In this document: in pieces, positions 1 through 64,000 of the stretch
How the letters are laid out: every line of letters begins with the position of its first letter
Position numbering within the stretch: position 1 is the stretch's first letter
Assembly (NCBI GenBank): GCA_964016885.1
Contig: OZ024740.1
Span: 149,358,001-149,422,000, forward strand
Direction of reading: 5' to 3'
DNA from: Eledone cirrhosa
Taxonomy: Eukaryota
Length of the DNA stretch: 64,000 nucleotides
Notes under the pieces: model-generated
Seen by the model: the letters and a program-made list of their open reading frames with translations, nothing else
The model's database searches: none
What the model was told of the DNA's origin: nothing
Made by a program: the position numbers and the translations under genes

Positions 1-2055
1 CCACCCTGATTTCTGTCTTCAGTTATAACCTGAAAAAAAATAATCAGAGTTTCGCCGAAAAGGAATGTGTTTGTTTTCAACTCTTTCAAAGACATCCAAT
101 ACACTACCTCTTTCACCATGGTCACCAGGCAGATAAAACTGTCTCATTTCTCTCTAAAGGAAGACGACGGGGTGATCTTCACATAAACCCACAAGTCAAC
201 AATACTCGGATAATGGACAAGTGCATGTAGGAAGCTTTCGTCGCCCTACACGCATTTCGAACAGACCCGAATTACGGCACTTCCAAGCCTGTAGAGTGTA
301 TCTCGAACTGGCAATGCTTCCTGGTAGCATTACCAGGCTAGGGATTTCTGCAAGGTGTCCATGGGTCCTGGGCCAAAATCCTCCGGAAAAAGTGGCTAGT
401 TAATTTTCGTCGACGCCCAGTGTCACACCAAGTTGGAGATTCCACGATCGTTCAACCCGATTGGCTGAGGTCTACGAGTACTTGGAAACATTACAGTTTC
501 CAAGCGCCCCCTTTCGGTCTTCGCTTGACCTAGGACCGCAGCAATTTCAAGGACATGGGTGGTGGAAACATGTGCCTAGAAAACAGCGACTTCACCTGTT
601 CACCGTAAAGGTTAAACTGGAGATAAAATAGCCTTAGCACATGGTTGCATATCATCAGACACGGCATGCTCTTCCTCCATGTAGCGGGTGTTGGCAAATG
701 AACCACCTGGCCATCAAAATGTGTCTCTTCCACAAAAAAACGAAACATCTAACGCTACAGTTCTGTTAAACTAAGACGAGGAAAAGTTCCGATGGTCAAT
801 CGGTAATAGGTGACAGAGGCGATGAACGCGTTCGCCACCTCTGTCTGACCTTTCAGAGTTAGCCTCCTCTCGGTCCATTTCTGAGTGAGGATGTCCACCC
901 TTGTTAATATCTCGTCTCAAGTTTTGTCTACTTGGAAGTCTGGACCACACTAGACCCCGACCAATTTAAACAGACCGTCTGTCCAATGTCGGCGACGCTG
1001 TTGGACGGCATGGTTTTGCCTCTCCAGTTACCGAGCGGCAGAGTTAGCGACTTTATTTAGTTAATTTTTGCCCCTGTTATCACTTCGTTTTCCCCAAGAG
1101 CGGTGCCATCTACTGAATGTGTTTGCTATTCGACACAACACCGGGCATGTCATCGGCATATGCTAACGCGGATCTTCCACTGTAGTGTTTCAAAAATCAA
1201 CAGAGACGAGAGTGTACAAAGTTGGCTGATCGAGCGCATGATGTTGAACTGTTTCTAGAGGTGGCCGTTCACTCTGAACACAGTGCAGATGTCGCTGTGC
1301 ATTGCAGCGATCCATCCTCTGGAAACAGACTCGAAGTTGACTGTCTTGATGCCAGCTACCACGTATCAATGGTCGGCCCTATCGAAAGTTTCCGATTGAT
1401 CTACGTTGATCAGTGCCTCAACTGTGCCAGGTTCCTTTGGTACCTTCTATATGATGTAGCCCATAAGGTAGGGGTTACCGTCGATCTGTCTGTTTCTCTC
1501 TGGAATGGCACCGCCGCCAACAAACCCCAACCTCGTCACTAGCACACTGGTCAAACTTTTATACTCTGCGTTTAGCAGAATTATAGGCCTGAAATTATCT
1601 ATAATGTTATTTTTCGTTTGTTTGTTTCCTTTCTCAGCAGCTGAAATCCATCCCTCGATCCAACCCGCCATTGCTCCCGAACATTTGAGCGGCCACCTCT
1701 AGAAACAGTTCAACATCATGCGCTCGATCAGCCAACTTTGTACACTCTCATCTCTGTTGATTTTTGAAACACTACAGTGGAAGATCCGCGTTAGCATTGT
1801 CGCTGAAAAACTGCACACATCCGCTTGGGATCGTGTACCATGCACCCGTGCCCGGCTAAATACCGGATTGTGGGTTTGTTTCAACGCTATGCGTCCGCCA
1901 CTCGAGCTCATCAAATGACTGCGTCTCCTCGTGTCTAAGAGCGCGCGCTCTAGCTCCGACAACGCAGCCTTTGTGTTTTGCGTTGAAGAATTGGCCGAGA
2001 GACAAACTCGCCGCGATCACGTCGGCTGCGATACCTTTCTTAGAGACCAATGCCA
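1..2055 (-). mobile_element. Degenerate L1/Tx1-clade LINE ORF2 remnant with internal inverted duplication
   Basis: Minus-strand RT fragments NFRPIILLNAEYK (about 1560-1595) and LAYADD (about 1148-1165), with many stops. A ~110-bp inverted duplication lies at 1161-1270 / 1685-1796. Confidence 0.65.
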
Positions 2056-3483
2056 TCAATTTGAAGGGAAGAGGAAAAATCGATTAAATCGATACCAGTC
2101 CTTTACTAGTATTTCATTTTATCAATACCGATAGGATGGAAAGAAAAACTAACTATGGCAGCATTTGAACTGAGAATGTAAGTATCGACCAAGTCAACTT
2201 AGCTTTTATCCTTCCGGGGTTTTTTTCATTTTGTTTTCTTTTTAATAATGATATCAATGTGCTGGAACATGAATTAGGTTGTTTTTAATAACAGAAATTT
2301 AATTCTTACTATTCAACTAATGTGTTCTTTATCAACGCGCTGTTTTATTAGAAATTAGAAAGTTTTATAAATATCATTTAAAAAGTGATGGGAAGGCGCA
2401 AGAATGAAATTAGACACTTAACGCAATTGCAACTTAAAGGAGGCTGCTAAAGAATGAATCACGGAATATTGTTTTGTTTTGTTTTTTAAATATCGTAGCA
2501 GCAGTAAAAATACTTCGAAGATAAGACTAATTGAAATTAAACTGATTTCATGCAAAAAAAAAAAAAAAATGTTTTTGGAGAGTATCCGATTGTAACTATA
2601 AATACCACTAGAGTATTTATATGGAAATAAAGAAATTTAAGATGTAGTATATTTTTCTTTGTTGTTTCTTTTCCTATCAAATCCTTTTGATAATTGAATT
2701 ATTTCGCTAATTTAAATCAATAAAGACCTTATTATAACATTATTATTAATAGTTAGAAAACTAATTCATTACGTGGGGAAGTTGATGGCAAACATCAGAC
2801 TGACATGAATATGTATGCAGAAAGCGTGTTCTTATATTTATCCTCCCACAGGAAAAAAAAAACTACCACGCAAACACACATACACACAATGACAAACTTA
2901 TAATCACAGACACCTGCGCATATATGAACATGCGCACGAACCATAAAATTACACCTAAACACCTCCGACATAGCAACACCAATAACAATTGTCAGCACTT
3001 CCACCTCAATATGGACGTCACAACACCGACGCTGCTAAATATAAGCTGAATATGTTTATCTTAGCTTTAATGCAAGCAAAGGAACGGACACTGGCACATT
3101 CGAAAATCGGAAGCTGTTAAGTTAGCTGTGCACCACGTAAGGTATTGTAAAACTTTTTTTACACATTATAGAAAGAATCAAGCTGACTTTTACTTTCACT
3201 ATCAAATATTTCACTGCTTTTCTTATAATTTAATTTTCTGTTGTTTTGTTTTTTTTCGTTATTTCTTTCTTTAATTATAACTTAGTATAATTGATGAATA
3301 AATTACTTAAAGAAATCTGTGACGACGTTTAGGTAATATACTATGTGCAAATTTGCAACTCCATAAAATGCAAAGTCGCCACTAATACACACACTAGAAA
3401 GTGCATGCGTATATACATACATACACAGACACAGGCGCATACTGACACGCACATATACATACACACACACAAACCTCTCTCTC

Positions 3484-3555
<72 letters not shown>

Positions 3556-3975
3556 ATATATAATATATATAAACTATATATAATATATATATATGTGTAT
3601 GTATATATATTTATATACATATCTATATGCATATGTCAAAGGCGGTGCCCCAGCATGGCCTCAGTCGGATGGCTGGAACAGGTAAAAGAGTAAAAGAGTA
3701 ATTATATACAAATATATATTCATAATATATGTATGTTAGTGTGTGCGTGTGTGTGTGTGTACATATACGTGTATACAAATAATTTATATATAAACATTAT
3801 ATATACATATATATATGTATATATATATATATATATATACATACATAAAAAACATATATATGTATATATGTAGGCATATATATATATGTGTGTGTGTGTG
3901 TGATTGTGCGTGTCTACCTACATTACTCTTCATTCGAGGACTCATACTTTCATAATATGTAAACACATTCAAGTG

Positions 3976-4034
<59 letters not shown>

Positions 4035-4159
4035 GTATGGGGCTGAGTGCTGAAAGAAAAAAGTACTCAATACCAAAGTAGTTATACATATCTTGTGATA
4101 AACAGGCGAAAGTAACAAGACTCACTATTTAGTCATAATAAGATAAATATATATATGTG

Positions 4160-4344
<185 letters not shown>

Positions 4345-4348
4345 ATAA

Positions 4349-4434
<86 letters not shown>

Positions 4435-4642
4435 TTGTTATACTTGGGGAGGGTCATATTTGTGTAATATTGCCAGAATTAATAACAGAACACACTCACT
4501 GTTTGGTTGGTTTTCGCTTTTCGTTTCTCTGTCTTTTATATCGGTAATCTAATTTATTCGGTCCTCAATGTTGCCATTGACTGACCGACGGTCAAAAATA
4601 ATACAGATACAATATAGACACAAACATATATATATATAGTTT

Positions 4643-4686
4643 ATCAAAGTTCTTTCGTTGCACATCTGCAACATCGTCAGTGGTGC
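4643..4686 (-). ncRNA. Type I hammerhead ribozyme motif (weak stem I) in a PLE-type repeat
   Basis: acca-CUGACGA-u-GUUGCA(gaug)UGCAAC-GAAA-GAAC-UU/ugau. The flanking sequence resembles the 22761-23306 palindrome family. Confidence 0.55.
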
Positions 4687-4802
4687 TATTGTTTCCTCCC
4701 GTTACATTGTATGTCTACCTATATATCTATATATATAAAGAAACATATCTATCTATCTATATATATATATATATATAGATAGATAGATAGATAGATAGAT
4801 AC

Positions 4803-4857
<55 letters not shown>

Positions 4858-5017
4858 TGTATGTATGTATATATATATAGATACATATATATACATATAC
4901 GTATATATATTTATATATACATATATATATATCAGAAATTGCGTGTTAGTTTATATGTATATATAATGAACATATGCTTTTACGTTTACAATAATATAAA
5001 TATATATATGTGTGTGT

Positions 5018-5114
<97 letters not shown>

Positions 5115-5116
<2 letters not shown>

Positions 5117-5495
5117 CGATGGTAGCTAAGATGCTTCAATAGGCGGTATGCCGGTTGAGCACTCTATGCTCTTACAGAGCAGATTATGATAGAATGGATT
5201 GGCAGTATCGCTAGAGAGTCGGACGCCATGCTTTCCTGCATAGTTACGTCCCTTTACGGTCTGAGTTCAAATACCGTCGAGGTTAACTTTGCCTTTCATC
5301 CTTACGGGGTCGATAAAATAAAGTACCAGTAATGTACTGGGTAATTGCTGGCCTTGTGCCAAAAGTAGAAACAATTATGATAGAATAGAAAACAAAAAAT
5401 TGATTTTTCGTTTTCTATTCTATCATACTCTGCTCTCTAAGAGCATAGAGTGCTCAACCGGCATACCGCCTATGAAGCATCTTAGCTACCATCAG
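5115..5495. repeat. ~75-bp inverted repeat pair enclosing a SINE copy
   Basis: 5115-5190 is the reverse complement of about 5420-5495. A related sequence occurs at about 31970-32045. Confidence 0.7.
5195..5378 (+). mobile_element. tRNA-derived SINE (Meta/MESC-like core)
   Basis: A-box-like TGGCAGTATCG, B-box GAGTTCAAAT and core GCCTTTCATCCTTACGGGGTCGATAAAATAAAGTACCAG. More than 12 copies occur in the window. Confidence 0.85.
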
Positions 5496-5609
<114 letters not shown>

Positions 5610-5787
5610 TAGCGAGAATCGTATTTCGGCTATTGGAAATTAGCGAAAAACAACTTCCGAGATGTGTGGCAAGCGCTCCATAGAAGCTAGTGAACTAGAA
5701 CAACATAAGTTAGAAGGCCAAACACACTGATACGATGGTTAAACCATTATCCGCACAGCCATAGAAACGACCAAGTAATTCGGGTCA

Positions 5788-5936
<149 letters not shown>

Positions 5937-5968
5937 AGATCAAAAGATGGTTAAAGGAGTTCCATATA

Positions 5969-6035
5969 TTTTATTATGCGCATTTCAAAAACAAACATCA
6001 TCAAGCAATAATATTTGTGTTTTCATCAGATAAAA
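5969..6035 (-). ncRNA. Type I hammerhead ribozyme
   Basis: Stem I uuuuau/auaaaa, CUGAUGA, long AU-rich stem II, GAAA, palindromic stem III A-UGCGCA-U, cleavage triplet AUA. Confidence 0.7.
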
Positions 6036-6147
6036 CAGGAGAACATGATATGAAGGCTAAAAAGCACTTGTTGATAGTGCAGTTTTAAATCAACATTATC
6101 CGATATCTGCATTGCTTTATTGTACTACAATAAAACTCACCTCCTAC

Positions 6148-6211
<64 letters not shown>

Positions 6212-6934
6212 TATATACAGAGAGAGGGGGAGAGAGAATGAGAGAGGGATAGAGAGAAAGTGAGAGCGGGGAAGAGAGAGATTCCTGTATACGCATATCT
6301 TGATATGTGACACTTAAAAGTTTTACAAGTTGGTTTCAGTTGGCGTGTGAATTGTTTATTGATTTCTAAATTATGCGCAAGACAATACGCTGACGAGTTT
6401 ATCATAATTTTATTCGTGTTAAGTAACACTGCCTCATGGATGGGACGTTAGTCCATTGCAGTTTTTCTCCCCCGTTGTTGCTGTACTTATATATAGCTGA
6501 GTCGATTAGAGCAACGTTAAATGAAATGTCTAACTGAAGAACATGAAGCGTTGTCTAGTCTGGGATTCGAAACTATAAAGTAAGTGTATTGTGTGTCCAA
6601 CACCCTAACCACCACTGAATGCCGTGCATAACCTGACGAAAGTAAAATGATAACAGGCAAAATTGACATCAACAGGAGTTGAACTAAATACGGCAAGTTA
6701 AATTGTACATCATTTTAATTATTTTACCAATACAAAAAAAAAAACAATATGATTATTACGAGATAAATTTGAAGTTCTACAGATAGTAATTCACAGGAAT
6801 TTAGAGATTTTGCATTCATCTATAACTTCAGGCTTGCTTGTGTTTACTCGTAAATGTATATATACATATATATGTGTGTGTGTGTGAGCGTGTGTGCGCG
6901 CGTATGTCTGTGTGTATGCATATACAGATATATG

Positions 6935-7105
6935 TGTTTCTACTTTTGGCACAAGGCCAGCAATTAACCAGTGTATTACTGGTACTTAATTTTATTGACC
7001 CCATAAGGATGAAAGGCAAAGTTAACCTCGGCGGGATTTGAACTCAGAATGGCAAGGGCCGTAACTCTATGCGTCCGACCCTCTACCGATACTGCCAATC
7101 CACCT
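6935..7105 (-). mobile_element. tRNA-derived SINE copy
   Basis: Reverse complement of the SINE family consensus. Confidence 0.85.
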
Positions 7106-7379
7106 ATACAGATATATAATATTATTAAGAAAGAGGACGCGATACATGGGTAGAATATGCATTTTATTAGAAATATAGAACGCAAAGTCTCATATATTTA
7201 TATGCATACTACCTACATACATATATATATGTGTGTGTTTGTGTGAGTTAATCATGAATAATCATGAGACTCTTCTTAACGCATCTCCTCAGTGAACCAG
7301 GTATAAATACCGATGTCTACTTCAATACAAGGTCTGAAATTTTGATATGTCCGAATCAGATGGTTTTTTTGTGGACATT

Positions 7380-8010
7380 GCGCTAGTTATGTCAAACTTC
7401 AGATATTTTATAGTGTTATATGTTCATAGTGTTATATGTTCATTGATTTTCTCTCGACTGTGGCAAAGTCTGGGGACTAGGAGGCTACATGTTTGGAGTG
7501 ATGTGATCGTGGAGATTGAAATTCATCCATTCTTGGGTCGTCTTAGAATTATGAAATGACACTGAGTCTTGTCCGTAAGGTGAACGGTCTTCTTTTACTT
7601 GTGCGCTCTATCTAAAAGCTTCCAACCCTCTCCGACACCTTATAATCAGCAGTATTGATCCTTAACACCCGAGGAAAAAATGGGAGACATGAGATATCCC
7701 TCATTTCTCACGACTCCCAGAAACATCACATTTGCCGGAAACCTTGTGTGCATGACTATTGGAACGTTGTTAGCATATCTGCATAAACATAGCTTCGGTT
7801 GACATTTTGGTCCTGATCAATGTTTTACTCGTGAGAGAAAAACCAAAATATTCCAGGCTCTTGATGTCCCAACGTAATCAACAAGTGCATTGTGCGGATC
7901 GGGTGTTTTCTCTTTGTAGACATGAATTGCCTTCTCTGCATCACATATGACTTGTAAGGAAGGTGTTCATGCACAATTCCTCCAATAGTTTGCCTTGAAA
8001 ACTTCACTTA
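7380..8010 (-). mobile_element. Degenerate Tc1/mariner-superfamily transposase remnant
   Basis: Minus-strand VMFLGVVRNEG, QDS..HNSKTTQEWM and a PPSP-like motif, with frameshifts. Confidence 0.6.
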
Positions 8011-8048
8011 AAGCTATTAAATAACATGTACTCAAAGGACTGAGCAAT

Positions 8049-8103
<55 letters not shown>

Positions 8104-8299
8104 CAAAAGGATAATCAAACAAACGCAGGAGTCATAATTGTGTTAGGTTCACTCTTGGGGAGATGGAACTAGTGGTTGAAACGGCAATAGCTCAACCGTT
8201 GGGTCCCTACTCTTTATAATATAACAACACACTACTACACCAAGTAGCGAGTACTCTGTTGAGTAATCGTGTAACCAGATTCAAATTGTTTCTATCTTC

Positions 8300-8396
<97 letters not shown>

Positions 8397-8546
8397 CACG
8401 GGTGTGTATGATTGTGTATAGAAGATTATATTAATAAAAGGAATTCCAACTTTGTCTGATTTACTCGTTTTATTTACATTCCTTTAAAATTTATAAGGGT
8501 ATTAGAATGAAATAGTATGATAGAATATTAAATGTTAAGTGTTAAT

Positions 8547-8585
8547 TGAACAAGTACTTTCATGCTTTCGCAATCTTCAGGTTCA
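8547..8585 (-). ncRNA. Minimal type I hammerhead ribozyme
   Basis: ugaac-CUGAAGA-uUGC(gaaa)GCAu-GAAA-GUAC-U-U/guuca, with a 5-bp stem I and palindromic stem III. Confidence 0.7.
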
Positions 8586-8639
8586 TATTCTATGGTGACA
8601 GTCAAGTTTGCAATTTTCAACTGTTGAAGTGATTGGATC

Positions 8640-9712
8640 CCATGGGTAAAGAAGCTTTCGTCCTGTTATTCAAACCACACATCAACAGCAGATATGACAT
8701 CATCATCTCTGTAATACCGGTTTCCAGCAAAGTGTTCTTTTCATATTAAGGAACAGATGATATTCATATGGGGCCAAATCAGTTTAAAGCCCCAGTCGCT
8801 CACATCAGCCATTGAAACCAAGTTGCAGCATTGTCCTGATAGAACAAGACCCCTTTCTACAGTTTTTCTGGGCATTTGGTCTTGATAGCCTTTCGTAAAT
8901 GCCTCAACAAGTTGGCATAGTACTCCCCTTGATGACGTGGCCACTTTGAAGATAGTCAATAAATACAATATTTTTTGCATCCCAAAAATCTGAAGCCATC
9001 ATCTTCCCTGCAGATGAAACAACATGCATTTTCTTTGGATCAGGTGAGGAAGCGTGTTTCCACTGCATATATTGTCTCAAACATTCATCCTGGGTGAGGA
9101 AACGTTCAGGGAAATCAGCTGGATCTGATTCAAATAATGTCAGACTTTCCAGTTATGTGATCAGCCTGCTACGCTTTTGATCAGATGTCAGAAGACATGG
9201 CAGCCACAAAACAGAAACTTTCATCATGCCAAGTTCATTGTGCAGAATATTCCTCTCTCACATGATATGCTAATAGCATTGGCTATGTGATTTATAGTCG
9301 TCCATTACTAAGTCATGAATAAGATCAACGTTTTCCTCGGGACGTCCTGACTTGGGTCTTTTTCAAGACTCTCCCATCCCTTCTTAAATTCAGCTGTCCA
9401 ATTTATTTTACACTGTTGATAAAGCTGGAGCGTCATCTCCTAATGTAGCAACCATGTCAGCATGAATGTCCTTAGAGGCAAAACCCTTTTTCTACAAGTA
9501 CTTGATAATACCAGGATGCCAAATTCTGTGCATTTTCAAGAGAAGTCGCTTCTAGTTACTTTTAAAGTCTTTTATGAACAGTCAGATGTCAGTTTACCCG
9601 GAACTATCACTGCCGTTATTAATAAGCAGAGTTAATAATGCATGCACAATTTCACATCTTTAGCATCACTTGTTCATAGTCCCTCTATGAACCTCTCATC
9701 CCACTCTCGTTT
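8640..9712 (-). mobile_element. Degenerate mariner transposon
   Basis: Minus-strand WLPCLLT (WVPRLLT-like), RFLTQDE, QWKH..SP.PKK and SAGKMMASDFWDAK. A mariner-like terminus lies near 9685-9712. Confidence 0.75.
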
Positions 9713-10879
9713 ATATAGTCGTTGTATGTACTGAATGCATCAATTAAGGAGGTACAGTTGTATATTAAAAACTACTTTTTGCAAAGAATATTTCTGTTTC
9801 TTTGAATTAAAGATACGGATGAGTGTCTCTTCCCACTGTATCTTTTATTAAGTGAAAAAGAACTAGTCCCATGAGAGTCATGTTTCAATAAATTCATATA
9901 TAGACACAGGTTTGACTATATGATTAAGCAGTTCGGTTTCCAACTTGATCACGGGTGGAGGCCCACTATGCAGCCTCGGCTTGACCAATGCTTTGTGAGA
10001 GGAATTTTGTAGACGGAATCCGCACAAGCCTGTCATATTTTTGTTTATTTGTGTGTGTGTGTGTGTGTGCGCGCGCGCGTATGTGTGTGTGTGTGTGTGT
10101 GTGTGCGTGTGTGTGTCTGTGTGTCCCTAGTTCAATCGGGGGTAATCACAGTAAGTAAGGTACTCAATGCATAGTAGAGTATATAATGTTTAATATAGAA
10201 ATGGCTTCTACAGGGCTAGAAATGTTTAATTTGAAGGAAATCATATATATATGTGTGTATCAGCGTGTGTGGCTGTTGACTAGCTAAGGAGAAAGAACAC
10301 CTCATGAGTTAAGGTGGCAAGAACAAAACACCTGTCAGCAGCAATTACATTGCGCAACAGCCATTTTAGCTGGTAGGAAGAAGAGATTTCCCATACCATT
10401 TCTTATAAATCCAAATTTAAAATACTTGTCAAACTGTCTCTTTTTCTCTCTACTTTTTTCTCTCGTCGTTTCGTATATATTCTACGAATTCATGTCAAGG
10501 GACATTTTTCTGAATCTATCGTCGCATATTGTCTTGTAAGGTTTTTGTACGAACATATACTTCTCTTTATCATTGTCAGATTTAATCCTACATGTGTACA
10601 CATTTAGGAAGCTAGTTTTTACTTATTAGCCAATATTTCAGAACTTTTAAAACAAAATATCTCTATTTCAAGTCATATCCTTAGGTCGGCTCGATCAGGG
10701 AACGGAGCTAAACAATAACAACGCCTCAAGTTGCTGAAGTTTCATAGCCTTTCAGAATTGATGAGTAGCAGTAATTTTTATGAGGTTCCACTTTGAAATA
10801 TTATAGATGTCTTTCTCTATTTTGGATCATAGCAAAAGCAATAGACATATTTAGTATGATTAAATGTTTTGTTGAAGTT

Positions 10880-11265
10880 ATGTGCACGAGGTGCATCTGG
10901 GAGCGGTGACTAATCTCTCGGATGGTGAGGTCACAAGAGCGGTCAAAGAGTTCAAATGTGGCAAGGGCACTGGCGAAGATAAAATCTGGCCCGAGATATT
11001 AAAAGCCTTAAATAGAGAAGATATTCTCTGGCTGGCTCGTGTGTGCTGGGTGGCCTGGATCTCTGGAAAGGCACCTAAGCCATGGCAACCCGGATTGATA
11101 ATCCTAATTTTCAAAACAGGAGACAAGAGAGCTTTTTCAAATTAAAGAGAGAACTCATTGTTAAACCTCCCTGGTAAAGTCTATGCTAAGTGTCTGGCAA
11201 AGAGATGCAGGGGGATTGTCGAGTCCAAGCTAGCTGAACAGTGTGGTTTTCGCCCCGGACGTAAT
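10880..11265 (+). mobile_element. Non-LTR RT fragment (RTE-like)
   Basis: GKGTGEDKIWPEILKA...WQPGLIILIFKTGDK, then L.LPGKVYAK...EQCGFRPGR after a stop. Confidence 0.7.
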
Positions 11266-11269
11266 GTCT

Positions 11270-12357
11270 GTCAGTCTGTGTGTCTGTGTGTCTGTCTGTC
11301 TTTGTAAATCCCTAAAGCTCGAGAAGTACCCGACCAATCTTTTTCAAACTTTAAACACGCGTTACTTATATTTCCTGAAGTGCAATGAACTAAAACAATT
11401 TTAACTTTTTCTGCCCTAGAAATCCCACATTTTTTGAGGCGTAACTTAAAGATAATCCAGCCGATTTCCTCGAAATTTACAGCACACATTAGTTAGCATC
11501 GCTATGGACAAAGAATATTTCCGATTCCATTAATGGTTTCTAGGAAATTTACGAATTAGCATTGGGCATTACATGCCATTTTCATTTTCAATATAAACGC
11601 TACTTAAACATCGTAAGTAGCGTATAATATTCGTTAAAAATTGGGTTTATTTAACAGAGGACACAACACTTTCTTACTTTTAAACGGGACCCTTTTCGGG
11701 GGATTGACGCTTCGTGCTTTCATCACAAGCAAATCCGGGCCCTGCATACGTAGCCGTGTTATTGACACCGTAAAACTCACGGCTGTGCTACTTCTACTAG
11801 ACCCCTTTTATTGCACCTACACCGCAGTATGAACGCCCTGCGCAAGTACGCCGAACAGCGGTTGTGCTAATTCCGCGGTGACCCCTTTTGTCACATCTTT
11901 GTTGCTGCGTAAACGCAGTACAACCAGTATCGTCCAGTGTTTGTGCTAATTGTACTATGATCCCCTTCTCCTGTAGCTGCGTTGCTTCGCTGATTTCGTC
12001 ATCTCAAAATCCCTACTTAAACATACATCCCTACTTGGTTTTCACACAATTGACTACGTCGCTCCTTCAGACTGACCTGTGTTCCCCTTCCGAGACGTAA
12101 TTCGTGAACAGACTTATGACATACATCGTCCCACAACACTTACTTACTCCTTTCGCATACAGGATTTCAGCAATCAGCCCACTGACACTGCGACTACTGT
12201 ATCCGGTCTGCTGGTGTTCTACGTTTCCAGTAGATGAACAATCATTCCCTGAGAATAAGGGAATTCAAAAAGTACACAGCTACATTCCTCAATCTTTGCA
12301 TATGCGTGTTGCTATTTCACGTTTCCTACCCCGTGCAACGCCGGGTCCTGCTGCTAG
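11270..12357 (+). mobile_element. Non-autonomous Helitron-like element
   Basis: (TCTG)n-like 5' part. The 3' end has a subterminal hairpin (cccgtgcaacgccggg) followed by CTAG|T at 12354-12358. Confidence 0.5.
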
Positions 12358-12410
<53 letters not shown>

Positions 12411-13155
12411 GGATTTAAGCCGTAGTTATCATAATTTTAGCCTTATCATTTATATCAGATGAACAAATATTAGTATCTGCTATTGTTATCAGTTAACATA
12501 GTTTGTTGATACGCACAGTACCTAATGTTACATCCTCACCCATCTTAATTTTTTCCAAACCCTGTACCTTCCTCTTTCTCCGAAATTTGGTCTTTCCTGA
12601 TGATAGACTAATATATGAAAGGATTTTAAATTCAACAATCTAAGGTTATGAAATACTCGTAGGATGGATAGTATCCTAATTACTTATTCTAATAACAAAT
12701 ACCTTATGATACACAGTGAATTAGACGAAACCAGTGAATTAAATGCATTGACTCTAAACAGAGAGAAACCTAGGTTACAGATTTCAAATTACCAGCTATT
12801 TGGTTCATTAACTTTCATTACTAAAATTGAATATATTTTCTTCAAATATTTGAAGGAATCTACAAATATTTAGCAAGTTATATGCAAATTAAATTGACCT
12901 AAGTTCTTGCCTGTTTATTATTCTATCAATTCTGAAGGACATGAAGCGAAGTCTAGCTGGCGAAATTTCTACTCAGAACGAAATAGATCCGGCCCCAACC
13001 CTTTTGGCAGGAATCCTGAAAAATATTGCTAACAAATTAACATTTTTCTCTCTTTCATTTATAAAAAAAAAAAAAAAAACTATATTCCATTACTTAGTTG
13101 AAATGAAACTTATTCATCACAATATATCGTAGGCTGAAATAATTGATATCGAATA

Positions 13156-13342
13156 ATTGTTTCTACTTTTTGGCACAAGGCCAGCAATAACCCAGCGCAT
13201 TACTGGTACTTTATTTTATCGACCCCGTAAGGATGAAAGGCAAAGTTAACCTCGGCGGGATTTGAACTCAGAATGGCAAAGGCCGTACTCTATGCGTCAA
13301 AGCATCGCGTCAACCCTCTACCGATACTGCCAATCCACCGCC
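13156..13342 (-). mobile_element. tRNA-derived SINE copy
   Basis: Near full-length match to the family consensus. Confidence 0.85.
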
Positions 13343-14604
13343 AATTGATGTCGAATAATATTTGTTAATATCATTTCATTTGAGATTATGTAAATATATG
13401 CAGATATCATGTTCAATTATAAAGTTATTCATTTTCTTAATTTTCTTCATTTTATCACAGCAAGTAAACTATAAACGAAGCATAGTTATCACTTAACACC
13501 TCAACGTATAGATTACCTTTCTAGATCCACCATGATGATATAATTTACCATATCTTTCTTTCATAAATTAATATTTCGAATATATTGTACTAAATTTGAC
13601 AACAATTATGCAGAGATTTTTATTTGGCTACTCAGGTTTTAACATAACTATATTGATAAATATTTCCATGAATTTGTAATAGAATAATGCATTTTTATAT
13701 ATCCCGTATCATATATTCAGTGTATGTAATTGTATAAAGATATATGCTATCACATTGGATTTTGTGTTAAGTAATTATACATTAATTAGTTTCTTTTGAA
13801 TAATAACGTATTTTAAGATAGTTTAATGTGAGTATTACGTCATTATATTGAAGGTGGTGAAATGGGAGAATGGCTAGAACACTGGATAGAATATGCTGCG
13901 GTTCCCTCCGCTTTGTATTCAAATCTCACTGGGATAAACGCAAACGTTTTAAGGTCGATTCACTTTTCCATGCCATCTGGATTGTAGTTGTAAGCCGAGT
14001 TTTGTCATTAAAAACTAGTTAAAGTCTGTCTCAAGCCTAGTGGTGCTTTTCTCGGTTTCATTGGCGTTAAACGACTGAAGGTATGTAACGTTTCTCTAGA
14101 CAGGAGACCATACTCTCATTAAGGCATCCGAGAAGAGGAGCATCATTTTATTCAAATCAAATATATTTGTCATTTCAAAAATTCTTGTTAGTGCTACAAA
14201 ACTACTTATGTACCAATCAAAAACTAAAGTAAATGTAATCGACTAAACCCATTTTCCAAACAGAGACCTTTGTTCATATGTTAGGAATCAAGAGGATGAG
14301 TAAAACAGTAAAAATGATAAAGAAAATCTTAATTATTACTATTTGGTTATCCTCATTAGAATAAAAGACGCAATTGTTTGACATTTCGGTGGTCAGCTTT
14401 ATTCCTGTCAATGGAACAGACCTTTATAGCAATAACACTACTAGCTGGTATGTATTTTATCGGCTCTGGGATGATAAAGGTCAGTGTCGACTGTGGGAAG
14501 ATTTGAAAGCACAAAACGTAAAAAACCCGTAGCAAGATTTGTTTTCCGACGTCAGAAGACAATCAACCACTTTTACGACAGTAACAAAAATTATATATAT
14601 ATGA

Positions 14605-14682
<78 letters not shown>

Positions 14683-14721
14683 AAGTGTGGACGTTAGAAA
14701 ATGTTCTATATAGATCACATT

Positions 14722-14905
14722 GTGGATTGGCAGTATTGGGAGAGGGTCGGACGCCATGCTTTGACGTATAGAGTTACGGCCCTTGCCATTCTTAGTTCAA
14801 ATCTCGCCGAGGTTAACTTTGCTTTTCATCCTTACGGGGTCGATAAAATAAAGTACCAGTAATGCACTGGGTAATTGCTGGCCTTGTGCCTAACGTAGAA
14901 ACAGT
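14722..14905 (+). mobile_element. tRNA-derived SINE copy
   Basis: Family consensus. Confidence 0.85.
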
Positions 14906-14955
14906 TATATAAAGAAAAAGATAATTTAAAAAATACGGTTCGAAAAGCGCACCTG

Positions 14956-15002
<47 letters not shown>

Positions 15003-15337
15003 TTCAGCGAGAATCGTATTTCGGCTGGTAGAAAAAGCGACACGAAACGCAAAATCGTAGAAATGCTGGCAAGCGCTCAAATAGTTAAGAAAACTAGAAC
15101 TAAACAATATGTTAAAACGCCATACAAACTGAAAAAGTGGTCAAGAAGGCATTAACCACCTAAACCAAAAAACAAATCAAGCTAAACAGGTCAAACAAAA
15201 TAAATGATATATATATATTTATTTATTTAAAAAAGGATCTTTATAACAAGTACAAAAAGATTGATGTTTAGCGAAGCTTGCTTTCTCTTGCGTTTTCAAG
15301 TACATTTCTTGAGTCATTCTTTCGTTAAAAGTTCTGC

Positions 15338-15425
<88 letters not shown>

Positions 15426-15643
15426 GTATGTATGTATGTACACGTACATACATATATGTATACAGACGTACAGTAGTATGTATATATATACATACATGCA
15501 CACATATATATATGCACGTATCGGTTTACCGAATATTTATTATAATGCTCGGTTTGTTTGTTTGTAAACAAACAAACAGCCCGAATTACGCCGTACAGTG
15601 TTTAGGCAACCACGTCACCTTCTTATTCAACACTGACACAAGA

Positions 15644-15686
15644 ACGATGTACTAGTTTCAAGCTTATTAGCTATCGTCAGCATCGT
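15644..15686 (-). ncRNA. Minimal type I hammerhead ribozyme (unit 1)
   Basis: acgaug-CUGACGA-uAGCU(aaua)AGCUu-GAAA-CUAG-U-A/caucgu, with a 6-bp stem I and GUA triplet. Confidence 0.85.
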
Positions 15687-16079
15687 ATAGCTTCCTGCCA
15701 GATGGTTAAACGTCTGAAAGTATATACTTTCCTTATGTATATTAACGGCTGAGCAGCCTAATAGGCATATCGAATGAGTACAGTCGGCCGGGCACACCGA
15801 AAACGATAAATGGAATAGAATGAAACGAAATTTCATTTGTCACTTTTAGTACGGCACTTACTTAAATGTAAGTATGTATGTATACGTACATACATATATG
15901 TATACAGACGTACAGAAGTATGTATATATATACATACATGCACACATATATATGCACGTATCGGTTTACCGAACATTTATTATAATGCTCGGTTTGTTTG
16001 TTTGTAAACACACAGCCCGAATTACGCCGTACAGTGTTTAGGCAACCACGTCACCTTCTTGTTCAACACTGACACAGGA

Positions 16080-16122
16080 ACGATGTACTAGTTTCAAGCT
16101 GATTAGCTATCGTCAGCATCGT
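16080..16122 (-). ncRNA. Minimal type I hammerhead ribozyme (unit 2)
   Basis: Same as unit 1 except for one change in loop II (aauc). Confidence 0.85.
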
Positions 16123-16982
16123 ATACCTTCCTGCCAGATGGTTAAACGTCTGAAAGTATATACTTTCCTTATGCATATTAACGGCTGAGCAGCCTAATTT
16201 GCATATCGAGTGAGTTCAGTCGGCCGGGCACACCGAAAACGATAAATGGAATAGAATGAAACGAAATTTCATTTCTCACTCTTAGTACGGCACTTACTTA
16301 AATGTAAGTATGTATGTATGTATACGTACATACATATATGTCTACAGACGTACATACTCACTCGATATGCAACTTAGGCTGCATATATATATGTGTGCAT
16401 GTATCTATATATATACATACTCCTGTACGTCTGTATACATATATGTATGTACGTATACATACATACTTACATTTAAGTAAGTGCCGTACTAAGCGTGAGA
16501 AATGAAATTTCATTTCATTCTATTCCATTTATCGTTTTCGGTGTGCCTGGCCGACTGAACTCACTCGATATGCAAATTAGGCTGCTCAGCCGTTAATATG
16601 CATAAGGAAAGTATATACTTTCAGACGTTCAACCATCTGTGGCCGATAGCAAACTGTTGGAGTTGATTGAAGCTCTCACCAAAAAGGTAGAAGATTTGAC
16701 TGTACAACATAGAGAGCCTTCTCAACGTTTAAGGTACCGTTCGCCTCCGTCTGCTATTGCTCGAAACCGCTACGAGTACAGTTCGCCACCGTCTTCTGTC
16801 CCTCGCCAACACTTCACTTCAGGCAACAGTAATTATTCGATTTGTTGGTATCATGTTAACTTTAGCAGTCGGGCGCAGCGCTGTCGGGCGCCTTGCAACT
16901 ATAGGAGTTCGGAAAACGCCAATCAGAGCCACTAGGGGCGGCTAGTGAACTCTGGGAAACTCGACCAAACCGTCATCTTTTT

Positions 16983-19900
16983 GTGTACGATCTGCAATCA
17001 AAAAAAGTTTTTCTTGTCGACACTGGCGCGCCACTAAGTATTTGGCCAGTCAGTTATCTTAAAAAAAACCCATCTGAGTCAAATATCAATTTACAAGCAA
17101 TCAACAACACGGCCATTCGAACGTACGGGCAAATTTCGCTTCCTCTTCGGTTTAAAAATTTGCGTCGTGAATTGAAGTGGAAGTTTACTATCGCCGACTT
17201 GCCATACGCCATTTTGGGAGCGGATTTCCTCCACCATTTTTCCTTGTCGATTGACATCCGCAGACAACGACTTTTTGATGCTAATACAGGCCTATCGTTC
17301 GAGGGTTCAAAGCCGGAGATCGCCACAGTAAGCCCTGCTTTTTTCTTGGCTGAAGTGGGCAACCAGTATCACAGTTTGTTAAAATCATTCCAACAGCTGA
17401 TACAAGGAAGATTACGAATTGTTAGTCCGGATCATGTGATTGAACACTTTATATCCACTACAGGTCCACCCGTTTTCTCACGTCCTCGAAGATTATCTGC
17501 AGAGTTGAAAGCTGCACGTCTTGAATTTGACCACATGCTGGAATTAGGAATAATTCGGCGTTCCACAAGTCCTTGGGCATCGCCTCTGCATATGGTACTT
17601 AAATCTTCTGGTGATTGGAGACCAACGGGTGACTACCGACGCTTAAACGCGATTACTGTGCCTGATCGTTATCCAATCCCGCATTTACAGGATTTTGCAT
17701 CGTCATTGCAGGGTTGCAGAATCTTTTCTAAGCTTGATTTGATCCGCGCTTATAATCAACTTCCGGTTAAAAAGGAGGATATTCCAAAGACTGCTATTGC
17801 CACTCCTTTCGGATCATTCGAGTTCCTCACTATGCCTTTCGGACTTAGAAATGCTGCAAGTACTTTCCAACGATTCATGGATGATGTCACTCGTGGTCTC
17901 GATTTTGTTTACACGTATATCGATGATGTACTGATTGCTAGTTCTTCTCCTGACCAACATTCCAAACATCTGGATATCTTATTTCGGCGTTTACAGAAAT
18001 ATAATGTTCGTGTTAATGCCGCTAAGTGTGTTTTCGGCTCGACATCGCTAACATTTTTGGGCCATCTTATTGATGCTGATGGTATTCGGTCCCTTCCGGA
18101 AAAAGTTAAGGCAATTTTGGATTTGCCTCCGCCAAGTTCGCTTCGACAATTACGGCAATTCTTGGGCCTTGTGAATTTTTATAGGCGATTCGTGCCTAAT
18201 TGTTCCAGCTTACTGTCCTCGTTGACAGAAATTTTTAAAAACTGTCGACAGAAGAATATGAACATTTCATTAAATGCAACGCACCTGGCGGATTTTGAGA
18301 AAGTGAAGAAAGCGTTAGCGACTGCATCTTTGCTCGCCCACCCCATACCCAACGCCGAGCTGTCGCTCTGTGTTGATGCTTCGGATAGCAGAAGTGTGAG
18401 GGGTTACAGCAACCACTCGAGTTCTTTTCGAGAAAGTTAAAGCCTGCCGAAACTCGCTATAGCACCTTTGGCAGGGATCTATTAGCAATTTATTTATCAG
18501 TGAAACATTTTGCTCATGTACTTGAAGGTAGAATGTTCACTATTTTCACTGATCATAAACCTTTGACGTTTGCTCTTCGAACTAAAGCAGACAAATACTC
18601 GCCCAGAGAAACGAGACATCTGGACTTCATCTCACAGTTCACGAACGACATTCAACATATTCCGGGTTCTTTGAATACAGCGGCCGATGCGCTGTCTCGC
18701 CTGCCGATCGCATCGATTTCGTCTTCCGAGGAGATAGATTTACATCGAATGGCAGCTGCTCAACCCACTCTCGAATCGTTGGATGTTACATCGCCAGAGT
18801 TTGTACATTGCTAACTGAAATACATTCCTATCTCAACGGCTGACGGACAAATACTGTGTGATGTTTCGTTGGACTCACCACGACCTCTAGTCCCAGTGGA
18901 ACATCGACGAACTGTGTTTCTTGCTTTACATGGCATTTCTCACCCAGGAGTATCAGCCTCAGTAAAACTCATAACAGCCAGATATTTTTGGCCTGATATG
19001 AAACGTGACATTGCTGCTTGGTGCCGTTCCTGTGTCACTTGCCAAAAGTCAAAAGTTTATAAGCACGTTAAAACTCCTCTCGGAACTTTCACCTGTCCTG
19101 ATGCCAGATTTCATCACATTCATGTGGACATCGTCGGCCCGTGGCCGATTAGTCGTGGTTATTCGTATATTTTGACGATCGTTGACCGTTTTTCGCGTTG
19201 GTCTGAAGCCATCCCTATCACAGATATCACTGCTGAAACGACAGCGCGTACTCTCGTATCTGCATGGATCGCTTGTTTTGGAGTACCAACCACAATAACA
19301 ACAGACCGCGGTCGTCAATTTGAATCGAACCTCTTCCGTGAATTAACACAAATTATTGGCGCCACTCGCATAAGAACCACGGCATATCATCCAGCATCAA
19401 ACGGAATGGGGGAAAGATTCCACAGGCAACTCAAAGCCTCCTTAAGGGCTTCCATGGACTCTTCACGTTGGAGCGAGTACCTACCTATTGTGTTGTTGGG
19501 TATTCGGTCGACAGTAAAGGTGAACCTTGGGTTCTCCTCTGCCGAATTAGTTTATGGTACTCCTCTGGCGTTACCGGGGCAAATGCTGGCCCCTTTTGAC
19601 CTGACTTCGCAGGACCCCACTTCCTACGTTTCCCGGCTTCACTCTTATTTCAAGGATCTACCACCGATGGGCACTAGGAAGCAGACTGTAAAAACTGCCG
19701 TCCCAAGGGATATTGGCTTGTGGACACATGTGTTCGTTAGAGACGACGCCGTGCGACCCCCTCTTCGACGGCCGTACTCTGGACCCTATCGTGTGCTTGC
19801 TAACACAGACAAACATTTCACACTGGACATTCGGGGTTCCAGGCAAACGGTTTCCGTTGATCGTCTCAAACGAGCAAACCTGGACAATGACACAATGACA

Positions 19901-19984
19901 CTTGAAACTCAAATTCCCCCTTCTTTTTCTTTGCCACATTCGCTTATTTCTTTCCCCCCCCCCCCCCCCCCCCAATCAACATAG
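16983..19984 (+). pseudogene. pol: Gypsy pol (PR-RT-RH-INT), disrupted
   Basis: ORFs 16983-18440, 18500-18814 and 18869-19984 are consecutive pol segments. Confidence 0.9.
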
Positions 19985-20298
19985 AGAACTACGACCCGTC
20001 GGCAGTGTCAATATATGTTATTTTTCATAACATTACGACTGTTGTCAATTCTGACACAGTCCATTTTTTTTTTTAGTGCATTTTTATAGCTATGCTACAT
20101 GTGGCATTTTCAGTGCCTAGCAAAAAATTTATTTGTGTTTATCGCATTTGGGGCCCCTTTATTGCGAATAGTGTTACCTTTTCATGCATTTTGCATCTTT
20201 TGCTGTACATTTTTTTTACTGTGTTAATGCTTGCAGACATGAACCTTTTTCTTGCTGATTCAATAATCTGTATCGACTTCCGTCTAGAAGGGGGGTAT

Positions 20299-20678
20299 TG
20301 TAGTGACCTACATTCCGCGGGCTCACATACATTCTCTGTGCGTGATTTGGCTCAGCTCAGCCAATCAGCGCCAGCAGAAGAGGATGTATCCCTACGCGCC
20401 CTGGGAGAGAAATTACCCGCGAAGATTTGAAGAAAATCTCTTTCTCGCACCTGGGACTTCGAACCAGCAACACGTACATGTGACGGGGAGATTTTGCACC
20501 TTAACCTGCCGACTTTCCGGCGCAATGACACATTCCCCTTTTGTAACCTCATTTTTATGTGTAACTTCAACCATACAAGTTAACCAACATTATTTGTGCT
20601 ACAGCAAAAATAAACATACATTTCATCTCTAATTTCTGCTGTTGACATCATTATTATGTTACTCGTGTCTCAATAACA
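20299..20678 (+). repeat. Probable 3' LTR of the Gypsy element
   Basis: Begins TGTAGTG immediately after the PPT, contains AATAAA, and has a candidate end ...AATAACA. The end position is uncertain because no 5' LTR is available for comparison. Confidence 0.6.
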
Positions 20679-20829
20679 TTTAATTTACCATGCTGATTAT
20701 TTGGCGACCGGCTCTCCGTCAGTTCACTCACGAGTAAGTTTGTTAACCTTATTATATCTGTATCGAATTTAATTAGTGGTTGGCCTGCAGTGGCGTTTAC
20801 CAAAGTAAATAACCCTGTGACCAATTCTC

Positions 20830-20869
<40 letters not shown>

Positions 20870-21165
20870 CTATAAATTATGTTCATAGAATCATTTAATA
20901 AGGTATATACTCCATTTCCTCTCCCAATTAGCATAATCAACCACACAAAAAACCAATTAAACCAGGCTATAAGATTAAAAGGTACCTATGAAGAAATAAT
21001 CGATAAATAAACGACAGCCATCTATTCGCGGTCAACAGCTATAGAATATTTACCCAGCATTTCAATAGCACGTGGAACTTGACATTAAATATATCGTCAA
21101 CCATGCACAATTAGCTATAAAATTAAAGTTAGAAGAAAAAATGCATATACACATACCAGGATTAC

Positions 21166-21247
21166 GTTTCTACCGTTTAGGGTTTCGTTCGCTTTCGGAA
21201 ATATCCTATCAAGGATAAATTATCGAGCTTTGAACTCATCAAGAAAC
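21166..21247 (-). ncRNA. Type I hammerhead motif with U3 core variant
   Basis: guuuc-UUGAUGA-GUUC(long insert)GAAC-GAAA-CC(cuaaac)GG-U-A/gaaac. Confidence 0.6.
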
Positions 21248-21578
21248 AAACTCAATTGGACGAAAATTTTTCTTAAATGATCCCCGCCAGAAACGAATTC
21301 AAAATGGCTAAGAACTGTGACGTGGCAGTGGTCAAGTCAGAAAGAATGTGATTTGTGCCTTACGGCAAGTGGGCTGGTTACTAGAAAGCGCAGCCTAATA
21401 TTGCCTAAATTGCATCTCAAACTTATGGGAGCTTATCAAATATAAAGATTTACATATACACAAACTAGACAAAGTCATAGATATATATGTGTTTTTGGCA
21501 ACCATTCACGATGTGGCTCAATGATGAATTAATAAATTAAACAATCAGAGCAATATACTATAAATATATAATATATAC

Positions 21579-21662
<84 letters not shown>

Positions 21663-21828
21663 TCGTTTACATAGATACGTAGATACATATAGATGAATTT
21701 ATATATACAGAAACCCTCATTCATATATATGTATATACATATACGCCTATATTTTATTCAATAATTAAAATGTGTGCAGCTATATTTGTTCGCGTTAAGT
21801 TAACAGTCACATTATAAATACACTATAT

Positions 21829-21923
<95 letters not shown>
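21829..21923. repeat. (TAG)n microsatellite
   Basis: Seen directly. Confidence 0.95.
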
Positions 21924-22693
21924 TATTTGATACAAAAATGATATTAAAATTTTCCCTTATTTAGAAACTACTTTGATCATTAATATGCATTTCATTTTTT
22001 AAAACAACAAAAGAGCTAGTGTATCAGATGCCAAGAACAACTGTACAACATCATTTCTAAATATATATATATATAAGAAAGTTGGGCCAGACGGCTGAGC
22101 TCTTGCCATTTCGGCAGCTAATATATATATATATTAGTATTTCCGTATATACATATATGTATTTATGAATGTATGCTTGTCTGCAATCACTCATTTATAG
22201 ATTTGTATATGTTTTCCGATTTTTTTCTTCATTACTTAAAATTCTCAAACAAACTTCCGAGCAGAAAATAATATATTAGCCTCATTGGAATTCAGATAAA
22301 AGAAATAAAACCGACAGAATATTAGGCTGAATTTAGAAATGTCTTGCATCTATTAACTTTCTTTTATAAATTAATTTGTCTGGGGAAGGGTTAGTTAGTA
22401 AGTATGTGTACGTGTGTTTGGGTGAGTGCATGTTTGTGTATGTGCGTATATTTGTGTGTGTGTTTATGATTGTGTGTGTGTGTGTGTGTGAATAGATACA
22501 TTTGTTCATAATTTTGCGTATCAATACATATTTATATATATATATAGTTATACAAGTAAAAACATAACAAAAATTATAAGACTTTATTTAAGTTTTGAGA
22601 GAGGATATGAGTGCGTGTTTGTATGCATAGGAATGTATGCGTGAGTGTACACGTGAGAGATTGAGCTTCTCGGTATCCATGTATGTATGTATG

Positions 22694-22764
<71 letters not shown>

Positions 22765-22921
22765 ATACTTTGGGAGGGTCATGTTGCCAATAAGAAACAC
22801 ACGCACCAGTTGCTTTCACTTCATTTATTATATATTTATAAATTTATAAATTTACAAATCTACAAATTTATAAATTTCTGGTTGGTTGGTTGGTTCCACA
22901 ACCAGATAGTTGTTTATATAT

Positions 22922-22966
22922 AGTCATAGTCCTTTCGTCACACACTCTGTGACCTCTTCAGTGACT
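22922..22966 (-). ncRNA. Type I hammerhead ribozyme (left arm)
   Basis: Reverse complement of the 23100-23144 motif. Confidence 0.8.
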
Positions 22967-23099
22967 GGGGATTCCTTTCTTTGTTTCTGTGCCTTTCCTT
23001 TCTTCTGTCCTACGCCATTTTGTTTCTGAGACACACACAGAAACAAAATGGCGTAGGACAGAAGAAAGGAAAGGCACAGAAACAAAGAAAGGAATCCCC

Positions 23100-23144
23100 A
23101 GTCACTGAAGAGGTCACAGAGTGTGTGACGAAAGGACTATGACT
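23100..23144 (+). ncRNA. Type I hammerhead ribozyme (right arm)
   Basis: aguca-CUGAAGA-g-GUCAC(agagugu)GUGAC-GAAA-GGAC-U-A/ugacu. Confidence 0.8.
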
Positions 23145-23360
23145 ATATATAAACAACTATCTGGTTGTGGAACCAACCAACCAGAAATTTATAAATTTGT
23201 AGATTTATAAATTTATAAATTTATAAATATATAATAAATTGAAGTGAAAGCAACTGGTGCGTGTGTTTCTTATTGGCAACATGACCCTCCCAAAGTATAA
23301 CAATATCGGTTTCAACACACGATTTCAGATAAAGAATCTTGCTAAACAAATTCAGAAACG

Positions 23361-23419
<59 letters not shown>

Positions 23420-23620
23420 CTTTACACACATATGGATTTCAATAGATTCAAATAATCTATATGTCCATCTTTCATTTTTTTCTTCATTTTTATTTATATT
23501 TGGTGTACGGAAGGCTGTTTAAGATCAGGTGCCACTGAAGCTGCAGAAGTAAAAAAATTATTATTTTCCTTTAATGGAAGAAACTAACAATCGACTAAAT
23601 TGTATATTTTTTTACCACTT

Positions 23621-23783
<163 letters not shown>

Positions 23784-24129
23784 GTGATTGACCAATCATC
23801 ATACGTTTCTAATTTACAGCTGACACTTCACGGTTTTATTAATATATTTTACAGAATATTTTTATCCAAACTTATTTAAATTAATGATTCAACTTGTTAT
23901 AAGTGTTCATAAATCTTGTACTATTTAGAATTGCACATAATTAAATGCGTAATGAACATATAAGAACCTGGAAAGGAAGACATTTTTTAAGGTGAGAAAT
24001 GTATATATGTCTTCATGTACTCTAAAACCAATATATATGTGTGTGCGGGCGGTGTATACATATATATATACATACATACACACACACATATATATATGTA
24101 TATATATACAGTATATATATATATATATA

Positions 24130-24285
24130 TATAACGAAGGAATTGTGGTAAGGAACCAGATGGACCATGACGCACCAAAGTACTCAACACTTAGGGTAGT
24201 AGAGTGGGTAATAGGACTCGACTGAGTCCAGAAATAGCCGTCGAAACGGCTTGAGCTCTGCCGTCGGGGTCATACTTGTTCCTAT
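24130..24285. mobile_element. Rearranged fragment of the same PLE pseudo-LTR family as 27637-27825
   Basis: 24130-24218 is an inverted, diverged copy of 27738-27825. 24225-24285 carries the hammerhead 3' half GAAACGGC...GCCGUC/GGGGU. Confidence 0.7.
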
Positions 24286-24300
24286 ATATATATATATATA

Positions 24301-24880
24301 TAAAACATGAGAAGAAAGAATACTGCGTGGTTGCACATGGGTTACATATGATAAAAATAGTCCTTCGTCAGTGATTTTCCAACCATCATTGGTATTTCAT
24401 CGCTTTAAAAATCATATACCTCCGGTTGATGCGAGCAATAGCTAAATAAAGCTATTGGGACAAGTAAATCGCGTAAAGCGGGCGAGACAAGTAAACAAAC
24501 ATGGAAGGATTGATAGTAACGCAAAGATAGGAAAAAACAAGCAACATGGTTATCCGGTCAGCTTTAGCTGGGTGGATTTCATGAGCGAGATACAGACCAT
24601 CCGACGTGAGTGAGATGTAAGCAAGAAGAGAACCCACACAGGCCAAACGGGAGGAAGTGAGAAGGGGAGAAACAGAGAGTGAGTGAGTGGAAGTGGCCAG
24701 TCGAGAGAAAGTGTAACTGACAGAGGGGGCGAAAGAAGGTGAGAGAAACAGAGAAAGCGGGGAAGCAGTAAGAGAGAAACAGACAAACGCAGCCGAGATA
24801 AATATATATAAAAAACATGAGAAGAAAGAATACTGCGTGGTTGCACATGGGTTACATATGATAAAAATAGTCCTTCGTCA

Positions 24881-24884
<4 letters not shown>
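24301..24884 (+). repeat. ~72-bp direct repeat pair (about 24301-24373 and 24812-24884)
   Basis: aaaacatgagaagaaagaatactgcg...ccttcgtcagtgat occurs twice, with CTGACGA on the minus strand. Probably a PLE-type fragment. Confidence 0.7.
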
Positions 24885-24918
<34 letters not shown>

Positions 24919-24941
24919 AACCAGTAAGACCCCGACAGCTG

Positions 24942-26537
24942 ACCGATTTTGACCGTAAACCCTCCATCAGGCTTATTAACCCAACGAAGTCCGACATAGG
25001 GAGAATCAGCAAAAAAATCCTAGACCGCGTGATACCAAAAGTCAAGCAACACACCCGACTTAGCCTATGGATCAACACCCAGGAAGTAATCTCCTGGTTC
25101 AGCAATATGGAGGATAAACGAGAAACTAAATTCATACAGTTCGACATAGAGAGCTACTATGCTTCAATCACCTTACCGCTACTTACTGCCGCCTTGGACT
25201 TCGCCGAAACACTCGTGCCCATCACCGACCAGGAAAGAAAAATCATCCTCCACGCCAGGAAGACAGTCTTACTCTTTGACGACTCTAAATGGATAAAAAG
25301 AGCTCCCGACTCACCCTTCGACGTCAGCATGGGCGCCACGGATTCGGCGGAGGTCACTGATCTTATAGGATTATTCCTAATAGCCAAACTCACTGATATG
25401 TTTCCTGCATTCGGTGGTGGATTGTACCGTGATGATGGGCTCCTTACCCTTAAAGGGTACAACCCCAGTAGTACAGATCTGGTCCGGAAACAATTAATCA
25501 GATTCTTCCGCGACTGGGGATTTAAAATAACCCTACAAACGTCCCTGACCCGAGTAAACTTCCTGGACGTAACCCTCGACCTCGAAAATGACCTGTACTA
25601 CCCATACAGGAAACCTAATGACAATCTGCACTACATCCACCGCCGATCAAACCATCCTAGGAACATCACAAACAACCTGGTCAAAAACATCTCCCTCCGC
25701 ATATCCCGTTTGTCAGCTAATGAGCGGATATTCGATGAACATGCGCCTTATTACAACCAGGCCCTCAAGCGGAGTGGTTTCCGGGAGGAAATATCCTACT
25801 GTCCAGCTCCCATTAGCGGAACCAGCAGGAGACACCGCCGCTCACGCAATGTAACATGGTTCAATCCTCCCCACAACGCAGAGGTGACTACTCCCATCGG
25901 GAAACTATTCTTTAGGCTCATTGAAAAACACTTCCCATTACAACACCGCTACCACAACATAATTAACAAAAATACCATCAAACTCTCTTACAGCACTACA
26001 CCAAACTTCGCACAAAACATCGTCTCCTCTAACAACAAAAAACTCAACCCCGATGGCAGAAATAACCTAATTAGCAGTGGAGAACCGACCAGGAGGTGTA
26101 ACTGCCCGGATAGATCTATTTGCCCACTCGACAATAGATGCAGAGACCGTAATGTGATCTACCAGTGCAACGTGAGGACGGATACCTCCAACAAAGCCTA
26201 TATAGGACTTACCGCATGTGACTTCAAGACCCGGCTATACCAACATAGACATACCTTCCGAAACCCGGCCCGGCGTCACGCCACTACACTTTCGGGCCAC
26301 ATATGGGACCTCAAGGACAACAACATCACCTATGATCTCACTTGGAGATTACTGTCCAGAGCCAATTCTTACACGGGAGGACGCCGTCCGTGCAATTTAT
26401 GCTCGGAGGAAACTTTACAAATGCTGTTTTCGACGGACCAACTCCTAAACAAGAAAGATGAACTGGTTACTGCATGTAAACATAGATTGCGTAGGACTTA
26501 CCTCGCCCTCAAACCCCATAATGACCCGGGGGGGTAG
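24942..26537 (+). CDS. PLE reverse transcriptase/GIY-YIG endonuclease (uninterrupted, N-terminus missing)
   Basis: RLINPTKSDIGRISKKILD, QFDIESYY, VSMGATDSAEV, LYRDDGL, linker CNCPDRSICPLDNRC, NVIY...AYIG and CNLC..E. The track ORF is 25029-26537, but the frame is open from the 5' junction. Confidence 0.9.
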   Translation, partial: TDFDRKPSIRLINPTKSDIGRISKKILDRVIPKVKQHTRLSLWINTQEVISWFSNMEDKRETKFIQFDIESYYASITLPLLTAALDFAETLVPITDQERKIILHARKTVLLFDDSKWIKRAPDSPFDVSMGATDSAEVTDLIGLFLIAKLTDMFPAFGGGLYRDDGLLTLKGYNPSSTDLVRKQLIRFFRDWGFKITLQTSLTRVNFLDVTLDLENDLYYPYRKPNDNLHYIHRRSNHPRNITNNLVKNISLRISRLSANERIFDEHAPYYNQALKRSGFREEISYCPAPISGTSRRHRRSRNVTWFNPPHNAEVTTPIGKLFFRLIEKHFPLQHRYHNIINKNTIKLSYSTTPNFAQNIVSSNNKKLNPDGRNNLISSGEPTRRCNCPDRSICPLDNRCRDRNVIYQCNVRTDTSNKAYIGLTACDFKTRLYQHRHTFRNPARRHATTLSGHIWDLKDNNITYDLTWRLLSRANSYTGGRRPCNLCSEETLQMLFSTDQLLNKKDELVTACKHRLRRTYLALKPHNDPGG

Positions 26538-27636
26538 ACTAGGGCTATAACACCCCAGTTGCCGATTTTGCAATGGGTAACCCCTGCTTGCCAAGGAAAA
26601 CGTAAGATCTTCTTTGTATACTTTTATCGCTTCCTTTATTTCCCCCCCCCCTCTCTCCTTTGTCCTTCTACCCCAGCTCTTCTCTTTTGTCGGCGTCTTT
26701 TCTCGCCCACCCGAGGCTGCCCTTTGGCCCCATGTAGCCTTAGTACCCCCCCCCCCCTAGTCTTTGATAGATTTGGCCGACTCCGCCCTTTATAGCAGTT
26801 GGCTTAGACCCCGGATATTTTCCCCCTTTTTCCGACCGCTCCCACTTTTCTCTGTGCCCTCTATATTTCTTAGTGGCACATGCCTTATTTTTTCGTTTCA
26901 GTATTTCTTGCTTCGCTTTTCTTCTGGGCGGGGTGGATTCTGAATATATTTCTCCGTATTCTACCTTTATTTCGTACGAACTTTCATGTAGCTTGTTTTA
27001 GATCTTTTAGAGTTAGCATTAGTATATATTTTTCTCGGGACTCAGAATTATTATCTCGTACAAGTTCACTTTGCTGCACTGGGTCGTTGCTGGCCCGGGA
27101 TGGAAACCTTTATTGTTTATTTCGTGGTAGTCTCTTTAGTATTTTGGCCCCTTTTGTTGACCCGTCACCGTATCATTTACGTACTTATACCTCTTAAAAG
27201 GGTCCTTGCCTTATTCGTCCCACCTAGTTCTCTTACTTATTTCCTTATTTATTTATTTATTTATTTATTTACTTCTTTCTTTCTTTCTTTATTTTATTCT
27301 CGCCTAACAATAGCCTGACACCTAGGTCGTAGAATTTAATTTACTTTACTTTTTTCTTTACACTTATTTGCTTTTCTTCACTCTCAGTATTTTTTCTTTC
27401 CTATTTCTACCCCCCATTGTTCTACCTACCGTTCCGACTTCCTCCCCCTCCCCCTCCCCTGTATCTTCTTTGACCTCATGCCCAGCTGTAGCTGGCACTA
27501 CCAACGCTTGATTGGGTCTACTCCACCCCCTCCCCTCTTTCTCCTACTGGCAGGTTTAGCCACCATCTCCCCTACTAATTTGCAACCACAGAATTACTAC
27601 TGATTTTTGACAATCACTTTGACCATATATGGAATT

Positions 27637-27730
27637 ACCCCTTGAGAAGATCGGCTATTTAAATACCAGGATAAATTTTCATTTAGTCCAGAATTAGCCG
27701 TCGAAACGGCTTGAGCTCAGCTGTCGGGGT
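27637..27730 (+). ncRNA. Type I hammerhead (U3-A8 variant) in the PLE 3' pseudo-LTR
   Basis: acccc-UUGAGAA-gauCGGCUA...UAGCCGuc-GAAA-CGGCU(ugagcuc)AGCUG-U-C/ggggu, with GUC cleavage after 27725. Confidence 0.8.
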
Positions 27731-27821
27731 CTTACTGGTTCCTATTACCCACTCTACTACCTCAAGTATTGAGTACTTTGGTGCGTTATGGTCCACCTGG
27801 TTCCTTACCACATTTCCTTCG

Positions 27822-27863
<42 letters not shown>

Positions 27864-27865
<2 letters not shown>

Positions 27866-28202
27866 GTGGAAAAGTAAGAAATCGGAGAATAGACCCTGTG
27901 CGTATCGACAATGGTAAGGTTGTAACCTCATCTTGTAACAGATAAAAATTTGTCCGGGAAAGACTGCCCTAACACCGGCCAGAGTTACCTCCTTTGACCT
28001 GCTGCAAAATCAAAACAAGCTATTTTTGCGAGCAATGAACCTTGACGTGAATTTAACCCCAAAAACTCTTTCCGAGCAATGTAAGGAACACTTTTGGTTA
28101 TTTATGCCCTTGAGAAGCCGAACTGGGTGAAACGTACGTAGGTGCTGTTTTAAATAAACATGTTTTAACGGTCTATTCTCCGATTTCTTACTTTCCCACG
28201 TG
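27864..28202. mobile_element. Short PLE-type element with ~30-bp terminal inverted repeats and an internal hammerhead
   Basis: acgtggaaaagtaagaaatcggagaatagacc ... ggtctattctccgatttcttactttcccacgt. Confidence 0.7.
28106..28145 (+). ncRNA. Minimal type I hammerhead (U3-A8 variant)
   Basis: gccc-UUGAGAA-GCC(gaacug)GGU-GAAA-CGUACG-U-A/ggugc, with a palindromic stem III. Confidence 0.7.
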
Positions 28203-28349
28203 CTAACTCTCTAGCCCACTAAATATTAACACTTCGAATATTTAATACTGCCGGCACTAGTATCGAGCACCTTTGGCATACGCTACTTGGCAAATAACTA
28301 TATGTATCACCTATCCTCCCCTTTTTTTCTCTCTCTCGATACGTAAATA

Positions 28350-28446
<97 letters not shown>

Positions 28447-29043
28447 CCCGATACTGAGCAATCCAGATTTTATCCCTCTCTATACGATCTCTGCATCTCC
28501 CTATTCATTGAGTACCCCGATGATTAGTGGTCCCATCCGTCTCAAAACCCCGGAATGTTTGAACTTGAGTCATGCAACTTCCGATATGTTAATAAGTATA
28601 CAAAAACCGATGGTATATATATATATATACGTAGGGTTTAGTGTACCAGGCTTTGTGGTTACAGCATCGTTATCAAATTGTAAGGTTGTGAGTTTGATAC
28701 ATTGTGTTCTTCAGCAAGAACATTAGTATGAGCATTGTTCCATTTCACTCAGCTGTAGAAATGAGTTGCGACATCATTGCTGCCAAACTATATCAGCCTT
28801 TGCCTTTCCCTTGGACAACATCAGTGTCGTGGAGAGGGGAAATGGTATGCATGGGTTACTGCTGGTCTTCCATAAAAACAACTTGCCTGGACTTGTGACT
28901 CGGAAGTGAAACTTTCTTGGTGCAAAACCCATGATTATTCGTGACCAAATGGGGCAAAAAAAAGTATATATTTACCTATACGAGGTTCTTTCTTTACTAA
29001 TTACAACATCACATTCAGACAACTATATACGTATTCAGGCAAC

Positions 29044-29087
29044 TTTATGAAAAGGCTTGCCGAACACACAAGCCGAAACCGCTCAAC
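29044..29087 (+). ncRNA. Degenerate hammerhead-like motif
   Basis: AUGAAAA-GGCUUG(ccgaacaca)CAAGCC-GAAA-CCGC-UC. Stem II is perfect, but core position 3 and stem I have decayed. Confidence 0.4.
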
Positions 29088-29589
29088 ATTTTATCCAACA
29101 GTTTTTGCTTAAAACATTAAAGTCGACTTTAATCAATGTATACTTCTAATCTTGATGATTAAATTATAGATTATTTTTACGTTTTTAGAAATCACTAACA
29201 CACCACCAGAGAAAAATGCTTTGTATGATAATCATATAAAAATACGATAAGAATTTTACTACCATCGAATAGTAGAGAAAAATATGACAAAACTCTCACA
29301 CTCCTCTTTTCCACATCATCCAAAGGATTGATGCACTAATCTTGATAAAGAATGTATAGTTAATACTCTATGTGTATAATCTTGCTTTAAGTATCACAAA
29401 GTTATTTTAACATATTTTGCACTACACCCTTTCACTGATTTACGTTGGATCAATATCTGTCTGAAATAGTTCTTGTAGAAAACGACAACAGTAAACACTA
29501 TTTTTATTTATATATTTATCTTTTACACTGATAGGAAAAGGTGGAATTTGTATGTTTTAAGTCTCCCACGAAGATCATATAACTAATAT

Positions 29590-29780
29590 AATTGTTTCTA
29601 CATTGGGCACAAGGCCAGCAATTACCCTAGTGCATTACTGGTCCTTTATTTTATCGACCCCGCAAGGATGAAAGGCAAAGCTAACCTCGGCGAGATTTGA
29701 ACTCAGAACTAAAGCGCCATAACTCTATGCTGCAAAACATGGTGTCTGACACTCTACCGATACTGCCAAGCCACCGCCCT
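29590..29780 (-). mobile_element. tRNA-derived SINE copy
   Basis: Family consensus. Confidence 0.8.
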
Positions 29781-30050
29781 TATAACTTATATAATAACAG
29801 TAGTGCAGGTCAAACTTAAATTTAAGGAATAAACCTAGGTGAATAGAGGTGTGCAGGGGGTGCTAAAAAATGTAAACGGTATTTAATATGTCTAACTGTA
29901 ATCGTAATGAAACAGATTACTTGTATAATGTGAGAGCGTGTTTGATTTATAATTATAATCGGGTGAAATCAGGCACAACCTGTCCAAACCATCGGTTTTT
30001 GTATACTTATTAACATGTCGGAAGTTGCATGACTCAAGTTCAAACATTAA

Positions 30051-30289
30051 CCCTTTTTATACCAACCCGCCTAAAATCACCCCAATTCTATTAGAACAAA
30101 CCTCTTGTAACCTATTCATACTTAAATAAAATATGTCATGGAAGGAACTTTATGTTCAGCTATTTGCTATACACCATCAAAATGATGTGGTTAATTATTT
30201 TACTAAATTCCTTAAAATTGTTGATTATTTACAAAATTAATTGGAAAACATAGGTGGTGTATTTAATTAGAAATATAGAAATGAAAGGG
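30051..30289. mobile_element. piggyBac-like MITE
   Basis: TTAA|CCCTTT ... AAAGGG|TTAA termini with a TTAA target-site duplication. Confidence 0.65.
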
Positions 30290-30984
30290 TTAAAAACATT
30301 GTGTCTTCGAATGGTAAAATGACGATGTGAATCCTAATTATGATGTTACAGCATCGAAACTTAATTCAATAACCAATCAGTCATGAATAATTATATCGTG
30401 AAAAATCTATAGAGTTCAGTTTACCTGGTGGGAAACTTATTCAAGTTTTGTCTGTTTGTATATGATTGTTAGTGTATCTAAAGATAGACTTTATCCTTTT
30501 CATTTACGTCATTTTTCCGTTTCACTTTTATTTATTTATTTATTAAGTGAAGGAAGGTAATGTCCGTGCTGGTGTGGCTGATTTTCATGCCGAAAACTAT
30601 AACGAAACCGTCGGTTGGTTGATACTTCCAAATATAGCAAGTCTTTGAGTAAAACAAATATTGTTTAGTGAGGGATCTTGGAGATAAGATATAATGACGA
30701 AAACGTGGAGAAGAGAAAGGATAAATCTGGTGGACTTGGATAGAGGTGTGAGCAGGTAGCCAGTTATAAGAAGAACATCATTACAGTGATGAAAGTGTGC
30801 CTCTGAGCTAGCAGTTGAATGTTAGCCAATCAGTCAAAATGCATGAACACTTAAATATAGCATCTCACACTCCTTAAAATTATGGAAATTCTTTTTTAGC
30901 TTACTGGGATAAAAGTTTTTCCGCGATTTCTAACGCAAACAAGCCGGAAAAACGTACACACATATGAATAAGAGTCTTTTCACT

Positions 30985-31064
<80 letters not shown>

Positions 31065-31760
31065 TTTTTTCCATTGGTCATTTCTAGATGCTAGACATTC
31101 TAATCATTATCCTGCTGTGTTAGAAACCCATTAACGCTTATATGGAACGTATCACTCGATTATTCCGAAAACATGTGCATTCTTGATTCATTAACTCAAT
31201 CATATATTCATTCAGAAGACAAAGAATCCAAACAAATCTAACCGAGTACTACTTCATGCACTCTTTAATGGGTCACCTCTAATAGATTTTATGTAGGCAA
31301 TATATAAAATTAGATCGCACTCCATAAGGAAATGAATGATCCGTATAAAGCAGATTTCTGCTAAAGCTAACAGAAAAATTACAAAATAAACCTAATGTCC
31401 AGTACATAATTGTAAATCTTAATCAAAAATATGAGAATTCTGGCTTCATTATTCGCGACGGATCCTACATTTTTTTTGCTTTCTGGTTCTTTGTTCAGCT
31501 CTGCACCAATAACATAAGAATTATTAAGTATTAGCTTGATCTCATCTTGATATTATATCCCTTCTTTAAAAAGACAGCTACAGTAAGAAAAGAAGACTAG
31601 ATTCTAGTAGAGTAAAATCAACCAGCATACAATAATTGTCTAAATATGTCCAATCTGGTGTATGACGACGCTGACCATTACTAGCGTCATAATTCTACTA
31701 CATGTATTTATTTGCGGCACATCACCTTATTATATACATACCTGCGTATATAGTATATTG

Positions 31761-31797
<37 letters not shown>

Positions 31798-31800
<3 letters not shown>

Positions 31801-31972
31801 TACAGAAAAAAGAGAATCAGCGTTGCGACGAAAGGAATTTATTGGACATATTACAAATGTCAGGAATGATCAACATATCGATCGTGCCTTGAGCTGGTCG
31901 CCCGAGAAACATTTGTAATATGTCCAATAAATTCCTTTCGTCGCAACACTGATTCTCTTTTTTCTGTGATAT
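31798..31972. repeat. ~62-bp-arm inverted repeat (PLE-type foldback)
   Basis: acagaaaaaagagaatcagcgttgcgacgaaagg... / ...cctttcgtcgcaacactgattctcttttttctgt. Confidence 0.75.
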
Positions 31973-32334
31973 CATACTCTGCTCTACGAGGGCATCGAGT
32001 GCTCATACGGCCTACCGCATACGGACGCTTTAAGCATCGAACACCAATTATATATATATATAAATATATATACATAAGTTAGGTGCCCCAAAACGGGGAG
32101 AAATGAGGCAAAATGGGGAGATTTTAATGAAAGCTATAAACATTTGCACAAGAGAAGACATCTCTCACCCACCCCAAAGTGGGTGGGAGATCTCCTCGTC
32201 GGACGGGGCGAGTTGACAAGTCTGCTGCCATTGCTTTCTTCCCTTGCATCATAATTAATCAGCTTGAGACTCATATGATGAAAATACATATAAGCTACTG
32301 GGAAATAATGTTAGTTTTATATAAAGTATATCAT

Positions 32335-32386
<52 letters not shown>

Positions 32387-32394
32387 TTTATCCC

Positions 32395-32530
32395 GGGTTC
32401 AATCGGGGGTAACCACAGTAAGTAACTCAATACATAGCAGAGTATAAATATTTAATATAGAAATGGCTTCTACGGGACTAGAACTGTTTCATTCGAGAGA
32501 AACAGTTCTAGTCCTGTAGAAGTCATTTCT
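32395..32530. mobile_element. Non-autonomous PLE-type repeat (family also at about 10130-10245, 49574-49730 and 56515-56640)
   Basis: Shared gttcaatcgggggtaa(c/t)cacagta...tagaaatggcttctac...ctagaactgtttcattcg. This copy ends in a foldback. Confidence 0.7.
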
Positions 32531-32534
32531 CTCC

Positions 32535-32582
<48 letters not shown>

Positions 32583-34268
32583 ATATATATATCTAAAGTA
32601 GTCATGAACATTTTATTTTATTTTATTTTAAATATATTCGAATTATAATTTCGTTTCTTAGTCCAAGATATCAAAATGCGAGACTAGAGGATCTGTTTTA
32701 CAGATTCTTCCTATATATTTATTGTTTTTTTTTTACAATTTTTTCCTGTTTTGTTGTTTTTTTGTTTTTTGTCGTTTTTAAATACGGTGGTTATGTTCTA
32801 TTTTTCCACATTTTAGATAGCAATAACTTTTCATATGATTTCCAACTGCTTCATTCTACTTCATTCTGCTATCATTCAAATGTGTACAGACACTTATTTT
32901 AAATAAAATATTGATGCATGAATTTAATTGGCACTTGAAAATATTCTATCTTGTAAAACATTAACATTGTTTTGAAGTATTTATTTAAATTTTTTTAAAG
33001 GAAGTTTGAAAACATTACCTGAAATAGCTTCATTATAAACAATTTGGAACGGCATGTTGCTCTTAATAATCGTGGTACTGGAGTGAATCATTTAAATGTT
33101 TAGGTATTTAAATTAACTATAGACCAAGACGCGGTTTTCTCATCGGTAAATTATCTCAAATAAATTTTATTTACCGTAACTTTTTCGATATTCGACTATT
33201 TGACGAGATAGATGAGATGGAATATATTAATAGAGTGATATCTAGTTGGTTATCTGGATGAATGAGTGGATGGATAGATGGGTGCGTTAATAGATATATT
33301 TCTTTATTTGCGAGAGGGGTGTACAAAAATGGGATATTACAAGACGTGATGGCGGGGGTTTAACATTAACATTAATAAATAACAATAAACTATATATAAT
33401 AAAATAACAATTGAAATCCCCAATAGGGGGTAACTTTACTGCAGGGTTGTTTTACAACCCCGTAGATAGAACAACACCAGGAACACGTTTTGTAGGTGTT
33501 CCCGTCTCCCCTCTGTTTATCTTCCTCAACCTACAGATGCGTTAATAGATAGATGAGTAGTTTGAACAGGTTGATTGATTAACGATTGACTGGATGAATG
33601 GATTGATGGATGGGGAAATGGATTAATATATTGATTGTTTAACTGGCATTTAGAAATTTTGCAAACTTCAAACTAAGCAAAATACACAGTTGTTTAGTAT
33701 AATCAAGTGTTCAATATGTACTTTTAAAAGTAAACTTATCAAATGCTATTTTATTACAAGTGTACAGAGTTTCTTCTATGCGTATGTGATAACTAGTATT
33801 AGAATATCATGTCCGAGAGTGATTAATGGCAGGGATTACTAAATTCATGAGTACCAGATGATGGCTCAAGGTTTTGAATGTAATTCGGTTTCATAAGTCG
33901 ATCACACGCCCAAGTATGGCAAATAACTGTCATAATGCACCATAAGAGTTTTCCGTAATGTTTACAACAGAAACTTAGATAGAAAGCAGAAAGTTGAAAT
34001 TAATTCAGTTTTTCTTTATTTGAATGAAATTAGCTATAATGAATGATGTTTTCAGTGAGATAAAGGTTGCAATATCTTGACCCATTCCTAATCGATAGTT
34101 TTCTGCTCAGGTCTTCCTGTCTAATGTTTGCTCAGTATTGTTTTTTTTTTTCTTTTTTTTTTTTCTTGATTTTCAAATAGATTTCAAGTGTACTAGATTA
34201 TTAATATAAACGAAATTTTCATAACTGCTCTGTGATCTTTGTATAGCTGATTGATATATTTTCTGAAG

Positions 34269-34319
34269 TGACGTCAGCATGGTATATTAAATACTACCCC
34301 AGCCATTTCCGTTTCAGTC
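34269..34319 (+). promoter_or_regulatory. Candidate Pol II core promoter (CRE + TATA-like + Inr)
   Basis: Palindromic TGACGTCA (34269-34276), TATATTAAA (34283-34291) and TCAGTC initiator (34314-34319) about 31-33 nt downstream of the TATA-like box, in apparently unique sequence. Confidence 0.45.
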
Positions 34320-34712
34320 AACAGAGCACCATACTTCGGAAATTGCATATCGGTTCCTTTAGTTATTCGGCTGTTCACAATACTTTTGCAATTTGATGTC
34401 TAACCTCACTGAACATGCTTCTGTTTTCCAAATATACTAGAATGATAGAATTCAGAAAACTTCTTTTCCTGAACTACCAAAAGTTAACAAAAATAATGTA
34501 AAATGAACCTACATCTACATTTAGTAAAATATTATAAGATTTTAATAAAATAACGTAATTATTATGACGCTAAACTTGACAAAATACCATCTAAGAGAGA
34601 AAGTGAGAGTCTTGGCATGGTCATTCGTTTTGCTAAATATAACAGCCAAATCTCCTTCAATTCACACTACATTAATTTAAAGGAAATAACAAATTTGACG
34701 TTGCATTCATAA

Positions 34713-35060
34713 TAATCGTTTCTAGTTTTGGCACAAGGCCAGCAGTTTATTACTTCTACTTTATTTTATCGACCCCGTAAGGATGAAAGGCAAAGTTAAC
34801 TTCAGCGGGATTTAAACTCAGATCATAAAGGACCGTAACTGTATACTGCAAAGCATGGCGTCTGACCCATAATAATTGTTTCTACTTTTGGCACAAGGCC
34901 AGCAATTACCCAGTGCATTACTGGTACTTTATTTTATCGACCCCGTAAGGATGAAAGGCAAAGTTAACCTCGGCGGGATTTGAACTCAGAATGGCAAGGG
35001 CCGTAACTCTATGCGTCAAAGCATGGTGTCCGACCCGCTACCGTTACTGCCAATCCACCC
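34713..35060 (-). mobile_element. Two tandem tRNA-derived SINE copies
   Basis: About 34713-34870 and 34873-35060. Confidence 0.85.
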
Positions 35061-35108
35061 TAGCTCTAAGTAACAACTTCTGTGAGGAAGCGATATTACA
35101 TCTATCTG

Positions 35109-35175
<67 letters not shown>

Positions 35176-35672
35176 CTCTCCTTAATGCTATACATACACG
35201 CACACATACATGCATACATATATACAGATAAATTGCAGATATAGATACGCATATACAAATAAATATGCTTATAAATAAAAACAGTCAGAATACATAGATG
35301 TGCGTTGGTATACACTCCCCGATATATAAGTCGTTTCACTTAATTCAAATTGCTTCAGAGGTATTTTTCAAGATTGTAAATAATTTCTTATATACATAAT
35401 TTTCAGGTGGAATTTTGTTGTGGGGTAGAAAATGCGGTGGCTTGCTATCATAATTCTTTTTACTGGAAACAAATTCATTAACTTTTGAACTACTACTACT
35501 AGCGGCGAATTGAGAGAGTGTTGGATTAAATGCTTCGGCGTTCGGTTCGGCTCTCTGAGTTCAAATCCCGCCGAGATCAAATAATAAGTTTAAACAGCTG
35601 GAAAACTGCATGAATATTTCAGTATAAATTTCATATGGAAAAAAACACTTTCTACTGAGCTTACTTACTTAC

Positions 35673-35768
<96 letters not shown>

Positions 35769-35773
35769 TACAA

Positions 35774-36677
35774 TTAACAGTGCTGCGATCGAATGTGGCT
35801 TTTTAGCCCAGCCAATGATCTAAAATGTCTTGTGTAGAGTTGGCAACCAAAACATTCACTGGCAATAGCCGGCTGTGGTTGGAGTTCATGTACTTTTGCA
35901 TATCGTTTGAGCCCTCCTGCTGATCTATACTCTCTTCCACATGCTTGGCAGGCATGATGAGTAGCATCTCCAACAGCAGCCTGGTAGTCAATCACTGGTC
36001 TCACTTTATGACTGCGAAGATGACTTTTAAGTCCAGCTTTGCTGATGCAGAGTCTCACACAGACGTTGCATGTCAGCGCCATAGGCGGACCTTCGCTGTC
36101 TGGAAATGCAACAGCAATGCCCTTCCTCACATCCCTTTTTTATTTCTCGTATGCGATTCGAGATGCTTCAAAGGCAACTTTTCCCTCATATACAGTTTTT
36201 CTCCATTTATTACGATCAGCAGCTACGTCTTCCAATGTATCAGCAGATATGTTAGCGTCTTTCAAAGAGGCTTTCAACGAATCCTTATACCCCTTTTTTA
36301 GTTTATGTGGAGGTCATTTTCCTTTAACTAACTCTCCATAAAAGAGTTGTTTCGGTATTCTAGAATCCTTCATCCTGGCAATGTGACCGCTCCATCGATG
36401 TCTTTGCTTAAGCACAAGAGCTTCTGTACTGTCACACATAGAGCTTTCCAAAATCTCGACATCACTGATGTGGTCCCTCCAGTGAACGCCATGGATCCGT
36501 GTGAGACACATCTGATGGAAATGCTCCAATTGTTTAAGGTTGTGTCGATATGTGACCCAGGTCTTGCAGGCATAAAGGAGAGAAGAGATCACATATACAC
36601 CTTTACCTTTGTCTTCTTGCATATATCTCGCTGACCCCAGAGCCGCCTTTATAGCTTTCCGAAAGCATCACTTGCTG
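35774..36677 (-). mobile_element. 5'-truncated RTE LINE (3' end with three C2H2 fingers)
   Basis: Closely similar to 43746-44650. The stop codon is followed almost directly by (TG)n. Confidence 0.9.
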
Positions 36678-37081
36678 ATATACATACATACATACATACA
36701 TACATACATACATACATACATACATACATACATGTATGTGTATTTATACGTGTGTGTATAGTTAATTCCGCTTCACAGTCATGCGGATTTCATAGAGTGG
36801 TATCTCGGGTAAGCAATATATAACCTCATATCGACTCAATCAAACCCGAAAATGGATTTGGATTGGCGGAAACTGTGGATTGTATTTTATATTAAAATAT
36901 CTAGCATTGCCAGATATTGTACCACGCTAATTGTGTCAGAGAATTATGTTAAGGGCACATCAGTCTGTGAAATATTCAGTAGCATGCACGTTAATTTAAC
37001 GGCTTTGTAGTTCAGTTGATCGAAACACTAAATGCTCATCTTCGAAACCGATGGAGAATCCGTCATATTATATTATTGCAT

Positions 37082-37250
37082 TAGAGGGTCGGACGCCATG
37101 CTTTCCAGCATAGAGTTACGTCCCTTTACGATCTGAGTTCAAATCCCGCCGAGGTTGACTATGCCTTTCATCCTTACGGGGTCGATAAAATAAAGTACCA
37201 GTAATGCACTGGGTAATTGCTGGCCTTGTGCCTAACGTAGAAACAATTAT
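37082..37250 (+). mobile_element. tRNA-derived SINE copy
   Basis: Family consensus. Confidence 0.85.
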
Positions 37251-37482
37251 TTTCCTGATTACTATTGTCAGATTGTAGCTCTACCGGAATTCTTCCTCCA
37301 CAGTTGTAATCGATTATACCAACTTCGATACATTAGAGCTACTAATTTTATCGACTTCCAAAAAGTAAAAGGCAAAGTCGACTTGGGCTCCATTTAAGCT
37401 TACAACGCAATCGGACCTGACTAAACCGTACAATATATTTTGGTCATTACTCTATCCATACACTGCAGATGAATGTGGCCGT

Positions 37483-37553
<71 letters not shown>

Positions 37554-39054
37554 ACATGTGCGTGCGTGTGTGGGCGTGCGCGCGCGTTTGTTTTTGTGTG
37601 CGTATGCACCTGTGTACCTTAGCAGGCGAGAGGGATAGACAGATTGTGTGCATCAGTAAAGGAGAAGTTTGATTTAAAAGAAGTAAAATAAGAATATATT
37701 AGAAGAAAAACTGATAAATCATAATTTTTTTGAGGAGGCAAAACAAAATAAGTTTGAGTAGGCAAAACAAAATAAGTCAAAAACAGACTCATGAAACATT
37801 TTCAATAAACGTAATATCTCATGTGATTTGAACATTGCATACAAATTACAAGTAAATACAGTAGTTAAACATAAGTCTGGCATTGTTTCAATATCAAAGT
37901 TCTACATTTAATAGCGTTGTTTGACAAATTAACCAAATATTCTATTGACGTAAAAAATCGTTATGTTCAATGTAATGTACCGAAACGTGTGTGAAAAATT
38001 ACTGTAAAACATTCCTGTTTGCTATTGTATTTAAAGCTTTTAATGACCTGTCCGTATTAACTCAACAACAATGGAGTTGCGGAATCATTGGAGAACTGAG
38101 CTAAATGCATTTAAGTAGTTAGGTCAATGTTCTGAATTCCAAATCTGCCGAGTTGACGCTTACCTTCTATTGCGTCGAAGTCGGAGAAGCAATCCTAGAG
38201 ATGTATGAATATCCATTTAATCAATATATAATTTACAAATCTGTAAACATTTCACCTGCTAGAAATAGCAGCAATATCACTGCAAATCGCAAGCCTCTCT
38301 ACTAAAAATGAAAGGACATTGCCTGATCGCCCTTAAACATAGATCAGCCTAATATGAACTACTCTGGAGCTAAACAATAACAATAACAATAAAATCAATA
38401 TGTGGCCCATTTCGAAAGTAATAAGTGAGTACTGATTTTACTTAACTTTCTTTTCTCTGATAACAGATCTGAATGCTGATGTAAAAATATTCCAGAAACC
38501 AAAGTTTTGTATGTAAATTTGATAAATGCAAGATATTTTTACGCTTATTCCAGGTAAAAGTATAATACGACCATTTCTAGCGGAAAAATTAACGTTTTCC
38601 TATATAAATATTAGATTAATATCTACGGCATCATTTACGTGTGTGGGGTTCATGTGTGTATGTGCGAGCATGTGTGTGTGTCTGTGTGTGTGCGTGTGCT
38701 TGTGTGTTTGTATGTGTATGTGTGCGTGCGCGTGTGTATATGTGCGCGCAAGTATAATATTATTAAAAGTATTGCGAAGTTTCGACGGTAGATGCTTCTC
38801 AAACAAAGATGCTAGTAACAGGGAAACTGCGAAGTAAACAGTCAATAATAATAACAAATGCTATTTTGACTGTATAAAAAATATTGTGTCATTCAATAGT
38901 TACATGATTAATGTTTTTAGGTATTCGAACCTATGAACCCAATAAAATAAATGTTTAGTATGCATACATGCACACATACATACATACATACATACATACA
39001 TACATACATACATACATACATACATACATACATACATACATACATACATACATA

Positions 39055-41816
39055 AGATTCAGACGAAACCAAACATCAGTCTATAGAGATATGAAGGGCA
39101 AAATAATAAGTGTCACTGAGGCCCCATCCCAGAAAGACATAGATTCTTTTGGAGAAAAATATGGGGTGAAAAGAAGAATTTCAACCAAGATGCAGTGTGG
39201 CTAAGAGAAATCCGAAAGAACAATTGCTCCTACACTACAACAAAAACATACGAAATAAGTGAGGGTACCCTTGAGACTGTGATAGGAAAACTCCAAGATA
39301 AGAAAACACCAGGAAGAGACATGATTGTCGGCTACTGGTACAAAAAACTAATATTCTATCGGAGGTATCTTACTGACCTCTACCAACAAGTTCTTAAGGG
39401 AGATACACTTATACCAGAATGGTTGACATTAGCACAAACGTTATTGGTCCCCAAGAACAAAGACACCCACCTGGAAAAAAACTACCGACCCGTTGCATGC
39501 CAGAACCTGATGTATAAGATGTATACAGCCTGCCTGAACCTATTCCTCCAAGATCACTGCGAAAATAATAACATCATCATTAGATGAACAAGCAGCTGGA
39601 AAGAAAAGGGTTTGGGGATGTGCTGAACAACTCCTAATCAACAAAACTGCGATGTCGGAGGTGCGACAACTTAGTAGGAATATGACTACAGTCTGGCTGG
39701 ACTACAAGAAAGCTTTCGATTCTGTTCCCCACTCTTGGATGATATAGGCCCTCAAACTTGCTAAAGTCCAAGACATTATTGTCAGAGCCATAGAGAGGCT
39801 GTCTTCTTCTTGGGCTACTATCCTAAGGTTAAAGACAGAGAGGGAGGACTCTATTTTCACTGATAAAATAAAATATTGCAGGGGTATATTTCAGGGAGAC
39901 AGTCTCTCTGTGATATTGTTCATCTTGTCATTAAACACCTTGTCCTTTCTGCTCAAGAAATGTGAGGGATACATCATTGGCTCACAGGAGGACAGAAATA
40001 CGAACCTAACCCATAACTTCTTTGTGGACGATCTGAAACTCTATGCCAAGAACATGGATGGGATGAAGAAAAATCTTGACCTGGTTACAACGTTCTCAAA
40101 GGATATAGGAATGGAGTTTGGCCAAGATAAATGCTCATACATGACTGTAAAGCGGGGAAAAACAACAACCCAATCTAGCAACATTGTCATCAATGGTCTA
40201 ACTGTTTCACCGATATCTGATGAGGACTGCTACAGATACCTGGGGATAGATGAGAACATATCCTATAATGGTATCTGTAATAAAGAACGCGTAACCAGGG
40301 AATACTACACCCGATTAAGAAAGATCTGGTCATCGGAACTCTCTGCGCAAAACAAAACAGTAGCTCACAATGTGTTTGCTGTGCCTGTCCTAACACCAAC
40401 GTTTGGAATACTCAATTGGACGATCGACGAAATCCGAGCTGTTGATGTTGGAACTCGAAAAATACTGAACAACACCGGAAACTCCCACATCAACAGTGAC
40501 ATAGACCGCCTTTACTTGAAACGTAAGCAGGGAGGCAGAGGCCTAACATCAGTCCAGACAACATTTGAATGTCGCATCATATCTCTCCGACAACATCTAC
40601 GAACCTCGAAGCGTAGGAGCCCGCTTCTCGAGCAAGTCTATCTGCATGAAACAGATAAGATCATGAGAGTTGGGAAGGAACTCCTTGAAAGATATTCCCT
40701 GTGTGATAATCAAAAACTCACACCCAGAGATGTCGCTTAGCAATATCGCAGTGAATCCATGGATGAAAAACTGCATGCCTATCAGCAAAAAATCATGCAT
40801 GGATATGTTGCCAGGAAGCTCCAGAGTGAGAGTAATATAGATAAGGAAAGTAGTCTATCTTGGACCAACAACCGCTATATTGGCTCCCACTTTGAAGGAT
40901 ACGCTTTTGCAATCCAAGAACAGGAGATTAGCACGAAATACCTGATTCACAAAAGAGATAGGGATGCAGGCAAAACACCTAGATGTGGTAACAAGTGCAG
41001 ACTCTGCAGAACTAACATCGAGGATATCACCCATGTCATCAGCAGCTGCCCAAAGATGTCATCGCGGTACAATCTACCTATGAGGCATGATGTAGTGGCC
41101 AAAACACTGTACAATGCAGTTCGTAAAAAAGATAGCCCCGATAATAAACACATTAAAAGCTACAACAATGTGGAAGACATCCATGTACATAATATGAAAG
41201 AGTACTGGTGGAATGTTCCAGTAAAAACCCCAATAAAATGCAGGCATAACAGACCAGATATTATGATATGGGACAGGGAGAAGAATACATGCACAGTAGT
41301 GGAAATTAGCTGCCCAGCAGATGCCAATATAATATCAAAGATTAATGAAAAGGAGAATATTTATGCAGAACTGATGAGAAATCTGCAGATACTCCACCCT
41401 GATTACACCTTCAGATTTATGCCTGTGATTATTGGGGCACTGGGATATGTTAGTAACTGCCTCAATACAAATCTTGAGAAGCTAGGCTTCACAGGAACAG
41501 AAAGAACACAACTAGTTAGGAAATTACAAGTACAATCCATTAATGGAACAGTAAAAATATGTAAAACATTCCAAAAATTTTGCATCTAATAACTGCATAT
41601 ACTCATGTACAGATACAAAGCATATACACATGCACACATACAACTCATAACATACACATCCACACATACAATAACATCCATATCTACACAAACATGCATA
41701 CATACATATCTACCTAGTTGATGTTGTGTTAATTCCAATGAGAGAGTCTTGTGTCTATGTTAGAAACCGACTCTCTCTCTATTGGTAAAACTTTGTGAAA
41801 TTATAAAACCAGAAGA
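39055..41816 (+). mobile_element. Dong/R4-clade non-LTR retrotransposon (RT + CCHC + restriction-like endonuclease), 5'-truncated, in (TACA)n
   Basis: NYRPVAC, WLDYKKAFDSVPH, GIFQGDSLS, FVDDLKLY, CRLC...HVISSC, RHD and RPDI..E.SCP..K..Y. Frameshifts near 39150 and 39585, and an in-frame TAG at 40738-40740. Both flanks are (CATA)n. Confidence 0.9.
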
Positions 41817-41834
41817 ACATACATACATACATAC

Positions 41835-43420
41835 ATGGTGATGGCTGCCCCCTCGTTATCGAGTATGGCCATTGCACGATATACCATTATTAATAATTAT
41901 CATGCAATGCCTGTGCGTGAAGATATTTTTAAAGTGAGGTAAGACTGTGCACTGAGCCAATCCCACTCTCTGAGCGACAGTAGCTATAACCCAAAAAGAA
42001 GAAAAGATCAACATCATCGGTAACTACTGAGCCGCATGTTTTATATCGGAGTTATCCCAGTTTCCTGAGTTGCCTTCTCCTAGAAGAATGCCCTGACAAG
42101 GGCTAGGGATCCTTCACTCCCAGTGGTTTAACCGCGCGATCGGGTGTCCAGCCCGACTATTTCTATGTCCCCATAGACATGCACCCATGTATATACACAT
42201 ATACATATATACATACATATATATATATGTGTATATACATATGTGTATATATACACATGTGTATATACACATGTGTATATATACATGTGTATATACATAT
42301 TTACACACTTTTGAGTTCTTCCGCCCTTTGTCAGGTTTTGTTTTTTGTCCTGCAGCAGGGTGTCCAAAATCACCCTCCTCAACAAGTAAACTTGGTGGGG
42401 TTGCCGATTTAGTCGCCGACGACCCGACCATGCGACAGGTTGTCGGAGTTATCCCAGTTTTCTGATTTGCCTTCTCCTAGAAGAATGCCCTGACAAAGGC
42501 TAGGGTCCGTCACTCCCAGTAATTTAACCGCGCGATCGAGTATCCAGCCCGATTATTTCTATGCCGCCGTGCATATACATATATACATGTATATACATAT
42601 GTACATGTGTATATACATATTTACACATTTTTGGGATGGCCGTTGACATACATACACACATACATATATACATACACACATACATACATACATACATGGT
42701 GGCTGCCAACTCGTTTTCGAGTACGGCCATGACTTTATATCCATGTAGGAGAACCCCTACCGATACGCTGAACGAGTGTGACTTTTTAGTCCAGCCAGCG
42801 ACTTGAAAACTCTGGTACAAACACTACACCTGTGACAATCATTGACACATAGTGCTGGGCCCATGGCACCATGTGACGACAAGTGCTAAGAGATCTCCAG
42901 ATATAAAGCAATACCTGTGCCGTGAAGCTTTTATAGTGAGGAAGGGCACTGCACAAAGCCAGTCCCACTCTCTTAACCAAGATGATATTTACCAAAAAGA
43001 AGAACAAGCCAACATCATTGGATACCATCAGGGTTGCAGGTGTTATATCAGAGTTTTCCTTCTCCTAGAATTCTGCCTTTACAAAGGCTAAGGGGTCATC
43101 TCTCCCGGTGATTTTGGATGGCCATTGACTCTTAAGAGGTCCTTTGTCCTTTGACAGGTTTTGTTTTTAGTCCTGCAGGATGTCCAAAGTCACCCTCCTC
43201 ACCAAGAAACCTTGGTGGGGTTGCCAGTTTAGTCGCCAACGACCCGACCATGAGACAGGTTGTACTGGGATACATGTTACCAGTAGCACCAACTGGTGAC
43301 CTGACATAGATACATACATACATACATACATACATACATACATACATACATACATACATACATACATACATACATGATGATGGCTGCCCCCTCGTTATCG
43401 AGTATGGCCATTGCATGAGA
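41835..43420 (-). mobile_element. Cluster of non-autonomous RTE-related short elements with (TATG)n tails
   Basis: Recurring modules tgccttctcctagaagaatgccctgacaagggctaggg (42070, 42467, 48340) and ggctgcccctcgttatcgagtatggccattgca (41843, 43382). Confidence 0.65.
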
Positions 43421-43435
43421 AAGAAAAAAAAAAAA

Positions 43436-43474
<39 letters not shown>

Positions 43475-43496
43475 AATAAAAAGAAAAAAAAAAGAA

Positions 43497-43528
<32 letters not shown>

Positions 43529-43745
43529 GCATACACATACACACACACACACACTCACACACATATACACACACATACATTAATAACAATAATAATAATA
43601 ATAATCATAACAACAATAATAATAACGACAACAACAATAATAATAACGACAACAACAATAATAATATACATATACATATATATATATACACACACACGCA
43701 CACACATAAGCATATCTACACGCACACACACACACACGATAGCAA

Positions 43746-46700
43746 CTAACAGCGCTGCGATCGAATGTGGCTTTTTAGCCCAGCCAATGATCTAAAATGT
43801 CTTGCACAGAGTCGGCAACCAAAACATTCACTGGGAATAGTCGGCTGTGGTTGGAGTTCGTGTACTTTTGCATGTCGCTTGAGCCCTCCTGCTGATTTAC
43901 ATTCTCTACCACATGTTTGGCAAGCATGATGAGTAGCATCTCTAACAGCAGCCTGGTAGTCAACCACTGGTCTTACTTTATGACTGCGAAGATGACTTTC
44001 GAGTCCAGCTTTGCTTAGGCAGAGTCTCGCACATACGCTGCATGTCAGCACCATAGGAGGACCCTCGCCGTCTGGAAGTGCAACAGCAATGCCCTTCCTC
44101 ACATCCCGCTTTACTTTCTCGTATGCGATTCGAGATGCCTCAAAGGCAACTTTTCCCTCATATACAGTCTTTGTCCATTTATTACGATCAGCAGCAATAT
44201 TCTCCCATGTATCAGCAGAGATGTTAGCGTCTTTCAGAGAGGCTTTCAAGGAATCCTTATACTTCTTTTTTGGTTTATGTGGTGGTCGTTTTCCTTTAAC
44301 CAACTCTCCATAAAAGAGTTGTTTTGGTATTCTAGAATCCTTCATCCTGGCAAGGTGACCGCTCAAACGGAGTCGTTGCTTAAGCACAGGAGCTTCTATA
44401 CTGTCACACATAGAGCTTTCCAAAATCTCGACATCACTGATGTGGTCCCTCCAGTGAACGCCATGGATCCGTCTGAGACACATCTGATGGAAACGCTCCA
44501 ATTGCTTAAGGTGGTGTCGATATGTGACCCAGGTCTCGCAGGCATAAAGAAGACAAGAGAGCACACATGCCCTGTACACCTTTACCTTTGTCCTCCTGCA
44601 TATATCTCGCCGATCCCAGAGTCGCCTTTCTAGCTTTCCGAAAGCATCACTTGCTTTCCTAATCCTAAGTGAGATTTCACTGTCAAGGTTGCTGTATCGA
44701 TTGACAGTGCTTCCCAGGTAGACAAACTGATCAACCACTCCAAGTCGTTTGCCATACACATAGATGTTTGGTTCAGTGTACTGCTTACCAGGGGCAGGTT
44801 GGTACATGACGACGGTTTTCTTGAGACTGACAGTCAGACCTAGGGTAGTGCAAGCGTCAGAAAATGTATTCAAAATGTGCTGCATATCACTCTCTGTGTG
44901 CGCTACAAGATCGCAATCATCTGTATACAAGAGGTCTCTTATGATTGATGTAAATACTTTTGTCTTCGCAGCAAAGCGCCTGATGTTAAATATGCTGCCT
45001 GAGGTTCGATATCGGATGTAAATATGCTGCCTGAGGTTCGATATCGGATGCAAAGTATATGGCAAACAGGGTCGGTGCTGGAATATCCCCCTGTTTCACT
45101 CCATTTTTTACTGAGATAGGCTCCGACATGTTACCCCCGACATTAACCCAAGCCTTCATGTCGTCATGGAAAGACCTAACTAAAGCAAGGAACTTATCAG
45201 GGCAACCAAGTTTCTGGAGAACCTTCCACAATGCATCTCTGTTAACAGTATCGAAAGCTTTTGTCAGATCGACAAAAACCTGATACAGATCCAAGCCTTG
45301 TTCCATGCACTTCTCCTGGAGCTGTCTAGCTGAGAAGATCATATCAGTAGTGCCGCGTCCAGCACGAAAACCAGATTGACTTTCAGGAAGAACACAATCT
45401 GCAATGTGTGTCAGCAGACGGTCCAGAAGCACCCTACATAAAACTTTCCCTACGACAGAAAGCAATGATATACCTCTGTAGTTCCCACAGTCGTTCCTGT
45501 TACCATTTCCCTTGTACAAGACCACCATTACTGCATCTCTCCAGTCCTCAGGTAGGGATTCATTAGCCCATATCCTGCCAAACAAAGAGTGAAGATGTTG
45601 CAGGAGTCTCTCACCACCATATTTTAGGAGCTCAGCATGTATGCCATCCATACCTGGAGATCTTCCACTGTTCAGCTTCGAAATAGCCACTGCAACCTCC
45701 ACAAGCGTCGGAGGTTCTGCGAGAGCTACTTTCACAGGACTTTCTGGAATGAGATTGAGGAAATCTTCACTGACGACAGACGGCTGATTCAAAAGATCAT
45801 CAAAGTGCTCTCGCCACCTTCGTGGAATTCCTTGTGAGTCACGAAGAAGTTCTTTGCCATCCTTGCTGCGAAGCGGTGCCACCAGAGAAGAAGACGGTCC
45901 ATAAACCTCACGTAAGAGACTGTAGAAAGGTTTGTGTTATTGGAATCAGACGCAGTTTGTATCTCACCAGCCTTCTCACTCCACCACTGATCCTTCATCT
46001 GAGAAAGACTCCGCCTAACACGGGATTTTACATCCCTGAGTTCCTCATGCAACGTATTCCTCTGCTGTGGTTTTGCCGTCAAGTAGCGTGACAGAGCACG
46101 CCTCTTATCAGCCAACAAGTCTTCTATATGTACATCATTCTCATCAAACCAGTCCTGATGTTTCCTCTGCGCCAATCCCAGAACACGCCTGCCTACATCA
46201 TAAACCGACTTTTTAAGGGTCGGCCAATCCTCACCAAGATCTGCAGCCTGCATCTCTTCTTCCAATGTCCTCTTCACATTTTTATCCTTAAGACGAGCAG
46301 CATTCAATCTTTTGGGCAGGGCAATACCAGGAGCCCGGATTTTACGTTTAGTGATTAGTTTCACTTTTGCGCGTACCAGGCGGTGGTCCGTCCAGCACTC
46401 AGCTCCACGAAGAACACGAACACACTGCACATCCTCTCTGTCACGCATCCTGACTAGGACGTAGTCCAAAAGATGCCATTCCTTAGATGCAGGATGCATC
46501 CATGTGGTCTTGAATTTGTTCTTTTGTTGGAACATGGTGTTGGTAACACACAGATCCAGCTCCTCACACATCTGCAGCAGGAGCATACCATTGCTGTTAC
46601 ACTTTCCCACCCCATGCCTTCCGATTACATTCCATGTTTTAAAATCCCTACCCACTCTAGCATTAAAGTCACCAAGCACGATGACTTTGTCTGCCTGAGG

Positions 46701-47276
46701 GATATTTCTTAAAACACCTTTCAAGGCATTGTAAAAGGACACCTTTTCCTCATCGACAGAACTCATAGTTGGAGCATACACACTCACTAGGGTAGCATAT
46801 CTTCCCTTGTCCAGCGGAACTCTCATGGACATAAGACGCTCACTAATCCCTACTGGGAATTCTTCTAATTTGTTCACAAGCACAGTCTTAACAGCAAATC
46901 CTACCCCAGCCTCTCTTCTGGTTCCTTCATCTCTTCCTTTCCAGAAGAATGTATATTCTCCACAAAATTCCGTAAGATGACCATCTCCAGCTAGCCTCGT
47001 CTCAGATAAAGCCACGATGTCAAGATCGTAACGTCGAAGCTCCTTTGCAACAAGAGCGGTCCTTCGTTCAGGACGCCCCAAGGAATCCCTGTCAAGCAGC
47101 GTCCGTACGTTCCAGAAGCCAAGACTAAATGCCTTGTTTGGCTCTATTACAATGGCACGATGACGAGCGGGCCCAGGCTGTGATAACCTGGGGCCCCTGC
47201 CCTTATTGCCAATGATCTTTTTTGTTCCAGAACCTAAATTGCCAATTATCTCTTTTATATTGTTCTGGAACATCAT
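43746..47276 (-). mobile_element. Near full-length RTE-clade LINE (APE endonuclease + RT + 3 C2H2 zinc fingers), disabled
   Basis: GFWNVRTL, LSETRL, GDFNARVG, LDYVL and TDH (endonuclease); NYRGISLLS, FVDLTKAFDTV, GVKQG and LLYTDD (RT). Frameshift near 45935 and a 32-bp tandem duplication at 44987-45050. Confidence 0.93.
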
Positions 47277-47316
47277 TGAATTGAAAAAAAAAAAAAAAGA
47301 AAAAAAAGTAATAATA

Positions 47317-47385
<69 letters not shown>

Positions 47386-47387
<2 letters not shown>

Positions 47388-48120
47388 GGAATGCTAATGG
47401 CTGCGCAGGAGCAGGCCCTCAAAACGAAGTGGTTGAAGCACCATATTTACAAGGAGGAGGCTAGCCCACTGTGCAGGATCTGTGGAGAGAGAGGAGACTG
47501 TGGCTCACATTGTGTCCGAGTGTAAACACCTAGCCCAGACCCACTATAAGGGCTGGAGACACGATGTGATGGGCAGGGTGATCCACTGGCACCTGTGCAA
47601 AGTAAACAATTTACCACATTCTGAGAAATGGTATGAGCATAGGCCAGAGGCGGTGATGGAGAACAATCAGGTGAAGGTGCTGTGGGATTTTAGGATACAG
47701 ACGGACAAAAAACTGGAACACAATAGACCTGACCTGGTGGTTGTGGACAAAGAAAAAAGATCGTGTCTGATTGTGGATGTGGCCTGCCCTTTCGACACGA
47801 GAGTGCAAGAGAAGGAGAGGGAGAAAATTAACCGATACCAGGACCTAAAGTGGGAGGTGAAAAGGATTTGGAACTGCCATGAAGTCGAAGTGATCCCGAT
47901 TGTCATAGGCGCACTGGGGACTATCTCCAAAAGTTTCCAGGGATGGTTAAAGAAAATCGGCCCCTTCACGCTTTTTGGAACGCTTCAAAAGGCATGCTTG
48001 CTGGGAACAGCAAGAACCCTCCGATACGTCCTGAATATCTGAGGCTGCAGGTAGTGGCTTGATATTCATTCCAACGGACTTTCCAGTTAACCAACATCAA
48101 TGACTGAGATTCAAGGAATA
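47386..48120 (+). mobile_element. 3' fragment of a second Dong/R4 element inserted in (TAA)n
   Basis: AAQEQAL, CRICGEREETVAHIVSEC, RHD, RPDLVV..DVACP..K..RYQDL and LLGTAR. (AAT)n on both sides. Confidence 0.9.
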
Positions 48121-48164
48121 ACAACAATAATAATAATAATAGTACACTATTAATAATTATTAAT

Positions 48165-48445
48165 GCACTCGTGCAATGCCTGTGCGTGACGAATATTTTT
48201 AAAGTGAGGAAAGACTGTGCACTGAGCCAATCCCATTCTCTGAGCGACAGTAGCTATAACCCGAAAAGAAGAAAAGATCAACATCATCGGTAACTACTGA
48301 GCCGCAGGTTTTATGTCGGAGTTAAACCAGTTTCCTGAGATGCCTTCTCCTAGAAGAATGCCCTGACAAGGGCTAGGGGTTCTTCACTCCCAGTGGTTTA
48401 ACTGCGCGATCGGGCATCCAGCCCGATTATTTCTATGTCCCCGCG
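48165..48445 (-). mobile_element. Non-autonomous RTE-related short element
   Basis: Near copy of about 41895-42175. Confidence 0.7.
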
Positions 48446-48711
48446 CAAAAAAAAAAAAAAAAAAATCACTTATTGACACTTATACGTACGACACACACAC
48501 GCATTCATATGCGCGCACACAGCAATACTCATACATACAAACAAACACACACACACACGCTACTCTACTCACTTACACATATATATATATATATATATAT
48601 ATTACCGTCATTACTGATACAAGATTACAAGATTATGTTAACTGTTGACTTTCAAGAGTTTGTATAGTTGAAGCCGATCGTACTACAGTCCAGTATTATT
48701 ATAATTGCTTT

Positions 48712-48855
48712 ACAGCATAGAGTCACGTCCCTCCACGCTCTGAGCTCAAATCTCGCCGAGGTCAACCTTGCCTTTCATCCCCACGGAGTCAACAAAAGAG
48801 AGTACCAGTGATGCGCTGGGCCAGTCGCTGGATCCGTGCCAAAAGCAGAAAAATT
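48712..48855 (+). mobile_element. Diverged SINE copy
   Basis: Core gcctttcatcc...gtaccag. Confidence 0.7.
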
Positions 48856-49043
48856 ATTATTAAAGTTGTTTTCTTAAGGCCCGGTCGCTGGTGATGGTGA
48901 TGGCGGCGGCGGTAGTGGTGGTGGTGGCAGTTGATGTTGTTGTTGTGCTGTGTGCGTGTGTGTTTTGTTATTTTGAGTTTTTTCTTTTTTTTTTCTTCCT
49001 TTTTTTTCCCTTCCCTTTCTTTTTTTTATCATACATACATACA

Positions 49044-49074
<31 letters not shown>

Positions 49075-49079
49075 TTATA

Positions 49080-49550
49080 TACAAAGTACGACCACTTCTT
49101 AGAACAAAAAAAACAGACATTGGCAAAGATGTGTTATTGATGTTGCTGCCATTAATGATGGTCTGGATGCTTGGCAAACAGGCCCAATGAAGAACATCAG
49201 TGTCTTGTGTGTGAGATCTTGAAGATGGAGCACAGACATTGTTGGTGGAAACGTTTAAGGTGCTGTATATGCCCACAGTATGTTCTCCATGTCTCACATC
49301 CATACAGCAAGGTTGTAAGCATACATGCTTGATACACTTCAATTTTCGGGCGTATACTGATGTCTGACTATGAACACAGGCGCTTCACCAGCTTCCCAAA
49401 GACATCAGAATCTTTAGACAACGGGTAGTTTACCTTTTCGTAAAGGATACTGGTTCTGGAGAGAGTACTACCCACGTAGACGAACTTATACACAACCTTC
49501 AATATTTTCTACTTTACAGATATAGATGATGGAATATATGGCTTATTAGA
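49080..49550 (-). mobile_element. Degenerate RTE RT 3' fragment
   Basis: LLYGCETWRTY..HIQHLKRFHQQCL and FVYVGSTLS motifs on the minus strand. Confidence 0.7.
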
Positions 49551-49573
49551 CGTACTTACTAACATGCACACAC

Positions 49574-49623
49574 ACATCTACAGGACTAGAACTGTTTCAT
49601 TCGTATGAAATCATCAGGAATGT
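49574..49623 (-). ncRNA. Type I hammerhead ribozyme
   Basis: acauuc-CUGAUGA-uUUC(auac)GAAu-GAAA-CAG(uucuaguc)CUG-U-A/gaugu. An inverted partner with a mutated core (GUGAUGA) lies at 49670-49720. Confidence 0.7.
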
Positions 49624-50302
49624 AGTATAAATAGCGCGGTTGGTTGATGGATAATATGTAGATTTCCGGACATTCGTGATGATTTCATACGAATGAAACA
49701 GTTCTAGTCCTTTAAAAGTCATTTCTATATATACAGTAGTATTAGAGTGTTTTCAAACGCCTACTGATTCAGCGTGATCAGGACTGATTGATCTCGGGTT
49801 CACCAATAAAAGAAGAAAAAATTTATGTTTTCTCGCAGAATATGGGGTATGCTATCTCTGAAAGACGTTTAATGAAAATTTAAGCACCTAACCATAAATT
49901 CAAACCGTACTGTTGTTTATTTAATCAAAGTGCATAATTCTTCTTACGCCAGTTTGCCTAACTCACGACTAGTGACTGATCCAAACACATTAATCCTCCT
50001 CAAGGAGAAACGAATTTATCGGTAATTTCGAAAGTTTCCGTTTACGGTGATGATTGCAATGGTGAGTCACAATTCATCATAATTTGTTGACTCTGAACGG
50101 CGAGCGATATCTGATAACAACTTATTGAATACTACATAACATAAACATACATTTTCGTTTTCTTGAAATCAACTTATAAAATACTTACTCTTGTGATTTA
50201 GTTCGTTAGAAAAGTGGTGTCAATATTGTCTGTGTCGGTCTTCAATTAGATCGGTGTACAGAGTAGACCTATGTCGTTTAGATTATCATAAGAAATATAA
50301 TT

Positions 50303-50462
50303 GACGCCATGCTTTGCAGCAAAGAGTTACGGCCCTTTATGGTCAGAGTTCAAATCCGGCCAAGGTTAACTTTGCCTTTCATCCTTACGGCGTCGATAAA
50401 ATAAAGTACCAGTAATGTACTGGGTAATTGCTGGCCTTGTGCCAAAAGTAGAAACAATTATT
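50303..50462 (+). mobile_element. tRNA-derived SINE copy
   Basis: Family consensus. Confidence 0.85.
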
Positions 50463-51405
50463 ATAAGGAATATAAATATTTTAAGTCAATTATTGTAATT
50501 GTAGTTACAGAAGGAACATAGAGATTGAGGTTAATCTAGAGGAGTTAATCTCTGTGTAGAGAATTGACAATTATCTGTGATTTTAGGATGATTAATCATA
50601 TCGAGAAATATCGACGTTAGATGCATCAGTTTACATACATGTGTATGATATGCGTTTGAGTGAGTGTCAGAAAGTGACCGTGGGGGAGTTGCAGTGAATC
50701 AATATTGCGAATTTATTTCTTCGAAATAGCTTTACGTTCGTTATATTTTAGTTAAAAGCATGAATGTCACAAATTAACATTTCTCCGCTATTTTGTATAA
50801 ACATAATGGACGAATTGATTGAACCGTTAGAACGTCACATAGAAACTTATGAATATTTGTTCTGGCGTTTCGAGTTCAAATCCCACCAAGGTTAACTTTG
50901 ATTTGCATATTTTCTGGAGAGACAGAAAATTGCTTTTAATATATATTTTTTTTTTTAGCAAGTTATCGGGATATTAATGACATATATTTGAATTATTCTA
51001 AGTCTACACATTTAAACACATAGTATAATAAGTCCTTTTAGATAAAGGTGGCTATAAGTGTAGCAAGAAATTCATTTGAATTTTACTTTTGATATTGTTT
51101 TATTTTTATTTAATTAATATTGATTCAAATATTTTGGGGGCTTACGTGAAAGACTGGAAGTAGGTACACGTCAAAGATAATCCTATTTGTTTTAACCTTT
51201 TCATTAATCATCTAAATCTTTACGTTTTTATTGATCATATTGCAGTTTCAATTTCAGTGGTCTTATTTGTGCCAGTCTCCAATCTGGTACTTTCTCAAAC
51301 CCACGAAGACTAGCCTTTTTTAGAGGCGGCCTTTACTCAACTCGTCGTAGCTACGTCACTGGGTTGTGAGAGTTTTCTTGGAAGCCACAAAGTCATTTTA
51401 AACTA

Positions 51406-51856
51406 CAGTGATACCTCGCAATACAAGTTCAATTCATTCCATAACCGAACTCGTTTTACGATTTACTCGTTCTACGATTTACTCGTTTTACAAATCACTT
51501 TTCCCTATTGAAATTAATTAAAATATAAATAATTCGTTCCAGCACCACCACCCCCAACCACCAAAAAATCATTTTTATGGGTTTTAAAACAGAAACGGTG
51601 CTGTTATAAAATAATAGCACGAAACGCTCAAAACTAATTTTTAAAAGCAGTGGGAAAACACAATAGGAATGTTGCCACAACAAGATAAGTACATGAACTG
51701 AGCGAGCGGAGGCTGATTTTGTTGGGAGAGCGTGTGCAAGCTGAGCACCGACTAGCGGTCGCTTCTACTTGTACTACAAGACAAAAATTTGCATGAGCCT
51801 CGTCTTGTACCGCATATACTCGTACAATGGGGCACTCGTACTGCGAGGTTCTACTG
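51406..51856. mobile_element. Tigger/pogo-like MITE
   Basis: TA|CAGTGATACCTCGCAATACAAG ... CTCGTACTGCGAGGTTCTACTG|TA terminal inverted repeats with a TA target-site duplication. Confidence 0.75.
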
Positions 51857-53559
51857 TATTAGGCGAAGAATTGGCAGAGTCACTACAGCACAGAACAAAA
51901 CGCCTCCACTCTCTGAGTTCAAATTTCGCCGCAGTCAACTTTGCCTTTCATTCTTTTGGGGTCGTTAATATAAAGTACTATTTCATGGTGGTAAATCGTC
52001 GAAATTGCGAGAGCATCGGATGACATGTCCTGCGAGTGTGTTCTGAGTTCAAATCTCGTTGTGGCCTATTTGGATAGTAGACGCTCAGTTGAACCCACCA
52101 CTTGGCCCTTGGGTGCACTTACCGGAGTTCTTTTTGTTGAATCATTCAGGGCAGGTCTCCGGTGAGAGGAGATCCTGAAATAGAGTCATGAAGCACTACT
52201 ACTACTACTAAGTATCTAACTAAACCTAAAAGACGGATAAAAAGTAAAGCCGACTTCGGTCGGATGTGAACTCAAAGCATCAGATATTTTGCTGTAAGGT
52301 ATTTTGTACGGTGCACTTCCGATTCTGCCATTTTGCCTGCGGAGCGCAACTGAGATATAAATCCTAGACTATAGGTAATATAGTAATCATAGAATAAAAT
52401 AAAGTGAACTGATTTAGAATGGTGCCTGTAAAAAGCTGTTACCACAGTATAAGTAAATTTGTTGGTAGTATGAAAACTACTATGCAACAGTATGGAAATA
52501 GTGTAGAATGATATCTGTGAACGACTACTAATCAAAATGTATCATAGATTTATGAGAATTTAAGACATGAATTCCGATATAAATTCATAGTGGAATTTTG
52601 TAATGTTAAAACAAAATGCGAAATGTAGTTTAGTGGGAGTTATTGGTTATATGAAAAATCAATTAAGATTTATCGATTTTAAAGTTTTAATATTTAAGAA
52701 ATATTTCACATGAAGAAGTTAGTAATTTCTCGATTTGACGAAAAAGTAAAGAGTATTAAATTTACATAACTTGTCAAATTTCGTAAAATTATAACAATTA
52801 TGTAATTATATGAGTGCAATGTTTAAATTCATGAAATCATAATTTCATCAGCAATGCACATAATCATCATAACGTTTAGCATAATCACCGTCATCATTAT
52901 CAACACCAGTAGCATCATCGTCATCATCATCATCACAATAACAGCAACATCACTTACCATCAAAATTATCATCCACATCAGAATCATTATCCTCCTCACA
53001 CATTTAGTTATAACTTGTTGCATCAAAATCACTAATAATATCATCAATACATTTAGCGGTAGGAAAGAGCAATGACCAGAGTGCTGTTAATTACTTTGAC
53101 ATTAATTACATAATCAGATGTTTTATAAATTATACATTCACGCATACAGTTTTCAAATGTTTCCTATTAACATTCTTTCCATTAAATAACAACATTCAAT
53201 TTTTCACAAGAATTTGATGAAGGGTTACTCCAGGCTTTGGCACTAATAAAATATATTCAAACAATTTACTCTGAAATGTTTTATTCGATAGATTTTTCTT
53301 TATTATTTGGTCAAATATTTATTTCGATTATATGATAAAAGAGGATATCAAATTTAGCAACATTTATTAATAGTTGCGTTTTTGTTGGTTGGGCCTACAC
53401 CTACGTAGTCATGCTTATGGAGGAAGGTGGAAGCCATCGGAATATATTGAATTAATTTCGATATATTACAAATAACTATTTTATAGTTCCCTGAAGAATG
53501 AAAACTAAAGCCCATGCCTTGACGAATTGGATTTAAAACAATGATAAAGATATTGAATG

Positions 53560-54950
53560 GTGCAGTTTCAAATCCAACATTTTATTGTCTTCACTATCAA
53601 TACCTGACGTAACAGACCTATGATGAAAGGCGTTCTAGCTTTGACCATCCCGATTTTTTTAGGCAGTGTATACCCTGAAAAGCATTATTCAATGTGTCTG
53701 TTTTTATGATAGTAGACTTTGAGTGAGATTTAACTGATATTTCATCATGAGGAGCAGACAAGTGATCTTGTCCTGTGAGAACCATCAGATGGATATACAG
53801 ACAGGGATAGCAGGAAAAGAAATTACATTGATAACCTGTGTAGGTTGTGTAAGAGAGCTCAGAACGCAGATGATAGATAAAAAGAGAGTTGGGCGACCTG
53901 GTAGTCAGCATATATCATGAACTTCTATTTCATGAGTATGTGTATAAGCTTGAGTAATCAGTTCTATTCGTTTCATCTAATGTTAGACTGATTGGGTTTT
54001 ATAGTACGGTTATTGCTGAGTCACTGTAATGATGTAATGATTGAACTGTTCACGCAGAATCATTCAGCAGAAAATCCTCCAAATTTGTATTAAGTTTTTG
54101 TATAAAGTTTTGCCATAGACTGGTATTGGATCAGCCATTTATGAGCGATGTGTGGTAATTAATTCTATGTAGCTTTACCATGTCATTTGACATTCGCTTA
54201 TTCTATTGGTAAATATTTCTTGACATTGTTATTTATATGGATAATCTGATATGCTTGTTAAATGCTCTCTGTCTGACAAATCTCAAAATTATATGGTCTC
54301 CCACTTTCTAGAACTTGCTATCTGGTAACATCACTCCTGTGAAGGCGCTTTCACGTGGTCAAACGAACAATATTAGTAGACATATCTTTCTCAAATCACA
54401 TACTACAATCTTCAAAAAAGAAATCGCTCCACATTGTAATCAGATATACATAAGATGGAGTTGCCACCGCGGAAACCGCTTTGATTATAATTTTGCTCGT
54501 TGGAGAATATCTGGAATTTAACAAAATCAATAACAAATATTGATACCGATTGCATTTCTTTTTGTGTTTTCTTCTATCTTTCAACTGAAAGAAAGAAAGG
54601 AAGACTGCGCGTGCGAGAATTCATTTGAAGTCACTGACAGATTTGATACGAATATTTAGAACGTCTTTTAAGGAAGCAGGCCGTGTTATGTGACAGAATC
54701 GTACACCTTGTGAAGAGCGAAGTGAAAAGTTCCTGCTGGAACATGCCATCAATGATTTTAAATTATATTTATTTTTAGTTCATTACCAGCAAATGGATTG
54801 TTGGTGTTATTCTTTATGTAGTGCCAAGTTAATTCTGCTTGAAAGACATATGGGTAGAGGCGACAAGACTATTAAGGTCAACTAGGCAACCGAGGCTGCA
54901 GACATCAGAGAAGTGCATTACTGAACCATAAAGTATCAAAGTGGTATACT
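53560..54950 (-). mobile_element. Highly degenerate Penelope-like RT/endonuclease remnant
   Basis: Minus-strand AVATPSYVYL.M resembles the PLE RT motif B (GT..APSYANL.M). Many stops. Confidence 0.45.
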
Positions 54951-56417
54951 AATTTGTATAATTAAATAAAAAATATATAATAATATCCTGCCATCAATAA
55001 ATAAATCTTTAAACATATTTCCCGCGAAACAACATTGTAGAAATATAAAAAGCGGTGAGTCGTTCGGTATTATGACTTGTCACGTGATTTGGCGTGGGTG
55101 AGTGTAGACTGTGTAGTGAGAAATGCAGGCTCAGCAATGTTTTAGTGTGTCAGAAGCGCATGACTGTGAGAAGGTGTACATAGCAGAGTTAGCATAGAGA
55201 AATATATAGCCATATGCCGGCTGTGCCTATGAGGTATCATCTGAGTGAGATTTTGTTAGTATGTATGACGAACAACCGCATTCGTGTGCTGTAACATCTA
55301 GACTGCCAACTGACGTGCACATTGTGTTTCCGTAAAGCATTTTACACAGTGTATAAAGTAACCACTACTTTTACTATTTTAGAAGAGCAAAAACATCGTC
55401 GACGATCACTTGAATAAAGTGAATCACATTATCTCTCCTTACTAAATTTACATGTTTTTTTTTTCTTCAACTACTGCAAAAATAAATATGGCAATGGCTT
55501 CTTAGATGTTAGTATTGAGTTGGAATTCTTTTACTATTTGGGTTGGAATTCTTTTACTATTTTCTGAGTGTTTTAAATGACTTTCCATCAAGTAAATACT
55601 AACAATACCACTGGAAAATGACGTTTGCTTAGATTGAAGATTCAATAGAATACAAAGGCATTGTTTATTTTGGAGTAGTACGTCTTCAACCTGTTGGGAA
55701 ACATTAGACTATCACTTTACTCCGTTTCCAATTTTCTAACTCATGTTGTGTTTGAAAATAGTATGTGTGATGTTTAATTGTTACTATAATTATAGTTAAA
55801 AGTAATAAAAGTGTAAAGGGATAACAATACACATGCTAGAAAACGAATGTTTAGATAGGGCAAAAGATATATGTGTATGAATGAGTGTCTGTGAGTGCGT
55901 GTGTATGTATGCATGTTATTTTTATTTGAATATAGGCCCTAATCTTTATATGTCTGATTCAATCCAAGGACCTATATTTAAATAAAAGTACTCTACATTT
56001 AATATGTTTTGAGAATTTACTGAATAGTGTTCTTCTTAGAGTCTGATCAAATTTACACCCATACACTCATATGCATGTGTGTGTTTGCGCATCTGTCTGT
56101 ATGCATATCTGAAGGCAAGTGGCTTCTGTGTTTAAGTTGCTGGGTTCACGATCGTAAAATCGTGAGTTCGATTCCTGAACACATTATTTCACGTTGCTCC
56201 AGTTTACTAATCTGAAAAAATAAATAGTTGTACCTCAGATTTCAAAGGTCTAGCTTTCCCACATACCGTGACATGGTAAATCTCCCCGAGAATTAAGTTA
56301 TAGGTACATGGGCCTCTCCAATGTTAGCCCTCTGCACGTTAATTTCACGAGCAGGCTTTTCTTTTGAATGAATAACTGGAACCCTCACCGTCGAAGCCGA
56401 CAGATGTCTAAGAATAC

Positions 56418-56515
<98 letters not shown>

Positions 56516-57169
56516 GGGTTCAATTGGGGGTAACCACAGTACGAAAGATACTCAATACATTAGTTGTGTGTGAACATCAAACTTAATATAGAAATGGCCT
56601 CTACAGGATCGAACTGTTTCATTCGAAAGAACTTATTTCCATAGCCATTTATATATTAAATTTTACATATATATATGTATCTGTATGATACCTCTCAGCA
56701 TATGTATGTTGCTATCTGCGTATGTATGTTAAACCGCTTTAACGTTCTTGATTGTATAGTGATATTTAAAAGTTACTACTTCGATAGACTTCCTGATTTC
56801 CATCCAGAATGATGATTATTTATATTATATTCTCAACATTTCACTATTCCTGGCTAACTGTCAATAATCTAGCCAATTTCGTTATGTATAGGCTATATGC
56901 AGTGGTATAATTCATTGTTGTTAGAAACGAAAGAACTGCCCTTTGGTATCCTAAAGTGCTTGATATAACTCAAGTGGATACAATATGCAATGACTGTAAA
57001 GCTTCTACAAGAACAACTGTAAATAAACAATATGGATGAAAAAATAAACAGAATATAATGTGATGTGTATATTACTTATCCATTATATACTATACTACCA
57101 TATGCTACAAACTATGTTTTTATATGATCTTATTGCTTATACCTTGCACAATTACCATCAATATCTACA

Positions 57170-57195
57170 TTTTCATTCTTTCTTTCTATTTACAG
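57170..57195 (+). promoter_or_regulatory. 3' splice acceptor of the neuropeptide coding exon
   Basis: ttttcattctttctttctatttacag| lies 34 nt upstream of the ATG, implying at least one upstream non-coding exon. Confidence 0.75.
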
Positions 57196-57229
57196 ACATT
57201 GACCAATTTTGAATAGATTTCGTGCCACC

Positions 57230-57856
57230 ATGATGAAATCAATACTTATAATGTCAGCACTGTTTTCTCTAATGATTCCAAATATGGTTCTATGCAGGAA
57301 TCGACCTGACACTTTAAACTCAGTTTTTCTTTCTAATGATTATGAAACTGATGATAAAAAACTATCTGCCTACGACGAAGGCACATTTCACAGTAATTTT
57401 GATGACAGTGGGGGAGTTACTGGTGAAGATACTAAAACTAATCAGCTTATATATAAACTTCAAAATGACATAAACAGGAATGGCGTCGAAGATGATTTCA
57501 CTAAGAATACCGACGAATACTACTATAATAACGGCAATGGTAATATTGCTACGAAAGGTGATGGAGAGAAGAAATTGAAATTGTTAACGCTGTATCCAGC
57601 TCTGCAGAAAAAGCAAGATACTTCTACGAACCAAGATAATTACAGCATAAAGAAAGACGGCTTTGATAACGAACCAATCTTTGACCCTGCGTGTAGATGT
57701 TGGGTTACTAATAGCGATAAGCATTTGATGAATAGACGTCAGGGTTACTCAATAAATGCGCCACTTACGGCAATCGCAAGAATTTTGGAAGAATCACGAA
57801 AGCGTATGGAGAAAAATAAAATCAGGGAAAAACTTATAGACATCGGTCGGAAATAA
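57230..57856 (+). CDS. ELH: ELH/DH44/CRH-family neuropeptide precursor (208 aa, single coding exon)
   Basis: ATG in a perfect GCCACCATG context, preceded by a polypyrimidine tract and tacAG acceptor (AG at 57194-57195). Hydrophobic signal peptide MMKSILIMSALFSLMIPNMVLC, acidic spacer and dibasic sites. C-terminus RR-QGYSINAPLTAIARILEESRKRMEKNKIREKLIDI-G-RK-stop has an amidation signal and matches Aplysia ELH ISINQDLKAITDML...LRQRLLEK-amide by eye. The track ORF starts at an upstream TTG (57209). Confidence 0.85.
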   Translation: MMKSILIMSALFSLMIPNMVLCRNRPDTLNSVFLSNDYETDDKKLSAYDEGTFHSNFDDSGGVTGEDTKTNQLIYKLQNDINRNGVEDDFTKNTDEYYYNNGNGNIATKGDGEKKLKLLTLYPALQKKQDTSTNQDNYSIKKDGFDNEPIFDPACRCWVTNSDKHLMNRRQGYSINAPLTAIARILEESRKRMEKNKIREKLIDIGRK

Positions 57857-58291
57857 GAAATCCCAAATAATAAAATGAAGAAATTGTGGGAAATAGTAAG
57901 ATTTAATAGGAACTAAATGTAAGCCGACGATACATATGTATCCATGCAAATAATTTCAGACCATGATGTTTGTAAATATGAAACAAGAATTTAGATAACA
58001 TATTCAGGTTGACTGATATAATTCCAATATTCTTACATAGGAATACATACATATACACACAGACACACTAACATACATGCACATACGCATGCACACATAT
58101 TCACACATATGTAGGTATGCACATTTGCACATATATTTAAACATATCTTTATTTATATTTTCGTGTGTAAATACAGTTGTGCAATGTGCTCATATATCTA
58201 TATATATATATATGTATGCTTGTGTCTAAATACGTTCACGTTCGCACGTATACTTAAATGCTTCTCGCATACATATATGTATCTGCATACA

Positions 58292-58354
<63 letters not shown>

Positions 58355-58482
58355 ATGTGTGTGCATGTGTGTGTGTTAATTTCATTCCACATGTACATGA
58401 ATATATAATATATTGTATTTAGGCTCGTATGTGTTATATGTTTATATGTTTTGTTACATACGTATATTCATACATCAATTTA

Positions 58483-58559
<77 letters not shown>

Positions 58560-59340
58560 GACATAGCTGGTGATCTAATTGGTAGGATTGCAGTCATCGT
58601 GTTTAAAGAAATAAGAGAAATCATTTAATTAGACGCTGAACACTTCTATGGACGCATATTTCAATAAAATATATTTCTGGAGCATCTCTACGATTCTGGT
58701 TTTCGTTCTTTTTTGTTTATTTGATATATTTTTCCGGCTTCCTCTTTCACTTCGTTATCTTCTTTTTTTTTCTTTTTTGACAAATAAAATGAAATGTTCA
58801 TGGATTTCAATTTTTTTAAATATCTGTGGTGAATATTAATTACATCTATATATGTGCACAATTGTATACAAATATACCTGTAAATAAGAAATGTTTTAGC
58901 GTTATGCCAGGTATGTCGTTCCATATTCCTTATTATTATTATATTCCGTATTTACATATATACGATTGGAAGTCACTCTATAGCGCCGAACAAAATGAGT
59001 ATTCTTGTTCCAATATCAGAATTCATTATAAATTTTACATAGTATGATGTCAGGACATTCCACCCAATGACTTATTGTATTTACTTACGTCCTTTTATGA
59101 TCTAAGTTCAAATCATGCTGAAATGAAGTTTGCTTCACATCCTACCGTGATCGATAACTAAAACAACAGTTAGGTGCTGGGTAGATGGTGATATATTCGG
59201 CTATATGACTTTCCTATAAAGATTTTGGCCTTGTGCCTCTGTTTGAAATCAAAAAAGTACTGAATCTACTTAATATATAAAAATATGTAACCTTGCATCA
59301 AAATCATTATTATTATTATTATTATTATTACTATGTTATA

Positions 59341-59690
59341 GGGCAGTATCGGTAGAGTCGGAAACAATGCTTTGCAGCATAGAGTTACGGCCCTTTACGG
59401 TCTGAGTTCAAATCCCGCCGAGGTTAACTTTGCCTTTCATCCTTACGGGGGTCGATAAAACGACGCACCAGTAACGTACTGGGTCGATTTAATCGACTTT
59501 CCCAAATTACTGGCCTTGTGCCAATACTAGAAATCATTATTATTACTATGTTACGGCCCTTATCATTCTGAGTTCAAATCCCGCCGAGGTTAACTTTGCC
59601 TTTCATCCTTATGGGGTCGATAAAATAAAGTACCAGTAATGTACTGGGTAATTGCTGGCCTTGTGCCAAAAGTAGAAACAATTATTATTA
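59341..59690 (+). mobile_element. Two tandem SINE copies
   Basis: About 59341-59535 and 59550-59690. Confidence 0.85.
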
Positions 59691-60029
59691 CTATGTTAAA
59701 AATCATTAATTTTTTTCAGTTCATATTTTTATTTGTTATTATTGAAAACTCATTTGCGAAAAATGCAGCCTTTTGCCGACAAATTAAAATGTATTCCTTA
59801 TATACATTCACGCACACATACATTCATATATATTTCTGTCTATGTATGTATGTATGTGATGGTGCGTTGCCAAGTGGTTAGGATATTCGTTTTGCGATTG
59901 TAAGGTCGTGAGTTCGGTTCCTGGACCTGGTGGCGCCTTGTGTCCTTGAACAATACACTTTATTTCAAGTTGTTTCGGTTCACTCAAGAGGCAATATCTA
60001 GTTACAACGACACTGAATTGGTCATTTCT

Positions 60030-60666
60030 AATCCGTTGAAAATCCAAGAAATATTTATTGCATATTATGGTCTCTTACATGCGTTTCAAGTTATGCAATC
60101 GTATTCGAGAGCTGAAAAATTCACTATCCCGTACTACTTATTTACAATATCATGTCGTCAGAGAGGTCTTAAGTAGCACTAAAGCTCAGTGGTCCAGATC
60201 ACGTTTATATAGTAATTCCGGCAAAATATTTAACATCATATTAACTGGATGCAAATTTTACGTTTATTGTTTATTCCAATTACAAAAATATCTTAGGTTT
60301 CCTTAGCTAATCTAAAATTTGGTTCTCTTCCTCATTAATATGTACGCATTAATGGTGGACATCTATGTATATCTATTTTTACATAATTACTTATTCTAAT
60401 GCTAAATTTACATGATTATTATCCGATTAATCTGATGATAAATACTTTGATGAGGTGCCTGTCAACATGGAATGACTACACCTGACCACTGAGCTTTAGT
60501 TCTACTTAAGAACTCTCTGACGAAATCATATTGTAAATATGTAGTTCGTGATAGTGAATTATGTAACATAATGTTTCAGTTCTCCTATGCGATTGCGTAA
60601 TTACATTAAAACACGTGAACAGAACCCTATTATGCAACAAATCTTTCTTCGATTTTGAACGGATTT
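60030..60666. repeat. Diverged long inverted repeat (foldback/MITE)
   Basis: About 60030-60197 is an imperfect reverse complement of about 60481-60666. Confidence 0.65.
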
Positions 60667-61310
60667 TGCCTAGTTTTTCCTTGTACCCTATCTTAAATTA
60701 CTCTATGAAATCTCCTTGGCACTTATATACCGTACTCAACGACGCATCTTGTATCATCAAGATACTTATGTTACACAACTCCACCGATCAAGTTGAACAC
60801 AATTAACTGGCAAGCTGCCTCTTTCATTTTTTGTTTCACATATTCATTTTACATTAACATGAATTAGCCTACATAAAACGGATACTCCCATATTACAATA
60901 TAATTGTAATATATTCCTCTGTATTTGAATTCGATTTCTTACGATTGATAATTGAGAATAGCGATTTCAAGACAACACAAGGTGATGAAACATATGTAAA
61001 TGCTAAAAATAAACCCTACTTTACCGCTTATCTGTATTAATCCTCTTTTTACCGTTTGTAACTACTCCAAGGATTACTGATCACGGAACTATCAAAGGAA
61101 AATCCTACAATGTTGTAAACATCGTCATGAGTCAACCACCACTTTATGCTAAAACACTCCTCGTTATAGACTACTCTAACCCTCAACTAGGGAAACCGAA
61201 AACGATATCTCGTATACCTATGAAAGCAGTGATTCTTTACTTAAACTTTAATCTGTTATTTTAATAAATATATATATATATATATATTTATTTATTTATA
61301 TATATGTATG

Positions 61311-61365
<55 letters not shown>

Positions 61366-61400
61366 AGGATGAATATAAAATGAAAGTGCTTTTGTATATA

Positions 61401-61435
<35 letters not shown>

Positions 61436-61472
61436 TTAAAAAATAGAGGTGTAATACACGAGTTGTGATATA

Positions 61473-61879
61473 TTAGTAAAAGGAAAAGAAAATGCTGACA
61501 AATTTTTCCCAGTGAAAAATAGTTTAATTAGGAATAAGTATAAATTAGTAATAAGTATTGGTTAGTATACAGTTTTAGTTTTAAGTTTTTACCGGTTGCG
61601 CATTTCTAAAGCTTTTCAAAAATAATTTTGAGATAGAGCGCCCGTGATGTTTGCTCTAATCTGATCACTTTTGGAAATTCTTCCCGATGTTCTTTTGAGA
61701 GAATCGTTTTTGCAAATTACTGAAAATATCGAATAATGTACACCATTTTTACCAATATCACAAAAATACTGGTCCATACACACACACACACACACATACA
61801 CACACACACACACATACACACATATACACACACACACATACACACACACATACACACGCGTACACTAACATACAAACAG

Positions 61880-61923
<44 letters not shown>

Positions 61924-62631
61924 CTCCGTATAAGACAAGAGCTGAAAAATATCTTTCAACATGTTAAAATATCCCCCACACACGTACACACACATTCCTA
62001 CTGACCGAATTTATTCCCTCTACCACGAACCACTCTGCTACACACACACACACACACACAATATATATATATTAATAGACACCTGAACTGTTGACCTTTC
62101 AATATGACTGCAATTCACACACACATCCCTACTGACCATTATCACAACAATGAACCTCTTTACTACACACACACATATTTGTCTTAATAAACTTATTTTT
62201 CAGTGGCTTCTCAATCAGGCGAAAATGGACACTCTTCGACAAACTTACATTTGCCGCAAAATCAATTTTTAACATTCACGTGACCTCTACCGACCAATCA
62301 AAATTGTTTTGACTACAAGAATTTTTGCAACACGAAATGGCGCGAAAATTATAGTACTCATTCACGTGACATTCAACAACCAACCAAATCTTAATACCTC
62401 TGGAGCCACTTTTTTCACATAAAACAGGAAGAATTTCCAAAACTGAACAAATTAGAGCAAACATCACGGGCGCTCTATCTCAAAATTATTTTTGAAAAGC
62501 TTTAGAAATGCGCAACCGGTAAAAACTTAAAACTAAAACTGTATACTAACCAATACTTATTACTAATTCATACTTATTCCTAATTAAACTATTTTTCACT
62601 GGGAAAAATTTGTCAGCATTTTCTTTTACTA

Positions 62632-62633
<2 letters not shown>
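61473..62633. mobile_element. ~1.16-kb foldback element with ~185-bp near-perfect terminal inverted repeats
   Basis: 61473-61660 pairs with 62451-62633. Flanked by TA/(AT)n, with no coding capacity. Confidence 0.75.
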
Positions 62634-62665
<32 letters not shown>

Positions 62666-62730
62666 AGATATGTATATATATATGTGTGTGTGTATGCATG
62701 TATGTATATATATATATAGAGAGAGAGAGG

Positions 62731-62788
<58 letters not shown>

Positions 62789-62836
62789 GAGAGAGCGAGA
62801 GAGAGAGAAAGAGAGAGAGAGGGGGGGAGAGAGAGA

Positions 62837-62905
<69 letters not shown>

Positions 62906-63043
62906 TTAATAGGAAAATAAGAAAAAAGTAGAAAATGCTAACATGATTTTCTCATGGTAAAACAGAAAAACATTTTTAAAAAAATTCAATTTGGAGTACC
63001 GGTTTCAGTCGATAAAAATTTCGACTTCTTCATGCTACAGGAA

Positions 63044-63178
<135 letters not shown>

Positions 63179-63419
63179 TGTGTGTGTGTTTATATATACA
63201 CATACATGTATGTATGTATAAAAAATCATGATCATGATCATTAGCATATGTAGAATCTCCATTTTGGGTGGGTGTGGACGTTCATGATATTTGGTGATAT
63301 GAAGAAAAATGATTACAATTGAGGACATCACATGATCTTATATTTAATCTACACTATTCACATAACCACGCACACGCCTAAGTATACGTGTGTATGTATG
63401 TATGTATGTATGTCAACGG

Positions 63420-63660
63420 CCATCCAAATAGTACTTCTTTTTTTTTCACCTGGAAGTGAAAGGCCCCCAATTGTTGTCACAACACCTTTCTAAGAGAGGG
63501 AAACTCTGGAGTAAAAAACCTGCGACTTCGGAAGCATCCGATGATGTTGACCAGTTCTCCTTTTCGAATAGTGTTTTCGATGCTCAGAGAGTGGGTTTGG
63601 TCCAGTACAAGGCCTTTCCCCACTTAGAAAACTTTCAAAGCATAGGCGTTGCTTGTTCAG
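63420..63660 (-). mobile_element. Short L1/Tx1-like LINE remnant
   Basis: GC-richer island resembling the 3' part of the 1-2055 remnant (gaaaagttcc/tctgcc-type region). Weak evidence. Confidence 0.35.
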
Positions 63661-64000
63661 GATCTGTTACAGATTCGTGTGGCTGGCCGTAGCCTAAAGG
63701 TGCACCATTTTCTATAATCTGACAAGCGATTGCAATACTGTTAGCAGAGTTTGCAGTCATCATGTATGTATATATGTATGTGCTTTGATATTTTAATTTA
63801 AAGAAGCCGAAATGTTGAGGAACAGTACAGAGATCTGGAGGAGGGAAGCAAGTATGTTATTAATTTACGGACAAAGACAATTTCATCATTAAATTGTTTT
63901 GCAAGAATGGGTTCTCGATTCAAATGTGTTTGCTGGCGTTAGTAATATTTACAAATGATAAAGACAGTTCATATGAAGACAAAACACTTAAAAATAAACT

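Follow-up and report, generated by a model that had tools for sequence, protein, structure and literature searches.

A two-exon gene of the octopod Eledone cirrhosa that very likely encodes an ELH/DH44/CRH prohormone

Do octopods possess a hormone of the ELH/DH44/CRH family? According to a 2019 survey (PMC6425005), which covered O. bimaculoides proteins, the cuttlefish central nervous system (CNS) and the Euprymna genome, ELH/DH44 was not found in any cephalopod database and its loss was inferred as likely. A 2021 article (PMC8398477) repeats this absence and reasons from it that gamete release outside gastropods may not depend critically on ELH. The question is raised by a coding frame of Eledone cirrhosa that an earlier note had assigned to an ELH/DH44/CRH-type prohormone, and which we analysed within the window, the whole 64-kb stretch of DNA that contains it.

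A spliced gene with a non-coding first exon

The DNA of the window is AT-rich, of animal type and interspersed with TA/CA microsatellites. When the 1.8 kb around the coding frame was base-shuffled 2000 times, no shuffle contained 208 codons in a row free of stops (0/2000). The start codon had been described as lying in a Kozak context; the sequence GCCACC-ATG has the A at -3, but position +4 is an A rather than a G.

Four runs of one study, none of them recorded as RNA, contain the stretch and were mapped to positions 56560-58030. A 151-base contig from run X4 matched 57194-57304 without a difference and was preceded by 40 non-matching letters. The 30 printed letters of this loose 5' end correspond exactly to positions 3110-3139 of the window (chance expectation 0.00), after which the genomic sequence reads AG and then GTATTG (donor AG/GTATTG); position 3141 is therefore joined to 57196 in the transcript. 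The acceptor consists of a pyrimidine tract and CAG at 57193-57195; the earlier note had predicted it from the sequence, and it is the one used by the X4 contig, in a transcript spliced from the exon ending at 3141. The junction is supported by one contig (depth 2.8), and the type of the run that it comes from is not on record. A second X4 contig (562 bases) covers 57495-58030 and continues past 58030. No cover by X4 contigs was found at 57310-57494, and within 56560-58030 runs X1-X3 did not cover the coding frame; these gaps were not weighed as evidence. An AATAAA sits 12 bases after the stop codon, but it was not taken to be the sole poly(A) signal, since the X4 contig extends beyond 58030. 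The octopus gene is real and spliced, and consists of two exons (Table 1).

The CRE-like octamer and the TATAA ahead of the donor suggest a possible promoter; however, the + strand of the window holds 25 CRE-like sites and the arrangement of a CRE followed by TATAA occurs three times in the window, both strands counted, so this reading is weak. An ATG at 3070 starts a 16-codon frame that closes inside exon 1 (3070-3120) and may belong to the transcript, depending on where transcription starts. Upstream of exon 1, a stretch of about 80 bases at 1186-1290 is, by eye, repeated in inverted orientation about 500 bases on, at 1717-1800.

Table 1. Features of the gene and of its predicted precursor (positions in the window)
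Feature	Positions	Strand	Remarks
CRE-like octamer, possible promoter element	3013..3020	+	consensus match, one mismatch
TATAA, possible TATA box	3040..3044	+	about 100 bases ahead of donor; consensus match only
Non-coding first exon, 3' part	3100..3141	+	5' end unmapped; 3100 inferred from 40-letter loose end
GT-AG intron in 5' leader	3142..57195	+	54,054 bases; X4 contig junction; retroelements and microsatellites inside
Second exon, entire CDS and 3' untranslated part	57196..58030, continuing beyond 58030	+	X4 contigs
Coding frame	57230..57856	+	208 aa; ATG 57230, stop TAA 57854-57856
Predicted signal peptide, aa 1-22	57230..57295	+	hydropathy; cleavage site by eye; 18-19/22 identical in orthologues
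Acidic spacer (pro-region), aa 23-168	57296..57733	+	26 D/E per 146 aa; 113-117/146 identical in orthologues
RR, aa 169-170, predicted convertase site	57734..57739	+	invariant in 4/4 octopod sequences
Predicted mature 35-residue ELH/DH44/CRH-type peptide	57740..57844	+	basic, pI 9.8
Internal RKR within peptide, aa 190-192	57797..57805	+	invariant in 4/4 octopods
G-R-K-stop (amide-donor Gly, basic pair, stop)	57845..57856	+	invariant in 4/4 octopods

The window contains 34 frames of at least 110 codons. Seven long frames from the intron were scanned with Pfam: six corresponded to retroelement proteins and one had no Pfam match; by eye, the unscanned frames among the 34 are microsatellite or retroelement frames. 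A Ty3/Gypsy-type LTR retrotransposon pol lies on the + strand of the intron at 16905-19984, in three consecutive frames with protease, RT, RNase H and integrase, and is interrupted by a frameshift and a stop. The frame without a Pfam match (539 codons, 24918-26537, + strand) resembles, by eye, a Penelope-type RT that ends in a GIY-YIG-like region. A LINE occupies three frames on the - strand at 43746-47393; it encodes endonuclease, RT and C-terminal C2H2 fingers, and its 3' end recurs as a second, shorter copy at 35774-36667 (- strand). Fragments of another non-LTR element lie at 39120-41589 and 47437-48042 (both + strand), with an RT identified by Pfam and, by eye, a restriction-like endonuclease end. 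Closer to the second exon, at 56583-56680, there is a short repeat of very high copy number, where X1-X3 contigs reach depths in the thousands; it is probably a SINE or similar.

Precursor layout and conservation in octopods

The precursor consists, in order, of a signal-like start, an acidic spacer, RR, 35 residues, G-RK and the stop. The earlier note had read the end of the frame as RR-[35 aa]-G-RK-stop with the peptide at 57740-57844, and this was recovered exactly; the signal peptide that it had also proposed agrees with the hydropathy profile. The Kyte-Doolittle maximum is 2.47, in 11-residue windows starting at aa 4-7, as against a best value of 1.13 beyond aa 25, and this peak (aa 4-17) is the sole strongly hydrophobic stretch of the precursor and fits a signal peptide of about 22 residues. 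The spacer is polar as well as acidic; it contains a pair of basic residues (aa 127-128) and a CxCW motif (aa 155-158). The pair is KK in the E. cirrhosa precursor and KR in the other three octopods, followed by a Gln, and the D-P-x-C-R-C-W motif in the spacer portion aa 127-168 (57608-57733) is invariant in 4/4 octopods. A cut at aa 127-128 could yield a 40-residue spacer peptide, possibly co-released. For the 35-residue peptide in its pGlu/amide form, the computed monoisotopic mass is 4078.3, and a sequence-based calculation gives a hydrophobic moment of 0.50-0.54 over residues 4-23. No second copy of the peptide gene was found within the 64-kb window.

Orthologues of equal length were identified in O. 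bimaculoides (XP_014781244.1, LOC106876985, UniRef100_A0A0L8GGD3; 84% identical) and O. sinensis (XP_029635498/9.1, LOC115210874; 83%), together with a third octopod relative, Logan protein P0002 (78%). All four octopod sequences keep both cleavage sites, the amide Gly and the internal RKR. The peptide is more conserved than the spacer in O. bimaculoides (34/35 vs 117/146 identical, one-sided Fisher p 0.008) and in O. sinensis (34/35 vs 114/146, p 0.004). P0002 shows no such extra conservation (25/35 vs 113/146); its peptide changes are mostly conservative, and it is the one of the three orthologues that does not keep the N-terminal Gln. The lack of this Gln in P0002, the internal RKR and the non-coding exon 54 kb upstream are observations beyond the earlier note.

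That the 35-mer would be conserved in other cephalopods was borne out within the octopods, where it is 34/35 identical in two species, but P0002 has 25/35 and no squid or cuttlefish sequence was obtained. The searches for relatives relied on exact 5-residue words and yielded no orthologue from squid, cuttlefish or other molluscs, the matches (2/81, 2/4547 and 0/122 candidates) being all octopod. A phmmer search of 1.84 billion representatives gave only one octopod sequence and one chance repeat protein. Short divergent peptides lie below the reach of such searches, and the blank outside octopods is therefore weak and is not evidence of absence. One candidate, P0004 (E 8e-5), was rejected as a relative, as it is a repeat protein that matches the CxCW stretch only. 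The earlier note had expected such a gene to be annotated only as 'uncharacterized'. This is the NCBI label of the O. bimaculoides and O. sinensis orthologues, but UniRef names the O. bimaculoides protein 'Corticotropin-releasing factor domain-containing protein', which we take to be an automatic label.

Relationship to the ELH/DH44/CRH family

The CRF/ELH profile search that the earlier note had named as a check came out negative: none of the six queries matched the Pfam CRF or ELH models at E values up to 10. In our view, this missing match reflects what the models can detect no less than where the peptide belongs. A sub-threshold match of P0002 to the Pfam model Afi1 was dismissed. PDB sequence searches returned no CRF-family chain, only chance helices with E values of 0.34 or worse. 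In the ESM Atlas, where recognition was 1987, below the tool's mark of 2300, and where the borderline scores are, by the tool's own calibration, taken as leads and the two queries as one source, the whole protein had a cluster named 'diuretic hormone 44' at rank 2 (0.90, 175 shared features), between an unnamed arthropod cluster at rank 1 and a urocortin-3-like cluster at rank 3 (0.88). PF00473 is present in 78% of the rank 2 cluster, and 15/30 hits belong to the set. With residues 165-208 as the query, CRF-family clusters took ranks 1-3 (0.87, 0.85 and 0.83), above NPY-type (0.80) and calcitonin-type (0.76) clusters; among the ten best named hits of this peptide query, only four were in the CRF family.

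The strongest evidence for membership comes from setting the peptide, by eye, against molluscan peptides published in Supplementary note S2 of PMC6425005, over the 33 positions that begin with the conserved Ser and end with the amide Gly. Five peptides were chosen as the best or best-known in that list. Identity reached 15/33 with oyster peptide 1 (one 5-residue gap), 13/33 with chiton peptide 1 (one gap), 13/33 with ELH of the limpet Lottia (at both ends), 12/33 with peptide 1 of the scaphopod Graptacme (gap-free) and 11/33 with Aplysia ELH; the bivalve second peptides and the annelid and nemertean peptides listed there matched less well than these five. The earlier note had put forward a likeness to gastropod ELH; judged by eye, peptide 1 of oyster, chiton and scaphopod, and limpet ELH, resemble the octopus peptide more than Aplysia ELH does, and the octopus peptide is at least as close to the oyster, chiton and scaphopod peptides as to gastropod ELH, a gastropod-only clade in PMC6425005. 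It carries the S-[ILV]-x-x-x-L-x-x-[LI]-x-x-x-L start and the L-x-x-x-amide end. A column pattern from the molluscan peptides, drawn up after the octopus peptide had been seen, had a single match in the six-frame translation of the window (127,996 residues), the octopus peptide itself, and none in 1,000,000 precursor shuffles; three of the four octopods match it fully, and P0002 fails at one position.

Like the first peptides of oyster (ELH1), Acanthochitona, Graptacme and Antalis in PMC6425005, the octopus peptide is basic. It shares with these non-gastropod first peptides an S-[IL]-[NT]-x-x-L-x-x-[LI]-A-x-x-L start, an R/K-rich middle and an L-x-x-x-G-basic-basic end, and Crassostrea gigas ELH1 has, by eye, an RKR at the same offset. 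Unlike them, it has a Tyr preceding the Ser and a Pro at the fifth position, the latter found otherwise only in the third scaphopod peptide of that list, and the non-gastropod DH44/ELH precursors given there contain two or three peptides, whereas the octopus precursor contains one, after a 146-residue spacer. One peptide per precursor is the arrangement of gastropod ELH (Aplysia ELH, Lymnaea CDCH and Lottia ELH). The coding sequence of Aplysia ELH is unbroken after a leader intron, as in the octopus gene. By eye, 7/13 N-terminal positions are identical with the listed Aplysia ELH and 7/12 of the last positions with Lottia ELH. However, the octopus peptide is three residues shorter from Ser to Gly than gastropod ELH, nothing follows its basic pair (no acidic peptide), and its precursor lacks bag-cell-peptide repeats.

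Insect DH44 and vertebrate CRH/urocortin (PF00473) have a signal, a spacer and a single C-terminal amidated helix-forming peptide, an arrangement that is also predicted for the octopus precursor; the G-basic-stop end and an S-I-x-x-P-L-like start are shared, and DH44 and urocortin clusters were among its highest-ranking, if borderline, language-model neighbours. The layout of two exons, the first of them non-coding, is that of vertebrate CRH as well. These peptides are 38-46 residues long, as against 35 in the octopus, and the octopus peptide, unlike the DH44/CRH members, is below Pfam PF00473 detection.

Two readings deny such a hormone altogether. Three of the four runs left the frame uncovered, as might be expected if it had arisen by chance or were a decayed copy, but the canonical splice sites are used, no shuffle equalled the frame in length, and the frame is intact in 4/4 octopods with invariant processing sites; the splice and the orthologues refute this reading, the probability of which we consider negligible. 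The peptide could also be an octopod-specific amidated helical peptide outside ELH/DH44/CRH, or of another long-peptide family, with a convergent likeness, as the lack of HMM support from Pfam or PDB, the finding of relatives in octopods only and the similar appearance of helical amidated peptides in language-model features would allow. Convergence appears improbable, since the length and both ends match the published molluscan peptides listed position by position, in one case without a gap. RxRF/Y-amide marks NPY/NPF and a cysteine pair marks calcitonin; the octopus peptide has neither the C-terminal RxRF/Y-amide nor a cysteine pair, and its length is double that of PDF. For the prohormone assignment of the earlier note, the precursor anatomy, the splicing, the stronger conservation of the peptide than of the spacer in two of the three orthologues and the language-model and by-eye matches argue in favour, and the lack of a Pfam CRF/ELH match argues against. 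We are therefore highly confident, as far as comparison of sequences can take us, that the octopod precursor belongs to the ELH/DH44/CRH family. It is very likely an octopod ELH/DH44/CRH prohormone, probably acting on a CRF-type receptor.

Putative receptor, physiological role and the reported absence

In neurons, the signal peptide would direct the precursor into the secretory pathway, where a convertase would cut at RR, a carboxypeptidase would take off RK and PAM would convert the Gly into the amide; the N-terminal Gln, which is absent in P0002, may cyclise to pyroglutamate. The mature peptide would form an amphipathic helix, the amidated end of which would bind the outer domain of the receptor, while its S-I-N-x-x-L end would trigger Gs and cAMP. 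An extra cut at the internal RKR is possible and may also give a shorter, 19-residue N-terminal form. Two-step class B receptor binding with cAMP output is established for CRH and DH44, and N-terminal fragments of oyster ELH reportedly activate the oyster receptor. It seems to us very probable that this two-exon gene gives rise to a 208-residue precursor, likely secreted, that is cut to a 35-residue amidated ELH/DH44/CRH peptide predicted to activate a CRF-type class B receptor.

ELH triggers ovulation, egg deposition and the arrest of feeding in Aplysia and Lymnaea. The octopus peptide may be a functional egg-laying hormone in the same sense, released from central neurons at maturity and causing ovulation, egg deposition and the cessation of feeding; the earlier note had raised egg laying, along with post-reproductive physiology, as a conceivable role. 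This is possible but doubtful, since our protein searches returned no orthologue from squid or cuttlefish, the cuttlefish CNS sampled at spawning gave no ELH-like sequence (PMC6425005), and ELH activity had been studied only in gastropods as of 2021 (PMC8398477). Alternatively, its main job may be non-reproductive. The chances appear close to even that it is a DH44/CRH-like regulator of feeding, gut, heart or stress, or of the balance of salt and water. A CRF-type receptor and CRF-like immunoreactive neurons are reported for octopus in PMC5736919 and PMC6522055, with no ligand named there. CRF-like immunoreactivity in cells of the gastric ganglion, optic lobe and peduncle complex (PMC5736919) and the receptor transcript in the white body and heart (PMC6522055) agree with such a job, as does the suggestion by the authors of PMC8398477 of a function in stress or ion balance for oyster ELH. 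However, the antibody was made to vertebrate-type CRF and may miss the octopus peptide, and the higher expression of the receptor in females (PMC6522055) also fits a reproductive link. The egg-laying and the feeding, osmotic or stress roles may overlap, and our best single guess is a neuroendocrine role linking reproductive state to feeding. It is unlikely that all parts of the broadest reading hold together, namely that an unreported cephalopod ELH/DH44/CRH gene overturns the published loss, supplies the missing ligand of the CRF-type receptor and triggers egg laying along with the cessation of feeding in brooding females.

We found no literature naming the octopod orthologues or reporting a cephalopod or octopus ELH, and a piece of the octopus peptide was absent from the supplements of PMC6425005 (partly covered) and PMC8557429. 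On balance, we lean towards the view that the gene has gone unreported as an ELH/DH44 precursor. The octopus gene is not a new kind of system. As judged from its sequence, it very likely contradicts the published absence of ELH/DH44 in cephalopods, at least for octopods, and its value is raised by this absence having been claimed in print. A defined 35-residue candidate ligand could fill the ligand gap of the octopus CRF-type receptor. The peptide would make two standing questions testable, namely which signal sets off egg laying and the brooding fast of octopus, and whether a CRH-type stress or feeding signal exists in cephalopods, which would matter for their welfare and aquaculture.
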